The position numbers and the translations under genes were made by a program. This document shows positions 1 through 59,968 of a stretch of DNA of 59,968 bases, piece after piece. Origin of the DNA: a virus (lineage: Duplodnaviria; Caudoviricetes). The notes under the pieces are model-generated. The model did not search any database. It had not been told where the DNA came from and was given only the letters and a program-made list of their open reading frames with translations. The stretch lies in IMG/VR virus record IMGVR_UViG_3300034071_001219, positions 1 through 59,968 of that record; one strand, 5' to 3'. How positions within the stretch are numbered: the first letter of the stretch is position 1; every line of letters begins with the position of its first letter.

Positions 1-1226
1 CCACCAGAACCAGCATCAGTTAATGCTTGCCAATAAAACTCTTGTTCATTTACTCCAACATTCCAATTTCTATTGTTCGTTGCACCATCAGTTTCTGTAA
101 ATCTTATAAGTAGTGTGTTATTTTGTAAATGTAATGATGCAACTGGATTTGTGGTTCCAATACCAATATTACCATCACCTCTAACAACAAAAGGAGTTGC
201 ATCGGGATTAGCAGAATCTTCAACTACCAGAGCATTACCAGAACCAAGTTGATTAATTCTTAATGCATCAGAAGAACTATTGACTGATATGGTTGCAATA
301 CCAGTTGATAAGAAACCTTGAGACTGTAATACACCAAAGACCGTTGCACCATATCCAGTGGTTTCAAATTCTTTTACATTGTCGTGATAGAGTTCTACTG
401 TACCATTCCTTGAGAACGAACCCATAGTTTCGCCTTCAGTGGTCGCAATAACAACTGCAGCACCATTAGTTTCCAATCTTAAATTACCAGCACCAATATC
501 CCTAATGTAAGATTGACCGGATGAATGGTAAATATCCAAAGATGGAGTGTTTCCAAAATATAACCTATCATCATCACCGAAGTAAGCAGAAGTTCCAAAG
601 CTTACGGTTCCAGTGAATGTAGTTACTCCAAGTGTTGAGACACCAGTTGAATTAATATTTGTTAAAGTGGCATTGGTACTATTCAGTCTTGCAATAGTAC
701 CAACACCAGCAACATATAGGTTTGTTGCAGTAATAAATCCGACTGTTGTTATGCCAGAAACGTTTAATTGTTGTGCTGTTAAATTAGTTGTAGAAGCACC
801 ATCTAAAGTGCTTATACCACTTACACTTAATGAAGTAACTGATGCAATACCCCCTATGACACTTGTAGATACTCCTGCTATGGTAGCATAAGTAGCACTT
901 GAAGCATTACCACTAAATGATGATGCTGTTACAACTCCAGTAAATAATCCATCACCAACTACTGATAATTTTGATGTTGGATTTGTGGTTCCTATACCAA
1001 CAAAACCGGAATTAAAATAAGTATTATAGGTGTTCGTTCCTGTTCCTACAGACCAAGGATTAACTACAATAATTGTAGTTGCTATTCCCACACTACTTTG
1101 ATCTTTCTCAATATATAATTTTCCATCAAAAGTATTAACAGCTAATTCACCGAGTTGCAAATTATCTACGGTCGGAATTTTTCCCGCAACTCCGGACCGT
1201 TTAATTTTAATAGTAGGATCTGCCAT
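1..1226 (-). CDS. Tail fibre / virion structural protein, N-terminal part (runs off the left edge)
   Basis: Manual translation from ATG at 1226: MADPTIKIKRSGVAGKIPTVDNLQLGELAVNTFDGKLYL..., open to position 1; GIGTTNP repeats and Gly/Thr-rich content typical of cyanomyovirus fibres; GAGGA RBS. Confidence 0.8.
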   Translation of the reverse strand, partial: MADPTIKIKRSGVAGKIPTVDNLQLGELAVNTFDGKLYIEKDQSSVGIATTIIVVNPWSVGTGTNTYNTYFNSGFVGIGTTNPTSKLSVVGDGLFTGVVTASSFSGNASSATYATIAGVSTSVIGGIASVTSLSVSGISTLDGASTTNLTAQQLNVSGITTVGFITATNLYVAGVGTIARLNSTNATLTNINSTGVSTLGVTTFTGTVSFGTSAYFGDDDRLYFGNTPSLDIYHSSGQSYIRDIGAGNLRLETNGAAVVIATTEGETMGSFSRNGTVELYHDNVKEFETTGYGATVFGVLQSQGFLSTGIATISVNSSSDALRINQLGSGNALVVEDSANPDATPFVVRGDGNIGIGTTNPVASLHLQNNTLLIRFTETDGATNNRNWNVGVNEQEFYWQALTDAGSG

Positions 1227-1301
1227 TCAATCCTCGCATTAGTGGTATATACCCTAGAAACTCTTATATAAGAGTTTTTTACTATTTATCAAATATGCAG
1301 A

Positions 1302-1643
1302 CTAAAAGAATCCACCATCAACATCAATTTTATTATCGAGGTCTATAGCCAACTTATCTTCAAAATCAGTTGGAAGAGTGTAGGTTGTTCTATTTGCATC
1401 AAGAGTTGTAGTTGCTGCGGACAACACCTCATCTGGATTCACATCCTTCCATTTTCCAGAAATGGAATCATATAATAAAACATACTTATCGTAATTATTA
1501 CCACTCAATTCAACATCCGTTAGTTCGTTTAATGATTGTGGCATGAGTTGTGTTATGAGTTGATAATTTATTTTATATTTTTGGGATTGAGGTATTTTTA
1601 CAGAGTAATTATTTCCGGAAGAAAGAGAAACTTTATAAGTCAT
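1302..1643 (-). CDS. Hypothetical virion-associated protein
   Basis: 113-aa ORF with SLNELTDV and terminal DVDGGFF motifs seen in phage fibre-associated proteins. Confidence 0.55.
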   Translation of the reverse strand: MTYKVSLSSGNNYSVKIPQSQKYKINYQLITQLMPQSLNELTDVELSGNNYDKYVLLYDSISGKWKDVNPDEVLSAATTTLDANRTTYTLPTDFEDKLAIDLDNKIDVDGGFF

Positions 1644-1975
1644 ACAGATGCACTCTCGTAGACCATTGCAGTTCCTTTAAGAACTGGAGTTTTTTGTTCG
1701 TATAATGTCAATATAACATCAAAATAATTTCTACCTTCACTTAACTGTTCAGTTTGAGTTGATGTCAAACTAAGAGTAATGGTGCCAGTAGAAGATGCAA
1801 TTGTTTTAGAAAATTCTTGATAATTTGTTGATGTAGGATGTTTACGAATTTTAGCATAAGAAGTAGTCAATCCAGAAAGAATAGCAGCAGAACTATCAGG
1901 ATTAAACAGATTAAATGTTGCAGAAAAATCAGTACCCTTATAAATCACCAAATTACTAATTTCAGCAACTGACAT
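1640..1975 (-). CDS. Hypothetical structural protein (BppU-like Ig fold)
   Basis: Pattern NLVIYKGTDF...GTITLSLT..QT..L..GRNYFDV; upstream TAAATA late-type motif. Confidence 0.55.
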   Translation of the reverse strand: MSVAEISNLVIYKGTDFSATFNLFNPDSSAAILSGLTTSYAKIRKHPTSTNYQEFSKTIASSTGTITLSLTSTQTEQLSEGRNYFDVILTLYEQKTPVLKGTAMVYESASV

Positions 1976-2059
1976 TTTTCTTATTATACTTTCAATTATT
2001 TATTCAAATTGAATGTACCATAAACACTAAATACTCATAGTGTTTATCACAATAAGAAA

Positions 2060-2521
2060 ATGAAAAGACTTCTATTAGCCTTTTCGTTATTCTTCGTTAC
2101 TCCTGTAAGTGCTGCTGAAATCACATCAAAAATTACTGATTCTGTTCAACTTAGTGTTCAGGGTGCTGCGGTACAATCAACAAGAATTGGAGCATCGTAT
2201 TCTGCTTCTGGAACAAATATCCAATCAACCTCCTTTGGTGGGGTAAATGGTGCTGGAACTTATGATGTTAATACAGCAGGTCAAGCATTCAGTTTCTCAG
2301 AAACTTTCAATGCTGCTGATACACCAGTCACCACTCAGTCGGTCAGTGGTGGAGTTATTGCTTCTCCCAACCTTTATGGGGATAGTGTTACTCAGTTAGC
2401 AGGAGACAAAGGTTCTCTCGCTGGTACATTATCACCTACGGGTGTTCCTACTGTAACTGCTGGTGGTGCTGGTACTACAGCAACCGCACAACGTAGCATT
2501 GAGTTGAGCGTATTCAAATGA
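2060..2521 (+). CDS. Secreted Ser/Thr/Gly-rich hypothetical protein
   Basis: Signal peptide MKRLLLAFSLFFVTPVSA; overlaps next ORF by ATGA. Confidence 0.75.
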   Translation: MKRLLLAFSLFFVTPVSAAEITSKITDSVQLSVQGAAVQSTRIGASYSASGTNIQSTSFGGVNGAGTYDVNTAGQAFSFSETFNAADTPVTTQSVSGGVIASPNLYGDSVTQLAGDKGSLAGTLSPTGVPTVTAGGAGTTATAQRSIELSVFK

Positions 2522-2883
2522 GATATATAACTCCCGCGTTGCTTTTAGCAGCGGGAGTCATTTGTACTCCCGTTTATGCTGAACAAGTAGTTCCCAATTT
2601 TACTAGGGGCACTATTAATGCAACAACAGAAACAACTACAAAGATTGTAGAAACTATTCGGCAAGTTGAATATACAACTGGCACATCATACACTGTGACT
2701 GGAACTAATATTAAGATTCCTGACACTCCACAACAAGGAGCAAATTATACTATTATGGATCAAGGTGCTCCCTTCCAGTTTAGTGAGACAATACTAGGCA
2801 CTGGAGTGGCCAAAGAAACATGGATAGACAGAACTACAGAACAACAATCTACTACAAACTCAGTTTCTGTATTTACCCAATAA
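2518..2883 (+). CDS. Secreted Thr-rich hypothetical protein
   Basis: Signal peptide; shares GTNI and F.FSET motifs with the upstream ORF. Confidence 0.75.
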   Translation: MRYITPALLLAAGVICTPVYAEQVVPNFTRGTINATTETTTKIVETIRQVEYTTGTSYTVTGTNIKIPDTPQQGANYTIMDQGAPFQFSETILGTGVAKETWIDRTTEQQSTTNSVSVFTQ

Positions 2884-3419
2884 TAATTCTCTTATTAACT
2901 GCATCAGGTAGGGCACAACAAGCACCAAGTAATACAAATATTGCAGGTCCTTCGGCATCTGCTACTGGCAATGTAACCAACCAGGCAGTTCAAGTATTGC
3001 AAGGTCCTTATGCTATGAATACCTATGGTGGTGGAGTATCTTGTCAAGGTCCAACAATGAGTATATCGCCATTTGTATTGGGAAATATGAATGGTAGTGC
3101 TGACCCAGATGCATTCCAAACACATAATGGTAATGCAGGTATCAGTATGGGATTCAACTTTCCCTTAGATGGAAGTTTAACTGAATTGTGTAAAGAAAGA
3201 GCACGAACAGAAATCAAAAGGCAACAAAGTGAAGTTGAAAAAAGTCGTTTAGATTTTGAACTCGTAAGGGCAAAACTTTGTTTAGAAATGATAAGAAATG
3301 GTGGGTTTTTTCATCCAGAAAGTCCTTATGGAAAAATATGTGCAGATATAGTTGGTCCATCACCTAATGGATACTTAATGACTGGAAATGGTACGGTTGT
3401 TTCTAAAATTAAAAAATAG
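2820..3419 (+). CDS. Secreted/membrane hypothetical protein with conserved Cys (start uncertain)
   Basis: Hydrophobic N-terminal segment, GVSCQGPT and FNFPLDG motifs, coiled C-terminus. Confidence 0.7.
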   Translation: MDRQNYRTTIYYKLSFCIYPIIILLLTASGRAQQAPSNTNIAGPSASATGNVTNQAVQVLQGPYAMNTYGGGVSCQGPTMSISPFVLGNMNGSADPDAFQTHNGNAGISMGFNFPLDGSLTELCKERARTEIKRQQSEVEKSRLDFELVRAKLCLEMIRNGGFFHPESPYGKICADIVGPSPNGYLMTGNGTVVSKIKK

Positions 3420-3476
3420 GTTGGATTTTGAACTTCCAATTTTTTATAAATAATAGTAGAAGTTCAAAATCCAACC
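3419..3476 (+). promoter_or_regulatory. 18-bp inverted repeat enclosing a T4 late promoter (translational-repression hairpin of the homing endonuclease)
   Basis: GGTTGGATTTTGAACTTC ... GAAGTTCAAAATCCAACC, TATAAATA at 3445-3452 in the loop, ATG at 3479. Confidence 0.8.
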
Positions 3477-3478
3477 AT

Positions 3479-4096
3479 ATGGGAAAAATATATTTAATTA
3501 CAAATACAATTAACAATAAAGTATATGTTGGGCAAACAAAACATTCAATAGAATATAGATTTAAAGAGCATCAGCATCCAAGTAAAAAAACTGCAATAAC
3601 ACAAGCAATTCAAAAATACGGCAAAGAAAACTTTACCGTAGAACTTTTGGAAGAATGCAATATCCACAATCTTGATGAAAGAGAAACGTTTTATATTGAA
3701 AAATACAACTCATATAAAGAAGGATACAACAATACCATAGGTGGAGGAAGTCAATATATTGCACATACACCAGAAGTAAAACAAAAATTAAGTATTTCAG
3801 CAAAAGGAAAACTTGCTGGAGATAAAAATCCAGCAAAAAGACCAGAGGTGAGGAAAAAAATTAGTGATGCACAGAAAAAACGAGTTGAAAATGGAGAATG
3901 GAAAAGTCCGACAGAAGGCGGGCATACTGAAGAAGCACTAGAAAAACTGAGGGCAAATCAACCAGATAGAAGTGGTAAAAATAACTCTAGATATGGAGTG
4001 AAAATGAGTGAAGAAACTAAACAAAAAATTAGAGAAAAGCAATTAGCAGCACAAGAAAGAAAACGAAAAAATGGAACCAATACAGCAAATAAATAA
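3479..4096 (+). CDS. Free-standing GIY-YIG homing endonuclease (Seg-like) with NUMOD3 repeats
   Basis: GKIYLITNTINNKVYVGQT, R..EH, GYN motif, repeats HTPEVKQKLS / HTEEALEKL / MSEETKQKIR. Confidence 0.9.
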   Translation: MGKIYLITNTINNKVYVGQTKHSIEYRFKEHQHPSKKTAITQAIQKYGKENFTVELLEECNIHNLDERETFYIEKYNSYKEGYNNTIGGGSQYIAHTPEVKQKLSISAKGKLAGDKNPAKRPEVRKKISDAQKKRVENGEWKSPTEGGHTEEALEKLRANQPDRSGKNNSRYGVKMSEETKQKIREKQLAAQERKRKNGTNTANK

Positions 4097-4934
4097 TGCC
4101 AACGGAATTGCCAATATAAAGAACAATGCCAACCAAATACCAAAAGTTGGTATTAATGGTCCTAATGTTATTTCAACAATAGAACCACCAGTACTTCGTA
4201 GTGTAGAGGTTCCAGTTGTTCGTGGAATGGCACTTCCAGTATTTGAAATGCCAGATACTTCAATCAAATATCCAATCATTAATGTTCCAACACAAGCAGA
4301 GTTTGATGCTGCCGTAAAAGCAGAACGTGAAAAGCAACAACAAGAAGAAAAACCAAAGGAGAGGGGATTGCCCGATACCTCCCCACCTCAACTGCCTCAG
4401 GTTGCTCAAACCCCCCCTCATCAAGTGACTGTTGCCGAGATACCAGCAGACAAACCAACTACCCCAACCTTTACTGTCGGTGGAATCAATATTAATTTAC
4501 CTGACCCTTCTCTTGTTGCTACGGCTGGTGCTGTCGCAGTAGTGACCACTGCTGCGACAATAGCATCTACAACAGCTCTCAATGCTCTCAAAAATGCAGC
4601 AGAACCATTAATCAAAGAAGCAACAAAAAATAAATTTAAAATTAAAATCAAACAAGTCAAACCTGTTCTACATTACGTTCTAGCAGAAGGTGGCCACGTA
4701 GATGTTTTTGAATATTCCGCAGAAGGAACTCGTTTAGTAGAACAAGTAACTAATGTAGAACAATACATTCGTGACCAAGTTGAAATCAATACTCTCTATG
4801 AAATTGATAATAAAATTATTATCGATGATGTAATAAAAGATAAGTTTACAAAAGAAGGCAAAGAAAGATTTAAGTCTCTCTTTGCCCCTGCTAAAAAAAT
4901 TGCTAAAAAATTATCTGCTAAGTTCTCAATCTGA
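4071..4934 (+). CDS. Hypothetical membrane-anchored protein (Pro-rich linker, Ala/Thr hydrophobic segment)
   Basis: 287-aa ORF continuing the plus-strand operon. Confidence 0.7.
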   Translation: MEPIQQINNANGIANIKNNANQIPKVGINGPNVISTIEPPVLRSVEVPVVRGMALPVFEMPDTSIKYPIINVPTQAEFDAAVKAEREKQQQEEKPKERGLPDTSPPQLPQVAQTPPHQVTVAEIPADKPTTPTFTVGGININLPDPSLVATAGAVAVVTTAATIASTTALNALKNAAEPLIKEATKNKFKIKIKQVKPVLHYVLAEGGHVDVFEYSAEGTRLVEQVTNVEQYIRDQVEINTLYEIDNKIIIDDVIKDKFTKEGKERFKSLFAPAKKIAKKLSAKFSI

Positions 4935-5037
4935 AGTAAATTTAGAAATAATCCACACAACAACCATTGCTGGTAATTGAACTAAAAGATTATAAAGTAT
5001 TTCGAGAAAAATATTATCTTTTTCCCTTTTTTCTTCT

Positions 5038-5271
5038 TTATCTTTTGCTGGTGCTTGTGTCATTATGTAACACCTTAAACAAATCTTTACTATTTAACAA
5101 AGTAGTACCAAACTGTAACGATTTTTTACGTCCCCTTTTTGCAGGTCTCCTCACAAAACGAATAACTTCTGGTGGTTGTCGCTTGGGAATAGGTCTTCTA
5201 TTCTCAAGCATTATGCCGTCATTAGTCAATAATCTTAAGACGATTAAGAAATCAAGAATCGCTAGTTTCAT
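5038..5271 (-). CDS. Hypothetical basic protein
   Basis: 77-aa ORF overlapping the upstream gene in an operon-like chain. Confidence 0.45.
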   Translation of the reverse strand: MKLAILDFLIVLRLLTNDGIMLENRRPIPKRQPPEVIRFVRRPAKRGRKKSLQFGTTLLNSKDLFKVLHNDTSTSKR

Positions 5272-5467
5272 TTTTCTTCTTTAGTTTGAAAGCAGCATCA
5301 CCTAGAAAAGAACCAACAGCAAGTATAAGAACTTTAGAATAAGAATCTCTACTAGCATTATCAAGTTCTACTTGTCCTTCTGTACGAATCGCAACAGATT
5401 CTACAGCAGAAATCATAAGTGCTGCCCAAATAATAATAAACAATCTAACAATATTAAAGTAAATCAT
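5252..5467 (-). CDS. Small membrane protein
   Basis: Two hydrophobic segments; coupled to the nuclease gene. Confidence 0.55.
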   Translation of the reverse strand: MIYFNIVRLFIIIWAALMISAVESVAIRTEGQVELDNASRDSYSKVLILAVGSFLGDAAFKLKKKNETSDS

Positions 5468-5874
5468 TTATTTCTGATTTGTTTGAGAACATCAAAGTTT
5501 TTATCTTTTGTTCCCCCGTCATATGCGAGAGCATAACCTTCGCTAATCATTTGGTTATTCAATGAAGTTTCTTGTCCATTAATAAACAAATGTCCAATAA
5601 TACGTCCATACTTCTCTGTACTATCTGGAAGTTCTGTCTTGATGATAATATCTTTAGCACCTTCAAGTTTTTTCTTCAACCATTCTTTTGATTCAAGACC
5701 CATTGCCTTCTCTTTGAGGTCGGTTGTTCTACTTTCCGGAGTATCAACCCCAGCAAGACGAATTCTTTTTTCCAATGCAATATCAAATCCTAAGTCTATT
5801 GACGCATCAATAGTATCACCATCTACTACTCTTCCTACAGACTTAATTCTGTAAATATATGGGTCTTTATCCAT
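5464..5874 (-). CDS. Thermonuclease (SNase-like)
   Basis: RVVDGDTI, RIRLAGVDTPE and KYGRIIG motifs. Confidence 0.9.
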   Translation of the reverse strand: MDKDPYIYRIKSVGRVVDGDTIDASIDLGFDIALEKRIRLAGVDTPESRTTDLKEKAMGLESKEWLKKKLEGAKDIIIKTELPDSTEKYGRIIGHLFINGQETSLNNQMISEGYALAYDGGTKDKNFDVLKQIRNK

Positions 5875-6086
5875 TAGAATGGTAATTTGAATTCTTTGTT
5901 ATTTAGTTTGGGAATAGGAAGTTTCTCAAATGCTTTATTAACTTGATTCTCAACAACTTTACCCACAAACTCTTCTGGATTATCAAGAATCTTCTGTGCT
6001 TTCTGATAAGTCACATAAGCACCATAACAAAGTGCTCCACTAATGAGAAGACTTGTTGTTGATAGAATGATTGCTATGTTTTTCAT
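5874..6086 (-). CDS. Small membrane-anchored hypothetical protein
   Basis: N-terminal transmembrane segment; adjoins the nuclease start. Confidence 0.6.
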   Translation of the reverse strand: MKNIAIILSTTSLLISGALCYGAYVTYQKAQKILDNPEEFVGKVVENQVNKAFEKLPIPKLNNKEFKLPF

Positions 6087-6188
6087 TTTTCATTTCCTCG
6101 TGTGCTAGTTTTAGTATGTAGTAAATTACATATAAAGTAAAGATAAGACCACAACCTAATATTATAACAACTCCCCACGGAAATTCCA

Positions 6189-6935
6189 TCAATACTTACC
6201 TTCTGTACAATACTCTACTTTTTTATTTGGATAGTATGGATACTTTCCTTCCTGTGGTTTCATATATCCACAACCAATCAACCAATCCATAGTCATTGGT
6301 GTTGGGCGAATTTGATCCCATAAAGGACCTTTTGCACACATCTCTAACTTTTCAGCAGTTACATTTGATTGCTCTTCTGCCCAGTTTGCATCTGCCTCCC
6401 AAGGAACTGCACGACTTTGCATCATTGATTCGTATGTTAGTCTTGTAGTCTTCATAATCCAAGCAGGTATCTCACTATCCTGATGCACTTGTGCCATAAA
6501 TGAAGTTTGCAATCCACCACCCATACAATCCTGAACAACATGCCATCCTTCGTGTCTCAGTGTTCCTAAAAACTCTCTTGGATCTTTAAGAAGAGTTTCA
6601 TTAACAAAGAAACGATTGTAGTTTGGTTTATATAATCCTACTGTTCTTGGAGTAAAATATCTTTCTGGTGCAACATAAACGGGAACATTTACATCATTAA
6701 GAGCAGTAATAATTCTTTTTAGTTCTTCTCTGAATGGATCAAAGTCTGGATTTTTTAAGAATTCAGAATCTACTGAAAATTTTTCTACACCCTCAGTACA
6801 TTCTAGAAGAATCATACAACCCATTGCCTCTGCACTATAAGGTCTTACCGTTGGTTGCTTTGGTGCAAGTGATGAAGCAATTGTTGGAAGAGTTAAGGTT
6901 AAAGATAAACCGATTGCTGTGAAGAATTTTTTCAT
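6189..6935 (-). CDS. Secreted zinc metallopeptidase-like protein
   Basis: Signal peptide, HEGWHVVQDC (HExxH) and downstream WEADA. Confidence 0.7.
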   Translation of the reverse strand: MKKFFTAIGLSLTLTLPTIASSLAPKQPTVRPYSAEAMGCMILLECTEGVEKFSVDSEFLKNPDFDPFREELKRIITALNDVNVPVYVAPERYFTPRTVGLYKPNYNRFFVNETLLKDPREFLGTLRHEGWHVVQDCMGGGLQTSFMAQVHQDSEIPAWIMKTTRLTYESMMQSRAVPWEADANWAEEQSNVTAEKLEMCAKGPLWDQIRPTPMTMDWLIGCGYMKPQEGKYPYYPNKKVEYCTEGKY

Positions 6936-7132
6936 TCATCCCACCATCCTTCTTGTTTATGAATCCAGACTTTCAAATCTTTTACATACTTTCTCAAGAT
7001 CTGGGCCTGTTCTTCATGCCAAAAATCACCCGTCTCCATATAAAGACGGGTGTGATTATCTATTGCTTTGAGTATTTGATGGATTGGAGCATTCCAACAC
7101 TCCCTTTTTGGAGTATTCCATTCTCTTGGCAT
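6932..7132 (-). CDS. Cyanophage hypothetical protein
   Basis: 66-aa ORF coupled to the next gene. Confidence 0.6.
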   Translation of the reverse strand: MPREWNTPKRECWNAPIHQILKAIDNHTRLYMETGDFWHEEQAQILRKYVKDLKVWIHKQEGWWDE

Positions 7133-7235
7133 GGTACAATTAGTGAGTGTATTTCATTGTAACGAAAATATTCCAACTGACAACTGCCAGGACTAATCTC
7201 AACATAACCAATTATTATAAAAGCAATGAATTCCA

Positions 7236-7343
7236 TTACTTTTTCTTACCACCGTTCTTTGCTTTCTTAGCAGTAGCGTTACCAGAGTTCTGCTTTTTAT
7301 TATTTGTAGAACCCTTCTTACCTTTGTTTGCTGATTTTGCCAT
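7236..7343 (-). CDS. Small Lys-rich basic protein (35 aa)
   Basis: Manual translation MAKSANKGKKGSTNNKKQNSGNATAKKAKNGGKKK; TAATG coupling, AGGAG RBS. Confidence 0.6.
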   Translation of the reverse strand: MAKSANKGKKGSTNNKKQNSGNATAKKAKNGGKKK

Positions 7344-7699
7344 TAGGCTCCTGTGCGGGGTTGAACGAATCCTTCACCATCTTCTACCTTAGTCTCAAGA
7401 GCTTCAACTCTTGATTCAAGAGTTTCTGGTGGTGCTTCAGGGGCAGGTGGTTCTGGCGGAGTTTCTACAAACTCCTCTTTTTTTGGTTCTTCTTTTTTAT
7501 CGTCTTCATCATCACCACCTTTCTTCATTGTATTAATACCAAAAGTAGCAGCAGATGCTGTGAAAACTGTAGCGATAAAAGTTGGGTCCATCTTAGATAG
7601 AGTACCCGCATAACTTGCAGTGAGAAGAGCAGCAGACCAACCCAAGATACATATACGAATTAATTGTCCCATAGCATTTTCGTTTTTCTTAGTAGTCAT
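7343..7699 (-). CDS. Two-TM membrane protein with acidic tail (possible holin)
   Basis: Two hydrophobic helices; directly downstream of the lysozyme. Confidence 0.55.
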   Translation of the reverse strand: MTTKKNENAMGQLIRICILGWSAALLTASYAGTLSKMDPTFIATVFTASAATFGINTMKKGGDDEDDKKEEPKKEEFVETPPEPPAPEAPPETLESRVEALETKVEDGEGFVQPRTGA

Positions 7700-7717
7700 T
7701 TTCCTTTGTGAATAGGG

Positions 7718-8389
7718 TTAACCTTTTTTCCAAGATTCACCTTCTGCTTTTCTTCTACGAGCAAGTCCTGCTTCTACATTGGAACCAGGATTTCTGTAGA
7801 GATATAAAGCATCGGGAACTAAGTCCCATTCTTTATTCTTCAGTCTCTTAGTGATAGTATTAAAATCACCAGAACCATAGAAACCAGCACCAAGATTATA
7901 AGCAAAAGAAAGTAGAGCACCTCTTTTACCATCAGACATTTCATTCCAGTGTGGAATTTTACGAAGTGCAGGAAGAAACTCTCTCTTACATTGTTCAATC
8001 AAAAGTTCATCTGCTTCTGTTTGAGTGAGAGTATCACCCATATGGAATGCTGAACCATCCTTCTTACGAGTTGAACCCCAACCGATTGTGATTGGAAGTC
8101 CACCAGTGAGAGGGTCGGGATATGCTTTTAAGTGACATCCTTCAAACTCTTTGATTAATTTAAGTCCCATCATAGGCATATCGTCACCACCAACTACAGG
8201 AGCGGCAGCAGATGGTGCTGATGCTGGTGCCGCATTACCCTTTTTTCCTCTATAAATTTCTGCCCAATCAATATTATCTTCCAAATATTTAACTGGAAGA
8301 TTATCTTCCAACCACTGGACTGCTTTTACATGATTGGGATTTTTTTCGTCGTAAAATTTAAAAAAATTGTGTAGATCAATTCTTGCCAT
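7718..8389 (-). CDS. Lysozyme/endolysin (GH24) with extra N-terminal domain
   Basis: IKEFEGCHLKAYPDP...TIGWG, FAYNLG and GLARRRKAE motifs. Confidence 0.9.
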   Translation of the reverse strand: MARIDLHNFFKFYDEKNPNHVKAVQWLEDNLPVKYLEDNIDWAEIYRGKKGNAAPASAPSAAAPVVGGDDMPMMGLKLIKEFEGCHLKAYPDPLTGGLPITIGWGSTRKKDGSAFHMGDTLTQTEADELLIEQCKREFLPALRKIPHWNEMSDGKRGALLSFAYNLGAGFYGSGDFNTITKRLKNKEWDLVPDALYLYRNPGSNVEAGLARRRKAEGESWKKG

Positions 8390-8487
8390 TTTGTCCTCCG
8401 AAATACTTTTGATACAATTGATTTGCTTCTACATGCTTACCATGATTTGTAAGATCTTTAATACGTTGTAAGATCTTTCTTTTGAAA

Positions 8488-9159
8488 TTAATCGAAAATT
8501 CTTCCCCATCCATCATTTCCTCCAGGGCACCAGCGATGCTTCAACATTGCTTTAGTGTAAATGGTCTTCTTACCATTTGTTACTGGACCAGTATAGTTGT
8601 CATTACATGAACCATAAGGATCGTTCACAAAATACCCTTTGCCATCCGGTGTCTTACCGATGACTACACACATGTGCCCGCCAGTAGGATTAGATAAAGA
8701 ACCGCGATGAAGGATACCAATAACAACAGGTTTCCCAGCATCAAGACTCTTATCAATATCAGAAAAAGAAAGATTGTAACTAAAATGCGACTTAACCCCA
8801 TAAGCTGCCAAAACTTTTGTCTGCACAGCATGGTCAGTCGTATCACCAATCTCAAATACTTTTTTAACGTATTCGTCATCACCTTTGATAGCTCCTGGCT
8901 TAAAGAAAGCAAGGCACATAGCACATGATGAACTGTTACAAGTTCTTTGTGCGTCTCTATAGTTATCTACTTGGTTGAAGTATGGAACATCGAGTACTGC
9001 TGGAGTTGGTGGTTTTGTTCTAAAAATACCAATCCAGTCAGTCTCTGAGTCATCTAAGAATTGAGCAGGTAGGTTATCCTCTAACCATTGAACTGCTGCT
9101 ACATGATTCGAATTACTATCATCATAAAATTTAAAAAAGTTATGAAGATCTAGAGTCAT
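8488..9159 (-). CDS. Peptidase C39-like protein with extra N-terminal domain
   Basis: VPYFNQ, C..SSCAM, GGHMCVVIG and VNDPYG motifs. Confidence 0.85.
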   Translation of the reverse strand: MTLDLHNFFKFYDDSNSNHVAAVQWLEDNLPAQFLDDSETDWIGIFRTKPPTPAVLDVPYFNQVDNYRDAQRTCNSSSCAMCLAFFKPGAIKGDDEYVKKVFEIGDTTDHAVQTKVLAAYGVKSHFSYNLSFSDIDKSLDAGKPVVIGILHRGSLSNPTGGHMCVVIGKTPDGKGYFVNDPYGSCNDNYTGPVTNGKKTIYTKAMLKHRWCPGGNDGWGRIFD

Positions 9160-9191
9160 CTGACACTTTTATAAACACTGAATGTATTTAT

Positions 9192-9218
9192 AAAAAAAGC
9201 GCCCTTTCGGACGCCTTT
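9192..9218 (-). terminator. Intrinsic terminator after the peroxiredoxin, followed by a TATAAATA late promoter
   Basis: GGCGTCC-GAAA-GGGCGC followed by a U tract on the minus strand. Confidence 0.7.
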
Positions 9219-9221
9219 GTT

Positions 9222-9749
9222 TTATACGGTGGCACCCACCTTTACATTTGCTGACACATACTCTAGAACATTTTCCGGAGTAGTTTGCTCATAAGGGTCG
9301 GTGTCGGCATTGTCCCGTCTCCCCTCTTCAACGAATAGTTTTTCGATGATTCCGTTATCCACGACCGCAGCATAACGCCAAGAGCGATCGCCGAAACCAA
9401 GGTTAGACTTATTGACAAGCATTCCCATAGAACGTGTGAAATAAGCATTGCCGTCTGGAATGAGTTTTACTTTCTCAATGTTCTGGTCCTGTGCCCAGGC
9501 ATTCATCACAAACCCATCATTAACAGAGATGCAGTAAATATTGTCGATGCCAAGACTAATAAAGTCATCGTATCTCTCTTCGAATCCAGGTAACTGATAG
9601 GCACTGCAAGTAGGAGTGAAAGCACCAGGCAGGCTAAAAATGACCACACGCTTTCCATTGAAGAGTTCTGATGTTGTACGATTTACAAACTCACCATTCT
9701 CACGAAATTGAAATTGGACTTCGGGAATAGTATAACCTTCACTACGCAT
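9222..9749 (-). CDS. Peroxiredoxin (Prx5/PGdx type)
   Basis: FSLPGAFTPTCS, SVNDGFVM and RSWRYA motifs; GGAGG RBS supports the start at 9749. Confidence 0.92.
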   Translation of the reverse strand: MRSEGYTIPEVQFQFRENGEFVNRTTSELFNGKRVVIFSLPGAFTPTCSAYQLPGFEERYDDFISLGIDNIYCISVNDGFVMNAWAQDQNIEKVKLIPDGNAYFTRSMGMLVNKSNLGFGDRSWRYAAVVDNGIIEKLFVEEGRRDNADTDPYEQTTPENVLEYVSANVKVGATV

Positions 9750-9762
9750 TTTAACCTCCATT

Positions 9763-9866
9763 TCACCAAATACCAGGAATAATTTGGCCCGTAAATGCAT
9801 ACGAACCCATTGCGGCAACAATGCCAATCATTGCTGCCCAACCATTAATACGTTCTGCTCTTTCGT

Positions 9867-9870
<4 letters not shown>
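9763..9870 (-). CDS. hli: High-light inducible protein (35 aa)
   Basis: Manual translation MNERAERINGWAAMIGIVAAMGSYAFTGQIIPGIW (AExxNGxxAMIG, TGQIIPG). Confidence 0.95.
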
Positions 9871-10372
<502 letters not shown>

Positions 10373-10459
10373 TTAATAAGTTTCTGAAAGTTGATTAACT
10401 GAGTGTGCCAGTAAAACAAAAAAGGCGACACTAGTTATTGTAAAGATAATTGAAGTCAT
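10373..10459 (-). CDS. Small membrane peptide (28 aa)
   Basis: MTSIIFTITSVAFFVLLAHSVNQLSETY fills the hli-petF gap. Confidence 0.5.
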   Translation of the reverse strand: MTSIIFTITSVAFFVLLAHSVNQLSETY

Positions 10460-10472
10460 TGTCAATCAAATG

Positions 10473-10682
10473 TCAGAGGATTCCGAAAAAGAAGTTGCCA
10501 GTGAGAGCATAAGAAAGAGCCCCAGCAACAATACCGACCATAGCCCAGCGTCCATTCATTTTCTCCGCTTTCTCAGCATAGGGTTCAATACCATAACGTT
10601 CAAGATCTTCCTTCGTCATATACATCGAAGGTTCTTTTGCCCACATATTCATTTGTCCACGATCATTAGTTGTTACAGTCAT
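10473..10682 (-). CDS. hli: High-light inducible protein
   Basis: N-terminal NMWAKEP and AEKMNGRWAMVG motifs. Confidence 0.93.
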   Translation of the reverse strand: MTVTTNDRGQMNMWAKEPSMYMTKEDLERYGIEPYAEKAEKMNGRWAMVGIVAGALSYALTGNFFFGIL

Positions 10683-10693
10683 TTTTTCGTTTT

Positions 10694-10740
10694 ATTACGA
10701 ATTGTTACACAATTATATAGGAAAAATAAAGGGGTGTCAA
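10694..10740 (-). promoter_or_regulatory. Consensus sigma70 promoter of the hli operon with an HLR1 (RpaB)-like direct repeat just downstream
   Basis: TTGACA-17-TATAAT (10740-10712); ATTACGAA-tt-GTTACACA at 10694-10711. Confidence 0.7.
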
Positions 10741-10757
10741 GCACCCCATGTTATGAT

Positions 10758-11723
10758 TTACTTACCGATGCGATTTACAGCAATACGTGCTTTGTTCAAA
10801 ACACTTCCAGCAAGAGGAACATAACCCAAATCATCAGCAATCATCTGTGCCTTTCCACTCAGAGCGTAATTAAGTGCTGATTGAATATCACCAGTTTTGG
10901 TGCCATTACCAGTCTTATATGCAAGAACCCAAGTCAGAGTGGAGATAGGATAAGCACCAGCACCAGAGGGATTGGGATCTTCCCCAGCAAGATTTGTATC
11001 CAGTTTAATGGAATTCAGAGCAGCAGCGCCAGACTTGGCAGAAGGGAGAACAAAATTACCTGCCTTATTCTTGATTGCAGCAGCCTGGAGTTTATTTACT
11101 TTTACAAATCCAGTATTTACATAACCAATAGAACCAGGAGTGTTACGAATGGTTCCTGCAACACCTTCATTACCTTTACCACCAACACCAACTGGCCAAG
11201 AAACAGACTTACCAACAGACTTCCAAGCAGCATCAAATGCGTTTAGAGAGTTGGTAAACGCAAAAGTAGTACCAGAACCATCAGAACGATGAACAACCCG
11301 AATAGGACCATTACCACAGTTAGGGAGTTGTTTCCAATCCTTAATCTCACCTTGGAAAATATCAACCACTTGCTTCTGAGTCAGTTTCAGAGAGCATCCA
11401 GGTTTGTTATATGCAACAGCAATCGTTCCACCCACCATAGGAATTTGAACGACACCACGCTTCACTTGCTTTGCTTCTGATGCTTTGATGGGTTCATCAC
11501 TTGCTGCGAAGTCAACTGTACCCGCAATGAATTGACGAACACCAGCACCAGAACCAACGGACTGATAATTAACCCTACTCCCAGAAGTTCGTGCATAATC
11601 TTGGAACCATCGTTGATAAATCGGTGCAGGGAAGGTAGCACCTGCACCATTCAAAGTCGTTCCTGCAAACACAGCAGTAGGAGCAGCAAGAAGACCAATA
11701 GCAATAAAGTTTTTGAGTTTCAT
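10758..11723 (-). CDS. pstS: Phosphate-binding protein PstS
   Basis: GAGATFP, YQSVGSGAG and HRSDGSGTT motifs; signal peptide from M at 11723. Confidence 0.97.
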   Translation of the reverse strand: MKLKNFIAIGLLAAPTAVFAGTTLNGAGATFPAPIYQRWFQDYARTSGSRVNYQSVGSGAGVRQFIAGTVDFAASDEPIKASEAKQVKRGVVQIPMVGGTIAVAYNKPGCSLKLTQKQVVDIFQGEIKDWKQLPNCGNGPIRVVHRSDGSGTTFAFTNSLNAFDAAWKSVGKSVSWPVGVGGKGNEGVAGTIRNTPGSIGYVNTGFVKVNKLQAAAIKNKAGNFVLPSAKSGAAALNSIKLDTNLAGEDPNPSGAGAYPISTLTWVLAYKTGNGTKTGDIQSALNYALSGKAQMIADDLGYVPLAGSVLNKARIAVNRIGK

Positions 11724-11763
11724 AAAAAGTGAATAACTTCGCAAGTAATAATACCGAAACAGA

Positions 11764-11792
11764 ACCTTAAAGTCCACTAAGGTTTGGTTAAG
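11764..11792 (-). promoter_or_regulatory. Putative Pho box upstream of pstS
   Basis: CTTAACCA-3-CTTAGTGG-2-TTTAAGGT, resembling cyanobacterial PyTTAAPyPy(T/A) repeats. Confidence 0.6.
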
Positions 11793-11806
11793 GTTTTGGT
11801 TTCATA

Positions 11807-11833
11807 AAAAAGCACCCCTTTCTGGGGTGCTTT
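11807..11833 (-). terminator. Intrinsic terminator after the porin
   Basis: AGCACCCC-AGAAA-GGGGTGCT followed by a U tract. Confidence 0.8.
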
Positions 11834-11855
11834 CACTCATATCATGAGTTACTTA

Positions 11856-13355
11856 TCAGAACGTAAACTTGGTCTGAATCACACCACCCCAGTTAGAGGC
11901 ATCATCAACCAGACGTTGGTTATCACTAGCATAGAAGATTGCAGGAGTGATGCTGATGTTATCCGACACCTGATACTTGTAGAAGATCTCAAGCATAGTT
12001 GCCTTTTCAAGATCAGATCCTGTAGGAGCTTGACCAATAGCAACACCAGCAGAGTTGCCCTTAGCAAATACATCTGCCCACTGAAGACCTGTGAACCATG
12101 AATCACTATTGGTAGCATCACTTTGCGTACCGCTTACAGTATTCCAACCATAGGCAGCAGAGATTGAAGGAACCCAACCTGTCTGCTTAGGTTGCCAGTA
12201 AGCATTGATGGCATAACCATTGGAGGTTTGACCAGGAACCAGAGTACCAGAAGCACCATTCAGACCATTATAGGTACGAACACGAGTGCCTTCAGTGCCA
12301 TAACGATAACCAAAGGCAATACCGTAGTTAGTACCACGATAACCAATCTGTGCCAGAGTATTCAGAGCACCAGATTCGTCGAATTCACCTTTGGAAGAAT
12401 CCGAACCGTTCTGTGCAACATAGTTTACACCAGCAACCAGACCTTGCTTACCTTTTTGCTTCCACATAGCACCGAAACCAGCACCAGTTGCCTTGTTATA
12501 AACACCAGGAGCACCAGCAACAGCAAAGAAGTCAAGAATGTCCGACTTATAAGCAGAAGGAACCCATGCCATTTCAGTGTTACGAACCTTAGCACCAGCA
12601 GTTAGAGTAGTGGTGTTGTTGAAGGCAGGGAACTGATAGTACAGACGATCAAGAACTACGTTATCACCATTAGTACTTGAGAAGTTATCTGCCTTATCAA
12701 GTTTGAAGAGTGAAGAAGAACTGCCGAATGGATCAGAACTGAAGTTAGAAGAACGAAGACGAGTACGGAGTAGATCCTTACCAGTAAACGAAGTATCAAA
12801 GTTCAGACGAACATCATAGTTAAAAGCAGTTCGTGTGACATCATCAGTTGTAGCAGCGGTGCCACTACCTGCCTTAGTGCGATAATCGTCCACTCCACCC
12901 AGAACGAAGGTTGCTTCACCTTTCAGTTTGGTGGTGGTAGAGAACTGAGTTGCTTCAAGTTGACCAACCTTGGCTTCCAGTTTATCAACACGACCACGAA
13001 TAACAGCAAGTTCTTCACGGAACTCGGTAGAAAGACGCTGAAGTTCATCAGTCACTTCGGTTACACGGTCAAGGCAAGCATTCAGAAGTGCTGCCGCCTC
13101 AAAACGAGTCATTGATTTAGCACCACCGTAGGTGCCATTAGGGTAACCAGCAACGCAACCATAACGCTCTACAAGGTTGCTAAGTGCCTGATATGCCCAA
13201 TCAGAAGGTTGGATATCAGAGAGTTGAGTTACACTTGTTGCCTGCTCAGAGGAGTATTGATTTACTGCTGCCATATTAAGGTCTGCAGCATTCGCTGCAA
13301 CAGGAGCAATCATTCCCAAAGCAACGGGTGCAAGCATCAGTTGTTTGATTTTCAT
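11856..13355 (-). CDS. Cyanobacterial outer-membrane porin (SLH + OprB-type barrel, Som family)
   Basis: SLH motif SDIQPSDWAYQALSNLVERYGC, TRFEAAALL, QFSTTTKLKGE, terminal TKFTF. Confidence 0.93.
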   Translation of the reverse strand: MKIKQLMLAPVALGMIAPVAANAADLNMAAVNQYSSEQATSVTQLSDIQPSDWAYQALSNLVERYGCVAGYPNGTYGGAKSMTRFEAAALLNACLDRVTEVTDELQRLSTEFREELAVIRGRVDKLEAKVGQLEATQFSTTTKLKGEATFVLGGVDDYRTKAGSGTAATTDDVTRTAFNYDVRLNFDTSFTGKDLLRTRLRSSNFSSDPFGSSSSLFKLDKADNFSSTNGDNVVLDRLYYQFPAFNNTTTLTAGAKVRNTEMAWVPSAYKSDILDFFAVAGAPGVYNKATGAGFGAMWKQKGKQGLVAGVNYVAQNGSDSSKGEFDESGALNTLAQIGYRGTNYGIAFGYRYGTEGTRVRTYNGLNGASGTLVPGQTSNGYAINAYWQPKQTGWVPSISAAYGWNTVSGTQSDATNSDSWFTGLQWADVFAKGNSAGVAIGQAPTGSDLEKATMLEIFYKYQVSDNISITPAIFYASDNQRLVDDASNWGGVIQTKFTF

Positions 13356-13388
13356 AAAAGTTTTTTATGTACTATAGGACAAAAAATG

Positions 13389-13452
13389 TTAAGAATTGCA
13401 ACTGAATTCTTAAGTACTTATTTAGTATAAGGGGATTTTGAAATATTGTCAA
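13389..13452 (-). promoter_or_regulatory. Porin promoter with a downstream inverted repeat
   Basis: TTGACA-17-TATACT (13452-13424); TTAAGAATT-7-AATTCTTAA at 13389-13413. Confidence 0.6.
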
Positions 13453-14279
13453 GAGGGTGGTTGCTCAGCTCTGGGAATGGGTCCATTTGCATCAAAACCT
13501 GGAGGCAAACCAAACTCATATGGATGCCAGTTCATAAGTTGATCTAATCCGCCTTCAAGATCATAACTGTCTCTTTCCCAAAAATTAACAATACCATTGT
13601 AACTATCCCTATGGAAAATATCAATATGTTCAGGATGAATAGCAGATCCAAGATCCAAACGATATACGAAGATTGGGAAACAATAAGATTTTCCAGTGTT
13701 TAAAATCAGATCTTCAGATACTGCTCTGGGATTAACTCCATTATCAAGTTTATACTTATCATTTGGTTTGATATGATTCTTATAAATCTTTTCCGCATGA
13801 TGTCGGGTGATTATATATGCAGCAGCAGAAAAATCATTAATGAATCTAGGATGAAGATTAATATAGATTGTCGCTGGATTGATAGTCGTTAGTTGTACCG
13901 TATCATAGTCATACGGCAACTTAGCATACATATCTGACCAAGAAAACTGCCAATACTTAGCAGTATCGAACAAAATATCATCTTCGAGAATTAGAATCTC
14001 TGAATAGTCAGTCTCTTCAAGAAAATACCTAATACATTTGAGATGAGAAAGGCAACAACCAATCTCATTCATACTCATGTTATCAGGTATCTTACCTTTA
14101 AGAAGATCTGTTACATCACCATCTCTACCATCAACACCAGAAATTCTAGTATGATTCTCAATCTGCCAATAAGAAAACTGAGTCTCCATATGCTGACGAC
14201 GGTGTTCATCAGCATCCAAATTCATCCAAAGAATAGGAGGAAGATTGGCAAGTTTATATGCGGATTTATTCTTGTCCAT
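13449..14279 (-). CDS. Glycosyltransferase family 25
   Basis: NLD...RR, EIGCCLSH and ILEDDI motifs. Confidence 0.85.
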   Translation of the reverse strand: MDKNKSAYKLANLPPILWMNLDADEHRRQHMETQFSYWQIENHTRISGVDGRDGDVTDLLKGKIPDNMSMNEIGCCLSHLKCIRYFLEETDYSEILILEDDILFDTAKYWQFSWSDMYAKLPYDYDTVQLTTINPATIYINLHPRFINDFSAAAYIITRHHAEKIYKNHIKPNDKYKLDNGVNPRAVSEDLILNTGKSYCFPIFVYRLDLGSAIHPEHIDIFHRDSYNGIVNFWERDSYDLEGGLDQLMNWHPYEFGLPPGFDANGPIPRAEQPPS

Positions 14280-15090
14280 CATTAATACGGATCCATTCAT
14301 CGGGTATCAAATCTTTAGTATTTAAATCTTTAGTATATCCTGTTTTTCCAAACCATTGGGCAGGAGCAATCACCTTCTTATTTTTATTGGAAGATAACCA
14401 AGCGCCCCACCAAGAGAATGAAGAGTTGGCAATAATAAAATCATTACACAAAGACATCAGACAAAGATCAACTCTATTGTCAGTATTTTCGGAAATCAAG
14501 AACCTGTCATTAGAAAATAGTTCTTGTTGATTGCACCACTCAGGATCATCAGAAAAAACTACTACATTTCTATCTTCATCAAAGTGTTTCAATGCTGCCT
14601 CATAATACTCAAGAGGTAGGTTGAAATGATTCTCACTATTGACCAGGTAATCTGTACGGCGAACGTGAAGTGCAATAGGATTTTCTACAGAAGAAATCAT
14701 TTCTTTACAAGGTCCAAGAATCTCATTCTTGAATGTAAAGTCTTCACGAATCTCTTGTTCAATATGTTTGAAATATTTTTCAGTTTGAAAATATCCTTGC
14801 AAACTTACATGATCGGGGCAAAGAGTAAAGATCTCTTCATCAAACTCATGAAATCTTTCTTTGACTACAGGAGCATGACCATTATTCAAAACACCAATAT
14901 TTACATTTAGATCAAAAGAATCAAATAGTTCGGTTCTAAGTTTATTTCCAATCCCATCATCCACGGCAACCGTGTGATTGGGAATGCAAACATCAGCACC
15001 TACATTTCTAGCAATACCTTTTAGTGAGGCATACTGGAACATCTGATTTGCCAGACGACCCATTCTACCCAATGCATTAAATCCTATCAT
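14266..15090 (-). CDS. Alpha-1,2-fucosyltransferase-like (GT11)
   Basis: GRLANQMFQYA, GYFQTEKYF, HVRRTDY and IIANSSFSWWGAWL motifs. Confidence 0.92.
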   Translation of the reverse strand: MIGFNALGRMGRLANQMFQYASLKGIARNVGADVCIPNHTVAVDDGIGNKLRTELFDSFDLNVNIGVLNNGHAPVVKERFHEFDEEIFTLCPDHVSLQGYFQTEKYFKHIEQEIREDFTFKNEILGPCKEMISSVENPIALHVRRTDYLVNSENHFNLPLEYYEAALKHFDEDRNVVVFSDDPEWCNQQELFSNDRFLISENTDNRVDLCLMSLCNDFIIANSSFSWWGAWLSSNKNKKVIAPAQWFGKTGYTKDLNTKDLIPDEWIRINDGQE

Positions 15091-15893
15091 ACCAATTGTT
15101 CTCTACGTTTTTTTAGATAGTCTTGTTGTTGATAATACTCTATCAGTTTATCTTTGTCAAATGTCTTTATAGTATTCCAAAGTTGATAGTTATTATTGAA
15201 GTTTGGATTGCTAAACCAAGAGTTATGAGTTCTTGAATGTTCCAGATGATAGACATAGTTCTCAACTCTTTCAATACGATTTCCCAAAACACTCATACGA
15301 TAATAAAACTCATCGTCTTCACAACCCCAAGATATAAAGTTCTCATTCATCATAAATGAATCAATATATTTTTGGCGATTCACAAACTGGGTCCAACCTA
15401 TTGTTGAGTTTGAGATTGCTTTTCTCTTATCTAAGATAGAAGTGTCTAGAGTATTAACAAACTCTTCATAGATATCTGGACTATACTCTGCTCTCCACTG
15501 ATAGATTCCACAACCATAAGGATAGACAACATCTGCTTGATCGTTAATGATTGCTTCATAAGCTTGATGATATGAAGAGATTGGTAAAATACAATCCGCA
15601 TCATAGTTTGCTACAACTTTAGTATTTGAAACAACGATCAGATCATTTAGAACTTTACCTTTACAAAACAAAGGTTCATCAGACTCTTCAAAAAAATAAT
15701 CCAGATTAGAAGTATCAACATACTTCCTAATCTCTGGAATTGCCCTAAACTTAAAAGTTGGATGATGAGAGACTTCCTTGACCAATACTTTAGCAGGGAT
15801 GTGCCTTAGAAGATAAGAGACAGAGGATATAATGTTTCTCAATCTATCTTCAGTCTCTATTCTAGTTGGGATTAGAAAAGTTAAGTCCATCAT
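15087..15893 (-). CDS. Glycosyltransferase (GT-A; GT2/GT7-like)
   Basis: DADC DxD motif, NENFISWGCEDDEF and YHLEH. Confidence 0.8.
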   Translation of the reverse strand: MMDLTFLIPTRIETEDRLRNIISSVSYLLRHIPAKVLVKEVSHHPTFKFRAIPEIRKYVDTSNLDYFFEESDEPLFCKGKVLNDLIVVSNTKVVANYDADCILPISSYHQAYEAIINDQADVVYPYGCGIYQWRAEYSPDIYEEFVNTLDTSILDKRKAISNSTIGWTQFVNRQKYIDSFMMNENFISWGCEDDEFYYRMSVLGNRIERVENYVYHLEHSRTHNSWFSNPNFNNNYQLWNTIKTFDKDKLIEYYQQQDYLKKRREQLV

Positions 15894-16762
15894 CTCTGAA
15901 TTTTCTCCTCAGGAATCTGTTCAACAATCCAAGATTCTGGAATCAAGTCCTTAGTGTTATTGAAGGATAGTCTTTCACCAAACCAAGGATTTTGAGCAAT
16001 CACTTTCTTATTGGGATTCTTTTGCAACCAAGCACCCCACCAAGATAGAGAACTATTAGCAATAATAGCATCACTACACATTGACATTAGGCAAAGATCA
16101 TAAAATGGAACAAGAGACTTTTCCATTTGACCTGCACCATTCAGCACTTGCTTAGGATAATAAATCCGGGTTTCAGAAAGGTAGAAACGATCACCCTGAA
16201 ATAGTTTTTGTTCTTTTACCCATTCAAGATCATCGGAACAAATTAATACTGGTTGATTATCTGAGAAGTGTTTTTCAAGAAGGTACTCGTAATGATCAAC
16301 TACAGGCATAGGATACCAATCAGGACGACCTACGTTGTCACCCCTACGAATATGAAGCAAAACAATGTTTCCACCGAATTGTTCCATAAACTCATTACAA
16401 GTTCCGTGAATCTCATCTTTAAACTCAAAATCTTCACGAATAGAATCTCCAATATGTTTAAAGTATTTTTCAGTCTGACGATACCCATCGATGTTTACAT
16501 TATCCGGACAGTTATTAAAGAGTTCTTCATCAAACTCAAATCCAGGTTCATCCAAGGTTGGACCATTCTGAATAAATCCAACATTCTTTACATTCTTAAG
16601 TTTGAATGCATCAAAAAGACCGTAGTTAGCATAAGTTGGTGCATCCTCAGGAGGAATACACCAATCTAGATTATTGTTTGCAGCAATGCCACGAAGTGCT
16701 GCATACTGAAACATTTGGTTTCCCAAACGACCATTTGTTCCGAGCCTGTTATATCCAATCAT
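15890..16762 (-). CDS. Alpha-1,2-fucosyltransferase-like (GT11), second paralog
   Basis: GRLGNQMFQYA, HIRRGD and ANSSLSWWGAWL motifs. Confidence 0.92.
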   Translation of the reverse strand: MIGYNRLGTNGRLGNQMFQYAALRGIAANNNLDWCIPPEDAPTYANYGLFDAFKLKNVKNVGFIQNGPTLDEPGFEFDEELFNNCPDNVNIDGYRQTEKYFKHIGDSIREDFEFKDEIHGTCNEFMEQFGGNIVLLHIRRGDNVGRPDWYPMPVVDHYEYLLEKHFSDNQPVLICSDDLEWVKEQKLFQGDRFYLSETRIYYPKQVLNGAGQMEKSLVPFYDLCLMSMCSDAIIANSSLSWWGAWLQKNPNKKVIAQNPWFGERLSFNNTKDLIPESWIVEQIPEEKIQR

Positions 16763-17901
16763 AAGTCAATCCAAAATACTTCTTCGTTAGGAATACCAAA
16801 AATCAATCTATCACTATAGAGTCTTTCTAAGTTATCTCTCACTTCAACATCAATAGAATCATAATCAGTCACATAAACCCTATAGTTTTCTCCAACCAAA
16901 TCATAACACAAACGATATTGTTGACTTTCAGTTAGAATATCTGTTCCTGGTTTGTATGTAATATAATGAAAAGCAAAGGGAAGACCTCTAGTATTCTTTT
17001 CAATATAATAATCTTTCAAGAACTTAGCGTGTTCATTATTAAAGTTATCCGTTGTGAGTCCAAGGTTATATTCTAATCCAAGTTTTTTCGCATAAGCAGC
17101 AAAAGAACGATTGTCTCTTGGTAAGCACGGCCCACCAAATCCATATCCATATTTCAAAAACTTATTACCAATTCTAGTGTCATTGCCGATTGCACTCAAT
17201 ACAGAACCAATCTCTCCCCCCAAACCAGACTTGGTTAATACTTCACCCACCATATTAGCATAACTGATCTTAGTTGTAAGATAGCAGTTGATAGCAAGTT
17301 TTACAATTTCAGAAGCAGTCAAAGACATAAAGTTAATCTTTGGTTCTGATACTTGAATCTTGTTATAGATTTCGCTGATTAAAGATTTGGTTTTTTCAGA
17401 GTTCCCTCCAACCAAAACCATATCAGCATATTGAAGATCTCTAACAATTGTTCCCTGAGCAATAAACTCTGGATTGTAAAATACATCTACACCTAAAGCG
17501 TCTAGTTGCTTTTGGAAGTTTTCACAATCTCCAGGATTTGTAGTGCATCCAACGACAAATGTTTTTCCTCGAACAGGTTCATCTAGTTCTTGAATATCAT
17601 TGATGACCTGCCAAACGGCACTCACATCATAACTACCATCTGGCAATGAAGGAGTTGCTACTAGAGTGTAGATAAGATCACACTCACGAATAACCTCTTT
17701 ATTATCAATAGTAGCCTTAAAGTTTACAGCGTCATCCAAAAGGTCAGAAACCTGTGGTTCATTAGTTTTGATGACTCTATCATTCAGACCATTAACATAG
17801 TCTTCACGAACATCAGAAACTAATACTTCGTATCCTGCTTTTTCTAAAAGAAGAGCAAAGCAGATACCAAGTCTGCCTGCTCCGATAACTCCAATCTTCA
17901 T
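16759..17901 (-). CDS. UDP-glucose/GDP-mannose dehydrogenase family protein
   Basis: GAGRLG, YNPEFIAQG and GYGFGGPCLPRD motifs. Confidence 0.9.
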   Translation of the reverse strand: MKIGVIGAGRLGICFALLLEKAGYEVLVSDVREDYVNGLNDRVIKTNEPQVSDLLDDAVNFKATIDNKEVIRECDLIYTLVATPSLPDGSYDVSAVWQVINDIQELDEPVRGKTFVVGCTTNPGDCENFQKQLDALGVDVFYNPEFIAQGTIVRDLQYADMVLVGGNSEKTKSLISEIYNKIQVSEPKINFMSLTASEIVKLAINCYLTTKISYANMVGEVLTKSGLGGEIGSVLSAIGNDTRIGNKFLKYGYGFGGPCLPRDNRSFAAYAKKLGLEYNLGLTTDNFNNEHAKFLKDYYIEKNTRGLPFAFHYITYKPGTDILTESQQYRLCYDLVGENYRVYVTDYDSIDVEVRDNLERLYSDRLIFGIPNEEVFWIDL

Positions 17902-18671
17902 AGTTTAAATGTAGGAATAGCAACCATTTTATGTTTGTTTTGTTTATGAAACTTTTGGTAGATATTGATCGCAAGAGTTTCTTCTTCAGTTAAGAACAAA
18001 GGATCCTCGTTCAATCCCTTTTCCATTACCCATTCTAGCATTTCATATGATGTACCAATCTGATCTTCATCAGTTCTTCCATCATCCCAAAGACCATCAG
18101 TTGGTTTTGCCTCAACAATTCGCTGGTCAATTCCTAACGACTTGCCAAGTTCCCATACTTCAGTTTTGTAGAGATCTGCAATGGGAGCAATATCAACTCC
18201 ACCATCACCATATTTAGTGTAAAATCCTACACCATAATCCTCAACTTTATTTCCAGTACCCACAACAACACCACCAACGGAAGTTGCAACTTGATAAAGA
18301 GTTACCATACGAAGACGTGATCTACTATTTGCCAAAGCGAGTTCATTAAATCCCAACTCTCTCATAGTAAACTGAAAAGTATCAAAAACTTTTGCGAGAT
18401 CAAACTTGTTTGCTATTACATTTGGAAAGTTTGATTGTAACCATTCCAAATGAGCATCAGATAGAGTTTCCTGTTCCTCTTTTTGGTGGATAGGCATTCC
18501 TAGAACATATGTCGGAAGACCCGTAGATGCGGCAAGAGTTGAAGAAACTGCGGAGTCAATTCCACCAGAGACACCAACCACAAATGCTTTGATGTTATGT
18601 TCAATAACATAGTCACCTAACCACTTAACTATTCTATTTTTTAGATCAACATAATCAACAATACGATTCAT
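17898..18671 (-). CDS. nadE: NH3-dependent NAD+ synthetase
   Basis: GVSGGIDS, GTGNKVE, GFYTKYGDGG and TDEDQIG motifs. Confidence 0.93.
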   Translation of the reverse strand: MNRIVDYVDLKNRIVKWLGDYVIEHNIKAFVVGVSGGIDSAVSSTLAASTGLPTYVLGMPIHQKEEQETLSDAHLEWLQSNFPNVIANKFDLAKVFDTFQFTMRELGFNELALANSRSRLRMVTLYQVATSVGGVVVGTGNKVEDYGVGFYTKYGDGGVDIAPIADLYKTEVWELGKSLGIDQRIVEAKPTDGLWDDGRTDEDQIGTSYEMLEWVMEKGLNEDPLFLTEEETLAINIYQKFHKQNKHKMVAIPTFKL

Positions 18672-18705
18672 TTTAATACTTGGTTTTTAACTATTATACC
18701 ACAAA

Positions 18706-19047
18706 TCAGAGAGTCCTGCCATAATCATCCTCAAGTCTTTTAATATCAGACTCATCACACTTATCGCCCATCTGAACTTCGTAGAATAATATACCCTCAG
18801 CACCTGCTTTCATGCGATGTATTTGCTTTACTTCAATTTTAAACTTATCACCAACATTTACTGGAAAAGAGATTTTATCTAAAGTTATAAATCCACTACC
18901 TTCAACAACTATCCAATGCTCCTCTCTATGATCATGATACTGAAGAGAAAACTGTTGATTTGGATTTACATGGATTTTTTTAAGTTTATAACTTTCCCTT
19001 TCCTCTATGGTTTCAAACCATCCCCAAGGTCTTTTTTCTCTATTCAT
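18706..19047 (-). CDS. Mannose-6-phosphate isomerase type II, cupin domain
   Basis: RPWGWF, SLQYHDHREEHW, EVQ.G and DI.RLEDDYGR motifs. Confidence 0.88.
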   Translation of the reverse strand: MNREKRPWGWFETIEERESYKLKKIHVNPNQQFSLQYHDHREEHWIVVEGSGFITLDKISFPVNVGDKFKIEVKQIHRMKAGAEGILFYEVQMGDKCDESDIKRLEDDYGRTL

Positions 19048-19780
19048 TTTCGTAAATCCAGTTAGGGTTCCTATACACAAGATTTATCTCATTGTGATGA
19101 GTCTGCTCCTGATTTGGATGCCTCCTTTGATACATATGAATCTCATTATTGTGACAATACTTGTCAATGATATAGCAAACAGATGTACCAACAGTGTGAA
19201 TTTCTGATGCGTTTTCAAATGCACCTATCCAATCAAAGACATTAAATCCATTTGATTTATCCTGTTGAAGGTTCATGTAGTGAACTTTTTTGTCAGTATT
19301 AACATTGAAGTTATCCGAGTCATCAGGATCAGTACCAAAAGCACGATTGACGATTACATAATCTCCAGTAAGTCCATAAGTTTCAATCAACTTATTTTCT
19401 CTCTCTTTATTTCTGATAATATCAAAAGACTTTCTATAATCGGAAATGGGAACAGAAAGGAAATAATATTTTGCTGCCATCACAGAACACTTTGGAAGAT
19501 ATCGGTCAGCAAAACTTGCAGGAACATAAAGTTCATTTTCAGTTTGGTGAATATTCGCAGTTCCATAATACTGCTTAAGCGGGAAATCATCAGACTCTCT
19601 AACCCAGACAAGATTATCTTTTTTCAGATACTTTACGATCAAGTCATAATAAACATCACCAACAGGATAGTATACAGTGTATTCTTCCCCAATAATAACA
19701 TCAACTAATCGTTGAAGCCACAAAACATCACCCAGTCCCACTGGTTGATAAATCAAACAAGTTTTATTTGTAGTAGTCAT
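19040..19780 (-). CDS. Hypothetical protein, probable glycosyltransferase-like
   Basis: QPVGLGDV (GxGD) start and FDWI...A.EIH motif; sugar-island context. Confidence 0.55.
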   Translation of the reverse strand: MTTTNKTCLIYQPVGLGDVLWLQRLVDVIIGEEYTVYYPVGDVYYDLIVKYLKKDNLVWVRESDDFPLKQYYGTANIHQTENELYVPASFADRYLPKCSVMAAKYYFLSVPISDYRKSFDIIRNKERENKLIETYGLTGDYVIVNRAFGTDPDDSDNFNVNTDKKVHYMNLQQDKSNGFNVFDWIGAFENASEIHTVGTSVCYIIDKYCHNNEIHMYQRRHPNQEQTHHNEINLVYRNPNWIYENE

Positions 19781-20600
19781 AACAGTCCCTAATACCTTTT
19801 TCTAATCCATCGTATTCAATACAAGTTATACTATTGGCAGATCCACAATATGGATACTCAACATAACTTCCCTGTTTTATAATATTAACCTTATGATCAT
19901 CAAGATTATTAATCATTTCAGCGATTTCACTCAAATAATATTTTTCATTATATACACAGTTAACATCACGAACAAGAGTTTCACTTCCTATCCTCAGAAA
20001 ATAACTGATAATCTTATACAAATCATTTGCATAGATGAAATCTATTTTTCTATCTTTGAATATTCGAATATCTTTCCCATTAATATAGTTGTTAATATTA
20101 GTATTGAAGAACCTGCTAGATTCTTCATAAGGACCAAAACACCCAAAGATACGAAGGTTGATACCTTTCGGATTATCTAAAACCCTCTTAGCAATACAAT
20201 ACTTGGAGAATCCATATTTGTCCGCTGGAATAATCTGACCGAAGTTTTCTGGAGATGGTTCTTCTACTGGGGATGGACGACCATAAGATGCCCCACTATC
20301 TAGATTAATAAACAAAGTAGTCTTATCAATATGCCTAAAAAGATTTTCGAACATATTCATATTAGTATAGAACACGGACGATCCATCTTCAATTTCTCTA
20401 CGACCACCTATTATTGCACCATGAATAATAGCATCATATTTCTGGTTTTTAAATAAGGAATCAACTTCACTGGTTACTTCCAACCTAACTTGGTGAGATC
20501 TTGGTCTAACAATCTCCCATCCCTCCTGCTCTAAAAGAGGAACAATCTGGCGACCAATAAAACCATTGCCGCCAGTAAAAAGAATTTTACCCTTTTTCAT
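19764..20600 (-). CDS. NAD-dependent epimerase/dehydratase (SDR, probable sugar ketoreductase)
   Basis: TGGNGFIG and YGFSK (YxxxK). Confidence 0.88.
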   Translation of the reverse strand: MKKGKILFTGGNGFIGRQIVPLLEQEGWEIVRPRSHQVRLEVTSEVDSLFKNQKYDAIIHGAIIGGRREIEDGSSVFYTNMNMFENLFRHIDKTTLFINLDSGASYGRPSPVEEPSPENFGQIIPADKYGFSKYCIAKRVLDNPKGINLRIFGCFGPYEESSRFFNTNINNYINGKDIRIFKDRKIDFIYANDLYKIISYFLRIGSETLVRDVNCVYNEKYYLSEIAEMINNLDDHKVNIIKQGSYVEYPYCGSANSITCIEYDGLEKGIRDCYDYYK

Positions 20601-21453
20601 ACTTCCAACTAGAATCACTTAACAACTTTTCAAGTTCTTCATCTTTAATTTCATAGAAGTTTTCTTCAGCAGGAAACTTCAAATCACGAACTTCATTTAC
20701 ATAATCAGTTAGAGCAGATTGGATAAGTTGACCCGCCTCACAATAACGTTTGACAAACTTAGATTTAAACTCCCAGAAGAGTCCGATTAAATCGTGCATA
20801 ATCACAAGTTGTCCATCAACCTTATCACCAGCACCAATACCATAAACAGGAATATCAAGATTTTCTGCAATCATAGCAGCAGATTCTCTAGGCATTGCTT
20901 CCAGAAGAAGAAATGAGCATCCAGCATCTTGAAGTCTCAGTGCTTGATCAAGAATAACTTTTGCTTGATCTGCCGTTTTACCCTGAACTTTATAACCACC
21001 AAGTTTTGCCCTTGTATGTGGGGTCAATCCAAGATGACTCATTACCATAATGCCAGCACTACAAATCGCTTTTACACGATCAACCATACACCCCTCAACC
21101 TTAACTGCATCCATTCCTGCTTGAATGAAAGCACCCGCATTAGTGATTGCATCCTCATTAGAGATTTGATACGACATATAAGGAAGATCTCCAACAGTAA
21201 ATGCACGATTTACTCCACGGGATACTGCTCTTGCTGAACGAAGCATATCATCCATTGTTACTGGAATAGTAGTCGAATACCCCAAGGTTGTCATCCCTAG
21301 GGAATCACCAACAAGAATCCAATCTACTCCAGCATTGTCTGCCATAAGTGCCTGTGGATAATCATATGCGGTGACTCCAACAGTTTTTACTTTGTTTTGT
21401 TTTTGCTTTTGCAACTTAAGAATAGTTACTTTATCTTTATTATCAGCTGGCAT
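20587..21453 (-). CDS. panB: Ketopantoate hydroxymethyltransferase-family enzyme
   Basis: TAYDY, LVGDSLGM, DLPYMSY, AVKVEG, HLGLTP and GIGAG..DGQ motifs. Confidence 0.92.
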   Translation of the reverse strand: MPADNKDKVTILKLQKQKQNKVKTVGVTAYDYPQALMADNAGVDWILVGDSLGMTTLGYSTTIPVTMDDMLRSARAVSRGVNRAFTVGDLPYMSYQISNEDAITNAGAFIQAGMDAVKVEGCMVDRVKAICSAGIMVMSHLGLTPHTRAKLGGYKVQGKTADQAKVILDQALRLQDAGCSFLLLEAMPRESAAMIAENLDIPVYGIGAGDKVDGQLVIMHDLIGLFWEFKSKFVKRYCEAGQLIQSALTDYVNEVRDLKFPAEENFYEIKDEELEKLLSDSSWKYEKG

Positions 21454-21454
21454 A

Positions 21455-23155
21455 TCAATCTAGGGGGGTTACAATCATGTTAGCATAAAATTCCTCTCTA
21501 GACAAGAAAGGATACATATCTTCCAATGGTTTAGCAGTAACTGTACCATCTTCATTCTTTTTACCCATAAGAGTAGGAACAACTTCCTGCCACTTCTGAC
21601 ACATCACTTCAACTATCACTGGAGAATCAAATTTAAAAATCATCTTCATCGCATCATCGAACTGTTGATACTTTTCAATCCGCATATAAGGGATCTTATA
21701 TGCATGTGAAATATCTGCAAGGTCTGGGAACGAAATACCACTATCACTATCCGTTCCAATCTCTCTACCCTCAAAGAACTTTTTCTGAGTAGTTCTAATA
21801 GACAAATACCCATCATTATTCCACACAAAAAGTTTGATAGGTAGTTTATGATGAATGATAGTCTGAAGTTCTTGAATGTTCATTTGAAGAGAACCATCAC
21901 CAGTAACTCCAATTACAGATTTAGCACCTGCAAAAGACGCCCCAATACAAGCAGGAATTGTGAATCCCATTTCTGCTTGGGCACTTGTAGTTACATAGCG
22001 ATCATCACCTTTAATACCAACTGCTTGAGAACAAACATAATAGGCAGATCCAGCATCAGAAATAACAACACTACCTTCAGGTTTGTGTTGATTCAGTTTG
22101 CTCATAAAGTCATAAAGATTAATACCATCTTTATCAGATTCATAAGGAGGAGTGATTGTCCACCTTTTCCTCCAGTCTAAACATTTTTCTTGCCATTCGG
22201 AAGATTCGGAAGAAATACAATAAGAATCAAAGAACTCTCTGAGATCCATATGAATAAACTTATCAATCTTAATAGTATTCTTCGAATGCTCATCAGCATC
22301 AATATCAACTACAACTACCTTTGCACCTCTAGCAAACTGACTATAGTTATATCCAGTAACAGGAACTGGGAGACGACATCCAAGGACCAAAAGAAGATCG
22401 CAGTTTTGCATTGCGAAGTTTCCTGCTCTAGTTCCTTTGATCCCAACTCTTCCAACAAAGTAAGCATCATCAGACTCAATCAAGTCAACTGCATTGAAAG
22501 AAGTGACAACAGGAATCTTGGACTCATGAACATAATTCCTAAACTCCTGCTTAGAGATTCCTGCGCAGTTAATGCCATTGCCCGCAAGAATCAAAGGTCT
22601 TTTTGCAGACTTAACTTCTTCAACAAGATCAAAAAGATTCATTGACGCTCCTTGAAGATCCATTGGAACATCAATCCAAACAGGACCAGGACGACCTGTT
22701 GTTGCTTGTTTGATTGCTTCTTGGACTACACTTTCAACCTCATCAACACTCTCAATAATCTTAGAAAACTTAGTGATTGGTTTTACAATCTCAACAATGT
22801 TCGCTTCTTGAACTCCAAGATTACGAACTCCTTTCGGAGAAATCTGATTGAGATTCACATTGCCAGAGATAAAAATCACAGGAACACTGTCTTGCCAAGC
22901 ATCCAGAAGACCCGTGATTGTATTAGTACCACCACATCCGGTGGTAGGGCATACAGCAGCAACACTACCTGTATATTTTGCATAAGCAACTGCTGCCATA
23001 GCAGATGCTTGTTCGTGATGATTACAAACTGCTTTAATTCTTGGATGAGAAGCAATCGCATCATTCAAAAACATCGCACCACCACCAGTTACAGTGAAAA
23101 TGTGATGAGCACCTGCCTTATAAACTTGATCGATAATGTAATCTACTACTCTCAT
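21455..23155 (-). CDS. ThDP-dependent enzyme (acetolactate synthase/YerE-like)
   Basis: GGGAMFLND, HHEQA, GRPGPVW, GDGS..MNIQEL and NNDGYLSIR motifs. Confidence 0.9.
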   Translation of the reverse strand: MRVVDYIIDQVYKAGAHHIFTVTGGGAMFLNDAIASHPRIKAVCNHHEQASAMAAVAYAKYTGSVAAVCPTTGCGGTNTITGLLDAWQDSVPVIFISGNVNLNQISPKGVRNLGVQEANIVEIVKPITKFSKIIESVDEVESVVQEAIKQATTGRPGPVWIDVPMDLQGASMNLFDLVEEVKSAKRPLILAGNGINCAGISKQEFRNYVHESKIPVVTSFNAVDLIESDDAYFVGRVGIKGTRAGNFAMQNCDLLLVLGCRLPVPVTGYNYSQFARGAKVVVVDIDADEHSKNTIKIDKFIHMDLREFFDSYCISSESSEWQEKCLDWRKRWTITPPYESDKDGINLYDFMSKLNQHKPEGSVVISDAGSAYYVCSQAVGIKGDDRYVTTSAQAEMGFTIPACIGASFAGAKSVIGVTGDGSLQMNIQELQTIIHHKLPIKLFVWNNDGYLSIRTTQKKFFEGREIGTDSDSGISFPDLADISHAYKIPYMRIEKYQQFDDAMKMIFKFDSPVIVEVMCQKWQEVVPTLMGKKNEDGTVTAKPLEDMYPFLSREEFYANMIVTPLD

Positions 23156-24459
23156 TTTTCAAAAGTCGAAGTAATGGAACCAATATATTCAATCATTTGA
23201 TCAGTAATAGTTGGCGAACATCCAACGAAGAAAACAAGATCAAGAACCTTACAAGCATTTGGATAGTTCTTGTAGTAATCAAGGTGACTATAACCAGGAT
23301 GCATAAGAATATTACCAGCAAAATAGTTTCTAGTTTGAATCTTATTTGATTCAAGATGTTGAGTCAGTTTATTCTTAGTTTCTTTAGAATCACAGACAAT
23401 CGGAACACCAAACCAACTAGTCTCTGCCCGAGAAAGTTCGTTAATACTACGAACTCCAGGAATCTTCTCAAAGTGTTCTTGAATTTTTACTTTGTTCAAT
23501 CTGCGGAGGTAATGAATCTCTTCAAACTTTTCAATCTGAACTGACCCCAGAGCACCTTGAAAATCCATCGGTTTGAGATTATATCCCATTTCACTATAGA
23601 CATATTTGTGGTCAATGATGCCATCATATTTTTCAATCCACTTATCAAATCTCTTACCACAAACGCCACAAGAGAGAAGATTCTGAGCGCCTACACAATA
23701 ACAATCACGACCCCACCAAGCAAGACTGCGAGCAATGTTAATAAGTTCTTCATCATCACTAGAAACCATTCCACCTTCACCAGTGCAAATATGATGCGCT
23801 GGATAGAAAGAACAAGATGCCGCAATAGAATAATCAGTTAGATATTGATCGTTCCACTTACTACCAAGAGAATCGCAGTTATCCGAGATCAGATAGATTT
23901 TATTCCTTTCGCAGATATCAATAACTTGATCAAGGTTATATGGATTTCCAAGAACAGGAGAAGAAATAATACCACGAGTACGAGTAGTAATCTTATCCTC
24001 AATCTCATTAATATCCCAGTTGAGATCTGAGAAATCAATGTCAACAAATACGGGTTTTAAACCAGTCTGAACAATAGGTGCGATCGTAGTTGGAAACCCC
24101 ACGCAAGAAACAATAATTTCGTCGCCATCTTGCCAACCAAACCTTTTCTTTAGAGCAGACATCATAATCAGGTTAGCAGAACTACCTGAGTTGACCATCA
24201 AAGAGTGTTTTTTGTTGAACTTTTTTGAGAACGTATTTTCAAACTTACGCACTTCCTCACCTGAAGCAAGCCACTTACCTGCAAGAAAAGACTTAAGAAT
24301 CACACCAATCTCTTCATTAGTCCAGAAAGGACCAGAATAATAAACAGGAGATTCTCCAGGAACAAACTCCCCACTGTTAGCAAGATATGGAAAAAGATCT
24401 TCTTCAGTTGATGTAATGTTTTGAAGAAAATCTTGGATTAAAGTATTGATGTTGCTCAT
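23152..24459 (-). CDS. rfbH: NDP-4-keto-6-deoxyhexose 3-dehydrase (RfbH/DdhC/E1 type; PMP + Fe-S)
   Basis: VNSGSSANL, SFYPAHHI.TGEGG (His in place of the Schiff-base Lys), GRDCYC...CG cluster, HKYVY..GYNLK. Confidence 0.85.
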   Translation of the reverse strand: MSNINTLIQDFLQNITSTEEDLFPYLANSGEFVPGESPVYYSGPFWTNEEIGVILKSFLAGKWLASGEEVRKFENTFSKKFNKKHSLMVNSGSSANLIMMSALKKRFGWQDGDEIIVSCVGFPTTIAPIVQTGLKPVFVDIDFSDLNWDINEIEDKITTRTRGIISSPVLGNPYNLDQVIDICERNKIYLISDNCDSLGSKWNDQYLTDYSIAASCSFYPAHHICTGEGGMVSSDDEELINIARSLAWWGRDCYCVGAQNLLSCGVCGKRFDKWIEKYDGIIDHKYVYSEMGYNLKPMDFQGALGSVQIEKFEEIHYLRRLNKVKIQEHFEKIPGVRSINELSRAETSWFGVPIVCDSKETKNKLTQHLESNKIQTRNYFAGNILMHPGYSHLDYYKNYPNACKVLDLVFFVGCSPTITDQMIEYIGSITSTFEK

Positions 24460-24461
24460 AG

Positions 24462-25313
24462 TTATTTTGTGATTTGATCAATGTAATCTAGTGCCTCTTG
24501 GCTTACAGCAGTTCTAAACCATTTACGGAGACCTCCGTTGGTTTTATTCACTTCTGCTGCCAAAGATCCACCAGCTTGATGTAGTACTTTAACTACCATT
24601 CTATCACCATTTACAGGATCGTCAAGACATAACTGACCATCTTGCACATACAAATTTCTCCAACTATCCCAATGAGTTTCATCTCCCCAAGTGTTACATA
24701 CCCCATAGGAAAGACCAGTTCCCATTAGATCAATAACCTTTGCCGAATATTTTCCACAGTGAAATAGTTGATTCAAAGTGTCTTGTTCATCCCCAAGTCC
24801 GTGAAAATAAGGATCAACTTCAGTCTTGATTCTATATGCTTCTTTGTTTAGATTGTGCCAGTCACACCAAAACTCTTTATTGTTTGAAGCAATCAAACCA
24901 GCATTAATAAACTGTTGTACTGGAATAGGACTACCATTACCAAATGGAGGTAAATGTGCAATCGTGATTCCTTGATGGGAACTTGCTTTACCCAATGAGT
25001 TATTGTTTCTTACTCCAATAATATCTTCATCACTTTCAAATAACTCAGTCAGTGGTCCAGTAACAACGGAGTCTCCATCAATATGAACCACCATATCATA
25101 GTCTTCAATGAATGGTATACAAGTTGGTGCCATCATCCAAACAGGTTGAAGCCAAGGATCAGTTACCTTTGCTTCATCTGTCATCTTAGAATCAAAAATA
25201 AAAAAGTCAATGTCTGGATGAAAGTGTTTAAAAGATTTAACCAGATCTTGAACTCCGATCAAATCAACATAATCATCAGTACACCAAGTGGATACTGCAA
25301 TTCTCTTAGACAT
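24462..25313 (-). CDS. Glycosyltransferase (GT8-like, GT-A)
   Basis: HIDGDSVV DxD motif, FINAGL and EQDTLN. Confidence 0.7.
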   Translation of the reverse strand: MSKRIAVSTWCTDDYVDLIGVQDLVKSFKHFHPDIDFFIFDSKMTDEAKVTDPWLQPVWMMAPTCIPFIEDYDMVVHIDGDSVVTGPLTELFESDEDIIGVRNNNSLGKASSHQGITIAHLPPFGNGSPIPVQQFINAGLIASNNKEFWCDWHNLNKEAYRIKTEVDPYFHGLGDEQDTLNQLFHCGKYSAKVIDLMGTGLSYGVCNTWGDETHWDSWRNLYVQDGQLCLDDPVNGDRMVVKVLHQAGGSLAAEVNKTNGGLRKWFRTAVSQEALDYIDQITK

Positions 25314-25315
25314 AA

Positions 25316-25687
25316 TCAGTTATATTTGGGAAGGATCTTTTGCTCTTTTACCTGACTATTAGTGAGTTGATTGATCTCGTTCTTTACATAGAATCTCTGA
25401 TCATTGTTATGATAAACATCCCTTGCAAGTTGGATAAAGGTTTCATCAAAAACTTTATTCTTTTCACAGTTACGAATATTATCCTCAACATCCCAAATAG
25501 TTTTATTCACATCCCTAAGAGAATCAATCAGATTTTGAGGAACATTCAGTTCTTCAACAATAGGAGTGAGATAGTTCAGTTCATATTCAATGTTTTTGAG
25601 TTTCTCCTCACTATCACACTTTTCTTTTTTGATTTCAAGAATCGTCATTTTATCTACGATTTCACCAACAGATACTTCAATCCTCAT
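25316..25687 (-). CDS. DUF6165-like protein associated with sugar clusters
   Basis: VSVGEIVDKMTILEIK ... WDVED ... F.LARDVY.NND.R. Confidence 0.7.
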   Translation of the reverse strand: MRIEVSVGEIVDKMTILEIKKEKCDSEEKLKNIEYELNYLTPIVEELNVPQNLIDSLRDVNKTIWDVEDNIRNCEKNKVFDETFIQLARDVYHNNDQRFYVKNEINQLTNSQVKEQKILPKYN

Positions 25688-25699
25688 TTTTCCTCCTAA

Positions 25700-26476
25700 T
25701 CATTTCCATTTATTGAAGGGATATGTATCCCAATTTTTTGCTAGATATTCCTCACCGAAAAGTTTGGTTCCAACATTTCCATCTTTGAATGGTGGCAGTT
25801 CTCTACCTCTCCTAACAAATAGAGAATCTCCCCACATTTCTCTTTGATATGAAGAAGACATTTCCCTAAGTTCAAAACCCCTTTCATCCAACCATTGCAC
25901 AATCTCTTCGTGCGATACGCCAGATTTATGCCTATCATCAAGTGTTGTTTCCAAATCAACAACATTGATATGATCAAGATATTTTTCAAATCCAATCAAG
26001 ACATCAAGTTCTGCACCCTCAACATCAATATTCAAGAAGTCATACTCATTCATATCAATGCCATTTTCTTCAATCACAGTTGCAAGAGTCTTAGTCTTAA
26101 CTTTGATTGAGTTCACTTTATTCCATTCAGGAAGTCCTTGATAAAAACTTGAACCATGCTCAGCAAAGTAAAAGTTTTTGACACAGTTATCTTCACGATA
26201 AACAAACTCATTAAAGATTTGAAATCCCCATTTATCAGCAACTGGTTTTGCCATATTCTGATAGATGTTTGGATTTGCTTCTACACCTACAACTTTATTA
26301 CCAAAAAGTTTAGTATAGCATCCATATTCGATAAAGTCCCAAAGACCAACGTGAATCACACCTTTGGGTTGAACATTAATTCTTTCAAAGATTCCAGTGT
26401 ATTCTGCTGTGGGATTATCCCAAACCGCATATCCCGTCTCTTTATTCCAAGAAGCATAAGGACCTAACATACTCAT
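25700..26476 (-). CDS. FkbM-family methyltransferase
   Basis: VIHVG, VEANP and FLNIDVEGAELDVL motifs. Confidence 0.88.
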   Translation of the reverse strand: MSMLGPYASWNKETGYAVWDNPTAEYTGIFERINVQPKGVIHVGLWDFIEYGCYTKLFGNKVVGVEANPNIYQNMAKPVADKWGFQIFNEFVYREDNCVKNFYFAEHGSSFYQGLPEWNKVNSIKVKTKTLATVIEENGIDMNEYDFLNIDVEGAELDVLIGFEKYLDHINVVDLETTLDDRHKSGVSHEEIVQWLDERGFELREMSSSYQREMWGDSLFVRRGRELPPFKDGNVGTKLFGEEYLAKNWDTYPFNKWK

Positions 26477-27276
26477 GAGAAATACCTCCCATAGATATAA
26501 TCTTCTAAAATTTCCATTTCCTTTGCCTTTTCAAGATTTTCTTTTATGGCATCCATCTTACTATAATAGATTTCATCCGATACCTCAAACTCTTCAGTAA
26601 GATCAATGATTCCATCTTTATTAAAGTAATCACCAATATCAGGAGCACCCAGATAAACAGGAATAGTGCCCGTGGCAAAACAATCTAGAAGTTTTTCCGT
26701 AAAGTAAGTTCCATATTGTCCATTCTCAATGGCAACAGAGAACATATAATCACAGAGACCTTCTTCCTTATTTGCGATTTCTTTAAATCCCCTTCCATAC
26801 ATATCAACTTGCCCCCACAGTCTTTCTACCCATTCAAGGCGAAGTTTATGACCTTCACACATAGTCTTGTTAGATGAGATCATAGAAATCATCTTTGTTT
26901 TATCATAGATTTTTGGATCTTGAATCCAAAATCCTTGAGCAGGACACCACTTAAACTTTGGATCAATGGCAAGAAGATCTTGATTGTGGGTAAAGATTGC
27001 ATCAAAAGTTTCAAGATATTTTTCAGGAAACATCCTCACAGAATCTACGATCTGCGGAGTGATGTATTTGGACTCAAGTAACCAACCATATTTTGGTCCA
27101 GGAATGTCGTCTATTTCAGCTTGTCCTAAAGTACTGTCAATATAAAAAGTTGCCTCTCCACTACCGTCCTTGACCCATTCAATATATTTTGACTCTTTCC
27201 CGTGAACAGAGTATCCTTTATTTCCGTTCGTAAGATGAGTAAATGTATTTCCTACAAGATTAAACTTCGTTTTCAT
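26473..27276 (-). CDS. GT10 (alpha-1,3-fucosyltransferase-like)
   Basis: YMFSVAIEN...YFTEKLLDCFATGTIPVYLG. Confidence 0.88.
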   Translation of the reverse strand: MKTKFNLVGNTFTHLTNGNKGYSVHGKESKYIEWVKDGSGEATFYIDSTLGQAEIDDIPGPKYGWLLESKYITPQIVDSVRMFPEKYLETFDAIFTHNQDLLAIDPKFKWCPAQGFWIQDPKIYDKTKMISMISSNKTMCEGHKLRLEWVERLWGQVDMYGRGFKEIANKEEGLCDYMFSVAIENGQYGTYFTEKLLDCFATGTIPVYLGAPDIGDYFNKDGIIDLTEEFEVSDEIYYSKMDAIKENLEKAKEMEILEDYIYGRYFS

Positions 27277-28202
27277 GGTACAATCAAATCTAATTGTTTA
27301 ATATCAAACTTTGATAACTTAATATCTATAAGATTTTTTGTAAAGGGTCCTTCGCCAAGTTTGCAATACTCATAAAGTGCTCTTGTCGGATCTGGCATAT
27401 TAGGATCTTCATAATCAATAAAGAGCATAAGTTTTAAACAACTAAGATACTTAAACAAATCAAAGATACCAGAACACTGACCAATAATAATAAGGTTCTG
27501 ATGTCTCACAACATAATCTAAAAGATCTTGCAGTTCATACTTGTCTAGTGGTTCAGTTCCTTCAAATGTCTTTTGATTCTTGAAGACATTTGTTTTCTTT
27601 GTCATATTAACGATTACTTTGTATCCCTTCTCCTTCATCTTGGATACAATGTTTTCCCAAAAAGAATCATTGAGTTGATAACTATCACCTCGTTCTGGAA
27701 AAAGAATACAAGTTTTTTCTTCAATATCCTTTGTAGCATTTAGATCATACTCATAAATCTTCTGAAGAATACCAGTATTATGAATATTGTTCAGATGGTC
27801 CCAATCCTTAAAAGGCATATGAGCAACTTTCAACTTGCCATATGTATGTGCATTCTGCACGATTTGTGGATCTTGTGGATAAAATCCATTGCAAGACATT
27901 AAGACTTCTTCTTGATCAATTGGATATCCTTTATAAACCTGGAAATCATCTGGATAAATGACAATCTCCTCACACTTATGAGGAGAAGGAACATAGTTAT
28001 CGAGAATAAACTTGATTCCATTATAGATTCGCTTTTGGCACAGAATCTTATATGGAACAGGAGACCTTGACTCCAAGAATAGAGTTGCAGCAGTTGCGTC
28101 CCCCATTCCCCAACACATTAAGTACCAGTTTTCATTTTGGAAGATCGACTTATCAAGATTCAAAGTTTCTTCAAAGGTTATTTCTCTTACAATCACTGAC
28201 AT
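27273..28202 (-). CDS. Hypothetical protein in the sugar island (possible GT-B)
   Basis: GMGD motif near the N-terminus; coupled to its neighbours. Confidence 0.55.
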   Translation of the reverse strand: MSVIVREITFEETLNLDKSIFQNENWYLMCWGMGDATAATLFLESRSPVPYKILCQKRIYNGIKFILDNYVPSPHKCEEIVIYPDDFQVYKGYPIDQEEVLMSCNGFYPQDPQIVQNAHTYGKLKVAHMPFKDWDHLNNIHNTGILQKIYEYDLNATKDIEEKTCILFPERGDSYQLNDSFWENIVSKMKEKGYKVIVNMTKKTNVFKNQKTFEGTEPLDKYELQDLLDYVVRHQNLIIIGQCSGIFDLFKYLSCLKLMLFIDYEDPNMPDPTRALYEYCKLGEGPFTKNLIDIKLSKFDIKQLDLIVP

Positions 28203-29083
28203 AAAATATTCTCCAAAATGCCAAAACTTTCCTGTGTTGTATGACTATGAATGTTTGTTGCTTTATAAAGTTTTTTATTAAACCAAATTTCTAAATCTGG
28301 TTTATGAGTATTATCCTGTGTTTGAGTAATCAAGATTTTATTCTCATCCTCAACATTATCATTATGCATTGAAGAAGCAACCGCTGCACCACTAAATCTA
28401 CCAACTATTATATCACAAAAAATACTTAAATACGAGTTGTGTAATATGTCCGAAGGATATTTTCCAAAAACATCTGGGGTATAAAAAATATTTTTATTGG
28501 TAACTTCCTTCGACTCTTTATTAGTATAATAAAAGTCCCAATCTTTATTTTGGTTTGATAGTTTAAGTATTCTATCCAACCAATCTTCATTATCAGTCTG
28601 TCCAGATTTACCTTTATGGTTCAGAAATAAAACTTTCTTTCTACCATTATCCTTTAGGGATTTGATTTTGTTTACAGATTCTTTATCAAGGATGGATTCA
28701 TAATCAAAGTTAATACCCAAGTTATCAGGAACTATAATATCAAACCCATGTTTCCTAAAAATAAAATTCCAGGCACGTCTATGAACAAAGAAAGTGTCCT
28801 CTAGACCTGGAAAAGTTTGATCGGTTTCTGTGTGGGGAATGATTAACTCCGAATATTCCATGTTACATAACCAAGTTGGGATATTAAGATCGCCACATAG
28901 TTCATCAGTAGAAATAAGTCCAGGGACTGTTTTCATGAAAATCTCAGGAAAAACAGTCCCATCAGACCCATAGATGTACTGATAATATTCGTGCTCTGGG
29001 TATTTCTCAACCAGAAGATTGATAAATGGAGCAGCGAATAAAAAGTCACCCAAATGCGCTTCAGTGTAAAAGCAGATCTTCAT
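28193..29083 (-). CDS. Hypothetical protein in the sugar island (possible GT-B)
   Basis: HLGD N-terminal motif, SGQ and CDIIVGRFSG. Confidence 0.55.
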   Translation of the reverse strand: MKICFYTEAHLGDFLFAAPFINLLVEKYPEHEYYQYIYGSDGTVFPEIFMKTVPGLISTDELCGDLNIPTWLCNMEYSELIIPHTETDQTFPGLEDTFFVHRRAWNFIFRKHGFDIIVPDNLGINFDYESILDKESVNKIKSLKDNGRKKVLFLNHKGKSGQTDNEDWLDRILKLSNQNKDWDFYYTNKESKEVTNKNIFYTPDVFGKYPSDILHNSYLSIFCDIIVGRFSGAAVASSMHNDNVEDENKILITQTQDNTHKPDLEIWFNKKLYKATNIHSHTTQESFGILENILCQ

Positions 29084-29085
29084 AC

Positions 29086-30159
29086 TCAGACAGGATGATG
29101 CATAGGAGCATCTTTATAAACTTGAGCATTAATCCACTCATACGTTCTACGAATGCCTTCCTCAAGAGTCATTGTATAATCCCAACCCAGTTTTTCACGA
29201 ATCAAATCGTTATTTGAGTTACGACCACGAACACCAAGAGGACCATCAATATGATTCTTCTCTACATTTTTACCGGATACTTTTGCTGCAGTATCTGCAA
29301 GTTGATTGATTGTAACCATTTCCTCAGAACCAATATTCACTGGACCCTCAAAATCAGATTTCATCAAACGACGAGTTGCTTCAATACACTCCTCAATAAA
29401 CAAGAAGGAACGTGTTTGCTCTCCGTCACCCCAAACATCAATTGTTCCACCACTAGGAGAAAGTTCTGCGACCTTGCGACACATAGCAGCAGGAGATTTT
29501 TCTTTACCACCAGTCCAAGTTCCTTCTGGACCAAAGATATTATGGTAGCGAGCAATCCTTACAGGAATGCCATAGTTACGACTGTAGGAGAGGTACAGAC
29601 GCTCCGAGAACAGTTTCTCCCAACCATACTCAGAGTCGGGTCCTGCAGGATATGCATCAGACTCTTTCAGACCAGGATTGTTCACATCCATCTGTGCATA
29701 CTCGGGGTACATGCAAGCAGAAGATGAATAGAAGATTTTAGTTTTGCTTTCTCCAGTAAAATCATTCAGTTTTCTGACAGAATCCAAAATGTTCAAATTA
29801 ATCAGAGCAGAGTTGTGCATCACATCTGCATCATGATCACCAGTAAAGATATATCCAGCACCACCCATATCGGCAGCAAACTGATAAATCTCATCAAAGG
29901 TTTCAATATACCGAGAAGGTACAAAGTGGTAGTAGTTGCCAGAGTATCCTTTAAACTGAACAACTTTTTCTACAAAAATTTGATCAGTTAGATCACCACG
30001 AATAAACTCATTCGCAGATGAGTTAGAGAATTCGGGATACTTGAGATCAACTCCACGAACCCAGTATCCTTCTTCACGAAGTCTCCTTACCATATAACTT
30101 CCAATAAATCCGCCAGCACCACAAACAAGTGCTGTTTTTTGTTTTTCGCCCATTCGCAA
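29086..30159 (-). CDS. NAD-dependent epimerase (GDP-mannose 3,5-epimerase-like)
   Basis: GAGGFIG, AADMGGAGYI, YSSSACMYP, YGWEKL and GVRGRNS motifs. Confidence 0.88.
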   Translation of the reverse strand: MRMGEKQKTALVCGAGGFIGSYMVRRLREEGYWVRGVDLKYPEFSNSSANEFIRGDLTDQIFVEKVVQFKGYSGNYYHFVPSRYIETFDEIYQFAADMGGAGYIFTGDHDADVMHNSALINLNILDSVRKLNDFTGESKTKIFYSSSACMYPEYAQMDVNNPGLKESDAYPAGPDSEYGWEKLFSERLYLSYSRNYGIPVRIARYHNIFGPEGTWTGGKEKSPAAMCRKVAELSPSGGTIDVWGDGEQTRSFLFIEECIEATRRLMKSDFEGPVNIGSEEMVTINQLADTAAKVSGKNVEKNHIDGPLGVRGRNSNNDLIREKLGWDYTMTLEEGIRRTYEWINAQVYKDAPMHHPV

Positions 30160-30192
30160 ACTCCTTATTTTGATTAAATTTTATTTTATAGT

Positions 30193-31356
30193 TTAGATAT
30201 TGTCAAGTATATCAGATAATACTTTCATTTGCTGTGATGTTACGAAGTGATTATTCCCAACATATACGCCACTAGTATGTAAAGTCTCCACATTCAGACT
30301 TTCTTTTTGAGTGCAAACTTCATACTTTTTAAAGGCAGGATGCCTTAGAAGGTTTCCACTCACGATTGGTCTATGTTCAATCTCCCTAGAATCAAAGATT
30401 TCTTTCAGTTTATTCATATTATTTGAATCTTTGCAAATGATTGGGAAACAAAAACTACTATTTCCCTGCTTATATTCTGGAGTATAAAACTTGTGAGAGT
30501 TGCGAGCAATAGAAAGACAAAAATCTTTATAGTTTCTTCTACGGATTTCAATCATACCATCAAGTCTCTTTAACTGAGACAACCCCAGAACAGCACAGAC
30601 TTCATGATTTCTAAAGTTATATCCATCAGTCATAAACAGAAACTGTTTTGAAATATCAGGATTTTCCTTTATATACTGTTGGAATCTTTCGGGACTAGAT
30701 TCTCTTGCCATTCCATGACTGCGCTTCATTCGCATCAGTTCATACAGATCTTTATTATTTGTACAAACCATACCACCTTCAATCGTGGTCATGTGATGTC
30801 CGAAGTAGAAACTAAAAGTAGAACCTAAAGAATCTTTTCCTCTACGCACACCTTCATTATTTTCCACACCATGAGACTCGCAAATATCTTCAAGAATAAG
30901 GGCATTTGGAAATAACTGCTTATACTTTTCAACATTTGCTGAAATACCAAGGAGATGAGTGATGAAGATTGCTTTTACATCTGGATGCTTTTTTGCAATA
31001 TACTGAAGATCATCTTCATCAAAACTAAAATTGCGAAGATTGACATCGCAGAAAATAGGAGTAAGTCCAGCCTGAATAACTGGAGCAACATTCGTAACCC
31101 AAGTACAGGCAGGAACGATAACCTTATCACCATCTTGCAGGTTATAGAGTTCTTTAACTGAAGAAATCAGAAGGGAGTTTGCAGTACTACCAGAGGAAAC
31201 ATAAAGTGAATAATCACAACCCAACCAGTTCGACCATTCCTTCTCAAATTCTCTCACTTTTGGTCCGTTTGTTAAACGACTTGTAAAGAGAACAAACTTT
31301 GCCATTTTTAAACGATCGGCAAGAGTGATCGTATCTTTCATTAGTGGCCAATACAT
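30193..31356 (-). CDS. DegT-family PLP enzyme, ColD-like (GDP-4-keto-6-deoxymannose 3-dehydratase)
   Basis: SSGSTAN, EDICESHG, SFYFGHHMTTIEGG and GYNFR motifs. Confidence 0.82.
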   Translation of the reverse strand: MYWPLMKDTITLADRLKMAKFVLFTSRLTNGPKVREFEKEWSNWLGCDYSLYVSSGSTANSLLISSVKELYNLQDGDKVIVPACTWVTNVAPVIQAGLTPIFCDVNLRNFSFDEDDLQYIAKKHPDVKAIFITHLLGISANVEKYKQLFPNALILEDICESHGVENNEGVRRGKDSLGSTFSFYFGHHMTTIEGGMVCTNNKDLYELMRMKRSHGMARESSPERFQQYIKENPDISKQFLFMTDGYNFRNHEVCAVLGLSQLKRLDGMIEIRRRNYKDFCLSIARNSHKFYTPEYKQGNSSFCFPIICKDSNNMNKLKEIFDSREIEHRPIVSGNLLRHPAFKKYEVCTQKESLNVETLHTSGVYVGNNHFVTSQQMKVLSDILDNI

Positions 31357-31372
31357 ATCTTATTCCTCCGTA

Positions 31373-32386
31373 TCAAAACCGCAACTCATTCAAGCACATA
31401 TCTCGCACAAGTTCATCAAAACTAATCTTTGGTTCCCATCCCAGTTTTTCTCTTGCTTTTGACGAATCACCAATCAATGTATCAACTTCAGATGGACGGA
31501 AATACTTTTCACTGACTCGGATTACAACTTTGTCACTTACAGTATCAATACCAACCTCATCAAGACCTTCACCTTCCCAACGAATATCCATACCAAAGTA
31601 AGGAGCACACTTTTCAACAAACTCACGAACAGAATGCTGCTCTTCAGTTGCAATCACATAATCATCAGGTTCATCTTGTTGAAGCATTAACCACATAGCA
31701 TCAACGAAGTCTTTTGCATGTCCCCAATCACGTTTTGCATTTAGATTGCCCAGTTGAACACAATCAAGAAGACCTGATTTGACCTTGGAAAGTCCGATCA
31801 CAACTTTACGGGTTACAAAAGTTTCACCACGACGGGGAGACTCGTGATTGAAAAGAATCCCAGAACTTGCATGAATACCCATCGATTCACGATAGTTTTT
31901 AGTAATCCAATGCCCATAGAGTTTTGCTACACCATAAGGAGAGCGTGGATAGAATTGAGTCGTTTCCCTTTGAGGAATTTCTTGGACCAATCCAAACATT
32001 TCCGAAGTCGATGCTTGATAGAAACGGACATCATTCTCCATTCCAAGAATACAAAGACTGTGCAAAATCCTTACTGTACCAAGTGCATCAACTTCAGCAG
32101 TGTATGCAGGCATCTGAAAGGAAACTTTTACATGACTTTGCGCAGCAAGATTATAGATCTCAGTTGGTTTAACATCACTAATAACGTGAAGAATATTAGT
32201 TGAATCGGTTAAGTCGGCATGATGTAAAATAACATCAGAGGACAAATGATCAATTCTGGTATTATTGATCGTGGAACTCCTTCGTATAGTTCCATGAACT
32301 TCATAACCTTTGGATAAAAGAAGTTCTGCAAGATATGATCCATCTTGTCCAGTAATTCCAGTAATAAGTGCTCTTTTCATACGCAA
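31373..32386 (-). CDS. gmd: GDP-mannose 4,6-dehydratase
   Basis: [30 protein letters not shown] and [10 protein letters not shown] motifs. Confidence 0.97.
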
Positions 32387-32399
32387 AATATTTTTCTAT

Positions 32400-32436
32400 A
32401 TTATACAAAAAAAGAGGAGTTTATGCAACTCCTCTT
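32400..32436 (-). terminator. Intrinsic terminator overlapping a sigma70 promoter for gmd
   Basis: AAGAGGAG-loop-CTCCTCTT plus U tract; TTGCAT-17-TATAAT overlaps it. Confidence 0.7.
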
Positions 32437-32444
32437 ATGTAACT

Positions 32445-32590
32445 CAGGCTCGCCACCAATTCTTTGACTGGAAATTGGAAACCAGGCGGGAGAGAGTCCC
32501 ATCCGCACCACTTGCTCTTAGGAGAAGCAAGAAACTCATAATAGGGTCATATTGACTCCACCACTTAGTTTTAAGAAACTAAGAAAAGTT
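32445..32590 (-). ncRNA. Structured RNA with tandem UUUC-stem-GUGGYG modules (wcaG/manA-like cyanophage RNA)
   Basis: Three hairpin modules, each followed by GUGGUG or GUGGCG, upstream of gmd; family assigned from recall only. Confidence 0.6.
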
Positions 32591-32798
32591 GGGATAGTTT
32601 TGATATCTCGGAAATACCAAAGAATGCTATCAGAAATAACACATCCCAAAGTTTAAGTTTGATTGCAAAAGGAATACCGAGCAGACCTCCAATAAACTTT
32701 ATAATCAAACCATTTTTAAAATCTCCCCATAACATGATTTGGTAACCAAGTAAGAGGAGAAAGTTCCCGATGTATCTCAGGAGACTTGTTTTAGACAT
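32571..32798 (-). CDS. Small membrane protein
   Basis: 75-aa hydrophobic ORF lying between RNA modules. Confidence 0.6.
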   Translation of the reverse strand: MSKTSLLRYIGNFLLLLGYQIMLWGDFKNGLIIKFIGGLLGIPFAIKLKLWDVLFLIAFFGISEISKLSQLFLVS

Positions 32799-32845
32799 TA
32801 GGGGTTTGCTCCCGACCAGTGCTGTTATAGACCATCCGTGTCTAT

Positions 32846-33097
32846 TTACTCATCATCGTCTTTTACATAGCAAGGAACTCGATCTGGATCTAACCAACAT
32901 GTATAATCATAATCTTCCATGGCAGTCATCAACTGCATTTCATTATCACAAAGATACATATCACGATATCTTCCAGTATATGAGTCTACCTTTTGAATGC
33001 GATAATCAGGTTTTCCATTGATTTCTAAAATCCCAACTTGAACATAACGATAGGGAAACCGTTCCATAAGAACGGTTGGTTTCCTGATTACTTTCAT
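32846..33097 (-). CDS. Cyanophage hypothetical protein
   Basis: 83-aa ORF (ERFPYRYV...Y.DMYLCDN) coupled to the upstream ORF. Confidence 0.75.
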   Translation of the reverse strand: MKVIRKPTVLMERFPYRYVQVGILEINGKPDYRIQKVDSYTGRYRDMYLCDNEMQLMTAMEDYDYTCWLDPDRVPCYVKDDDE

Positions 33098-33312
33098 CCC
33101 GCTACTTCAACTGATTCAAGATCTGCAAGAACATATTCCATAAGCATTTCATAGTCATCTAGAGGATCACCAGAGAATACTACACCTTCGTTTTCATAGT
33201 ACCGACGAACCTTTTTGTAGAGTTTCGGATTCTTCACATCAAGGTAGAACTCGCCGTTTGCCGCACCACGAAGGGTTTGAACGTCTTTCTTGAATTTTGC
33301 TGTAAGAGTCAT
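33094..33312 (-). CDS. Cyanophage hypothetical protein
   Basis: MTLTAKFKKD... downstream of a TTGACT-17-TATAAT promoter (33363-33335). Confidence 0.75.
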   Translation of the reverse strand: MTLTAKFKKDVQTLRGAANGEFYLDVKNPKLYKKVRRYYENEGVVFSGDPLDDYEMLMEYVLADLESVEVAG

Positions 33313-33389
33313 TGTTTTGAATGTTGACCTTAGTATTATAAGGGTTTGACTTAAAGAAGTCAAGATGGACCGGTGCCAATCTGTCCCAG

Positions 33390-33462
33390 TGCTCGTTGTG
33401 GGGAACGATCCCACCTATGCCGATTTATGAGATCGGTGCATTCACCAGATTGCTAAACGAGC
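33390..33462 (-). tRNA. tRNA-Met/Ile2 (CAT)
   Basis: Cloverleaf, loop CTCATAA; atypical T-loop ATCGTTC. Confidence 0.85.
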
Positions 33463-33466
33463 AAGG

Positions 33467-33554
33467 TACGAGTGGGTGGATTCGAACCACCTCAAAGCCG
33501 CTAATCTGGCGGAAAGAGTTTATAAGACTCCTCTGACTACCAAGTCTCACTCGC
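33467..33554 (-). tRNA. tRNA with TAT (Ile) anticodon, long variable arm and minimal D-loop
   Basis: Acceptor GCGAGTG/CACTCGT, loop CTTATAA, V-arm CCGC/GCGG, T-arm GGTGG-TTCGAAT-CCACC. Confidence 0.8.
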
Positions 33555-33593
33555 ATAAATCCAGATCTATTGTAGCGGATCTGGGGCGCTCTG

Positions 33594-33824
33594 TCAACTA
33601 CCTTCTTCGTGATCGGTGTGTATTCGTATTATATCATCGCTCACACCAAAATCTTCAAAGACCTGTACTACTTCTCTATATGGTACAATGACTGCGTTAC
33701 CATGCTCACTCGTTATGACAAACGATTCACCATTTTCAACTCTTCCTATCAGAGTATCAAAATCTGCTTGAAATTCTTCGACTGTAAATTTTTGGAGATC
33801 TGAAAGTTCTGAATACATTTTCAT
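33594..33824 (-). CDS. Phd/YefM antitoxin-like protein
   Basis: FTVEEFQADFDTLIGRVENGESFVITSEHGNAVIVP resembles the Phd N-terminal domain. Confidence 0.55.
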   Translation of the reverse strand: MKMYSELSDLQKFTVEEFQADFDTLIGRVENGESFVITSEHGNAVIVPYREVVQVFEDFGVSDDIIRIHTDHEEGS

Positions 33825-33841
33825 AAAGTTACGTTTTATGA

Positions 33842-33917
33842 TCGGAGTATTCGGATTTGAACCGAAATTATTCCTGCTCCCAAAGCAGGTGCCATGACCA
33901 AGTTAGGCGATACTCCG
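33842..33917 (-). tRNA. tRNA-Pro (TGG)
   Basis: Cloverleaf, loop TTTGGGA. Confidence 0.93.
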
Positions 33918-34034
33918 TTATTTTGTTTTATGTATAAACATAATACCAGCAAAAGGAACGATTGTCAACCCACACCCGCATAAGAAAATAAAGAATGGAC
34001 TTGCTGCGAGTGCTTCAACGAGATGAAAAATCAT
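33918..34034 (-). CDS. Small membrane protein (38 aa)
   Basis: MIFHLVEALAASPFFIFLCGCGLTIVPFAGIMFIHKTK; ATGA coupling. Confidence 0.6.
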   Translation of the reverse strand: MIFHLVEALAASPFFIFLCGCGLTIVPFAGIMFIHKTK

Positions 34035-34234
34035 CTTCCCCTCCAGTTCTTGTATTCATAATACATGTATTGATCCACCGCGTCAAGCCCCGATAAAGGG
34101 GCATCAACTTCCCAGTATGACCACTCAATACAAAACTGTTTAATATGTATATCACTAGCAGTGGTCCTTACTCCATACATTCTTGAAAATGCAGATAAAG
34201 CAAAATGATATCTTTGTCTAATGTGCGGTTCCAT
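34031..34234 (-). CDS. Hypothetical protein, paralog of 35371-35577
   Basis: HFALSAFSRMYGV..FCIEW..LDAVDQY. Confidence 0.7.
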   Translation of the reverse strand: MEPHIRQRYHFALSAFSRMYGVRTTASDIHIKQFCIEWSYWEVDAPLSGLDAVDQYMYYEYKNWRGR

Positions 34235-34337
34235 TTCCTTTATAGTCTTCGGAATCATAGTATCCTCCTCGTGTTCCGAAATACAGTGTAGACAGTACAA
34301 AAGGAATAGCAACAAAAATAAGTGCTTTACCTAACAT
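34218..34337 (-). CDS. ndhP: NDH-1 subunit NdhP (39 aa)
   Basis: MLGKALIFVAIPFVLSTLYFGTRGGYYDSEDYKGNGTAH matches the NdhP FGTxxGxYDxxxYxGNGxAH C-terminus. Confidence 0.85.
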   Translation of the reverse strand: MLGKALIFVAIPFVLSTLYFGTRGGYYDSEDYKGNGTAH

Positions 34338-35370
34338 GATGTCCACCGAACATGTAACGCATTCCGTTCAGGATTTTTGCTCCGAACGATCCGAGATTGC
34401 GTGAGTTAAATCTTTCAAATAAGGCAGTAGTAATAACAGGAGCGGGAACCCCCAGATCCACAGCGGCAGAAACAGTCCAACGACCCTCACCGCTGTCGGA
34501 TACGCCTCCAGAGAACTGTTTAAGCTGACCATCCCTGCGTAGCACATCAGCAGTAAGGTCAAGTAACCAGCTGCCAACCACGCTACCACGACGCCATAAC
34601 TCAGCAACTTCAGCAACATCAATATCATAACAATAGGATTCTGGGTCTGCCATAGGGGCAACTTCTGCATCCCCTTCTCTGACATACTGAGCACCTGCAT
34701 TAGCGTTCTTGATGATGTTAAATCCTTCTGCGTATGCCTGCATAATACCATACTCAATACCATTATGCACCATCTTTACAAAATGCCCAGCACCTGGACC
34801 ACCACAATGTAACCAACCATATTCAGCAGAAGTTATGTCTGAGACAAATTGAGTCCTGGGGGCAGCATCAATTCCTGGGGAGAGGGCATTAAAAATACGC
34901 GAACAAGTGGAGACTGCAGTATCTCCGCCACCAACCATAAGACAGTATCCACGATCCAAACCATAAACACCACCGCTAGTGCCACAATCAATATATTGGA
35001 TGCCAAGTTTTGCCAGGCGTTCTGCCCTTTTCCGACTGTCTTTAAAATTGCTATTGCCATGATCAATAATAATATCTCCTTCGTCACAATATCGTAGTAA
35101 CTCATCAATTGTCTCCTCTACTGTTTCTGCAGGCACAACCATCATGAAGATGCCTGGACCATATTTGTCTGATACTCCACTTTGAGTATGTTTTACTACT
35201 TGAGCAAGGCTTTGTATAGAAGTTGTAACACCGTTAACATATCCGTTTTCGTATGCTTCTTGTGCTTTTTCATAGTTCCTACGATAACCCCAAACTTCTA
35301 TTCCTACCTTCATCATACGACGGGACATACCTTCACCCATTCTACCCAATCCAATTAATCCTACTTTCAT
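34327..35370 (-). CDS. gnd: 6-phosphogluconate dehydrogenase (short type)
   Basis: GLGRMG, DCGTSGG, GHFVKMVHNGIEY and DSGEGRWT motifs. Confidence 0.96.
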   Translation of the reverse strand: MKVGLIGLGRMGEGMSRRMMKVGIEVWGYRRNYEKAQEAYENGYVNGVTTSIQSLAQVVKHTQSGVSDKYGPGIFMMVVPAETVEETIDELLRYCDEGDIIIDHGNSNFKDSRKRAERLAKLGIQYIDCGTSGGVYGLDRGYCLMVGGGDTAVSTCSRIFNALSPGIDAAPRTQFVSDITSAEYGWLHCGGPGAGHFVKMVHNGIEYGIMQAYAEGFNIIKNANAGAQYVREGDAEVAPMADPESYCYDIDVAEVAELWRRGSVVGSWLLDLTADVLRRDGQLKQFSGGVSDSGEGRWTVSAAVDLGVPAPVITTALFERFNSRNLGSFGAKILNGMRYMFGGHHVR

Positions 35371-35577
35371 TTAATTCTCCCAGGATTCAAATTCTTTTCT
35401 AAAATAAGCATCTACTTTATTTAAACTATCCAAATGGATATTACACACATAATTATTTTCATCACACCATTCTAGCGCAAATGAATGCATTCTTTCATCA
35501 GATTTTACTCTAGGAACTCCATAAATTCTAGCAAAAGAAGACATTATAAAATGCCAACACTGATGTTCAGATTTCAT
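35371..35577 (-). CDS. Hypothetical protein, paralog of 34031-34234
   Basis: HFIMSSFARIYGV..FALEW..LNKVDAY. Confidence 0.7.
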   Translation of the reverse strand: MKSEHQCWHFIMSSFARIYGVPRVKSDERMHSFALEWCDENNYVCNIHLDSLNKVDAYFRKEFESWEN

Positions 35578-36233
35578 TTCTGATTTTTAATAACCTCTTC
35601 CCAATCTTTCTGAAAGAGTTCCAAACCCTTATCAGTCATAATGTTCTTATACATTGCCCAGAATACCACTGGGGGAATTGTAACAACATCAGCACCGCAA
35701 AGAGCCGATTGCTCCACTTGTCTTACATCACGAAGAGATGCTGCAAGAATTTGTGTAGATGTTCCTGAGTAATCAAATGCCTTACGAATGTTTTTGATAA
35801 GTTCAATTCCATCTACAGAATTATCCATCCAACGCCCAACGAATGGTGAGATAAATGTTGCTCCTGCTTTGGATACAAGAAGTGCCTGAGCGACTGAGAA
35901 CACAAGAGTTACATTAACTTGAATTCCTCTATCAGTTAGAAACTTACATACTTTAAGTCCTTCTACGGTACAAGGAACTTTAATTGTAACTGCTGGTGCA
36001 ATTGTATAAAATTGTTGTGCTTGTGAAAGCATTTCTTCGGCAGTATCTGCAACAACTTCTGCAGAAATACTTTCTAGTTTTGAAAAAGAATTTGTTATTT
36101 CTTCAATAACTTCATGAAGTTGTCTACCACTTTTAAGAATTAAAGTGGGATTTGTAGTAACTCCATCTAATAGTCCAGTCTCATACGCTGGTTTGATAAA
36201 TGAAACATCAGCAGTATCTAAAAAAATCTTCAT
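35574..36233 (-). CDS. talC: Transaldolase (TalC/MipB type)
   Basis: FLDTAD, GVTTNPTL, IKVP, NVTLVFS and SPFVGR motifs. Confidence 0.96.
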   Translation of the reverse strand: MKIFLDTADVSFIKPAYETGLLDGVTTNPTLILKSGRQLHEVIEEITNSFSKLESISAEVVADTAEEMLSQAQQFYTIAPAVTIKVPCTVEGLKVCKFLTDRGIQVNVTLVFSVAQALLVSKAGATFISPFVGRWMDNSVDGIELIKNIRKAFDYSGTSTQILAASLRDVRQVEQSALCGADVVTIPPVVFWAMYKNIMTDKGLELFQKDWEEVIKNQK

Positions 36234-36243
36234 ATACTATCTC

Positions 36244-36333
36244 CTATTGTGGATAAGCGTTATTTAATGCCAAAATAACAAAAAGACCAATAATTCCAAA
36301 AATAGTCATTGCCGAAAATATTGTGTTACTCAT
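36244..36333 (-). CDS. Small single-TM protein, NdhQ-like (29 aa)
   Basis: MSNTIFSAMTIFGIIGLFVILALNNAYPQ resembles the NdhQ SA..I.G.I..L..WAL..AY helix. Confidence 0.5.
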   Translation of the reverse strand: MSNTIFSAMTIFGIIGLFVILALNNAYPQ

Positions 36334-36439
36334 CCTCTTCGTCCTCATAAGTTGAAGGTTCTTCAAATAACTCATCTATCTTTTGTTGTAAAACTCTTCT
36401 TTGAAGTTCTTGTAAATCTTTTTCTGTAATTGTCCCCAT
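36326..36439 (-). CDS. Small acidic protein (37 aa)
   Basis: MGTITEKDLQELQRRVLQQKIDELFEEPSTYEDEEDE; TAATG coupling. Confidence 0.55.
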   Translation of the reverse strand: MGTITEKDLQELQRRVLQQKIDELFEEPSTYEDEEDE

Positions 36440-36642
36440 TAGTTTAAAGTAATTTTAAGAAATGGAAGTAAAGGTGGAATAACACCAATCAACCTTAAAA
36501 GTCCTTCAGCAAATAAAGCAAGAACCACCCAACCGACGCACATGCTAATGATAGAAGCATTACGGTTGTGTCGTCGTATAGCAGCATCAATCATCTCCTG
36601 AACTTCTGAGCGTGTAATAAATTCTTCTTGTTCGTGCATCAT
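36439..36642 (-). CDS. Small membrane protein of cyanophage type
   Basis: EVQEMIDAAIRRHNRNASIIS followed by a TM segment. Confidence 0.7.
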   Translation of the reverse strand: MMHEQEEFITRSEVQEMIDAAIRRHNRNASIISMCVGWVVLALFAEGLLRLIGVIPPLLPFLKITLN

Positions 36643-36788
36643 TTCTCATCTCCAAGAAACTTTGCAAGAGGATCTTTCTTAGTCTTCACAATTTCAACTG
36701 CTCTCTTATAGAACATATTGTCTGTATTACCAGAAGATTCAAAAGTTACCTTAATCTTCACCCAATTCTCATAGGTGTGTTGGTCCAT
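36639..36788 (-). CDS. Small hypothetical protein (49 aa)
   Basis: MDQHTYENWVKIKVTFESSGNTDNMFYKRAVEIVKTKKDPL; ATGA coupling. Confidence 0.65.
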   Translation of the reverse strand: MDQHTYENWVKIKVTFESSGNTDNMFYKRAVEIVKTKKDPLAKFLGDEK

Positions 36789-36901
36789 AAATTTGTTCTT
36801 GGGACATTATTATATAATAATCACAGACATTCTACAGTCAACATTTTGTGTTCATATCGTAACACTGTTGAAGGAATTGTTAAATTTGTAACTTATCTTA
36901 A

Positions 36902-36988
36902 CGGAAGGTGGGAGAGTCGAACTCCCAAGGGCTTTAACACCTCAACGCTTTTCAAGAGCGGTTCCGTCGCCAATCGGATTGACCTTCC
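36902..36988 (-). tRNA. tRNA-Ser (TGA)
   Basis: Class II cloverleaf, loop CTTGAAA. Confidence 0.93.
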
Positions 36989-36997
36989 AGAAAGTTC

Positions 36998-37255
36998 TTA
37001 ACGAACTTCAAAATCAAGACGCTTAACTTTACGCTGGCGTCGTGCTTCTTGCCAAGCAATATCTTGGGAAGTTAGAACACATTTGCTTTGATTTTGTTTT
37101 AATGAGTTTAACATTACAACTTGAGATAAGTCAAGTGCTGAAATCTTATCTCCACGAATTGTTGTCATATTTGAACAACCACATGTTATTGTTTTTGTTG
37201 GATGCCCTTCAATCTCCCGGTTACAGGAGCGGCACCTGATTTTTAAGTTTTCCAT
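36998..37255 (-). CDS. Cys-containing hypothetical protein (zinc-ribbon-like)
   Basis: CRSC...CGC motif. Confidence 0.7.
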   Translation of the reverse strand: MENLKIRCRSCNREIEGHPTKTITCGCSNMTTIRGDKISALDLSQVVMLNSLKQNQSKCVLTSQDIAWQEARRQRKVKRLDFEVR

Positions 37256-37263
37256 AATCTCAA

Positions 37264-37770
37264 CTATTCTTCTATAGTCTCTTGTACTTCTTCAGAGATT
37301 TCTTCTTCCAATTCTTCTTGAACTTTTTTTGAACTTGTATCTGAAAATGAACGGAGCATCCAAATAAATTTGCCGTGAGACTCCATTAAATCTTGAACCA
37401 GATTTGCTGTAGCATACGACTTTTGTTCTTCTGCTTCTTCAGATATTTTGACCATCATATCACAAAAATCAATATTAGACTGAAGAAGGTCAGAAATCAT
37501 ACGTTCAGCATTCGCAGAACTTGATGCTTCTTTAATTTTAGATACTTCAAGAATACGATTTAAACTACTTAAAGGTTTTACGTTCAAGTATCTCATATGC
37601 TCCGAGATCCTATCAAGTTCTTCGAAGATAGTCTCATACTGACCACCAAAAAGAGTATGAAGTTGTTGAAAGTCTTTTCCAACAACATTCCAATGATAGA
37701 CCCAAGTTTTATGAAATAGCACAAAAAGTGATGCCTGAGCATCACTTAAGAGTTTAAACAGTTTTTCCAT
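37264..37770 (-). CDS. dps: Dps / ferritin-like DNA protection protein
   Basis: HWNVVGKDFQQLHTLF, ELDRISEH and H.KFIWML motifs. Confidence 0.92.
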   Translation of the reverse strand: MEKLFKLLSDAQASLFVLFHKTWVYHWNVVGKDFQQLHTLFGGQYETIFEELDRISEHMRYLNVKPLSSLNRILEVSKIKEASSSANAERMISDLLQSNIDFCDMMVKISEEAEEQKSYATANLVQDLMESHGKFIWMLRSFSDTSSKKVQEELEEEISEEVQETIEE

Positions 37771-37798
37771 TATACTCTTTTTCAAGTATTTATGCAAG

Positions 37799-37870
37799 TG
37801 GGCAATATCGGATTCGAACCAATGACCGTCTGCGTGTAAAGCAGCTGCGCTACCGCTGCGCCAATCGCCC
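37799..37870 (-). tRNA. tRNA-Val (TAC)
   Basis: Cloverleaf, loop TTTACAC. Confidence 0.93.
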
Positions 37871-37873
37871 AGG

Positions 37874-37945
37874 CTCCCCCGACAAGATTCGAACTTGTGA
37901 CCTGGAAATTAACAGTTTCTCGCGCTACCGCTGCGCCACAGGGGA
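37874..37945 (-). tRNA. tRNA-Asn (GTT)
   Basis: Cloverleaf, loop CTGTTAA. Confidence 0.93.
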
Positions 37946-37953
37946 ATGTTCTA

Positions 37954-38163
37954 TTACTTAGAACTTACAAAATCATTAATCGTTTCTGCTTGCTTAAGAA
38001 CATCTTGTAGAGTTGGAAACTCTGGATAATCCATCTTCACAGTATTTGCAGAATTTGCATTCCAATAACGAGCAGTATCCATTTCAATACTGAACTGGTC
38101 ATTTAGCATATTATATGCTTGCTTAAAGATTTCAAAACGAAGTTCGTAAGGTGTCATAGTCAT
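37954..38163 (-). CDS. Phage hypothetical protein
   Basis: TPYELRFEIFKQA...FPTL.DVL..AE.IN.FVS pattern of T4-like phages. Confidence 0.75.
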   Translation of the reverse strand: MTMTPYELRFEIFKQAYNMLNDQFSIEMDTARYWNANSANTVKMDYPEFPTLQDVLKQAETINDFVSSK

Positions 38164-38208
38164 AATTCTATTTGTGTGTCTGTGTGTTTAAAGAACCCGA
38201 AGGTTCAG

Positions 38209-38279
38209 AGCGGGTAACCGGAATCGAACCGGTGACTCCAACTTGGAAGGATGGCATTTTACCCCTAAACTATACCCGC
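38209..38279 (-). tRNA. tRNA-Gly (TCC)
   Basis: Cloverleaf, loop CTTCCAA. Confidence 0.93.
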
Positions 38280-38319
38280 TTATAAGACAATCATAAACTA
38301 TTTAAGTTTGATTGTCAAG

Positions 38320-38401
38320 TGTCGATGAAGGGACTTGAACCCCCACGTCCGAAGACACTGGAACCTAAACCCAGCGCGTCTACCAATTCCGCCACATCGA
38401 C
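38320..38401 (-). tRNA. tRNA-Leu (TAG)
   Basis: Class II cloverleaf, loop TTTAGGT. Confidence 0.93.
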
Positions 38402-38523
38402 AGTGACCCCTCTGTTTGAGCATCATTCGGCGTCCCGAGATAGGCTTAAGGGGTGTTATTGATGGAGTAAGTGTGATATACCTCATAAGGATATAACAGT
38501 GACTTACCCTCTATCACTTTTAT

Positions 38524-38552
38524 ATAGTAACAGACTCTTAAGAGTCTGTCAA
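38524..38552 (-). promoter_or_regulatory. sigma70 promoter containing a perfect palindrome
   Basis: TTGACA-17-TACTAT overlapping ACAGACTCTTAAGAGTCTGT. Confidence 0.7.
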
Positions 38553-38553
38553 G

Positions 38554-38627
38554 CGTCCTTTGAGAGATTCGAACTCCCGACACATAGGTTCGTAGCCTAC
38601 TGCTCTGCTCCACTGAGCTAAAAGGAC
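38554..38627 (-). tRNA. tRNA-Arg (ACG)
   Basis: Cloverleaf, loop CTACGAA. Confidence 0.93.
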
Positions 38628-38630
38628 AAA

Positions 38631-38702
38631 TTCTGAGGGTAGGATTCGAACCCACGAATGGCGGGACCAAAACCCGCTGCCTTACCACTTGGCGACCTCA
38701 GA
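38631..38702 (-). tRNA. tRNA-Gln (TTG)
   Basis: Cloverleaf, loop TTTTGGT. Confidence 0.92.
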
Positions 38703-38773
38703 AGCCCGATAACAGAATTGAACTGTTCTCTGCAGTTTACTAAACTGCTGCATCACCACAATGCTTATCGGGC
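38703..38773 (-). tRNA. tRNA-Thr (AGT)
   Basis: Acceptor GCCCGAT/ATCGGGC; anticodon arm GCAGT-TTAGTAA-ACTGC. Confidence 0.85.
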
Positions 38774-39304
38774 GGGATTTGATAATACTCTACCTTTTCT
38801 AAACCCTTCTGGAATATCTTGATTTTTATCTATTCGATAAGAACCTTCTTTTGTTCCATCAGTAATCCACATTTTACCATACATAGAATTTTTTTCTCCT
38901 TGTTGATGTCCTATTCTCTGTAATGTCTTTTTTTTCTTTTCAATAGCATCAGGAGTGCAAGCCAACAATCTTGCATTAGGAGACATTTTTCTCAATAATT
39001 CTATTTGTTTTATTTTGAATTCTGGGTCATTCCACCTTTCCTTAAGAAGTTTACTACTAACATCTTTAGATAATTGGGAGTGGGGTCTATTTCTATTACT
39101 TTCCGCAATAAGTTTGGAAATAATTTCTTTTTTTGGTAAATATTTTACCAACCCCCTCCAAGCCAATTCATCTTCTACTTTACCCCACAATCTCCAATTA
39201 CAATAATGAAACATTGCGTGTTGAGTAATACTCAATTCGATTAAGTTTTCTGCAGAATCAGAACCTCCCATATGTTTTGGTATAATATGATGATGATGTT
39301 TCAT
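38765..39304 (-). CDS. HNH homing endonuclease inside the tRNA array
   Basis: HHIIPKHMGGSDSAENLIELSITQHAMFH; C-terminal GKMWITDG...IPEGFRKGR; stop codon lies inside tRNA-Thr. Confidence 0.88.
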   Translation of the reverse strand: MKHHHHIIPKHMGGSDSAENLIELSITQHAMFHYCNWRLWGKVEDELAWRGLVKYLPKKEIISKLIAESNRNRPHSQLSKDVSSKLLKERWNDPEFKIKQIELLRKMSPNARLLACTPDAIEKKKKTLQRIGHQQGEKNSMYGKMWITDGTKEGSYRIDKNQDIPEGFRKGRVLSNPAR

Positions 39305-39346
39305 TTTAAAAATTGAACCCTAATAACATTATTTATTAGAATTCAA

Positions 39347-39418
39347 TGTGTCGTATGAGAATTGAACTCATCTCCTCTGTTCCACAAACAGATGCCTTAA
39401 CCACTAGGCTAACGACAC
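39347..39418 (-). tRNA. tRNA-His (GTG)
   Basis: Cloverleaf, loop TTGTGGA. Confidence 0.9.
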
Positions 39419-39419
39419 A

Positions 39420-39491
39420 AGGCAGTGGGTAGAATTGAACTACCGACATAGAGGGTATGAATCTCTTGTTCTACCACTGAACTACACTGCC
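39420..39491 (-). tRNA. tRNA-Met/Ile2 (CAT)
   Basis: Cloverleaf, loop TTCATAC. Confidence 0.88.
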
Positions 39492-39578
39492 AAAGTGGAC
39501 GCTGACCTGCTGGTTACTCTTTCTGAAGAGGGAGGCGTCAGTCTTTTATATCCTAGCAAGCACCTTGCTGGAGTCCTA

Positions 39579-39668
39579 CGGAAGTGGTTGGATTCGAACC
39601 AACGGATGCCCTTAAAGAACATCGGCGGATTAGCAATCCACTGCATTAAACCCCTCTGCCACACTTCC
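39579..39668 (-). tRNA. tRNA-Ser (GCT)
   Basis: Class II cloverleaf, loop TTGCTAA. Confidence 0.93.
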
Positions 39669-39670
39669 AA

Positions 39671-39743
39671 TGGAAACAACTGGACTCGAACCAGTGGTCT
39701 TTCGATTATCAGTCGAATGCTTTACCAACTAAGCTATGTTTCC
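39671..39743 (-). tRNA. tRNA-Ile (GAT)
   Basis: Cloverleaf, loop CTGATAA. Confidence 0.93.
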
Positions 39744-39747
39744 ATAG

Positions 39748-39819
39748 TATTCCTAACGGGATTCGAACCCGTGCTACCACCTTGAAAGGGTGGTGACCTA
39801 ACCGCTAGTCGATAGGAAC
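39748..39819 (-). tRNA. tRNA-Glu (TTC)
   Basis: Cloverleaf, loop CTTTCAA. Confidence 0.93.
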
Positions 39820-39884
39820 ACGCAGAGTAATCTAAAAGAATGTTAGATTACCTGGAATATGAAGTATCCCTAAAGATACTTCAA

Positions 39885-39956
39885 CGACCCTAACGAGATT
39901 CGAACTCGTGATTCATCTTAGACAGAGAAGTGTGATAACCGCTTCACTATAGGGTC
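39885..39956 (-). tRNA. tRNA-Asp (GTC)
   Basis: Cloverleaf, loop CTGTCTA. Confidence 0.9.
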
Positions 39957-39960
39957 AAGG

Positions 39961-40049
39961 TGGGAGAGAAGGGAATTGAACCCCTGAGGCTAAAAAACCA
40001 CTCCAGTTTTACAGACTGGTACTACGTTGCCAACAGTAGACACTCTCCC
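39961..40049 (-). tRNA. tRNA-Tyr (GTA)
   Basis: Class II cloverleaf, loop CTGTAAA. Confidence 0.9.
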
Positions 40050-40122
40050 AGATAGGTTCAATGGAGTTACGGCACTGAGGAGCGTTAAATCTCCCCCAAG
40101 AGTCCGTTTCAAGAGAACCTAA

Positions 40123-40202
40123 TGAGGCGGGTGGGACTCGAACCCACGGTGTATAATCTCTGGTTAAAAGCCAGGTCCGTTCGCCGCTACGGGAACCACC
40201 CC
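40123..40202 (-). tRNA. tRNA-Lys (TTT) with enlarged variable region
   Basis: Acceptor GGGGTGG/CCGCCTC, loop CTTTTAA, T-arm GTGGG-TTCGAGT-CCCAC. Confidence 0.85.
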
Positions 40203-40217
40203 AATAATATGGATAAA

Positions 40218-40258
40218 TATTCAGTTGTCTAGGTTCGGTGTGGTCTCTCTCAACCACC
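40218..40258 (-). promoter_or_regulatory. rrn-like boxB hairpin + boxA antitermination element
   Basis: GTGGTT-GAGAGA-GACCAC hairpin, then GAACCTAGACAACTGAATA, 15 nt before tRNA-Lys. Confidence 0.6.
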
Positions 40259-40327
40259 CTTTAAGAATACCACTGTTTGGTCTCTGGGGGGAGATTAGTG
40301 GGCACTTAGGAAACTGTCACAGGCAAT

Positions 40328-40362
40328 AAAAAAGGGGAGGAAACTTTTGGTTTCTCTCCCCT
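40328..40362 (-). terminator. Intrinsic terminator of the putative attenuator
   Basis: AGGGGAG(A)GAAAC-CAAAA-GTTTCCTCCCCT followed by a U tract. Confidence 0.85.
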
Positions 40363-40387
40363 GTCTTTTGCTTTTATGGATTACATC

Positions 40388-40483
40388 TTACATATGTCTT
40401 TCCATATTTGCAAACAGGGGAGTTCCCTCAATATGCCAGCGGCAATCAAGAGTACTAATCTGTTTGTTCATTTGAAAAGACAT
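40388..40483 (-). CDS. Putative leader peptide (31 aa) of the tRNA-operon attenuator
   Basis: MSFQMNKQISTLDCRWHIEGTPLFANMERHM*; AGGT RBS; late promoter 21 nt upstream; 3' half pairs with the terminator 5' arm. Confidence 0.7.
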   Translation of the reverse strand: MSFQMNKQISTLDCRWHIEGTPLFANMERHM

Positions 40484-40504
40484 TGTTTTCGACCTAAGTG
40501 TGTT

Positions 40505-40512
40505 TATTTATA
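40505..40512 (-). promoter_or_regulatory. T4-type late promoter
   Basis: TATAAATA. Confidence 0.75.
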
Positions 40513-40558
40513 AGACTTTTATTTTGTTTTTATATTGTAGAATAAATTTTGCGATTTG

Positions 40559-40930
40559 TCAAGCGTCTAGACCTGCAGTATTAAGTATTTCATGATGAAC
40601 CTCACGATGACAGTTGGCACATACACATATACATTTATCCAATTCTTTAGTGATGGCATCCCAAGAACGAAGTCTTAATTTTTGCCAATCTACATCTTTT
40701 TGATTTGGATCCGTATGGTGAAATTCCAACGCTCCGTAAAATTTATCATAACCACAACGAATACATTTACCTCCTTTGTAGGAGATGGCATCTTTTTTTC
40801 TTTTTATCCACCTATCCATACAATAAGTATTAAAACAGGTACGGCATAAAGATTGAAACCCCTTTCCTTTTTTATACCCAGTTTCTTCATTTAAAGAAAT
40901 TTTGCATTTGGAACAAGTCTGTGATGACAT
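40559..40930 (-). CDS. HNH endonuclease with zinc-binding Cys pairs
   Basis: GGKCIRCGY...LEFHHTDP...ELDKCICVCANCHREVH; TATAAATA upstream. Confidence 0.9.
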   Translation of the reverse strand: MSSQTCSKCKISLNEETGYKKGKGFQSLCRTCFNTYCMDRWIKRKKDAISYKGGKCIRCGYDKFYGALEFHHTDPNQKDVDWQKLRLRSWDAITKELDKCICVCANCHREVHHEILNTAGLDA

Positions 40931-40968
40931 TAATGGATAGAATAAAACTTTCTAATCTATTTATAAAG

Positions 40969-41041
40969 CAGGCAAGGAGGGACTCGAACCCCCAATCGAC
41001 ATCTTAGAAGGATGCTGCATTATCCATTATGCTACTTGCCC
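40969..41041 (-). tRNA. tRNA-Arg (TCT)
   Basis: Cloverleaf, loop CTTCTAA. Confidence 0.93.
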
Positions 41042-41129
41042 ATAAGAGACCTCCAGGTTTGTGCATCGTTGAGAGGCATAGGAGGTGAGAGACTTACGCG
41101 AGGTTTGGACCCCCGTTGCTCATATGATT

Positions 41130-41158
41130 ATTGTACTATTCTTTTTTACAGGTGTCAA
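41130..41158 (-). promoter_or_regulatory. sigma70 promoter at the head of the tRNA region
   Basis: TTGACA-17-TACAAT. Confidence 0.75.
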
Positions 41159-41546
41159 GCCATGGTGAACAGAGTCTCATTTCTCCTCCAAGTTTCTTAC
41201 ACTCTTCAGTATAACACTTAGAAGTATCTAAAGCTTTCTCTATCAACCTGGGCAAAGGTACTCTAGGTGGTTCTGAGTCCCTTGTCAAGCGTTCATAATC
41301 ACGGATTGCTTTATCAACGTCTCTCTTGACCCTCCTATCCACCACACCAGGGTCCTGGAGCAGCACATCATTGATTATGGTCTGAGGGAACAGAGTCCTC
41401 TGAACCTCGTCTAGGAGGTCCCAGAGGCGCTCCTGGGACGCTCCAGTGCATTGGGAGAGGGTTGCTACGATACCACTGAGTATGACGCTTATGAGGATTA
41501 TCTGCTTCTTATCCAGTCTCTTCTTTCCGAAATTAAAATTAAACAT
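41136..41546 (-). CDS. Membrane-anchored hypothetical protein
   Basis: N-terminal TM segment; C-terminal CYTEEC..LGGEMRLCSPW. Confidence 0.7.
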   Translation of the reverse strand: MFNFNFGKKRLDKKQIILISVILSGIVATLSQCTGASQERLWDLLDEVQRTLFPQTIINDVLLQDPGVVDRRVKRDVDKAIRDYERLTRDSEPPRVPLPRLIEKALDTSKCYTEECKKLGGEMRLCSPWLDTCKKE

Positions 41547-41581
41547 AAAAAAAGAGGAGTAGCAACACTCCTCTGTATTTA

Positions 41582-43195
41582 TTATGCATAAGCAGGAAGT
41601 CCTCTTTCTTTTCCTGCAGCATTCATTCTTTGTATCATTTCTTTTCTTCTCTTTTCTTTTTCATCCTCAGGAGTTGCAACTGGTTGTGGTGCTGATGCTT
41701 GAGGTGATTTAACTGGTTGAGGAACTGAAGGTTGTGGTGCCTGCTGTTGCGTCTTTTGCGGTGCTGATGATGCTGGTTTTGTCGAAGTTGGTGGAGTGCT
41801 GATATGCGTTCTATGGGCGGTTACAGCGGCATCTAGGTTGCTCTGAGCTGCCGTTACGGCATTGTTTGCTACAGCAAGATTTTGATTATGTCTTTCTGCT
41901 TCTCCTGGATTGTTTTGAAGGAAAAATGCATTCTTTCTTGGAACTGGTTTTCCGTTTGATCCTCGAACAACCATTGCATCAGCAGCATCCTTCTGTGCTG
42001 CTTGAAGAACAGTTTCTGCAGATGCTGATTGTTGCTCAAGTTCTGCTGCTGTTTGAGCATGTTGTTTTTGTGCTGCCACTTGTGCCTGGCGACTAAAAAG
42101 AGAAAATGATGATTGTCTTGTTTTTTGTGCTTGCTTTTCTTTTGGTGCTGCTTGAATATCTCCAGCAACTGCCATCTCCCTTCCTTTTCCTTTACCTGCT
42201 CTTGCTCTTAAACTAACTGATTGTTGTCTGGGATCTCTGAATGATGATTCCTCACCACCAGTAGTCCACATAGATTGTGCCGTTTTACCTTTAGAAAACT
42301 GCCCCTTTCCCTGAAGCATTTCTTGACCAGCAGCACGTTTTACTCCAGGCACTGTTTTTTCTAATCCATCAATATGTGCTTGAACTTGAGTATAAACATC
42401 TTTTTGTCCCTCCGGAGTCATTCCCTTAGTGGATGCCATCAACTCTTTAATCTTATCAAGAGTTTCCTTACTAGAAGAAACAATTTCTTTTTTCTTTTCT
42501 CTAGAATCTACTTTATATTTTGATACCCTTTCCTTATATTCCTGATCAGTTTCTCCTGATTTTTTCTTTGGTTTATTTGCTAATATTGTTTTTAACTGTT
42601 TCTGAGCAGCAACTTCTACACCTCTTTCTAGAGTTGCAGTTGCTTGATCCGCTTGAGCAGATCCAGCTTGAGATCCACGATAATCTTTTCCACTCACACG
42701 ATGATTCTTTCTCGGATCTTCTGGGTCGGAAAAAACATAATCAAATCTTCCTTGACCCTTTACATTTCCTTTCCAGGATGTTTTTGATTGTTCGTGCTCA
42801 CCGCCAGATACTCTACCTAACCATCCCTTTGCCGCAATATTTCCGCCCTTTTTACTCTGAATCATTCCCAAGAATCCAGGAACAGATCTCTCTATCTCTG
42901 AATAATATACTTTCTCGTGCTCCGAAGTTTTTTTCTTTCCAGAAAATCCTTCATCCGAAGCATTTTTAAAATTTAAAGGATGTTTAGGATCACTTTTTAC
43001 TGTTTCCAGTTCTTGTGCAATTATTTGATTTACAGAATCAAAATCTTTTTTGCTGATTAGTTCTCTTACTTCAGGAGAAGATACCAAATGATTGTATAAA
43101 CTTATATTGGCGTGTTCATCACTATACTTGGGATTTCCTCCACGCTTTTCTACAATAAAATATGTCTCAGATATAAACTCTTGAAATGTTTTCAT
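41582..43195 (-). CDS. Large hypothetical protein with a T4 capsid-targeting-like N-terminus (possible PD-(D/E)xK domain)
   Basis: Starts MKTFQEFISE; GRFDYVF...RVSGK; Gln/Ala/Pro-rich C-terminus. Confidence 0.7.
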   Translation of the reverse strand: MKTFQEFISETYFIVEKRGGNPKYSDEHANISLYNHLVSSPEVRELISKKDFDSVNQIIAQELETVKSDPKHPLNFKNASDEGFSGKKKTSEHEKVYYSEIERSVPGFLGMIQSKKGGNIAAKGWLGRVSGGEHEQSKTSWKGNVKGQGRFDYVFSDPEDPRKNHRVSGKDYRGSQAGSAQADQATATLERGVEVAAQKQLKTILANKPKKKSGETDQEYKERVSKYKVDSREKKKEIVSSSKETLDKIKELMASTKGMTPEGQKDVYTQVQAHIDGLEKTVPGVKRAAGQEMLQGKGQFSKGKTAQSMWTTGGEESSFRDPRQQSVSLRARAGKGKGREMAVAGDIQAAPKEKQAQKTRQSSFSLFSRQAQVAAQKQHAQTAAELEQQSASAETVLQAAQKDAADAMVVRGSNGKPVPRKNAFFLQNNPGEAERHNQNLAVANNAVTAAQSNLDAAVTAHRTHISTPPTSTKPASSAPQKTQQQAPQPSVPQPVKSPQASAPQPVATPEDEKEKRRKEMIQRMNAAGKERGLPAYA

Positions 43196-43249
43196 TCTAC
43201 TAAAAAGGGGAGGTCTGCAGCACTCCCCTATATTTATTATTCTATTGTA

Positions 43250-43882
43250 TCAAACTTCTACCGTGATCAGTTTGGAAGCATACTCATGAGCATACGAAGT
43301 GCGGGCACCATGAATGCCCCAACCAATCCAACTATACGCATAGTCCATGTAACGATTGATAGACTTACCGGGAGTTTTCATCCTGTCTTCAATTCGTTTC
43401 CATTGAACCTCAGTCGTTAGATAACCAAGTTGCGTTTGAAGAGATGATGGATTTCCACCAAATCTTCTAGCAAAATCACCCAATCCATAATAACGATCGG
43501 CAGATGTCCATTGGATCAGACCATAACCACGACCGCAGTGATGGTACTGAGTCCTACTACCACCTTCGCAAATATTAGGCACGAACATAGATTCCTGCTT
43601 AATATTGCCCAGGATAGTAGCAAGGGCGTTTCTGTCTTTAATTCCTTGCTCTTGAAAATAATTCAAGGCAAGTGATTCATGTTCTGAACACCCTTTACAA
43701 ATTAGCCTTTTCTCTTTTGGTTTTTCGGGAGCAACCTCTTTGGTCGCTGTCGGTGCTTCAAACTCCTTAATAACAGAAAACGGCACCGGTGGTGTCGTCA
43801 AAGGAGGAAATATCGGCAGTGTTGCCATATTGGTTGTAACCGATGCCAGAAGAGGCAGGGCTACAGTAAAGAATTGTTGCAT
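43250..43882 (-). CDS. Phage tail lysozyme-like (Phage_lysozyme2) protein with signal-like N-terminus
   Basis: LATILGNIKQES and GYGLIQWT..R motifs. Confidence 0.8.
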   Translation of the reverse strand: MQQFFTVALPLLASVTTNMATLPIFPPLTTPPVPFSVIKEFEAPTATKEVAPEKPKEKRLICKGCSEHESLALNYFQEQGIKDRNALATILGNIKQESMFVPNICEGGSRTQYHHCGRGYGLIQWTSADRYYGLGDFARRFGGNPSSLQTQLGYLTTEVQWKRIEDRMKTPGKSINRYMDYAYSWIGWGIHGARTSYAHEYASKLITVEV

Positions 43883-44037
43883 TAATTTTAATAGAACTCT
43901 ACATCCGTATAGAAAGGGGGTACACCACTCCTCTCGGAGGGCACTTTCCACGGCTCTAATTGTCACTCACTTTCTCATAGCGAAAAACCCACTTTTTGAG
44001 TGGGTTATAAACATTATAAGTTTTTATTTAGATTTTG

Positions 44038-44220
44038 TCAAGAGTCTACTTCTTCAGGGGTTTCTTCTTGTTCTGGTTCAGGTAAGGTAACTCCAATTTG
44101 AGTTAAGTACTCAATAGCTCCTTGAACTTTCCAAAACAGTTCCTTATTTTGTGCAATTTGAGCATCCAATTGACTTCTCTGCTCTAAAAGATTTGCAAGA
44201 TGTTGTTGCTGTTCGGTCAT
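44038..44220 (-). CDS. Small coiled-coil protein
   Basis: MTEQQQHLANLL...KVQGAIEYL. Confidence 0.65.
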   Translation of the reverse strand: MTEQQQHLANLLEQRSQLDAQIAQNKELFWKVQGAIEYLTQIGVTLPEPEQEETPEEVDS

Positions 44221-44248
44221 TTTTTTCAATTATTAAAAAATATATTTA

Positions 44249-44422
44249 TCAATCTTCTGGTTCTAGAGACATAATTTCTAGTTCGTCATCTTCAGGTTCA
44301 ATCCACTCATAGAACTCAGCAAGAATTGCGCGAGCATCCTCTTTATTAATATTCATATTTGCAGCACGATCAAGAGACCAAGTTCTCACATGCGATACGA
44401 TATCTTCAGTCGTTGCGTTCAT
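44249..44422 (-). CDS. Small acidic hypothetical protein
   Basis: MNATTEDIVSHVRTWS...EFYEWIEPE. Confidence 0.6.
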   Translation of the reverse strand: MNATTEDIVSHVRTWSLDRAANMNINKEDARAILAEFYEWIEPEDDELEIMSLEPED

Positions 44423-44852
44423 AGTAATCTTTTCTGAAATATCTGGAGAGGACATTCGAATTGTAGAATGCTGGTTCTCCATTGTCAAGAGATTCGATGA
44501 GGACATTGTGAACAAAGAGCTGTCTTGTCTCCTCGTAATTTGTTTTGCCCTTTGTTTTATGTAATGATACGATAGTTCTACTAAAATTTTCTCTGCCAAA
44601 TTTGTCAATGTCTTCTTTAAGTTCTGGACAAGACCCATAGTATTTTTTCCAATCTGATTCTGATTTTACTTTACGTTTTTTACCTTTTGGAGTTCTAAAC
44701 TGCCAAAAATACTTCCTACCAATATATTTCCTACTATTAAGATTATTCTGGATAAGATAAACAAAACCAAAATTATCTTGAATACAATCCGAAGTAAAAG
44801 GTTTTCCATTATAAACCCAAGGATTTTCATAGTCAATATCTGTACTCATCAA
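44406..44852 (-). CDS. GIY-YIG nuclease (T4 endonuclease II-like)
   Basis: FGFVYLI.N..N.RKYIGRK, ESDWKKYYGS and FYNSN motifs. Confidence 0.85.
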   Translation of the reverse strand: MMSTDIDYENPWVYNGKPFTSDCIQDNFGFVYLIQNNLNSRKYIGRKYFWQFRTPKGKKRKVKSESDWKKYYGSCPELKEDIDKFGRENFSRTIVSLHKTKGKTNYEETRQLFVHNVLIESLDNGEPAFYNSNVLSRYFRKDYYERND

Positions 44853-44994
44853 TTATATCAAGGACTTCGTTCAGATATTTATGGGCAAGTCCTTTCATAT
44901 CCATCTCAGGTCTGATATGGTCTTTGTGGAGTTTATTCTTTAATCCCAAAATACGAACTTTCAATTCATCTTTAACTAGTTGATTTTTAGGCAT
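44833..44994 (-). CDS. Small hypothetical protein (53 aa)
   Basis: MPKNQLVKDELKVRILGLKNKL...AHKYLNEVLDIIDEYRY. Confidence 0.6.
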   Translation of the reverse strand: MPKNQLVKDELKVRILGLKNKLHKDHIRPEMDMKGLAHKYLNEVLDIIDEYRY

Positions 44995-45031
44995 AAAAAA
45001 AGGAGGAATAACCTCCTTTATCTATACGCAA

Positions 45032-45181
45032 CTAGCCATTTACTCCTAACCATTCTTTACAATAGTCATAATCTCCAAACATAAACTCATCACATTCTGC
45101 TGCTTCTTGATAAGCATTTAGAATTGCTTGTTCACACCATTCATCATAGTTGGAATCCTGCAAAAGTATTTTTGGTAACAT
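45032..45181 (-). CDS. Small acidic protein overlapping the nrdB 3' end
   Basis: MLPKILLQDSNYDEWCEQAILNAYQEAAECDEFMFGDYDYCKEWLGVNG. Confidence 0.5.
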   Translation of the reverse strand: MLPKILLQDSNYDEWCEQAILNAYQEAAECDEFMFGDYDYCKEWLGVNG

Positions 45182-46325
45182 CTTGCTTAATGCCTCCTAC
45201 GACATAACTTTCGACTTCTGTTTCTTGTGGGGCTACTTGAAGTCCTTTGGAGGAAATCCAGTGTTGAGTCCATGGAAGTGGATTATTATTTGCAGAAATA
45301 TCATATTGAGGTTTAAGACCAATTGCCTTTAGTCTACGATTTGCGATCCATTCGACATACTGCTGTAATAGTTTGTCATTAAGTCCGATCATGCTTCCAT
45401 CTTTGAACAGATAATCTGCCCAACGTTTTTCTTCATTTACAGCACGGTCAAACATTGCATATGTCCATTCTTCTTCTTCTTTCATAATTTGTTTCATTTC
45501 CGCATCATCACCATCTTTCCACTTATTCAAAATATTTTGAGTAATTGCTAAATGTTGGTTTTCGTCTCTTGCGATGAGACTAATGATTTTAGCGGATCCT
45601 TCCATAAGCTTAAGTTCACCAAAGGCGAAACTACAAGCAAAACTAACGTAGAAGCGAATACCTTCAAGAATATTAACGTTTGCGACTGCTCTGTACAGTT
45701 TTCGTTTGACATCGTTGATTGTTTCTTTTGCGTATGAGACTCCTTCAAGTCTGTGCATCCAAGTATCAGATACACCATACTGTTGTGCCGATTGAATAAA
45801 GTCATCATAAGACTCTGTAACGCTCTTAGCACGTTCTAGAATGCGGTTGTCGTTAATGATAGTATCAAATACCTCAGAAGGGTCTGAATAGATATTTTTG
45901 ATGATATAGGTATAAGAACGACTATGAATCATTTCCATAAATCCCCACACCTCCATACATGCTTCCAATTCAGGAAGTGAGCAATATGGAAGAAATGCCA
46001 TACCAGGACCACGACCCTGAACACTATCAAGCATAATCTGATACTTCAGATTAGAAGTATAGATATGCTTCTGCTCAGGACGAAGAGTTTGATAATCTCC
46101 ACGATCCTTCTGAAGAGATACCTCTTCAGGTCTCCAGAAATATCCAAGTTGTTGAGTAGTCAGTTTATCGAAGATAGGATATTTGTATGAATCATATCTT
46201 TGAACTCCAAGAGGAGCACCAAAGAACATTGGTTGTTTTTTTCTATCAATATTTTCCGTATTAAAAACCGTCATTCCTTTAACATTTGTTTGTGGTTCTT
46301 CTGTGGAAGATATTTTAAACTGCAT
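45144..46325 (-). CDS. nrdB: Ribonucleotide reductase class Ia beta subunit
   Basis: FWRPEEV, EMIHSRSY, EGIRFYVSF, RDENQH and QVAPQETEV.SY motifs. Confidence 0.96.
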   Translation of the reverse strand: MQFKISSTEEPQTNVKGMTVFNTENIDRKKQPMFFGAPLGVQRYDSYKYPIFDKLTTQQLGYFWRPEEVSLQKDRGDYQTLRPEQKHIYTSNLKYQIMLDSVQGRGPGMAFLPYCSLPELEACMEVWGFMEMIHSRSYTYIIKNIYSDPSEVFDTIINDNRILERAKSVTESYDDFIQSAQQYGVSDTWMHRLEGVSYAKETINDVKRKLYRAVANVNILEGIRFYVSFACSFAFGELKLMEGSAKIISLIARDENQHLAITQNILNKWKDGDDAEMKQIMKEEEEWTYAMFDRAVNEEKRWADYLFKDGSMIGLNDKLLQQYVEWIANRRLKAIGLKPQYDISANNNPLPWTQHWISSKGLQVAPQETEVESYVVGGIKQDVTKNTFAGFQL

Positions 46326-46893
46326 TTTTTGACCTCCAGGTAGTCCATTGTACATCTTCATTTGGTATCCATCCACATTTAAATTTCATTACCATATTTT
46401 GATGAGATGATTTCCACTTTTCATTTAAATTTGATGTAAGTTTATAATAACTTGGTTTTCCCATCTCAATCCATTTTTGATAGTAATAATCTGCCTTTTC
46501 CCAGATTTTTTTACTACTTTCATTTGAAGAAGGTATGTCCCAAGGAGATTTATTTTTATTTGGGTTATTCAGTTTCATATATTCAGAAACTAATTGCCTT
46601 GCTTTTTTTGATTGAGTTTTACATTTCATTCCTTTTGGATGCAATTTTCTATTACCAAAATTACCTTTGGAAAGTAGAACAACTGCATAGTTTAGTCCAG
46701 GATGACTTGGATAAATTTTAGATAATAATCTATGTGCCAATAAATGCTCTCTAAAAGTTAATTTTACCAGATTATCTACATTATCATCCCCACCCAGACA
46801 CTTTGGAACTATGTGGTGCATTTCACCAAGTTCTTCAGAGAAATTTATTTTACGACTTTCAATCAAAGAATTATATATTTTTTTATAATTCAT
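46315..46893 (-). CDS. HNH homing endonuclease between nrdA and nrdB (mobE-like position)
   Basis: MNYKKIY..LI, EMHHIVPKCLGGDDNVDNLVKLTFREHLLAH. Confidence 0.9.
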   Translation of the reverse strand: MNYKKIYNSLIESRKINFSEELGEMHHIVPKCLGGDDNVDNLVKLTFREHLLAHRLLSKIYPSHPGLNYAVVLLSKGNFGNRKLHPKGMKCKTQSKKARQLVSEYMKLNNPNKNKSPWDIPSSNESSKKIWEKADYYYQKWIEMGKPSYYKLTSNLNEKWKSSHQNMVMKFKCGWIPNEDVQWTTWRSKNAV

Positions 46894-46956
46894 TGTTTTT
46901 AGAAATTGAAATTTTCATCTCTTTGAATTATAGCACACACATAGTATTTACTCCAG

Positions 46957-49254
46957 TCAAATTTTACAACTTTCGCAATCTTCCTCTTCGGCACCAGAAA
47001 GTTCTTGAAGAAGTGATTGAAGATTAGGTTTTTCCTCAACTACTTCATCAGTTTTAATATCATAAGTGTTTTGATAGTATGCTGTTTTCCAACCATAGCG
47101 ATAACAGTTCAAAAAGTCTTGTGCCATCACGGACACTGGAACTTCATTATCATCATAATTTTCTGGATTATAAGACCAGTTTCCACTAATCGCTTGGTCA
47201 AAGAATTTTTGCATCATGGCAACAACATTAATATAACCACGATTAGATTTCATATCCCAAAGAAGAGTATAATTGTTCTTAAGTGTATGATACTGCGGAA
47301 CGATCTGTTTAAGTGGTCCTTTTTTACTTTTCTTAATGGACAGGAATCCACGAGGAGGTTCGATTCCATTTGTTGCGTTTGACACAACGGAACTGCTCTC
47401 CGATGGCATCTGTGCGGACAGTGTTGAGTGCCTGAGACCATGTTCCAAGATAGATGCTCTAAGAGTTTCCCAATCATGCTGCAATGGAATAGAAGAAATT
47501 TCGTCTACATCAGTTTTGTATGTGTCAATAGGAAGAATGCCATCTGCATATTTTGTACGACCAAAGTATTCGCAGTGCCCTTTTTCTTTAGCAAGTTGAT
47601 TAGAAGATTTTAGTAAGTAATATTGAAATGATTCCGAAAGACCATGGACGGCATTCCATGCTTCCTGAGAATCATAATTGTACCCAAGTTTTGCCAAATA
47701 ATGCGCAAGACCAATAAACCCTACACCAAGAGAACGACGTGCCTTGGTGGCGATTTCTGCCGCCACTACGGGATAATTTTGATAGTCAATTAATTCATCC
47801 AAACCACGAACAGAAAGGTCACAAAGTTCCTCAAGTTCTTCATCGGATTTTACTTTACCAACATTAATAGCAGAAAGAATGCAGAGAGCAATTTCACCCA
47901 TTTCATCGTCAATATGCTGAAGTGGGTCAGTAGGTAGAGTAATCTCTTGGCAAAGATTACTCATATTGACTTTATCCTTAAAAGAAGAATGAGAATTGCA
48001 GTGGTCAATATTCATAATGTAAATTCGACCCGTTTCCGCACGTTCTTTAAGAAGGTTAAGGATGAGTTCTTGTGCCCTAACAGTTTTTTTCTTAATGGAC
48101 GAATCTTTCTCATATTGTAAGTAGAGAGCATCAAACTCAGGGAATCCAAAACTATCATAAAGTCCAGGGACATCATGCGGAGAGAAAAGCGTAATCTCAC
48201 CATCTTGAATGAATCTTTCATAAAACAACTTACTAATTTGAATGGAATAATCAAGTTTACGAACACGATTATCTTCAGTTCCTTTGTTATTTTTTAATAC
48301 CAGGATGTCTTCTATCTCTTGGTGCCAGATTGGGAAGTGGACCGTTGCGCTTCCGCCTCGTATGCCATTTTGCGTACAGCAACGGACAGTCGCTTCAAAC
48401 TTTTTGAGAAACGGTACAACGCCAGTGTGCTGGACTTCACCGCCTCTAATTTTACTGTTGATGCCACGGATGCGACCTGCGTTGATACCGATTCCCGCCC
48501 TTTGTGCAACATACCTGCCGATAGCCATATCAGAACTAAAGATGCTATCGAGGGTGTCATCAACATCAACAAGAACACAGCTAGCAAATTGTCGAAGTGG
48601 AGTTCTAACCCCTGCCATGATAGGTGTGGGAATGTTGATTTTGTGTTTTGAGATTGCGTCATAATACCTCTTGACATAAGAGAGTCTTGTTTCTTTTGGA
48701 TACTCTGCAAAGATAGTCAGAGCAATCATCATGTACATAAACTGTGGTGTTTCATATACACCACCGTTACTTCTATCTTGCACAAGGTACTTGTCAACGA
48801 CTTGACGTAGACCTGCATAAGTGAACAAATAGTCACGATCATGATCAATATAAGAATTGACCTTATAAATTTCTTCCTTTGAATACTTGTTGAAAACATC
48901 ACTATCATAGACTTCAGAGTTAACACAATTGTAGATGTGGTCTTCAAAGGAAGGAAGTTCCTTCATTTTTCCATAAAGTTGCTTACGAACCGCAAAAAGA
49001 AGTAAACGGGCAGCAACATATTGATAATTTGGATGATCTAAATCAATCAAATCTGAAGCACTACGAATTAAGATTTCTTGAATTTCGCCAGTAGTGATTC
49101 CATCATAAAATTGAATGCCAGAGGTCATCTCAACTTGACTCGCTGAGACTCCTGCAAGACCCCTACACGCCTCTTCAACCATCAAATGCATCTTGTCTAG
49201 GTCAAGAGATTCAATTCGACCATCACGCTTTTTAACTTTTGTACCGTTGCTCAT
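46957..49254 (-). CDS. nrdA: Ribonucleotide reductase class Ia alpha subunit
   Basis: ATP cone VKKRDGR, PTPIMAG, QFASCVL, SNLCQEI, C-terminal CESCKI. Confidence 0.97.
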   Translation of the reverse strand: MSNGTKVKKRDGRIESLDLDKMHLMVEEACRGLAGVSASQVEMTSGIQFYDGITTGEIQEILIRSASDLIDLDHPNYQYVAARLLLFAVRKQLYGKMKELPSFEDHIYNCVNSEVYDSDVFNKYSKEEIYKVNSYIDHDRDYLFTYAGLRQVVDKYLVQDRSNGGVYETPQFMYMMIALTIFAEYPKETRLSYVKRYYDAISKHKINIPTPIMAGVRTPLRQFASCVLVDVDDTLDSIFSSDMAIGRYVAQRAGIGINAGRIRGINSKIRGGEVQHTGVVPFLKKFEATVRCCTQNGIRGGSATVHFPIWHQEIEDILVLKNNKGTEDNRVRKLDYSIQISKLFYERFIQDGEITLFSPHDVPGLYDSFGFPEFDALYLQYEKDSSIKKKTVRAQELILNLLKERAETGRIYIMNIDHCNSHSSFKDKVNMSNLCQEITLPTDPLQHIDDEMGEIALCILSAINVGKVKSDEELEELCDLSVRGLDELIDYQNYPVVAAEIATKARRSLGVGFIGLAHYLAKLGYNYDSQEAWNAVHGLSESFQYYLLKSSNQLAKEKGHCEYFGRTKYADGILPIDTYKTDVDEISSIPLQHDWETLRASILEHGLRHSTLSAQMPSESSSVVSNATNGIEPPRGFLSIKKSKKGPLKQIVPQYHTLKNNYTLLWDMKSNRGYINVVAMMQKFFDQAISGNWSYNPENYDDNEVPVSVMAQDFLNCYRYGWKTAYYQNTYDIKTDEVVEEKPNLQSLLQELSGAEEEDCESCKI

Positions 49255-50219
49255 ATTTTCTTCCAAGTAGTAAATTTAAGTTTTGCTTCTAATCCAGAGT
49301 AAGTATTTAATTCTATCACGGACTGCACATCCAGTCCAGATAGAACCATATCATTAATGTCTTTTTCTTTTATTGTCGAAGGCCAGATGACAACTTTTTG
49401 TCCATTTTCAATAACACGGGAAATTCTTGATAAGATTTCTGAATTACGTGGTTCGTTATCGTATATCCAAACACAATTGCCAATACCCCACTTAGTAATA
49501 TCACCGTCAGCTCCACAAAGAGCAATCGAGTTGCGAATGAAAAATGAATCGAAGGGACCTTCGGTGATGTAGATAATTTCACTTTTTTTGACTTTATCAA
49601 GACCATAGATTTTTGGTGCGTCATCTTCAAGCATTATAGTAATGTATTTAACTTTACTGAGACCAAGTGCTCTTCCTTGAAATCCGACTAGATTATTTTG
49701 ATAGAATAAAGGAATGATAATCCTTGGTTCATCTTTATCTACACTATCGAATGTTGGTCGAAGAGAATTAGTCCACTCTTTAAATTTTTCAGTGTAATAA
49801 TAGTTATCTGGGTTTAATTTTCTACTCTCCAGATACTTTTTTGCATAAAGATTTGATGATGCTTTAGGCAAATCCATCTTCTGTTTAAATTTTGGTGCTT
49901 CAAAATTAAATACAGGGTCTTCTACAGTAAAGTTTTTTCCAGTATGACCCTCTTTAAATTTTTCGAAAGTGTATTGTTTATAAATTATTGGATCAATTTG
50001 CTTTAAAAAATTATTAAATGACATATTAACTCCACAATTATGGCATTTAAAATTTGTATTATTCTTTACTTGATAAAGATATCCTCTTGCTTTGTTTTTA
50101 TTCTTTTGAGAGTCTCCACAAATAGGACAACGAAAATTATAAAGATTATGCTTTACCTTTTTAAACTTTTGAAATCTGGAAGAAACCAAATTGATGTATT
50201 TAACATCAACAAAATCCAT
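49251..50219 (-). CDS. DNA primase (T4 gp61)
   Basis: NFRCPICGDS...CHNC zinc finger; ITEGPFDS, YDNEPRN and KDIND TOPRIM motifs. Confidence 0.95.
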   Translation of the reverse strand: MDFVDVKYINLVSSRFQKFKKVKHNLYNFRCPICGDSQKNKNKARGYLYQVKNNTNFKCHNCGVNMSFNNFLKQIDPIIYKQYTFEKFKEGHTGKNFTVEDPVFNFEAPKFKQKMDLPKASSNLYAKKYLESRKLNPDNYYYTEKFKEWTNSLRPTFDSVDKDEPRIIIPLFYQNNLVGFQGRALGLSKVKYITIMLEDDAPKIYGLDKVKKSEIIYITEGPFDSFFIRNSIALCGADGDITKWGIGNCVWIYDNEPRNSEILSRISRVIENGQKVVIWPSTIKEKDINDMVLSGLDVQSVIELNTYSGLEAKLKFTTWKKI

Positions 50220-50389
50220 AACAATAAACTGAGGAATCTAATTATTCTACCAGATTACTGTGTCTTGTCAATACACAAAACGGTTATAAGTCCTGTCCAT
50301 TTTATAACCGAATTTGTGATTTTTTGAAGAGAGTAAATTGACGTTTTGTTTTTAGTTTTCACTGGCATCTTGTGCCAACACTAAGTTAT

Positions 50390-50815
50390 TTATTTTTTTA
50401 TTTGTTCTATTGCACCAAAGTTATGATTTGATGAAAAGAAAGAAATTGTGGGAGGAACAAACTTAAGGAAAATTGCAATAACTGCCAATCCACCCAATAT
50501 TTGCCACCTAAACTTAGAAAGACCTTCTACCTTTTCCTCAACATTATCTATTCTTTCACTTAACTCTTTACTAATATCCTCATGCTGCTGCTTTGACGTT
50601 TCTTTAATATCTTCAATCATTCTAACAATTAGGTTATCGGTTCTATTACACTGCTCAATCTTTTCATTATGAACGGCAAGCATTTGACTGATATTTTGAC
50701 TTGTCTCACCAATTTTTTGAATTGCGGTATCAATCCTTTCCATCATCTGCTCATACACAGACAACCTTTCTTCCAATATTGCTATTTTTGTGTCGGTAGA
50801 TGATGGTTGGAACAT
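50390..50815 (-). CDS. Coiled-coil protein with C-terminal TM segment
   Basis: Heptad pattern ending FRWQILGGLAVIAIFL. Confidence 0.7.
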   Translation of the reverse strand: MFQPSSTDTKIAILEERLSVYEQMMERIDTAIQKIGETSQNISQMLAVHNEKIEQCNRTDNLIVRMIEDIKETSKQQHEDISKELSERIDNVEEKVEGLSKFRWQILGGLAVIAIFLKFVPPTISFFSSNHNFGAIEQIKK

Positions 50816-50816
50816 T

Positions 50817-51023
50817 TTATTTTTTCTGCCAACGTTTACGAGAACCTGGAGGAAGTTTAATTTGTGGACCTTTTCTTTTTTTCAATCCCATAACAGGGTC
50901 AAATCCAGCAACAGGTCCTTTTGAATCCGCAGAACCAGAAAAACCACCTTGGGAACCTGATGCATTTGCAACCATTTCCTCTCTAATGATAGAAATTATC
51001 CAACCAAGTTTTTTAGATTCCAT
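50817..51023 (-). CDS. Hypothetical protein
   Basis: IREEMVAN...GPVAGFDPVM. Confidence 0.65.
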   Translation of the reverse strand: MESKKLGWIISIIREEMVANASGSQGGFSGSADSKGPVAGFDPVMGLKKRKGPQIKLPPGSRKRWQKK

Positions 51024-51396
51024 TGTAGATTTTATTAAGTTCTGATAAACATTTCAAATCAACTTGTATGTTATGAATGGATGATTTTGGATATTCGGGA
51101 AGTCTATTTAAAAAAATAATAAAACTTTTTAACGATGACCACATCTCCCTCTCTATCTTAAAAAATAACATCGGAGTCGCTGCCTCACCAAATATATTAT
51201 AAAGAATAGTAAAATGATTAAGTAGAAGGTGAGTTTTTAATTCACCTTCTCTTTTATATCTTTTTAACAATCTTTTTATATATTTAAAATGATTCAAATC
51301 CTTCTCAAAGTCTTCTTTAGTAACGGCTTGAGGATTTTCATAATGTTTAATTGCAAATAAAAGAAAGTTATCTTCATTCAATTCATTAAAAATCAT
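51013..51396 (-). CDS. Conserved T4-like phage protein
   Basis: LNEDNFLLFAIKHYENP...FKYIKRLL...LLLNH.IL.YN.FG. Confidence 0.8.
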   Translation of the reverse strand: MIFNELNEDNFLLFAIKHYENPQAVTKEDFEKDLNHFKYIKRLLKRYKREGELKTHLLLNHFTILYNIFGEAATPMLFFKIEREMWSSLKSFIIFLNRLPEYPKSSIHNIQVDLKCLSELNKIYNGI

Positions 51397-51403
51397 AAAT
51401 TAA

Positions 51404-52177
51404 TCAATCTAGTGGATTAGCATCATATAATGGAGTATTTCCCGTTGTAATTCCAGACATTGCAACGAGAACTTCAGTTTTAACTCTCATCTCACCTTCA
51501 CATCCCATATAAGTTGTAACACCAACCCAACCTTGATGTGTTAAAGCAAATCTTGTTCCTTGAGCTGCATCAATTCCAGCATCAGCTACGCCATAAACAG
51601 ACTTTGCGTAACCATTAGAAAGTCTCCTAAAGGTTAGAGTGTCTCCAGTGCTGATTCCAGCACTGATTGTAGAAGCAAGAGAAATTGTAGTTGCTCCAAT
51701 AGTACTAATCACAATACTACTACCACCATTCACTAAAGCATCCCCAACTACTAATCCTGTTGCTCCAGTAGTAGCAACAACTGGAATTATATTTGTACCA
51801 ATTCCAGCATTTGTTGTTGCAGTTCCAACATAAGGAATGGAAACAAAGGTTGCAGCAGCAATATTAGCAGCACTAAATGAATTATCATGAACTGTATACT
51901 TAGGAAGTTCGCTAATATCAAACTGAACTCCAGAAATTGTAGCACCACTTAATCCTGTGGTAGAAGCAATAGAAAGTTGAGTTGTGCTTGCAATTCCCAC
52001 AATAACGGCATCGCCATAAAAAGTTCCAGTTCTGCTGCCAAAACGAATTACATCTCCAGTTGCAGCAGCACCAACTTGACCAAAGGTAGTTCCACTACCA
52101 GTAACAACTAAAGTTGTATAATCTAAAGAAACTGTACCACCAGAACCTTTAGCATCATTATTTCCCCAGAGTGCCAT
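51404..52177 (-). CDS. Virion structural protein
   Basis: MALWGNND start; H.GWVG...RVKTEVLVAM ending; TATAAATA upstream. Confidence 0.75.
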   Translation of the reverse strand: MALWGNNDAKGSGGTVSLDYTTLVVTGSGTTFGQVGAAATGDVIRFGSRTGTFYGDAVIVGIASTTQLSIASTTGLSGATISGVQFDISELPKYTVHDNSFSAANIAAATFVSIPYVGTATTNAGIGTNIIPVVATTGATGLVVGDALVNGGSSIVISTIGATTISLASTISAGISTGDTLTFRRLSNGYAKSVYGVADAGIDAAQGTRFALTHQGWVGVTTYMGCEGEMRVKTEVLVAMSGITTGNTPLYDANPLD

Positions 52178-52232
52178 GTTCTTTCTTCCGTAAAAAATAT
52201 TTGCTAATTATATTTATAAAAAAAGGAGACCT

Positions 52233-52397
52233 TTACTTTTTGTCTCCTTTAAGTAAAACAACTCTCAAAAAGTTATTTGTAAGATCCAATAATCCATTTT
52301 CTTCAAATCTTTTTGTTTTTGCTAGCCATTCAGATATGGTTAACAATAAACCCAGTATAATGGTTACTCCCCAATTAGTTACAAAGCAAGTAATCAT
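52233..52397 (-). CDS. Small membrane protein (54 aa)
   Basis: MITCFVTNWGVTIILGLLLTISEWLAKTKRFEENG... Confidence 0.55.
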   Translation of the reverse strand: MITCFVTNWGVTIILGLLLTISEWLAKTKRFEENGLLDLTNNFLRVVLLKGDKK

Positions 52398-52567
52398 GCT
52401 TGTGGTGTAAAGAGTTTATCTTTAACCAAAGTCAAAACTACATCATCAATACTATTGTCAGTTGATTTTACATACTTTGTCAAAAGTTCAATAACAAGAT
52501 TCTTAACTGCTGGATGTGTCGCAATCGAAATAAGAAGTGGTTTTACCACTGCTACTACTGCAGACAT
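52394..52567 (-). CDS. Small hypothetical protein (57 aa)
   Basis: MSAVVAVVKPLL...STDNSIDDVV; GGGG RBS. Confidence 0.6.
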   Translation of the reverse strand: MSAVVAVVKPLLISIATHPAVKNLVIELLTKYVKSTDNSIDDVVLTLVKDKLFTPQA

Positions 52568-52605
52568 AATGACCCCCGTAAAAGAGTATTCAGATTATTT
52601 AGGAA

Positions 52606-54801
52606 TCAATCAGTTTCTAAAGGAAGTTTTCCTTGTCTCTGAAGATTAAGTTTTTGTTTTTGGAGTTGTTGTTGCCTTTGTTGCACCATTTTCAAATTTG
52701 TATATTTCTGTCTTTCAATTGCAGTATCAAGTGGTTTTTCTTTTGGTTGCGGTTGAGTCTTTGGTTGCAGTTCCATTGCCTGCTCTGCAATTTTCTTTGC
52801 AATCTTTGTGGCAGTTGCATACATCACTTCCTTACCACGACCAGGATATCTCTTTTCAAAATCTGCCGACTTATCTTTCATCGACTTTACAAGTCTTTCC
52901 TTTTCTTTAGTTTCAGCAGAACTTAAAGTTTTTTCAGAAAGTTGAGTTTCTTCTTTAGTAACTGCTGCTTTTAGTTTATCAAGTGTATTCATTCTATAAG
53001 CGTCCTTTCCAGTTTTTTTCTTTATTTGTCTTGATGCTCTTTCTTCACCCTCTTCACGACCAAGAACTCTCATCCTTTCTCTATAAGTAGCAGTTCCTTT
53101 GTCCCATTTTTTATTTAAAACTTCCCTGTCTTTTTCCGCAGCATTTTTATAGGCAAGCATCTTCCTCGTAGAAAGTTCATCAATTTGCTGAACTTGCTCA
53201 CTTCTAATATCAGCAAGCAAACTATCTAACTTTGATTTTTTCTTTTTCTTTGCAGTTGATGCTGCAGCAGGTGCTTTTGCTTTTGGTGCTGCTGCCTTTT
53301 TAGTTGTTGCTTTTGGTGGAGTTGTAGCACTACCCTCCCAAGGATCAGAAGGTTTTTCTACTTTTTTTGTTTCTGGTTTTGATTTTACAGATCCCACTTT
53401 CTCAACACTACCTACACCAGCACCATTATAAGTTTTAGCAGTTCTTACTCCAGATTTTGAATGTACTTTGCTTGGACTTTTTTTATCCATTTTACGAGCA
53501 ATTCCAAGTGCTCCTTTAGCAACTTTTTTAGCACCTTTTGCAACTACATCTCTCAATCCAGACTTTAGAGATGACGCAATTCTTCTTGCCGCAGTAGGTC
53601 TTTCCGATTTTTCAGATCCTTTATATCTTATTCTATGAAGTTCTGATTTCACTGCAGATTTTACTTTTTGCAGTCTATCTTTTTTGATACTGGTATCATG
53701 CCCATAAGTTACTTTTGCTTCATTTATAACAGAAGAAGAAATCTCAATTGATTCCAATAATGCATTTTCAACATTATTCAAATCATATCCCTCATCCAAG
53801 CACTCTTGGAAAAATTCTTCCAGAACTTGCTCTATTAAATTATTGGACAATAAAAAGATTTCAGACTCTGAAAGATTATCAAAAATACAATTAGGATTTT
53901 CAACCTCAATCATCTCAATAAGTTCACCCCCAAGGTTTTCCACTGCTTCAGTAATTGACGGATTAATTACAATTTTATTTTTTACTTCCTTTTCTTTAAT
54001 TTTTTCAGTGCCCGTTTCTTTCTTAGTAATATCACTAACTTCAATTAAATCATTTCTCCAATTAGAAAAACTTTCCTTAGCAATTACTTTACCACGAACT
54101 TTTCTACGATTCTTTAGATATGAATCCGACTTATCTACATCACCATCATTATCAATATCATCATCCTCTTTACCAACAGGATCTAGTGCTTCTTTTACTT
54201 TCTTCCTTTTAAACTTACCAGAAACTTCTCCTTCTTCCCAACCCTTTCCATCTCCATCATCATCCCACCAACGCTTTTCTCTCTTTTCTTCTTCTTTAAT
54301 TCCTCTTTTTTCTCTCATCGCCTTTGCTTTAGCAAGAGTTCTTTCTCTTGCAGCATCACGCTCAGATTGTGAAATATCAATATCGGTTAGAGCACCAACT
54401 CTTTCTGCAGGTTTTCCAGGAACTGCAGATTCTCCCATTGCTTTTTGCTTACGGAGTTTCTTTAGATTCTTAGTTTTATCTGCAGAGTAGTTACTATCAT
54501 CACCCTCAGGGTCTACAGCACTACGATGTCTTGTACTTCTTTCTTGATCATCCAGTTTTGAACGCATTCTCTTTGCTTCATCTGGAGAATATGTTCTACC
54601 ACTGTTATACCATTCTTTACCTTCGTGTCCTCTACCTCTAGCTTCAGCACTTTTCTCTTTTCCAGCAAGACTTCTTCTGCGCTTTTTGAACGCTGCTTTA
54701 TCAAGAGGAGTTTCAATATTTCCTGGTCTTACACCTTCTTCAACAGATGCAACCTGTTCCAGATAAATTCTGGAGATATCATTTATAGGATTTGTAGGCA
54801 T
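52606..54801 (-). CDS. Large charged protein, probable internal head protein
   Basis: Multiple gp21-type sites (VEEG, IKEE, VKEA, QIDELS); EALDPVGKEDDDIDNDGDVD; YATATK. Confidence 0.7.
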   Translation of the reverse strand: MPTNPINDISRIYLEQVASVEEGVRPGNIETPLDKAAFKKRRRSLAGKEKSAEARGRGHEGKEWYNSGRTYSPDEAKRMRSKLDDQERSTRHRSAVDPEGDDSNYSADKTKNLKKLRKQKAMGESAVPGKPAERVGALTDIDISQSERDAARERTLAKAKAMREKRGIKEEEKREKRWWDDDGDGKGWEEGEVSGKFKRKKVKEALDPVGKEDDDIDNDGDVDKSDSYLKNRRKVRGKVIAKESFSNWRNDLIEVSDITKKETGTEKIKEKEVKNKIVINPSITEAVENLGGELIEMIEVENPNCIFDNLSESEIFLLSNNLIEQVLEEFFQECLDEGYDLNNVENALLESIEISSSVINEAKVTYGHDTSIKKDRLQKVKSAVKSELHRIRYKGSEKSERPTAARRIASSLKSGLRDVVAKGAKKVAKGALGIARKMDKKSPSKVHSKSGVRTAKTYNGAGVGSVEKVGSVKSKPETKKVEKPSDPWEGSATTPPKATTKKAAAPKAKAPAAASTAKKKKKSKLDSLLADIRSEQVQQIDELSTRKMLAYKNAAEKDREVLNKKWDKGTATYRERMRVLGREEGEERASRQIKKKTGKDAYRMNTLDKLKAAVTKEETQLSEKTLSSAETKEKERLVKSMKDKSADFEKRYPGRGKEVMYATATKIAKKIAEQAMELQPKTQPQPKEKPLDTAIERQKYTNLKMVQQRQQQLQKQKLNLQRQGKLPLETD

Positions 54802-54814
54802 CTCAATTAAGAAC

Positions 54815-56095
54815 TTACTTAACTTTTCTATACTTATTTATGAAATTCAAGAATGCCTTGCCGCCGTGTTGAAGATTTTCTTTTCCTAAGGTAGACGCAG
54901 GAGTTTGCATAACTGCATACTTAAGATATCCCCTAGTTCCAGCAAGAGTATTTGGTTTTCCGGGAGTTCTATACATTCTATCCATTTTGACTTCAGTATA
55001 TTCCATCAAGTCCTTAATCCAAGACTTAAACATATATCCTTCTTCAGTTACACAGATAAGATGATTAGTTCCCCTACGCATCACTTCGCCAATAAGACCA
55101 GTGTTTAAGTTTTGCACTCTATCACCAATTCTAAAAATTCTTCCTCTTATATAATTCTCGCGAAGATTTTTCATATCATATTTTGGAGCAATCTCCCATA
55201 ATGAAAAACTTTCTTTTTTAACTTTTGCTTTCTTTACACCCATTCCTTGGCGGACTGCATTAAAGAGTGCTTGTGCTTGTCCATCATCAAGTGTCTTTGG
55301 AGTTCCTCTACGGAATGATGCAAAGTCATCATCCATTACCGATTTTCTCATCTTAGATGCAGACATTCCTTCAACACCTTCTGCATCAGCATCACGGACA
55401 CCAGCAGAAATTACACGAATTTGGTCAAAAGTATAAAGGTCTCCATTATACTTTTGTGCAAGATTTTCAAACTCTGCTTGCCTATCAGAACCAACAACGA
55501 TATTTACATCAGTATATCCATCCTTATTTGCAGTGATGAGAACATTGAAAATGGTTTTCATTTCTTCATCATTAATAATACTCTCCTCAAATTCAGGAAA
55601 CATTTTCTTCATATAAGAAACTTTTGTATCGGGATCTAAGGGATTTTTCTTCGGATCCTGAGATCTTGATGGATAAATCTTAATATCTCCACCAGTGGCA
55701 ATTCTCTTTGCCGACTTGAGAAGTTTTTCATGCCCCACTGTTGGTGGATTAAAGCGACCAAATACAACAGTGAGAGGTGGAAGTTCTTCTGCAGGTTGCT
55801 CTTCAGGTGCTTGTCCAGGTGCTGCTTGAGGTTGTGGTGCAGGTGCTTGTGTTGCTTGAGGTTGTTGTGTAGTTGGTGCAGCGCCAGTGGGTTGTCTTCC
55901 TGCTGCAGGTTGTTCTGCACCTTTTGGTTGACGACTATCAATATACTTAAGTTTTCCTTTATCAGTTCTCGCAACAAGTTTACCAGAACGATCTAACCAT
56001 CCACCATGACCGTCTCCAGTATATCCAAGTTTTTTCGCTTGCATTGCTGCTTGCGATTCTTTTGCTTCAGTTAGAAAATTGAGAAAACTTTTCAT
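54815..56095 (-). CDS. Cytidylyltransferase-like (HxGH nucleotidyltransferase) protein with capsid-targeting-like N-terminus
   Basis: MKSFLNFLTEA; FGRFNPPTVGHEKL, VVGSDR and GMSASKMR motifs. Confidence 0.85.
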   Translation of the reverse strand: MKSFLNFLTEAKESQAAMQAKKLGYTGDGHGGWLDRSGKLVARTDKGKLKYIDSRQPKGAEQPAAGRQPTGAAPTTQQPQATQAPAPQPQAAPGQAPEEQPAEELPPLTVVFGRFNPPTVGHEKLLKSAKRIATGGDIKIYPSRSQDPKKNPLDPDTKVSYMKKMFPEFEESIINDEEMKTIFNVLITANKDGYTDVNIVVGSDRQAEFENLAQKYNGDLYTFDQIRVISAGVRDADAEGVEGMSASKMRKSVMDDDFASFRRGTPKTLDDGQAQALFNAVRQGMGVKKAKVKKESFSLWEIAPKYDMKNLRENYIRGRIFRIGDRVQNLNTGLIGEVMRRGTNHLICVTEEGYMFKSWIKDLMEYTEVKMDRMYRTPGKPNTLAGTRGYLKYAVMQTPASTLGKENLQHGGKAFLNFINKYRKVK

Positions 56096-56126
56096 ATTGC
56101 TTTTTGATATACTTATATTTATTTGT

Positions 56127-57302
56127 TTAATATATCTTTAGAAATGGACCATTTGCTGATCCAAACTCTTTTTTTGCACCATAGTACAAAACTCTGCACC
56201 ATTCTTTCATTTTCTTTTTCTTTCCAATCTCAACCCAAGTATTGGCCCATTCCATGGCAATAAGTTTTGAAGAAAATCTTCCAGCAGAACTTCTATCACT
56301 TGTGTTTGTTTCATATATGATTGCATTTTCCAAAACATCCTCAAAAGTATCTCCGATTTTTTTACCATCCTGATATACTGAAACTTCACCAAAATCTACC
56401 ATAGGATTGCTTTTAAGTTTATCATATAAATCTATCCAATATTTTTTATCGGTATCATTCCATTTTCCTACAGCAGGAATATGTGGATGTTTGGTTGCAG
56501 ATGATGGTCTTGTCATTCCAAGATCTGAAAAAAACTTATCCATCGCAACACTGGAAACCTTCCCAAGTTTTGCTCCAGCATCTTTTCCTTTTGGAGTTAA
56601 ATCAGTTTGAACTACATTTCTTGCTTGAGAGTATTGAAAGTTTCTAGATTGTCCATGTATTTGACCACCAGATTCCGTTTTTAAATCAAATCCAAGTTCT
56701 CCAGTATCAAACAAATAATTTTGCTTTTTCCCAAGAGTAAGAGTGCATTTTAAAGAACCAGGAATAAGATCAATATCAACTCTACCTGTTTTATCGCCAC
56801 CCATATTTGCCAATTCAACACTGGCAACTTTTTTGTTCTTTGATATTGCCTTCAGAGAAACCCCAATTAGTATCTTATCTTCTAACGCCTCTTTCATATA
56901 AGTATTCAAAAGAGAAAGATTTGCTTGTTTACTAATTCCATCAATATTTGTAAGTTCCTTTATTGTTCCCTCAATCGTCTTCTTCATATTTTTTTTAACC
57001 ATAACAATATCCATAGGATTCCATCTATCTTTGACGGAAACTCCACAATCTTTTTTAGCTATACCTTCAATATAAGGCATTATTCCAGAATCTCTAGAAT
57101 ATTCATATCCCTTATTAGATCCTAGAAATTTTTTTAAAGCGGATGCTTGTTTTCTATAAGTCTCTTTCCACTCTGCATTATAACCATCATAAACTTTTAA
57201 CATAACTGCATCAGAAGGTTCTTTGCCAGTTTCAATTACAGATTCAAAAAAAACTCTTGAACCATTTTCCTGTTTGGCAGTTTCTGTAGCACTGGTGGCC
57301 AT
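56127..57302 (-). CDS. Putative PD-(D/E)xK-type endonuclease
   Basis: KDRWNPMDIVMV ... LIGVSLK motif pair. Confidence 0.6.
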   Translation of the reverse strand: MATSATETAKQENGSRVFFESVIETGKEPSDAVMLKVYDGYNAEWKETYRKQASALKKFLGSNKGYEYSRDSGIMPYIEGIAKKDCGVSVKDRWNPMDIVMVKKNMKKTIEGTIKELTNIDGISKQANLSLLNTYMKEALEDKILIGVSLKAISKNKKVASVELANMGGDKTGRVDIDLIPGSLKCTLTLGKKQNYLFDTGELGFDLKTESGGQIHGQSRNFQYSQARNVVQTDLTPKGKDAGAKLGKVSSVAMDKFFSDLGMTRPSSATKHPHIPAVGKWNDTDKKYWIDLYDKLKSNPMVDFGEVSVYQDGKKIGDTFEDVLENAIIYETNTSDRSSAGRFSSKLIAMEWANTWVEIGKKKKMKEWCRVLYYGAKKEFGSANGPFLKIY

Positions 57303-57333
57303 CGGATAAAATACTCTTTCAAGTATTTAGAAA

Positions 57334-57407
57334 TGGAGAATAGCGGACTCGAACCGCTGACATCCTGCTTGCAAAGCAGGCGCTCTACCAGACTGAGCTA
57401 ATTCCCC
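57334..57407 (-). tRNA. tRNA-Ala (TGC)
   Basis: Cloverleaf, loop TTTGCAA; TTGACT-17-TATAAT promoter at 57446-57418. Confidence 0.95.
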
Positions 57408-57476
57408 GAATATAGATATTATAAAACCCTCTCAACTAAAAGTCAAGAGGGTTAGAGCAACCTTCCGATTTATTTA

Positions 57477-58454
57477 TCAGTCGTGCTCACCCATTGCTTT
57501 TTGCTTACGGAGTTTCTTGGGGTTCTTGGTTACACTACCAGCACCATAGGTTCCACCCTCACCATACTCTACAGCCTTAGCTCTTGCCTCTGCTCTATCA
57601 TCGGCATCCATTTTACCTCTTGGACCCCAAGGTCTAGAAGATTTCTTACCACCAGAAAGACCTCTAGAAAGAGTGTCCTGTCTTCTAGTTTGCTTTTCTG
57701 CTGCCTTTAGTTTTTTGGTTTTCTCACCCCTTTGTGAATACTCACTTGCGGGTTTACGCATTCTATCAATAACAAGTTTACCCATTGCTGTTCTTGCTTT
57801 AGGAGTCTGTCCGTAAGAACCTTCTGCCTCAAGGATTTCTTCAATATCTTCAGAATCTAGTTCATTAGCCATAATCCACTCTGCTTCTTCCAGAGTTTCT
57901 GCATATCCTTCTGCTTGGAGGAACTCAAGAACAATATCAAAGATATCTACTTCCTCATTTGCTGCTCTTCTTTTTCTCACTCCAGCAGCAAGTTTTCTTG
58001 CTCTACCTTCTTTACCAGCAGCAGTCTCGGCTGCTCTCATCGCTTCAGGATTACGATGCTTGTATGCTCTATCACTTGCAGCACCAGTAGCGGCAATTCT
58101 TGCATTAACAACCTTACCTGCAAGACCAGCAGAGATTTCATCAATCTGTTCTACTTCTTCAATCTCAAATTCTTCTTTTTTAGTTCTTAGATTTTTTTCG
58201 TATTCTCTAAACTTTTCTGGATTCTTAACTTGCTTGATTTTCTCTCCAGCATCTAATCTATGGACCATAGATCTTGTGTTGTGACGCTCAAACTTTTCAC
58301 TATCACCCTTTTCAAATGCTTTGTCAGCTTGACGTTCATGATGTTTGGCAGCAACCTTATGGTAGATTTTCTTTATACCTTCTTGCACTTCTTCTTGAGG
58401 AGTATAAACTTCAGAATATGCTTCCATCAAACCGCGTAGTTCTTTGATGTCCAT
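57477..58454 (-). CDS. Charged protein, probable internal head protein
   Basis: LMEAYSEVY, QIDEIS, DIFDIVLEFL.AEGYA; TATAAATA upstream. Confidence 0.7.
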   Translation of the reverse strand: MDIKELRGLMEAYSEVYTPQEEVQEGIKKIYHKVAAKHHERQADKAFEKGDSEKFERHNTRSMVHRLDAGEKIKQVKNPEKFREYEKNLRTKKEEFEIEEVEQIDEISAGLAGKVVNARIAATGAASDRAYKHRNPEAMRAAETAAGKEGRARKLAAGVRKRRAANEEVDIFDIVLEFLQAEGYAETLEEAEWIMANELDSEDIEEILEAEGSYGQTPKARTAMGKLVIDRMRKPASEYSQRGEKTKKLKAAEKQTRRQDTLSRGLSGGKKSSRPWGPRGKMDADDRAEARAKAVEYGEGGTYGAGSVTKNPKKLRKQKAMGEHD

Positions 58455-58504
58455 TTTTTACAATTACTTTTTTAGTTATTTATAAAAAAAAAGACCCCGA
58501 AGGG

Positions 58505-58690
58505 TCAAATACCAAGAACAGCACCAAGATTGGAATCGATATCTTGAATCACTGAGCGAATATCAGAAACACGAGGAGGAACACTTACTTCATCATAAGT
58601 ATATCCTTTTTGAGCATCAAACAAAACTTGACGAACTGCGGCTGCTGCACGAGCATCCATTTTAATTATCACTTGGGTTTCTTTAGTCAT
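58505..58690 (-). CDS. Hypothetical protein
   Basis: 61-aa ORF coupled to mazG and followed by a GACCC-TTCG-GGGTC terminator. Confidence 0.65.
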   Translation of the reverse strand: MTKETQVIIKMDARAAAAVRQVLFDAQKGYTYDEVSVPPRVSDIRSVIQDIDSNLGAVLGI

Positions 58691-59100
58691 AGGTCTCCTT
58701 CTACACGATTTTCAGAACGATAAACATCAAATGCACCTTCAGGATAACGAGCACTCAATTTCTCATAATTCATTTCAAGAACTTCTTCAAAATTGGTATC
58801 AAGTGCCATACATGCTTGAGCGAGATACCAACAAATATCTCCAAGTTCACGCTTTAGGTGAAAAGTATTTTCCTCATTATAAGGTTTACCTTGTAGGAAA
58901 ATCTTTTTTACAACTTCAGTAAACTCTCCTGCTTCTGCACTCATACCAAGAGCAGCAGTTAGTAGACGTGGAACATCAGCATCATGGGTTGCTTCAAGTT
59001 CAGTCATACGTGCAAGTAGTTGGGCATAATCACTACTTGCAGGACTGGTAGTTTGCCGAACAAATTCAATATATTTGTTTGTATCAATAACTTGTGTCAT
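58687..59100 (-). CDS. mazG: MazG-like NTP pyrophosphohydrolase
   Basis: AEAGEFTEVVKK, RELGDICWY and N..KL..RYP motifs. Confidence 0.9.
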   Translation of the reverse strand: MTQVIDTNKYIEFVRQTTSPASSDYAQLLARMTELEATHDADVPRLLTAALGMSAEAGEFTEVVKKIFLQGKPYNEENTFHLKRELGDICWYLAQACMALDTNFEEVLEMNYEKLSARYPEGAFDVYRSENRVEGDL

Positions 59101-59101
59101 A

Positions 59102-59968
59102 TTAGAATTTAAATCCTTCAAATAATTTTTTAGGTTTGTTCTCTTCGTGATAATCATACTCCCCTTCCTTGCCGTTGTCAAGGATGTCGTTTTGAGCTGA
59201 CTGTTCACAATCATAAAGTCTCATTTTTGCACGGTCAATACCAACAACAAAACGTTTGAAAATTGTTGGATCATTATAGCGATTCTTAAGTTGTTTTACA
59301 AGAATCTGTCCAAGTCCTTCAAGTTCTTCTGTAGAAATAAGAGCAAACATAAGATCAGCAGTGGCAGGAAGACCAAAACTCTCTGAAGTATCAGTCAGTT
59401 CCACATCAGAAGATCCATAACCAGAACGAGTTGTCTGAGTAGCACTCACAATTGGAACATTAAACTCTACAGCAAGACCACGAAGTTCTTCTGCAATTGA
59501 CTTGACCAATGTATAAGAATTTACATTGCTACCACCTTTAAACCTGGAAGAGGAACAGATATTAAGATAATCGATAAAAATAATATCGGGTCTAAATGAC
59601 TTCTTAAGTGCAAGTTCATTAAGCAATGACTTAAAATGACCTGCATGTGCAGACGCTGTAGGATATTCTTTAATTATAAGTGTTCCTTGAGTTTTTTTAG
59701 CAAGGTTTGTAACCTTGTTTTCAAACATCTGCTTTGGAAGATCTACAATATCTTGAATAGGGACATTTAAAAGATTTGCGTCAATTCTTTCAGCAATGCG
59801 TTCTTCTGCCATTTCCAACGTAATGTACAGAACGTTCCGTCCTTGGAGCAAGACGGAGCTAGCCACATGGCACATGAATAGAGATTTCCCGACACCCGTA
59901 CCAGCAAGAGCGATGTTAAGAGTTTTGTTAGGGAGACCACCTTTCGTGATTTTGTTAAAGTATTCAAG
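59102..59968 (-). CDS. Replicative helicase (T4 gp41), C-terminal part; start lies beyond the right edge
   Basis: LAGTGVGKS Walker A, ITLEMAEE, IDYLNIC, ATQTTR and QLKNRY motifs. Confidence 0.95.
   Translation of the reverse strand, partial: LEYFNKITKGGLPNKTLNIALAGTGVGKSLFMCHVASSVLLQGRNVLYITLEMAEERIAERIDANLLNVPIQDIVDLPKQMFENKVTNLAKKTQGTLIIKEYPTASAHAGHFKSLLNELALKKSFRPDIIFIDYLNICSSSRFKGGSNVNSYTLVKSIAEELRGLAVEFNVPIVSATQTTRSGYGSSDVELTDTSESFGLPATADLMFALISTEELEGLGQILVKQLKNRYNDPTIFKRFVVGIDRAKMRLYDCEQSAQNDILDNGKEGEYDYHEENKPKKLFEGFKF

Follow-up and report, generated by a model that had tools for sequence, protein, structure and literature searches.

A PanB-containing gene module of a freshwater cyanomyovirus as a probable route to an acyl-branched sugar

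Yersiniose A is made in Yersinia pseudotuberculosis by a CDP-linked pathway (DdhA-D/AscA-D, YerE, YerF) which includes an E3 reductase and in which no donor-making enzyme is required, YerE itself taking pyruvate. A ‘unifying scheme’ for acyl-branched sugars has been proposed for the erwiniose, caryophyllose and gastriose clusters, i.e., ErwI/ErwJ-ErwE-ErwF, MMAR_2331-2332 and MygI-MyGE-MygF, in which ErwE, MMAR_2332 and MyGE take 4-hydroxy-2-oxoacids produced by an adjoining aldolase; ErwE takes 4-hydroxy-2-oxobutanoate and refuses pyruvate (Steitz et al. 2022, PMC9306805). The carboligase JanthE (Janthinobacterium sp. HH01) is described as accepting ketones and a broad range of donors (PMC12188165). 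With regard to viruses, two reports list for the prasinoviruses OtV, OlV and MpV an ‘amino-acid synthesis cluster’ and PanB, the genes named being acetolactate synthase, acetaldehyde dehydrogenase, aminotransferase, dehydroquinate synthase and PanB (PMC5371798, PMC6851583). In published work viral PanB is assigned to pantothenate synthesis, and the ThDP gene of prasinoviruses is taken for an acetolactate synthase, i.e., they are regarded as vitamin and amino-acid genes, unlike the branched-sugar reading presented here; no literature linking viral PanB to sugar branching was found.

The window analyzed here is the whole stretch of 59,968 nucleotides of an IMG/VR virus record (IMGVR_UViG_3300034071_001219; CheckV completeness 26%). 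Its source is a freshwater cyanobacterial virus, a T4-like cyanomyovirus, and its NrdA shares 87% identity with the NrdA of Synechococcus phage S-SM2. Four genes, encoding an RfbH-like protein, a ThDP enzyme, PanB and an SDR, form a module on the minus strand, in which the SDR gene overlaps PanB by 32 nt, 1 nt separates PanB from the ThDP gene, and the ThDP and RfbH genes overlap by 4 nt; their tight coupling and open reading frame limits agree with the sequence-only reading. Contigs from four lake/freshwater metagenome runs (four studies) span positions 19000-25400 without indels, and 34 of the 40 listed substitutions (of 47) fall in the four module genes, 29 being synonymous and 5 non-synonymous; these genes are under purifying selection. 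The module lies, as had been claimed, in a glycosylation island, which profile and family matches place at 13449-32386 and which carries glycosyltransferases (GT25, two GT11, GT7C and GT10), an FkbM methyltransferase, an NDP-sugar dehydrogenase and NadE-like, GDP-mannose 4,6-dehydratase (GMD), ColD-like and GDP-mannose-3,5-epimerase-like genes.

Table 1. Features of the module and its surroundings, with positions in the window.
Feature	Positions	Strand	Length	Remarks
Small cupin, mannose-6-phosphate-isomerase C-terminal type	18706-19080	-		PF01050, E 7e-26
orf246	19040-19780	-		overlaps SDR gene by 17 nt
SDR	19764-20618	-	284 aa	GTG start; Epimerase PF01370, E 8e-25
PanB	20587-21453	-	288 aa	PF02548, E 9e-97
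ThDP enzyme	21455-23155	-	566 aa	three TPP_enzyme domains, all present
RfbH-like, E1/RfbH-type 3-dehydratase	23152-24459	-	435 aa	DegT family
orf283, candidate GT-A glycosyltransferase	24462-25313	-		travels with module in cyanophage lineage
GDP-mannose 3,5-epimerase-like SDR	29086-30159	-		best PDB match 2C59, 299 bits
ColD-type 3-dehydratase	30193-31356	-	387 aa	best PDB match ColD 2GMS, 185 bits
GDP-mannose 4,6-dehydratase (GMD)	31373-32386	-		TIGR01472 score 518, cut-off 415

The nearest solved relative of the RfbH-like protein is E1 (3BCX, 235 bits), followed by ColD (184 bits). A ‘YPAHH’ motif places a His at the Schiff-base Lys position, where the aligned 3BB8 sequence has K, while the Cys-rich motif of E1 (‘WGRDCYC...C..C’) is kept with a 4-residue insertion, both of which bear out the RfbH/E1-type assignment made earlier; the NF011936 score (376.6) falls just under the cut-off of 423. 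The enzyme is predicted to make a 4-keto-3,6-dideoxy acceptor. The best PDB matches of the ThDP enzyme are the YerE-like proteins JanthE (8RPH, 363.6 bits), which at 364 bits over the whole length is its closest solved structure, and 5AHK (264.7 bits), as compared to at most 207 bits for AHAS. Furthermore, it fails the AHAS equivalog TIGR00118 (326 against a cut-off of 538), in support of a YerE-type identity. Judged by these matches it is closest to the YerE-like, ketone-accepting-type carboligases and is predicted to add an acyl branch at C4, while it probably also binds FAD. The canonical GDG motif is present, in contrast to CDG in JanthE, and by hand count a Thr stands opposite JanthE K567, a residue whose replacement by Ser opens up the active-site cleft. 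The SDR, in which the motifs ‘TGGNGFIG’ and ‘YGFSK’ are seen in alignment, is predicted to be a YerF-like extended SDR that reduces the branch ketone.

PanB scores above both NCBIfam cut-offs (NF001452, 315.5 against 272; TIGR00222, 282.9 against 207.55) and aligns over its full length with E. coli PanB (1M3U), with D50, S51, D89, K118, E120, H140 and E185 kept, i.e., every catalytic and 2-oxoacid-binding residue is retained. E. coli PanB functions as a 2-oxoacid aldolase, and the same report names I202, I212 and V214 as the residues of its pocket that limit the nucleophile (PMC7610986). At these positions the viral protein has I, L and I (mapped by hand on the 1M3U alignment), and its pocket is therefore considered un-enlarged. 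It nevertheless differs from housekeeping PanB in several respects. In a phylogeny with other PanB proteins it falls among 81 viral sequences that form a separate, monophyletic clade (support 0.987); identity of this clade to other representatives reaches 54% at most, its own excepted (61%), and the viral protein carries a C-terminal tail (‘...EELEKLL..WKYE’). All 81 viral proteins have His at position 146 in the GLTPQ loop (Q146H), whereas Gln is found there in 95% of the 93 other PanB representatives, so that substrate or cofactor may differ from the canonical ones. A recent host origin was rejected, as identity between the viral PanB and the PanB of 201 cyanobacterial genomes does not exceed 49%.

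The possibility that PanB and the ThDP enzyme are independent auxiliary genes, the former boosting host pantothenate/CoA and the latter, as an acetolactate synthase, boosting valine, leucine and isoleucine, appears very improbable. It would agree with the PanB equivalog scores, with the report that among vitamin genes PanB is the most abundant in viromes of oxygen-minimum zones (PMC8940887), with the ‘role unknown’, possibly cofactor supply, given for prasinovirus PanB (PMC6851583), and with the reading of the prasinovirus ‘acetolactate synthase’ as an amino-acid gene (PMC5371798). It is opposed by the failed AHAS cut-off and YerE-like affinity of the ThDP enzyme and by the distance of viral from cyanobacterial PanB, which speaks against a recent host copy. 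The sequence-only reading had also invoked the absence of ilvC, ilvD, panE and panC from the window. Six-frame searches, which were positive in 9 to 14 of 14 control genomes, found no PanC, IlvD or IlvC there, whereas for panE the claim is qualified by a sub-threshold ApbA match, the only one, inside the dehydrogenase. PanC, IlvD and IlvC were likewise not found in any of five cassette-bearing viral records rated 100% complete, nor was an AHAS small subunit in the window or in these five records. Auxiliary genes for a single step are frequent in phages, and the lack of panC and ilv genes only lowers the probability of a vitamin role.

Comparison across viruses leaves the independent-gene explanation with an adjacency for which it does not account. 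A ThDP gene lies within 400 nt of PanB in 101 of 107 viral PanB loci, and in the other six it is within 2.5 kb (three), 3.4 kb away (one) or absent (two, in one of which the sequence ends 331 nt upstream of PanB). These PanB genes sit in nucleotide-sugar contexts and never adjoin panC. Both gene orders occur (ThDP-PanB in 57 loci, PanB-ThDP in 22), and the pairing persists when the ThDP partner is swapped for lineages just 29-35% identical to the enzyme of the window, which likewise match JanthE and 5AHK best. It is found with three YerE-like lineages that diverge from one another, both in tailed phages and in bins of giant viruses; in the latter, which have up to eight NCLDV capsid genes, the pair adjoins DegT and SDR genes, a likeness to the prasinoviruses, the named members of which were compared by the gene lists of the published reports. 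Chance pairing was rejected on the basis of the 101 loci and the three lineages. The ThDP protein, used as query, retrieved 48 viral loci, 37 of which have the order orf283-RfbH-ThDP-PanB-SDR or ThDP-PanB-SDR, and three of the remaining 11 end at the ThDP gene. The placement of PanB in a branched-sugar module rather than in pantothenate synthesis, as originally suggested, is thus upheld on comparative evidence, i.e., the ThDP and RfbH assignments and the 101 paired loci.

The neighbors of YerE-like genes were surveyed in 126 loci, where SDRs and 3-dehydratases are commonest. Donor-type enzymes are also present, namely HpcH/HpaI aldolases (24 + 4), HMGL-like proteins (14), NeuB (10) and class I/II aminotransferases (6), the last adjoining the closest bacterial YerE-like relatives; all of these produce 2-oxoacids. 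PanB (36) occupies this slot on viral contigs only, and no PanB was found in bacterial or archaeal YerE-like loci among the best 80 of at least 595 matches to the ThDP lineage of the window. SDRs form the largest neighbor class (103 proteins, 38 viral and 65 bacterial), and an SDR284-like gene directly follows PanB in 52 of 78 testable loci.

These neighbors also bear on a second alternative, namely that a free small molecule (a pantoate-like hydroxy acid or an acyloin) is made and later attached as a non-carbohydrate substituent instead of a C-C branch. A canonical PanB followed by a reductase does resemble ketopantoate-to-pantoate chemistry, and the island contains a NadE-like ATP-dependent amidating enzyme and an NDP-sugar dehydrogenase. 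However, the 65 bacterial SDR neighbors, SDR284-like, occur in loci devoid of PanB, indicating that the SDR goes with the carboligase and not with PanB. Furthermore, each of the three arrangements includes, along with the pair, a His-type 3-dehydratase, which would make a ketone acceptor, and the conserved core has no acyl-activating or acyl-transfer gene. His occupies the Lys position in all nine DegT proteins examined that adjoin PanB-ThDP pairs or YerE-like genes, and these are therefore taken to be 3-dehydratases. We regard this alternative as doubtful.

Most likely the viral PanB does not serve vitamin synthesis but provides the side chain for a branched sugar that has yet to be described. 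On balance, the four genes probably represent a viral yersiniose/erwiniose-type route to C4-acyl-branched 3,6-dideoxyhexoses with PanB in the place of the bacterial aldolase, a reading that extends the published erwiniose/caryophyllose scheme. With the gene families, catalytic residues and conserved pairing established as above, we infer the chemical steps, their order, the nucleotide carrier, the 2-oxoacid and the final glycan as follows. The E1-type dehydratase would remove the C3 oxygen of an NDP-4-keto-6-deoxyhexose, here probably GDP-4-keto-6-deoxymannose, the product of the GMD gene; alternatively, the upstream ColD-type enzyme could perform this deoxygenation. PanB, with 5,10-methylene-tetrahydrofolate, would hydroxymethylate a host 2-oxoacid, by default 2-oxoisovalerate to give ketopantoate, with 2-oxobutanoate and pyruvate as alternatives, and is predicted to yield a 4-hydroxy-2-oxoacid donor. 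This donor would be decarboxylated by the YerE-like enzyme and its acyl-anion equivalent transferred to the C4 ketone of the NDP-4-keto-3,6-dideoxyhexose, after which the SDR would reduce the branch ketone, a sequence of reactions we consider rather likely by analogy with the bacterial systems. From ketopantoate, NDP-3,6-dideoxy-4-C-(1,3-dihydroxy-2,2-dimethylpropyl)hexose would result, and the glycosyltransferases of the island would use the finished sugar. Ketopantoate has a quaternary carbon beside its carbonyl and would be a hindered ThDP donor; to our knowledge, no YerE-like enzyme has been tried with it.

The sequence-only reading had offered two roles for PanB, of which supply of a free 2-oxoacid donor is favored and extension of the sugar-bound branch is less so. 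In the latter case the ThDP enzyme would add acetyl from pyruvate, PanB would hydroxymethylate the sugar-bound methyl ketone, and the SDR would reduce it. The gene set would be identical, the chemistry is formally possible, as an alpha-hydroxy ketone could chelate metal like a 2-oxoacid, and the occurrence of both gene orders gives no direction. Nevertheless, this order of events is unlikely. PanB lacks any additional domain that could take a nucleotide sugar and retains the carboxylate- and keto-binding and the bulky pocket residues (PMC7610986), while ErwE, the one tested analogue, rejected pyruvate, and a late aldol step was ruled out there (PMC9306805). Moreover, across 80 loci PanB is 71-99% identical, whereas identity falls to 29% for the ThDP enzyme, 27% for the SDR and 31% for RfbH, a pattern that fits an enzyme whose substrate is an invariant small metabolite rather than the variable sugar. 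The donor option is favored because of the kept 2-oxoacid residues, the un-enlarged pocket, this conservation of PanB and the enzymes found in the bacterial slot.

The module shares with the erwiniose, caryophyllose and gastriose systems an E1-type 3-dehydratase, a YerE-like carboligase, an NAD(P)H reductase, an adjoining enzyme making a 4-hydroxy-2-oxoacid and a surface-glycan locus. It differs in that the donor-maker is PanB, a folate-dependent hydroxymethyltransferase, instead of a pyruvate aldolase, in its virus host, and in a side chain, deduced from the genes, that would be C1-extended and possibly gem-dimethyl. With yersiniose A, the pathway invoked in the sequence-only reading, it has in common the E1-type dehydratase, ThDP addition at C4 and SDR reduction, in contrast to which the sole 4,6-dehydratase found in the window, and within the island, is GMD, and no E3-type reductase partner for the E1-like enzyme was found among window ORFs of at least 100 aa. 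GMD is a possible entry point to the acceptor sugar, and in two other loci (L034 and L035) a GMD gene (51% identity) directly follows the SDR. The ColD-type protein, in which ‘GHH’ puts His at the Lys position and the Cys motif is absent, is a possible second source of the 4-keto-3,6-dideoxy acceptor. In view of the two 3-dehydratases, and as no CDP-glucose genes were seen, the acceptor and nucleotide proposed here are tentative.

The genes flanking the module are partly conserved with it. In 29 viral loci orf283 lies two genes upstream of the ThDP gene; leads on its function are weak (GT8 at E 0.09, and the names of atlas clusters, either GT8 or nucleotide-diphospho-sugar transferase). Searches of Pfam, NCBIfam and PHROG returned no match for orf246, which is 90-96% conserved in the nearest viral loci, and in one further locus (L045) a cupin likewise comes after the SDR.

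The four genes, described as tightly coupled in the sequence-only reading, coincide with four minus-strand open reading frames whose joints comprise a 32-nt overlap, a 1-nt gap and a 4-nt overlap, the last being formed by the E1-like gene with the ThDP gene that it overlaps from upstream. They are surrounded by a run of approximately 19 kb of minus-strand sugar genes, which bears out the proposed glycosylation island. Within this island, GMD (score 518 vs a cut-off of 415) is the sole 4,6-dehydratase detected, while SDR357 was considered as a ColC-type reductase and then dropped in favour of its present assignment as an epimerase relative. The NDP-sugar dehydrogenase and the NadE-like gene co-occur in many related viral loci and may together produce a uronamide sugar. 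Three reading frames (orf246, orf296 and orf309) returned no family match, and the sub-threshold Pfam match of the 309-aa ORF at most hints at a carbohydrate-binding fold.

Features of the window discussed in the text, with their coordinates
Feature	Position	Strand	Remarks
GIY-YIG + NUMOD3 homing-endonuclease-like gene	3428-4096	+	Inside a short plus-strand block
PstS-type phosphate-binding protein adjoining OprB-family porin	10758-13355	-	Porin of 499 aa with S-layer-homology domain
Sugar-gene island	13449-32386	-	GT25, two GT11, GT7C, GT10, FkbM methyltransferase; NDP-sugar dehydrogenase, NadE-like gene, small cupin; GMD, ColD-type dehydratase, GDP-mannose-3,5-epimerase relative
NDP-sugar dehydrogenase, then NadE-like ATP-dependent amidating enzyme	16759-18671	-	Dehydrogenase: TIGR03026, 213.6 bits
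orf246	19040-19780	-	
Extended SDR (SDR284)	19764-20618	-	284 aa; Pfam/NCBIfam
PanB	20587-21453	-	288 aa; Pfam/NCBIfam
Three-domain ThDP enzyme	21455-23155	-	566 aa; Pfam/NCBIfam
DegT-family protein, closest to RfbH	23152-24459	-	435 aa; Pfam/NCBIfam
orf283	24462-25313	-	Candidate glycosyltransferase
309-aa ORF	27273-28202	-	Clostridial neurotoxin C-terminal receptor-binding domain, 21.1 bits vs cut-off 25
SDR357	29086-30159		GDP-mannose-3,5-epimerase-like
DegT-family protein, ColD-like	30193-31356		2GMS, 185 bits

The remainder of the window is phage, and encodes ribonucleotide reductase, primase, a DnaB-like helicase, MazG, lysozymes and a tail-fibre-like protein, in addition to the customary cyanophage extras transaldolase, 6-phosphogluconate dehydrogenase, PstS, ferritin and peroxiredoxin. 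Its NrdA and that of Synechococcus phage S-SM2 share 87% identity, and CheckV rates the IMG/VR contig as 26% complete. The porin that adjoins pstS is of the cyanobacterial outer-membrane type, and in a cyanophage these neighbours may represent a phosphate-uptake pair.

The ThDP enzyme is, judging from its sequence matches, a three-domain ThDP fold that is nearer to the YerE-like enzymes than to acetohydroxyacid synthase (AHAS). Among solved structures it is closest to JanthE (8RPH, 363.6 bits) and to 5AHK, the structure of PpYerE (264.7 bits), while the best AHAS reached 207.3 bits. Furthermore, the protein falls below the AHAS equivalog cut-off (TIGR00118, 326 vs 538.35), and the best AHAS model, NF006524, returned 352.6 vs a cut-off of 738. 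The genomic context follows the YerE-like pattern of a 3-dehydratase and a branch reductase, the same partners recurring in bacterial loci. JanthE has been described as a carboligase of the YerE-like type that accepts ketones, with natural substrates not yet established, and in which exchange of K567 for Ser opens the active-site cleft (PMC12188165); the phage enzyme has Thr at this position (about residue 528, by hand count on the alignment).

Of these partners, the RfbH-like protein aligns best to E1 (3BCX, 235 bits) and misses the RfbH equivalog (NF011936, 376.6 vs a cut-off of 423). Its 'FYPAHH' motif aligns with E1 3BCX, with His where aminotransferases, and also the 3BB8 sequence, have the PLP-binding (Schiff-base) Lys, and this His is invariant in all nine aligned DegT proteins from PanB-ThDP arrangements and one bacterial locus. 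The protein retains the 'DCYC...C..C' motif of E1, presumably the [2Fe-2S] cluster site, with four residues inserted, and reads 'NC' where E1 has an upstream 'CC'. No E3 or ferredoxin-reductase-type protein was found among the ORFs of this record, which represents about 26% of the genome. The ColD-like DegT protein likewise carries the His, without the E1 cysteines. In the SDR, whose gene lies 3' of panB, the alignment places the Rossmann GxxGxxG as 'TGGNGFIG' and YxxxK as 'YGFSK'. An RfbH-like gene with 61% identity, in a similar island, is present in the cultured Synechococcus phages RN05-S, RB11-B, S-B43, S-B05 and S-H68, all of which are absent from the PanB-matched records and from the 30 listed of the 48 ThDP-matched records.

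The PanB protein scores over both curated cut-offs (TIGR00222, 282.9 vs 207.55; NF001452, 315.5 vs 272), and its match to PF02548 spans positions 1-259 of 259. Alignment A2 shows D50, S51, D89, K118, E120, H140 and E185 to be invariant. The protein matches E. coli PanB (1M3U) along its whole length, and these residues correspond there to the metal-, substrate- and base-residues D45, S46, D84, K112, E114, H136 and E181. According to a study of the E. coli enzyme, enlarging the I202, I212 and V214 positions widens its nucleophile range (PMC7610986). By hand mapping on the alignment the phage equivalents are I, L and I, and the pocket is therefore not enlarged.

With regard to its origin, the viral PanB is, by sequence comparison, a lineage of its own. 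The housekeeping PanBs of five genomes with YerE-like loci are encoded elsewhere in the genome and are 33-44% identical to it, while PanB is found in 181 of 201 cyanobacterial genomes with a best identity of 49%. A search of 1.84 billion cluster representatives gave one match of 61% identity and at most 54% for all others, the nearest including P0053, labelled as a Pseudomonadota MAG, and many long, possibly eukaryotic proteins. In the phylogeny against other PanBs that the sequence-only reading had called for (FastTree, n=189, with the 61% representative excluded together with every representative of at least 340 aa), the viral sequences, 81 in number, group in a single clade (support 0.987; stem 0.32). 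Residue 146 is His in all 81 of these, and Gln, within a GLTPQ loop, in 95% of 93 other representatives. Position 231 is Ser rather than Pro, and the clade has a common C-terminal tail.

Relatives of the ThDP enzyme are encoded by 48 IMG/VR loci, in 37 of which PanB lies 3' of the ThDP gene. The remaining 11 comprise three loci that end at the ThDP gene and eight, several of them giant-virus bins, that encode a ThDP enzyme of 38-41% identity without PanB. Conversely, the best 80 of 176 viral matches to PanB are 71-99% identical, and the ThDP gene directly adjoins PanB in 79 of them, the exception being cut 331 nt upstream. The ThDP gene is upstream of PanB in 57 of the best 80 loci and downstream in 22, the downstream enzymes being 29-35% identical to that of the window. 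Two divergent ThDP lineages also match JanthE/5AHK best (282/266 and 314/317 bits, vs 227-228 for AHAS). A third scan, with an alignment of divergent PanBs, brought in a further 27 loci, their PanBs being 42-65% identical to that of the window, while the L045 PanB, a single divergent sequence, matched only its own contig when used as query. Across the 107 viral loci, which include near-identical ones, the ThDP gene is at most 400 nt from PanB in 101, at most 2.5 kb in three and 3.4 kb in one, and is absent in two, including the cut locus. Nucleotide-sugar genes surround the pair in every case. In two loci (L245 and L257) the match to the ThDP gene next to PanB is split in two, which may reflect a frameshift or an assembly error. 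Genes for a B12-binding radical-SAM protein and a methyltransferase lie beside the pair or the ThDP gene in L184, L187 and L051, and may serve C-methylation of the sugar or its branch.

Such genes have previously been placed in vitamin and amino-acid metabolism. A virome paper ranks panB as the most abundant vitamin gene and interprets it as a booster of pantothenate and CoA (PMC8940887), while a prasinovirus review assigns the ThDP gene to amino-acid synthesis (PMC5371798); on this reading the pair is a pantothenate gene beside an AHAS. The evidence argues against this. PanC, IlvD and IlvC, claimed as missing from the window, were indeed not found there by six-frame searches, nor in any of five cassette-bearing viral records rated 100% complete, and the same searches, run on 14 control genomes, gave hits in 9 to 14 of them. 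Furthermore, no AHAS small regulatory subunit, IlvC or IlvD was detected among window ORFs of at least 100 aa. PanB thus stands without PanC and, in nearly all viral loci, with a ThDP enzyme as its neighbour, while that enzyme misses the AHAS equivalog cut-off and the partner genes of an AHAS. A tblastn search of a phage collection with PanB and the ThDP enzyme returned mostly bacterial-looking DNA filed as phage; in the one real-looking phage case, Microcystis phage MaAM05, panB adjoins panC and sufBCD, and this was set aside as an ordinary context.

Cellular relatives of the ThDP enzyme were found in at least 595 bacterial and archaeal loci. The best 80, all of one ThDP lineage, are 35-51% identical. 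RfbH-like, SDR284-like and 4,6-dehydratase genes are frequent in their vicinity, and none of the 80 has PanB within 8 kb. When the two genes on each side of the ThDP gene were clustered across 126 loci, SDRs were the commonest class (103; 38 viral, 65 bacterial), followed by E1-like proteins (47), PanB (36, all viral), orf283 (29, all viral), HpcH/HpaI aldolases (24 + 4), HMGL-like proteins (14), NeuB (10) and class I/II aminotransferases (six, directly upstream, of which four are Pfam-confirmed and beside bacterial relatives of 46-51% identity). The slot beside a YerE-like enzyme is therefore usually occupied by a producer of 2-oxoacids, in agreement with a published scheme in which the 4-hydroxy-2-oxoacid comes from a neighbouring aldolase and is added to a keto-sugar by ErwE, MMAR_2332 or MyGE; ErwE accepts 4-hydroxy-2-oxobutanoate and rejects pyruvate, and transamination is considered by the authors to be a further route to donors (PMC9306805). 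The four closest bacterial relatives (L049, L053, L064 and L088) have a class I/II aminotransferase gene directly 5' of the YerE-like gene, which suggests donors derived from amino acids, and L053 also has two radical-SAM genes downstream.

By analogy with this scheme, the module most likely operates through a donor made by PanB. PanB would convert a host 2-oxoacid and methylene-tetrahydrofolate to a 4-hydroxy-2-oxoacid, and the E1-type (or ColD-type) dehydratase would provide a 4-keto-3,6-dideoxyhexose acceptor. The ThDP enzyme would then decarboxylate the 4-hydroxy-2-oxoacid and add it at C4 of the acceptor, and the SDR would reduce the branch ketone. Ketopantoate would be a hindered donor. 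The sugar formed may be used by orf283, a weak candidate for the corresponding glycosyltransferase.

The sequence-only reading had allowed PanB either to make the donor or to extend the branch on the sugar. The former is favoured over extension of a sugar-bound acetyl branch, because the PanB active site is canonical and un-enlarged, because PanB is conserved at 71-99% identity while the sugar-handling partners fall to 27-31%, and because ErwE provides a precedent. The module would accordingly represent a variation on a known type of branched-sugar pathway, with PanB as its donor-making step. No paper linking PanB to YerE-like sugar branching was found in the open-access literature and bioRxiv preprints.

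The pair is carried by quite different viruses. Five records with the order ThDP-PanB-SDR (G206-G210) are those of tailed phages, based on helicase, primase and baseplate genes: one encodes a gp41-like helicase and a gp61-like primase, 58% and 37% identical to those of the window, and three encode baseplate-wedge proteins. Searches of these five for NCLDV capsid and Gp23 returned nothing, and the NCLDV capsid gene is absent from four records rated complete (171-194 kb). NCLDV capsid genes are present in four other pair-bearing records (L314, L312, L316 and L241), where the pair lies beside DegT and SDR genes. One of these, L314, is a giant-virus bin (G214), and eight capsid genes occur in one bin, the number given for prasinoviruses in a review (PMC5371798). 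PanB has been reported, with 'role unknown', in OlV7, OlV2, OlV5, OlV6 and OtV-2 (PMC6851583), and prasinovirus 'acetolactate synthase', acetaldehyde dehydrogenase, aminotransferase and dehydroquinate synthase are read as amino-acid genes (PMC6851583, PMC5371798, PMC5454428). This 'amino-acid synthesis cluster' may instead be a branched-sugar pathway.

We propose, tentatively and with slightly less than even confidence, that the PanB-ThDP pair is a mobile cassette common to tailed phages and algal giant viruses. It would build sugars of an undescribed family, in which C4 of a 3,6-dideoxyhexose bears a pantoyl-like branch (hydroxymethylated, possibly gem-dimethyl C5). If this is correct, the 'pantoate transferase' that ranks first among vitamin genes in some ocean viromes and the prasinovirus 'acetolactate synthase' would both be glycan genes that shape the surfaces of virions or infected cells, and the viral PanB and ThDP genes would move from vitamin and amino-acid synthesis to glycan synthesis. 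The published aldolase-plus-YerE scheme would gain a folate-dependent donor-making step, with a hitherto undescribed sugar as its predicted product. The reading would also point to an exchange of glycan cassettes between phages and giant viruses, and provide biocatalysis with a natural pair of a hydroxymethylating 2-oxoacid enzyme and a ketone-accepting carboligase.

The four genes are intact and under selection. The region 19000-25400, which had no megablast match in the phage collection, is covered by contigs of four runs from four studies with zero insertions or deletions, and 34 of the 40 listed substitutions fall inside the four genes, 29 being synonymous and five non-synonymous (seven further substitutions are outside this tally). 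Short joints and loose ends (sides of 21-35 letters; small contigs of 90-95% likeness) were considered as deletions and were instead taken to be relatives. Near-identical DNA to this region occurs in 14 further run rows of nine studies, all lake, freshwater, sediment or aquatic metagenomes, counting rows with at least half of the sampled words and leaving out the possible source sample; no RNA run is listed for this stretch. Despite this occurrence, the closest cultured relatives are marine Synechococcus phages; the virus is probably a freshwater picocyanobacterial myovirus. The window also contains a homing-endonuclease-like gene on its plus strand.

Follow-up and report, generated by a model that had tools for sequence, protein, structure and literature searches.

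A putative leader-ORF attenuator inside the tRNA array of T4-like cyanophages

Leader-peptide attenuation of transcription is known for amino-acid biosynthesis and a few other operons of bacteria, e.g., the enterobacterial operons with the leaders trpL, hisL, leuL, thrL, pheL, and ilvL (PMC1183508). In these systems, a short translated leader overlaps a series of three competing helices, i.e., an anti-antiterminator (1:2), an antiterminator (2:3), and an intrinsic terminator with a U tract (3:4), and there is a cluster of regulatory codons for the sensed amino acid. In pyrBI-type attenuation, which works without amino-acid-specific codons, the coupling of transcription and translation is decisive. 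In Sinorhizobium meliloti, the attenuator RNA rnTrpL and its leader peptide peTrpL can each have a function of their own (PMC7968998, PMC7298713), and T-box riboswitches sense tRNA directly. Leader-peptide attenuation is not known for tRNA genes, for phages, or for the cyanobacterial world, and literature searches revealed no paper describing a leader ORF or an attenuator in a phage tRNA array. Large phage tRNA arrays are usually discussed as constitutive codon-usage helpers or as spare parts against tRNA-cleaving defences, and how their expression is controlled is essentially unknown.

Here, an element is described that has the three-helix layout of a classical attenuator, but is located in front of the gene for tRNA-Lys(UUU) inside the tRNA arrays of many T4-like cyanophages. 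It was analyzed in a stretch of 59,968 nucleotides (the window), which comprises positions 1 to 59,968 of the IMG/VR virus record IMGVR_UViG_3300034071_001219 (Caudoviricetes). An initial annotation, which was based on the sequence alone, had proposed that a leader peptide could sense the whole tRNA pool and gate a phage tRNA operon.

Anatomy of the element

All sequence features listed in the initial annotation were found to be present at the stated coordinates. The parts of the element and its surroundings are summarized in Table 1. The ORF encodes the peptide MSFQMNKQISTLDCRWHIEGTPLFANMERHM. The 2:3 hairpin folds exactly as had been described, with the pairings CUCCCCUGU/ACAGGGGAG, UUGC/GCAA, UAUGGA/UCCAUA, and ACAU/AUGU and with UAA in the apical loop. 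Its energy is -28.4 kcal/mol (z = -7.2 against 200 dinucleotide shuffles). The terminator AGGGGAGAGAAAC-CAAAA-GUUUCCUCCCCU plus U6 shares AGGGGAG with this hairpin. However, it had not been noticed that the minimum-energy fold of the whole RNA is a different one, in which the 5' half of the ORF pairs with its 3' half, the start codon is buried, and a separate terminator follows (-63 kcal/mol, z = -7.68, 0 of 200 shuffles as good). Thus, the 3' half of the ORF can pair either with its own 5' half (1:2) or with the 5' arm of the terminator (2:3).

Table 1. Positions of the features within the 59,968-nt window.
Feature	Position	Strand	Remarks
Sigma-70-like promoter TTGACA-17-TACAAT	40534-40562	-	at the 3' end of the inserted 123-aa ORF; 11 of 12 consensus matches; specific to loci that carry the insertion
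T4-type late-promoter motif TATAAATA	40505-40512	-
Shine-Dalgarno-like AGGT	40492-40495	-	8 nt before the ATG
Leader ORF	40388-40483	-	31 codons plus TAA; ATG at 40483, stop at 40390-40388
Helix 1:2 (anti-antiterminator)	40381-40497	-	long imperfect hairpin; SD/ATG/5' half of the ORF with its 3' half and the first bases after the stop
Helix 2:3 (antiterminator)	40356-40422	-	3' part of the ORF (CUCCCCUG...) with the region after the stop, up to and including AGGGGAG of the terminator
Intrinsic terminator (helix 3:4)	40328-40367	-	AGGGGAG-A-GAAAC / loop CAAAA / GUUUC-CUCCCCU, then U6; stem of 12 pairs
Conserved spacer	40204-40327	-	nearly invariant GGTGGTATTCT (extended -10-like), a GGTGG...CCACC hairpin, and T[ACT]GACA-N17-[CT]ATTAT abutting the tRNA
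TGGTATTCT	40264-40272	-	within the spacer
tRNA-Lys(UUU)	40122-40203	-	first gene after the element and first of 19 same-strand tRNAs downstream in the window

The late-promoter motif alone is not enriched in the window (6 found against 4.06 expected). The sigma-70-like promoter is not part of the conserved element, because in most relatives a tRNA ends about 15-20 nt before TATAAATA. Within the spacer, a TAGACA-16-TATTAT site ends 1-3 nt before the tRNA, and it was thus rejected as a promoter for that tRNA.

Conservation of the reading frame and of the competing helices

To analyze whether the element is restricted to this phage, about 129 related loci were collected from IMG/VR, including phage S-PM2. 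They yielded 83 unique element sequences in three clades, and this conservation excludes a chance origin. Of 88 unique stretches, 85 keep the ORF, 2 are unrelated chance hits, and 1 is frameshifted. The ORF has 28-35 codons, the ATG is invariant in the alignment (A3), and only one of 127 loci (L038) has a frameshift. The gap runs inside the ORF have lengths of 3, 3, 3, 3, 3, 6, and 9 nt, plus one of 1 nt (L038) and one of 8 nt at the ORF end (locus L067), so that 7 of 9 classes are multiples of three. In contrast, the non-coding gap runs are 1-7 nt long and only 1 of 17 is a multiple of three. TATAAATA lies within 45 nt upstream of the ATG in 125 of 127 loci, and CATAAATA was found in the other 2. 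The Shine-Dalgarno-like TAGGTCGAA is kept in most of the 83 unique sequences, but is replaced in L068, L072, L076, L085, L102, and L106.

Next, the helices were analyzed. All three are kept in the three clades, with compensatory changes. In all 83 unique sequences the antiterminator and the terminator exclude each other, and 5-9 of the about 9 nucleotides of the 5' arm of the terminator pair with the 3' part of the ORF. This holds even where the arm sequence differs, i.e., CUCCCCUG/CAGGGGAG in the main clade, UCCCUCC/GGAGGGA in S-PM2, and CCCCUG/CAGGGG in clade 3. The stop codon lies at the apical loop of 2:3 in 82 of 83 sequences, and all three stop codons are used. The AUG is paired in 73 of 83 MFE folds. 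The median dG values are -37.1 kcal/mol for 1:2, -27.4 kcal/mol for 2:3, and -19.7 kcal/mol for the terminator segment, and the two nascent folds are nearly isoenergetic (median ddG -2.5 kcal/mol), as expected for a switch. For 1:2, 90.3% of the cells of the alignment are paired against 35-52% when slid, and 118 double-change cells were seen against 30.9 +/- 4.2 in shuffles (these figures include the terminator). For 2:3, 89.8% are paired against 40-60% when slid, with 32 double-change cells against 7.0 +/- 2.3, whereas the count of pairs with a double change was not significant (7 against 4.8; 55 of 500 shuffles). In a phylogeny-aware contrast test, 26 same-way and 0 other-way contrasts were obtained for 2:3, and the excess over slid controls was clear only for this helix (26 against 9-16). 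It was weak for 1:2 (44 against 25-35), although pair 24/122 gave 6 of 8 independent contrasts going the same way. Even the terminator did not stand out (14 against 9-15), showing that the test has little power. RNAalifold retained only the two non-competing helices as consensus, including the terminator with compensatory pairs, and thus neither supports nor contradicts the competing ones.

The RNA rather than the peptide is the main target of selection. There are 34 synonymous against 53 non-synonymous variant classes, and the codon-position variability is 0.060/0.076/0.104. The C-terminal ERHM changes to VGQM or ESLM together with S2 to T2, which restores GACCUACC/GGUAGGUC or GACUUUCC/GGAAAGUC, and the core DCRYWHI is replaced by DMRYWHI, DYREDI, DCRQDI, DSGRAWQHI, or DCLNGHPNK in single members. 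The Pro codon that is paired in 2:3, but unpaired in 1:2, is CCC in 68 and the wobble-compatible CCU in 4 of 72 main-clade sequences. The element also shows how an ORF can be kept open while its amino-acid sequence is largely dictated by RNA pairing. Nevertheless, the core of the peptide (DCRYWHIEG.PLF) is invariant at the nucleotide and at the amino-acid level in the main clade, and a function of the peptide itself is not excluded.

The element always lies inside a tRNA array, downstream of at least one tRNA, and does not head it. The next same-strand tRNA is tRNA-Lys(UUU) in 118 of 129 loci; 7 loci end too early, and 4 show another tRNA. In RNA-seq contigs of S-PM2 (one study, four runs), RNA begins 6-7 nt after TATAAATA in 2 runs, which is only a weak hint at a late start because contigs cannot prove a start. 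A single contig bridges the terminator into tRNA-Lys in 3 runs, and in the fourth run one contig crosses the terminator and overlaps a second that covers the tRNA. Thus, read-through RNA exists. S-PM2 grows on Synechococcus WH7803 in culture, and two ORFs of under 50 aa inside a tRNA operon of S-PM2d were reported to be 1.6-1.9-fold up at 3 h in phosphate-starved hosts (PMC10976474), but this is only a lead, because they could not be placed relative to the element.

A blastn search with 601 nt against phage records retrieved only S-PM2 (3 records) for the element, plus two short hits under the 123-aa ORF. A tblastn search with a main-clade peptide against 50,697 phage records gave only chance hits in Vibrio phages at E about 2 and did not recover S-PM2, indicating that the peptide is too short for this approach. 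No Pfam family was found for the leader peptide. The ESM Atlas contains the identical peptide in clusters called "hypothetical protein", which says nothing on function. A profile of 40 peptides gave 8 hits among 1.84 billion representatives. Seven are stand-alone peptides of 31-38 aa, and one is an 897-aa protein matched in 14 stretches, the best-scoring of which covers profile positions 12-22; it was taken as spurious without closer examination.

A model for ribosome-dependent attenuation and its alternatives

The explanation favored here, with moderate confidence, is that the element is a ribosome-dependent transcription attenuator. Transcripts would start at TATAAATA or arrive from upstream. 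A ribosome that moves briskly through the codons from about 18 onward up to the stop would cover region 2, the terminator would form, and transcription would end about 60 nt after the stop. If the leading ribosome lags or stalls within the first 16 or so codons, region 1 would be covered, region 2 would pair with region 3, and the polymerase would read on into tRNA-Lys(UUU) and the tRNAs behind it. Good translation would thus result in fewer read-through tRNA transcripts, and poor translation in more, and such a gate would couple tRNA transcription to the performance of translation. In agreement with this model, masking of a 30-nt ribosome footprint on the nascent RNA gave the full basal 2:3 pairing for A-site codons 1-16 and none for codons 18-28. 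The same masking of full-length RNA gave the terminator at nearly every codon, which is uninformative, because the choice is made before the 3' arm exists. That the ribosome position decides between the folds, that termination is conditional in vivo, and which signal slows the ribosome remain inferences, and neither an experiment nor a raw-read profile shows that termination happens or is conditional. In addition, the conserved TGGTATTCT between the terminator and tRNA-Lys, for which promoter function was not shown, could drive the tRNAs independently, which would leave the attenuator a minor role. No RNA contig begins near its S-PM2 counterpart, but this absence is no evidence either way.

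The initial annotation was thus partly supported, as the conserved ORF, the mutually exclusive helices with compensatory changes, the promoter motif, and the downstream tRNAs were all verified. However, its specific version of the model, that diverse codons let a shortage or cleavage of almost any tRNA stall the ribosome, is doubtful, and no result shows that the leader senses the whole tRNA pool or all amino acids. Residues 5-25 indeed hold 18 different amino acids, with Val and Tyr missing, and residues 5-17 have no repeat, but the statistic is modest. The probability that a 31-mer of this phage's proteins holds a 21-residue window with 18 or more kinds is 0.0035, it is 0.028 for 18 kinds in 31 residues, and against random stop-free ORFs of the same base composition it is 0.049. 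Of 40 distinct peptides, 35 hold 18-19 kinds in 31-33 residues, against a background mean of 14.4-14.9 (P(>=19) = 0.005-0.007 against this phage's proteins, P = 0.015-0.049 against the random ORFs), but these peptides are homologous and thus not independent. The S-PM2-type leaders are average (15-16 kinds), and the best 21-residue window of locus L012 has 13 kinds. The strictly invariant residues K, Q, D, R, and I all have cognate tRNA genes in at least 57 of 60 large arrays (hypergeometric probability about 0.008, worked out by hand), but this observation is post hoc. The presence of Tyr in the leader does not track a tRNA-Tyr gene, as 36 loci have Tyr but no such gene in the DNA collected, and each amino acid occurs only once or twice, which makes for a weak sensor. 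A link to anticodon nucleases, which the initial annotation had suggested, is conjecture. An unlikely, but not excluded, possibility is a translation-capacity homeostat that doubles as a counter-defence trigger. The one Lys codon that is invariant in every family member lies in the middle of region 1, so that a ribosome waiting for Lys-tRNA(UUU) would cover the whole 5' arm. Depletion or cleavage of host tRNA-Lys(UUU), which is probably the target of anticodon nucleases such as PrrC and PARIS, would then switch on the phage's own tRNA-Lys(UUU), which exists in many diverged body types (48 distinct sequences), followed by the rest of the array. This would be the first attenuator known to control tRNA genes and the first inducible phage response to tRNA-targeting immunity.

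It is also possible, though less likely than the favored model, that the roughly 185-nt RNA from TATAAATA to the U tract is itself the product, i.e., a late-expressed small gene or dual-function small RNA with an unconditional terminator, whose peptide acts in trans and whose 1:2 fold only limits translation to the co-transcriptional window and stabilises the RNA, with incidental read-through. The ORF, its promoter motif, and the terminator form a complete unit, the start codon is mostly buried, K, Q, D, R, and I are invariant in 40 distinct peptides, gene callers predict the peptide in public data, and rnTrpL/peTrpL is a precedent. However, this view does not explain the complementarity of the ORF's 3' part to the terminator arm across three arm variants, the stop codon at the tip of that hairpin, or the constant placement just before tRNA-Lys. 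In addition, the protein-level constraint is weak overall, and radical peptide changes track RNA pairing. Very improbable is an RNA-processing element, in which the long duplexes would be cleaved by RNase III- or RNase E-type enzymes to separate the upstream tRNA from the downstream tRNA precursor. The location between tRNA genes and breaks of the RNA contigs around the neighbouring tRNAs would fit, but the conserved open frame, the in-frame indels, the invariant ATG, the positioned stop codon, the U-tract terminator, and the dedicated promoter motif would remain unexplained. A type I toxin mRNA with a hok-like fold-back was rejected, because the peptide is, by inspection, polar and charged with no hydrophobic stretch.

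Comparison with described systems

A T4-like phage tRNA cluster that also holds non-tRNA small RNA genes and homing-endonuclease insertions may be comparable to the window, which has a 123-aa ORF inserted beside the element. The T4 RNAs are not known to be translated leaders. T-box riboswitches also link a terminator/antiterminator choice to tRNA status, but no specifier loop or T-box motif is present here, and an ORF is conserved, which T-boxes lack. A search of the whole window against Rfam at gathering score gave no hit at the element, and the highest-scoring hit of a permissive search of 40180-40560 had 26 bits against a threshold of 60. As for rnTrpL/peTrpL of S. meliloti, the terminated RNA would be a stable, highly structured product, but no trans target is known or predicted, and the context is a tRNA array. 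As in pyrBI, regulation could depend on how closely the ribosome follows the polymerase rather than on one amino acid. However, in pyrBI the leader ORF runs through the terminator and a close ribosome prevents termination, whereas here the ORF ends about 25 nt before the terminator stem and a fast ribosome is predicted to favor termination. With the enterobacterial leaders the element shares the short ORF, the three overlapping helices, a stop codon that is positioned such that a ribosome finishing the ORF blocks region 2, and a predicted stall window in region 1. In contrast to them, it has no run of codons for one amino acid, its start codon is buried in helix 1:2, it is carried by a phage and headed by a T4-type late-promoter motif, it lies inside a gene array rather than at its head, and the genes that it would control are tRNA genes and not genes for biosynthetic enzymes.

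Anatomy of the element and predicted folding of its RNA

The element was first inspected on the minus strand, where a TATAAATA motif, an AGGT, an ATG-initiated ORF of 31 codons and a terminator-like hairpin followed by six U were found in this order. Every sequence string listed in the initial annotation was found to be present, and its residue counts for the encoded peptide are right. ARAGORN detected 21 tRNA genes in the window, all on this strand, and tRNA-Lys(ttt) lies 124 nt downstream of the U tract. The coordinates are summarized in the following table, together with further features noticed in the same window.

Features of the element and its surroundings in the window
Feature	Position	Strand	Remarks
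Stretch with the element	40512-40328	-	
TATAAATA of the leader	40512-40505	-	
AGGT	40495-40492	-	
ATG of the leader ORF	40483	-	opens a 31-codon ORF, MSFQMNKQISTLDCRWHIEGTPLFANMERHM
Stop codon of the leader ORF	40390-40388	-	
Terminator-like hairpin with six U	40367-40328	-	AGGGGAGAGAAAC / CAAAA / GUUUCCUCCCCU
Spacer	40204-40327	-	between terminator and tRNA-Lys
tRNA-Lys(ttt)	40203-40122	-	82 nt, extended variable region; lowest Rfam tRNA score in the window (34.8 bits)
tRNA-Arg(tct)	41041-40968	-	upstream of the element
TATAAATA of the 123-aa ORF	40958-40965	-	right after the tRNA
123-aa ORF	40559-40930	-	CxxC...HH...CxxCH motifs
Sigma-70-like promoter	40562-40534	-	at the 3' end of the 123-aa ORF
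Rfam abiF RNA motif	41049-41085	-	50.2 bits (threshold 37); directly upstream of tRNA-Arg(tct)
179-aa ORF	38765-39304	-	between tRNA-His and tRNA-Thr
tRNA-Ile(tat)	33465-33554	-	called by ARAGORN; 90 nt, unusually long for that tRNA; no Rfam tRNA hit at these coordinates
Rfam wcaG RNA motif	32442-32539	-	full length, 102.4 bits (threshold 42)

Next, the folding of the 181-nt RNA was predicted. The minimum-energy fold had -63 kcal/mol (z = -7.68), and none of 200 dinucleotide shuffles folded as well. This fold is not the hairpin proposed in the initial annotation. Instead, the SD, the AUG and the 5' half of the ORF pair with the 3' half of the ORF (helix 1:2), and the terminator (helix 3:4) stands apart. 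The hairpin of the initial annotation (helix 2:3) is the best fold of the segment from the 3' part of the ORF to the 5' arm of the terminator, with -28.4 kcal/mol, z = -7.2, and the stop codon in the apical loop. The three helices overlap pairwise, which is the anatomy of a trp-type attenuator.

Subsequently, the RNA that exists before the 3' arm of the terminator is made was analyzed. Without a ribosome, the minimum-energy fold of the nascent window RNA was 1:2, at -41.6 kcal/mol. When each form was imposed by constraints on a slightly longer nascent RNA, the two were close, i.e., -39.9 kcal/mol for 1:2 and -41.4 kcal/mol for 2:3 in the window. The median difference was -2.5 kcal/mol over 83 relatives, and 2:3 was at least as stable in 58 of 83. 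Masking of a 30-nt ribosome footprint gave all eight basal 2:3 pairs when the A site was at codons 1-16, and none at codons 18-28. With the full-length RNA the terminator won almost everywhere, as expected for a kinetic switch. The CCC of region 2 is unpaired in 1:2 and could serve as a toehold for region 3. Irrespective of whether the RNA without any ribosome would terminate or be read through, a ribosome on region 2 favours termination in these predictions.

Conservation of the reading frame and of the helices

To find relatives, blastn was performed against phage records, which revealed the element only in S-PM2, at 71% identity. There it also lies between tRNA-Arg(tct) and tRNA-Lys(ttt). 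In the S-PM2 record NC_006820 an annotated hypothetical CDS on the opposite strand, S-PM2p162 (positions 2862-3218 of the retrieved stretch L001), overlaps tRNA-Arg and the leader element and is probably a misannotation, while the leader ORF itself is not annotated. A third scan, for the S-PM2-like clades, gave 14 loci, one of them new. Two of the core-motif hits (loci L080 and L117) are unrelated and were dropped from all later counts. Of 88 unique 410-nt stretches, 85 keep the ORF in frame, 2 are the unrelated hits, and 1 (locus L038) is frameshifted. From SD to terminator, 126 sequences collapsed to 83 unique ones, which were aligned (alignment A3). They fall into three groups, a main clade, an S-PM2-like pair, and a third clade whose peptide ends in HKWKR.

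The frame is under selection. The ATG is invariant, and the stop is UAA in 73, UGA in 7 and UAG in 3 sequences. Gap runs inside the ORF have lengths of 3, 3, 3, 3, 3, 6 and 9 nt, in addition to the 1-nt frameshift of L038 and an 8-nt run at the replaced ORF end of locus L067. In contrast, in the 65 non-coding columns that follow, the 17 gap runs are 1-7 nt long and only one is a multiple of three.

The constraint at the protein level is weak, and the peptide is mostly not what is conserved. In 72 main-clade sequences there are 34 synonymous and 53 non-synonymous variant classes, and the variability by codon position is 0.060, 0.076 and 0.104. Peptide changes follow RNA pairing. S2 to T2 (UCU to ACY) goes with C-terminal ERHM to VGQM or ESLM, which turns GUCUUACC/GGAAAGAC into GACCUACC/GGUAGGUC or GACUUUCC/GGAAAGUC. 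D to N (GGA to GAA) goes with UCCAUA to UUCAUA, and A to V (GCG to GUG) goes with GCAA to ACAA or stays as a G-U wobble. The codon before Pro varies in its first two bases (ACU, GCU, AAU, UCU), but its third base, which is paired in 2:3, never varies, and the Pro codon is CCC in 68 and CCU in 4 of 72. The core DCRYWHI is invariant in the main clade, partly by construction of the second scan. It is DCRDWHI, DCREWHI, DCR-WHI, DMRYWHI or DYREDI in members found with the first scan, DCRQDI in locus L133, and DSGRAWQHI, DCLNGHPNK or DHRWYIV in divergent database peptides. Only M1, K7, Q8, D13, R15 and I18 are invariant in 40 distinct peptides. No Pfam family was found for the peptide, and no longer or fused relatives were found.

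The support for the helices was first counted on alignment A3. The terminated form (1:2 plus 3:4) has 90.3% of cells paired, against 35-52% when the partner column was slid, and 118 cells with changes on both sides, against 30.9 +/- 4.2 in shuffles (0 of 500 reached it). The antiterminated form has 89.8% paired, against 40-60% when slid, and 32 double-change cells against 7.0 +/- 2.3 (0 of 500). However, for the antiterminated form the number of pairs with a double change (7 against 4.8; 55 of 500) and the number of further pair types (21 against 21.0) were not above chance.

Because the sequences are related, a tree was built from the flanks only, and independent contrasts were counted. The test has little power, since even the terminator does not stand out. 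The best single pairs reached p = 0.031 (24/122, 6 of 8 contrasts; 118/143, 6 of 6).

Independent contrasts for the three helices, with slid controls
Helix	Same-way	Other-way	Same-way in slid controls
2:3	26	0	9-16
1:2	44	9	25-35
3:4	14	1	9-15

Independently of the alignment, each of the 83 sequences folds its 2:3 segment into a long hairpin, in which 5-9 of about 9 bases of the 5' arm of the terminator pair with the 3' part of the ORF (7 bases in 63 sequences, 8 in 9, 6 in 7, 9 in 2, and 5 in 2). The z-scores range from -2.4 to -8.3 in 13 representatives of all clades. The arm sequence itself differs between clades, and the ORF follows it, i.e., CUCCCCUG/CAGGGGAG, UCCCUCC/GGAGGGA and CCCCUG/CAGGGG. 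The stop codon lies in, or within 3 nt of, the terminal loop in 82 of 83. RNAalifold keeps only the apical hairpin of region 1 and the terminator.

Genomic context and RNA contigs

Among 129 oriented loci, the element is always inside a tRNA array. The nearest downstream tRNA on the same strand is Lys(ttt) in 118, whereas seven loci end too early and four show another tRNA. Up to 28 further tRNAs follow. The tRNA just upstream varies: it is Arg(tct) in 81, plus 8 with a gap above 200 nt, Ala(tgc) in 14, Asn(gtt) in 10, Gly(tcc) in 3, and Tyr in L133. Thus, the unit that travels together is leader, spacer and tRNA-Lys. Behind the leaders of loci L003-L132 there are 48 distinct tRNA-Lys sequences of at least four different body types, all with the same CUUUUAA anticodon loop. 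Nine loci, the window among them, show a gap of 525-613 nt between Arg(tct) and the leader, against about 90 nt in most relatives. In the window the 123-aa ORF is inserted at this place. A short blastn hit falls under an annotated HNH endonuclease of an Escherichia phage, but there is no Pfam hit at E <= 0.01. The second ORF inside the array, of 179 aa, gives a weak HNH match (Pfam E = 0.0038, below the curated cut-off).

TATAAATA lies within 45 nt of the ATG in 125 of 127 loci, and CATAAATA in the other 2. The motif alone is not enriched in the window (6 against 4.06 expected). The spacer of 100-140 nt is as conserved as the leader and holds a nearly invariant GGTGGTATTCT, a GGTGG...CCACC hairpin, and a TTGACA-like box 17 nt before a TATTAT that abuts the tRNA. 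If GGTGGTATTCT is a promoter, the gate controls only part of tRNA transcription.

Four strand-specific RNA runs of one study contain the S-PM2 element as assembled contigs. In two runs contigs begin at positions 2896 and 2897 of the S-PM2 locus L040. TATAAATA is at 2883-2890, and thus these starts fall at the position expected for a T4-type late transcript. Contigs cannot give levels or true ends, and they show only that RNA covering the ORF exists and that read-through molecules exist. Single contigs run across the terminator (about 3040-3078) into or beyond tRNA-Lys in three runs (2897-3499, 2896-3241 and 2920-3243). In the fourth run one contig crosses the terminator (2993-3206) and overlaps a second that covers tRNA-Lys (3182-3517). 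Two ORFs of under 50 aa inside a tRNA operon of S-PM2d are reported as 1.6-1.9-fold up at 3 h in phosphate-starved hosts (PMC10976474, Table 1), which may reflect regulated transcription of the tRNA array.

Possible roles of the leader and comparison with known attenuators

The initial annotation had proposed that the leader could sense the whole tRNA pool, based on the high diversity of its residues. Of 40 distinct peptides, 35 hold 18-19 kinds of residue, against a background mean of 14.4-14.9. P(>=19) is 0.005-0.007 against this phage's own proteins, but 0.015 against random stop-free ORFs of the same composition, and the window's own value (18 kinds in 31 residues) has P = 0.028 and 0.049, respectively. 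The S-PM2-type leaders are average, and the occurrence of Tyr in the leader is unrelated to the presence of a tRNA-Tyr gene. One post hoc pattern remains unexplained: the invariant residues K, Q, D, R and I all belong to the nine amino acids whose tRNA genes are present in at least 57 of 60 large arrays. However, their codons also lie in conserved helices, which may be the whole reason.

Taken together, a ribosome-dependent conditional terminator is regarded as the more probable explanation of the element, with moderate confidence. The main alternative, a small late gene or dual-function RNA with a plain terminator, is considerably less likely. The sensing of the whole tRNA pool is a possible, but doubtful sub-case. 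The boldest reading, a gate that senses Lys-tRNA(UUU) for the phage's own tRNA-Lys and acts as a counter-defence, is not excluded, but seems unlikely.

No Rfam family matches the element, and no description of such an element was found in the literature searches. The element has the structural hallmarks of a leader-peptide attenuator, but it lacks a run of regulatory codons, and it is inferred to control tRNA genes in a phage. Its inferred mode of action is like that of a trp-type attenuator, while its membership in the classical amino-acid class fails on the codon-run criterion.
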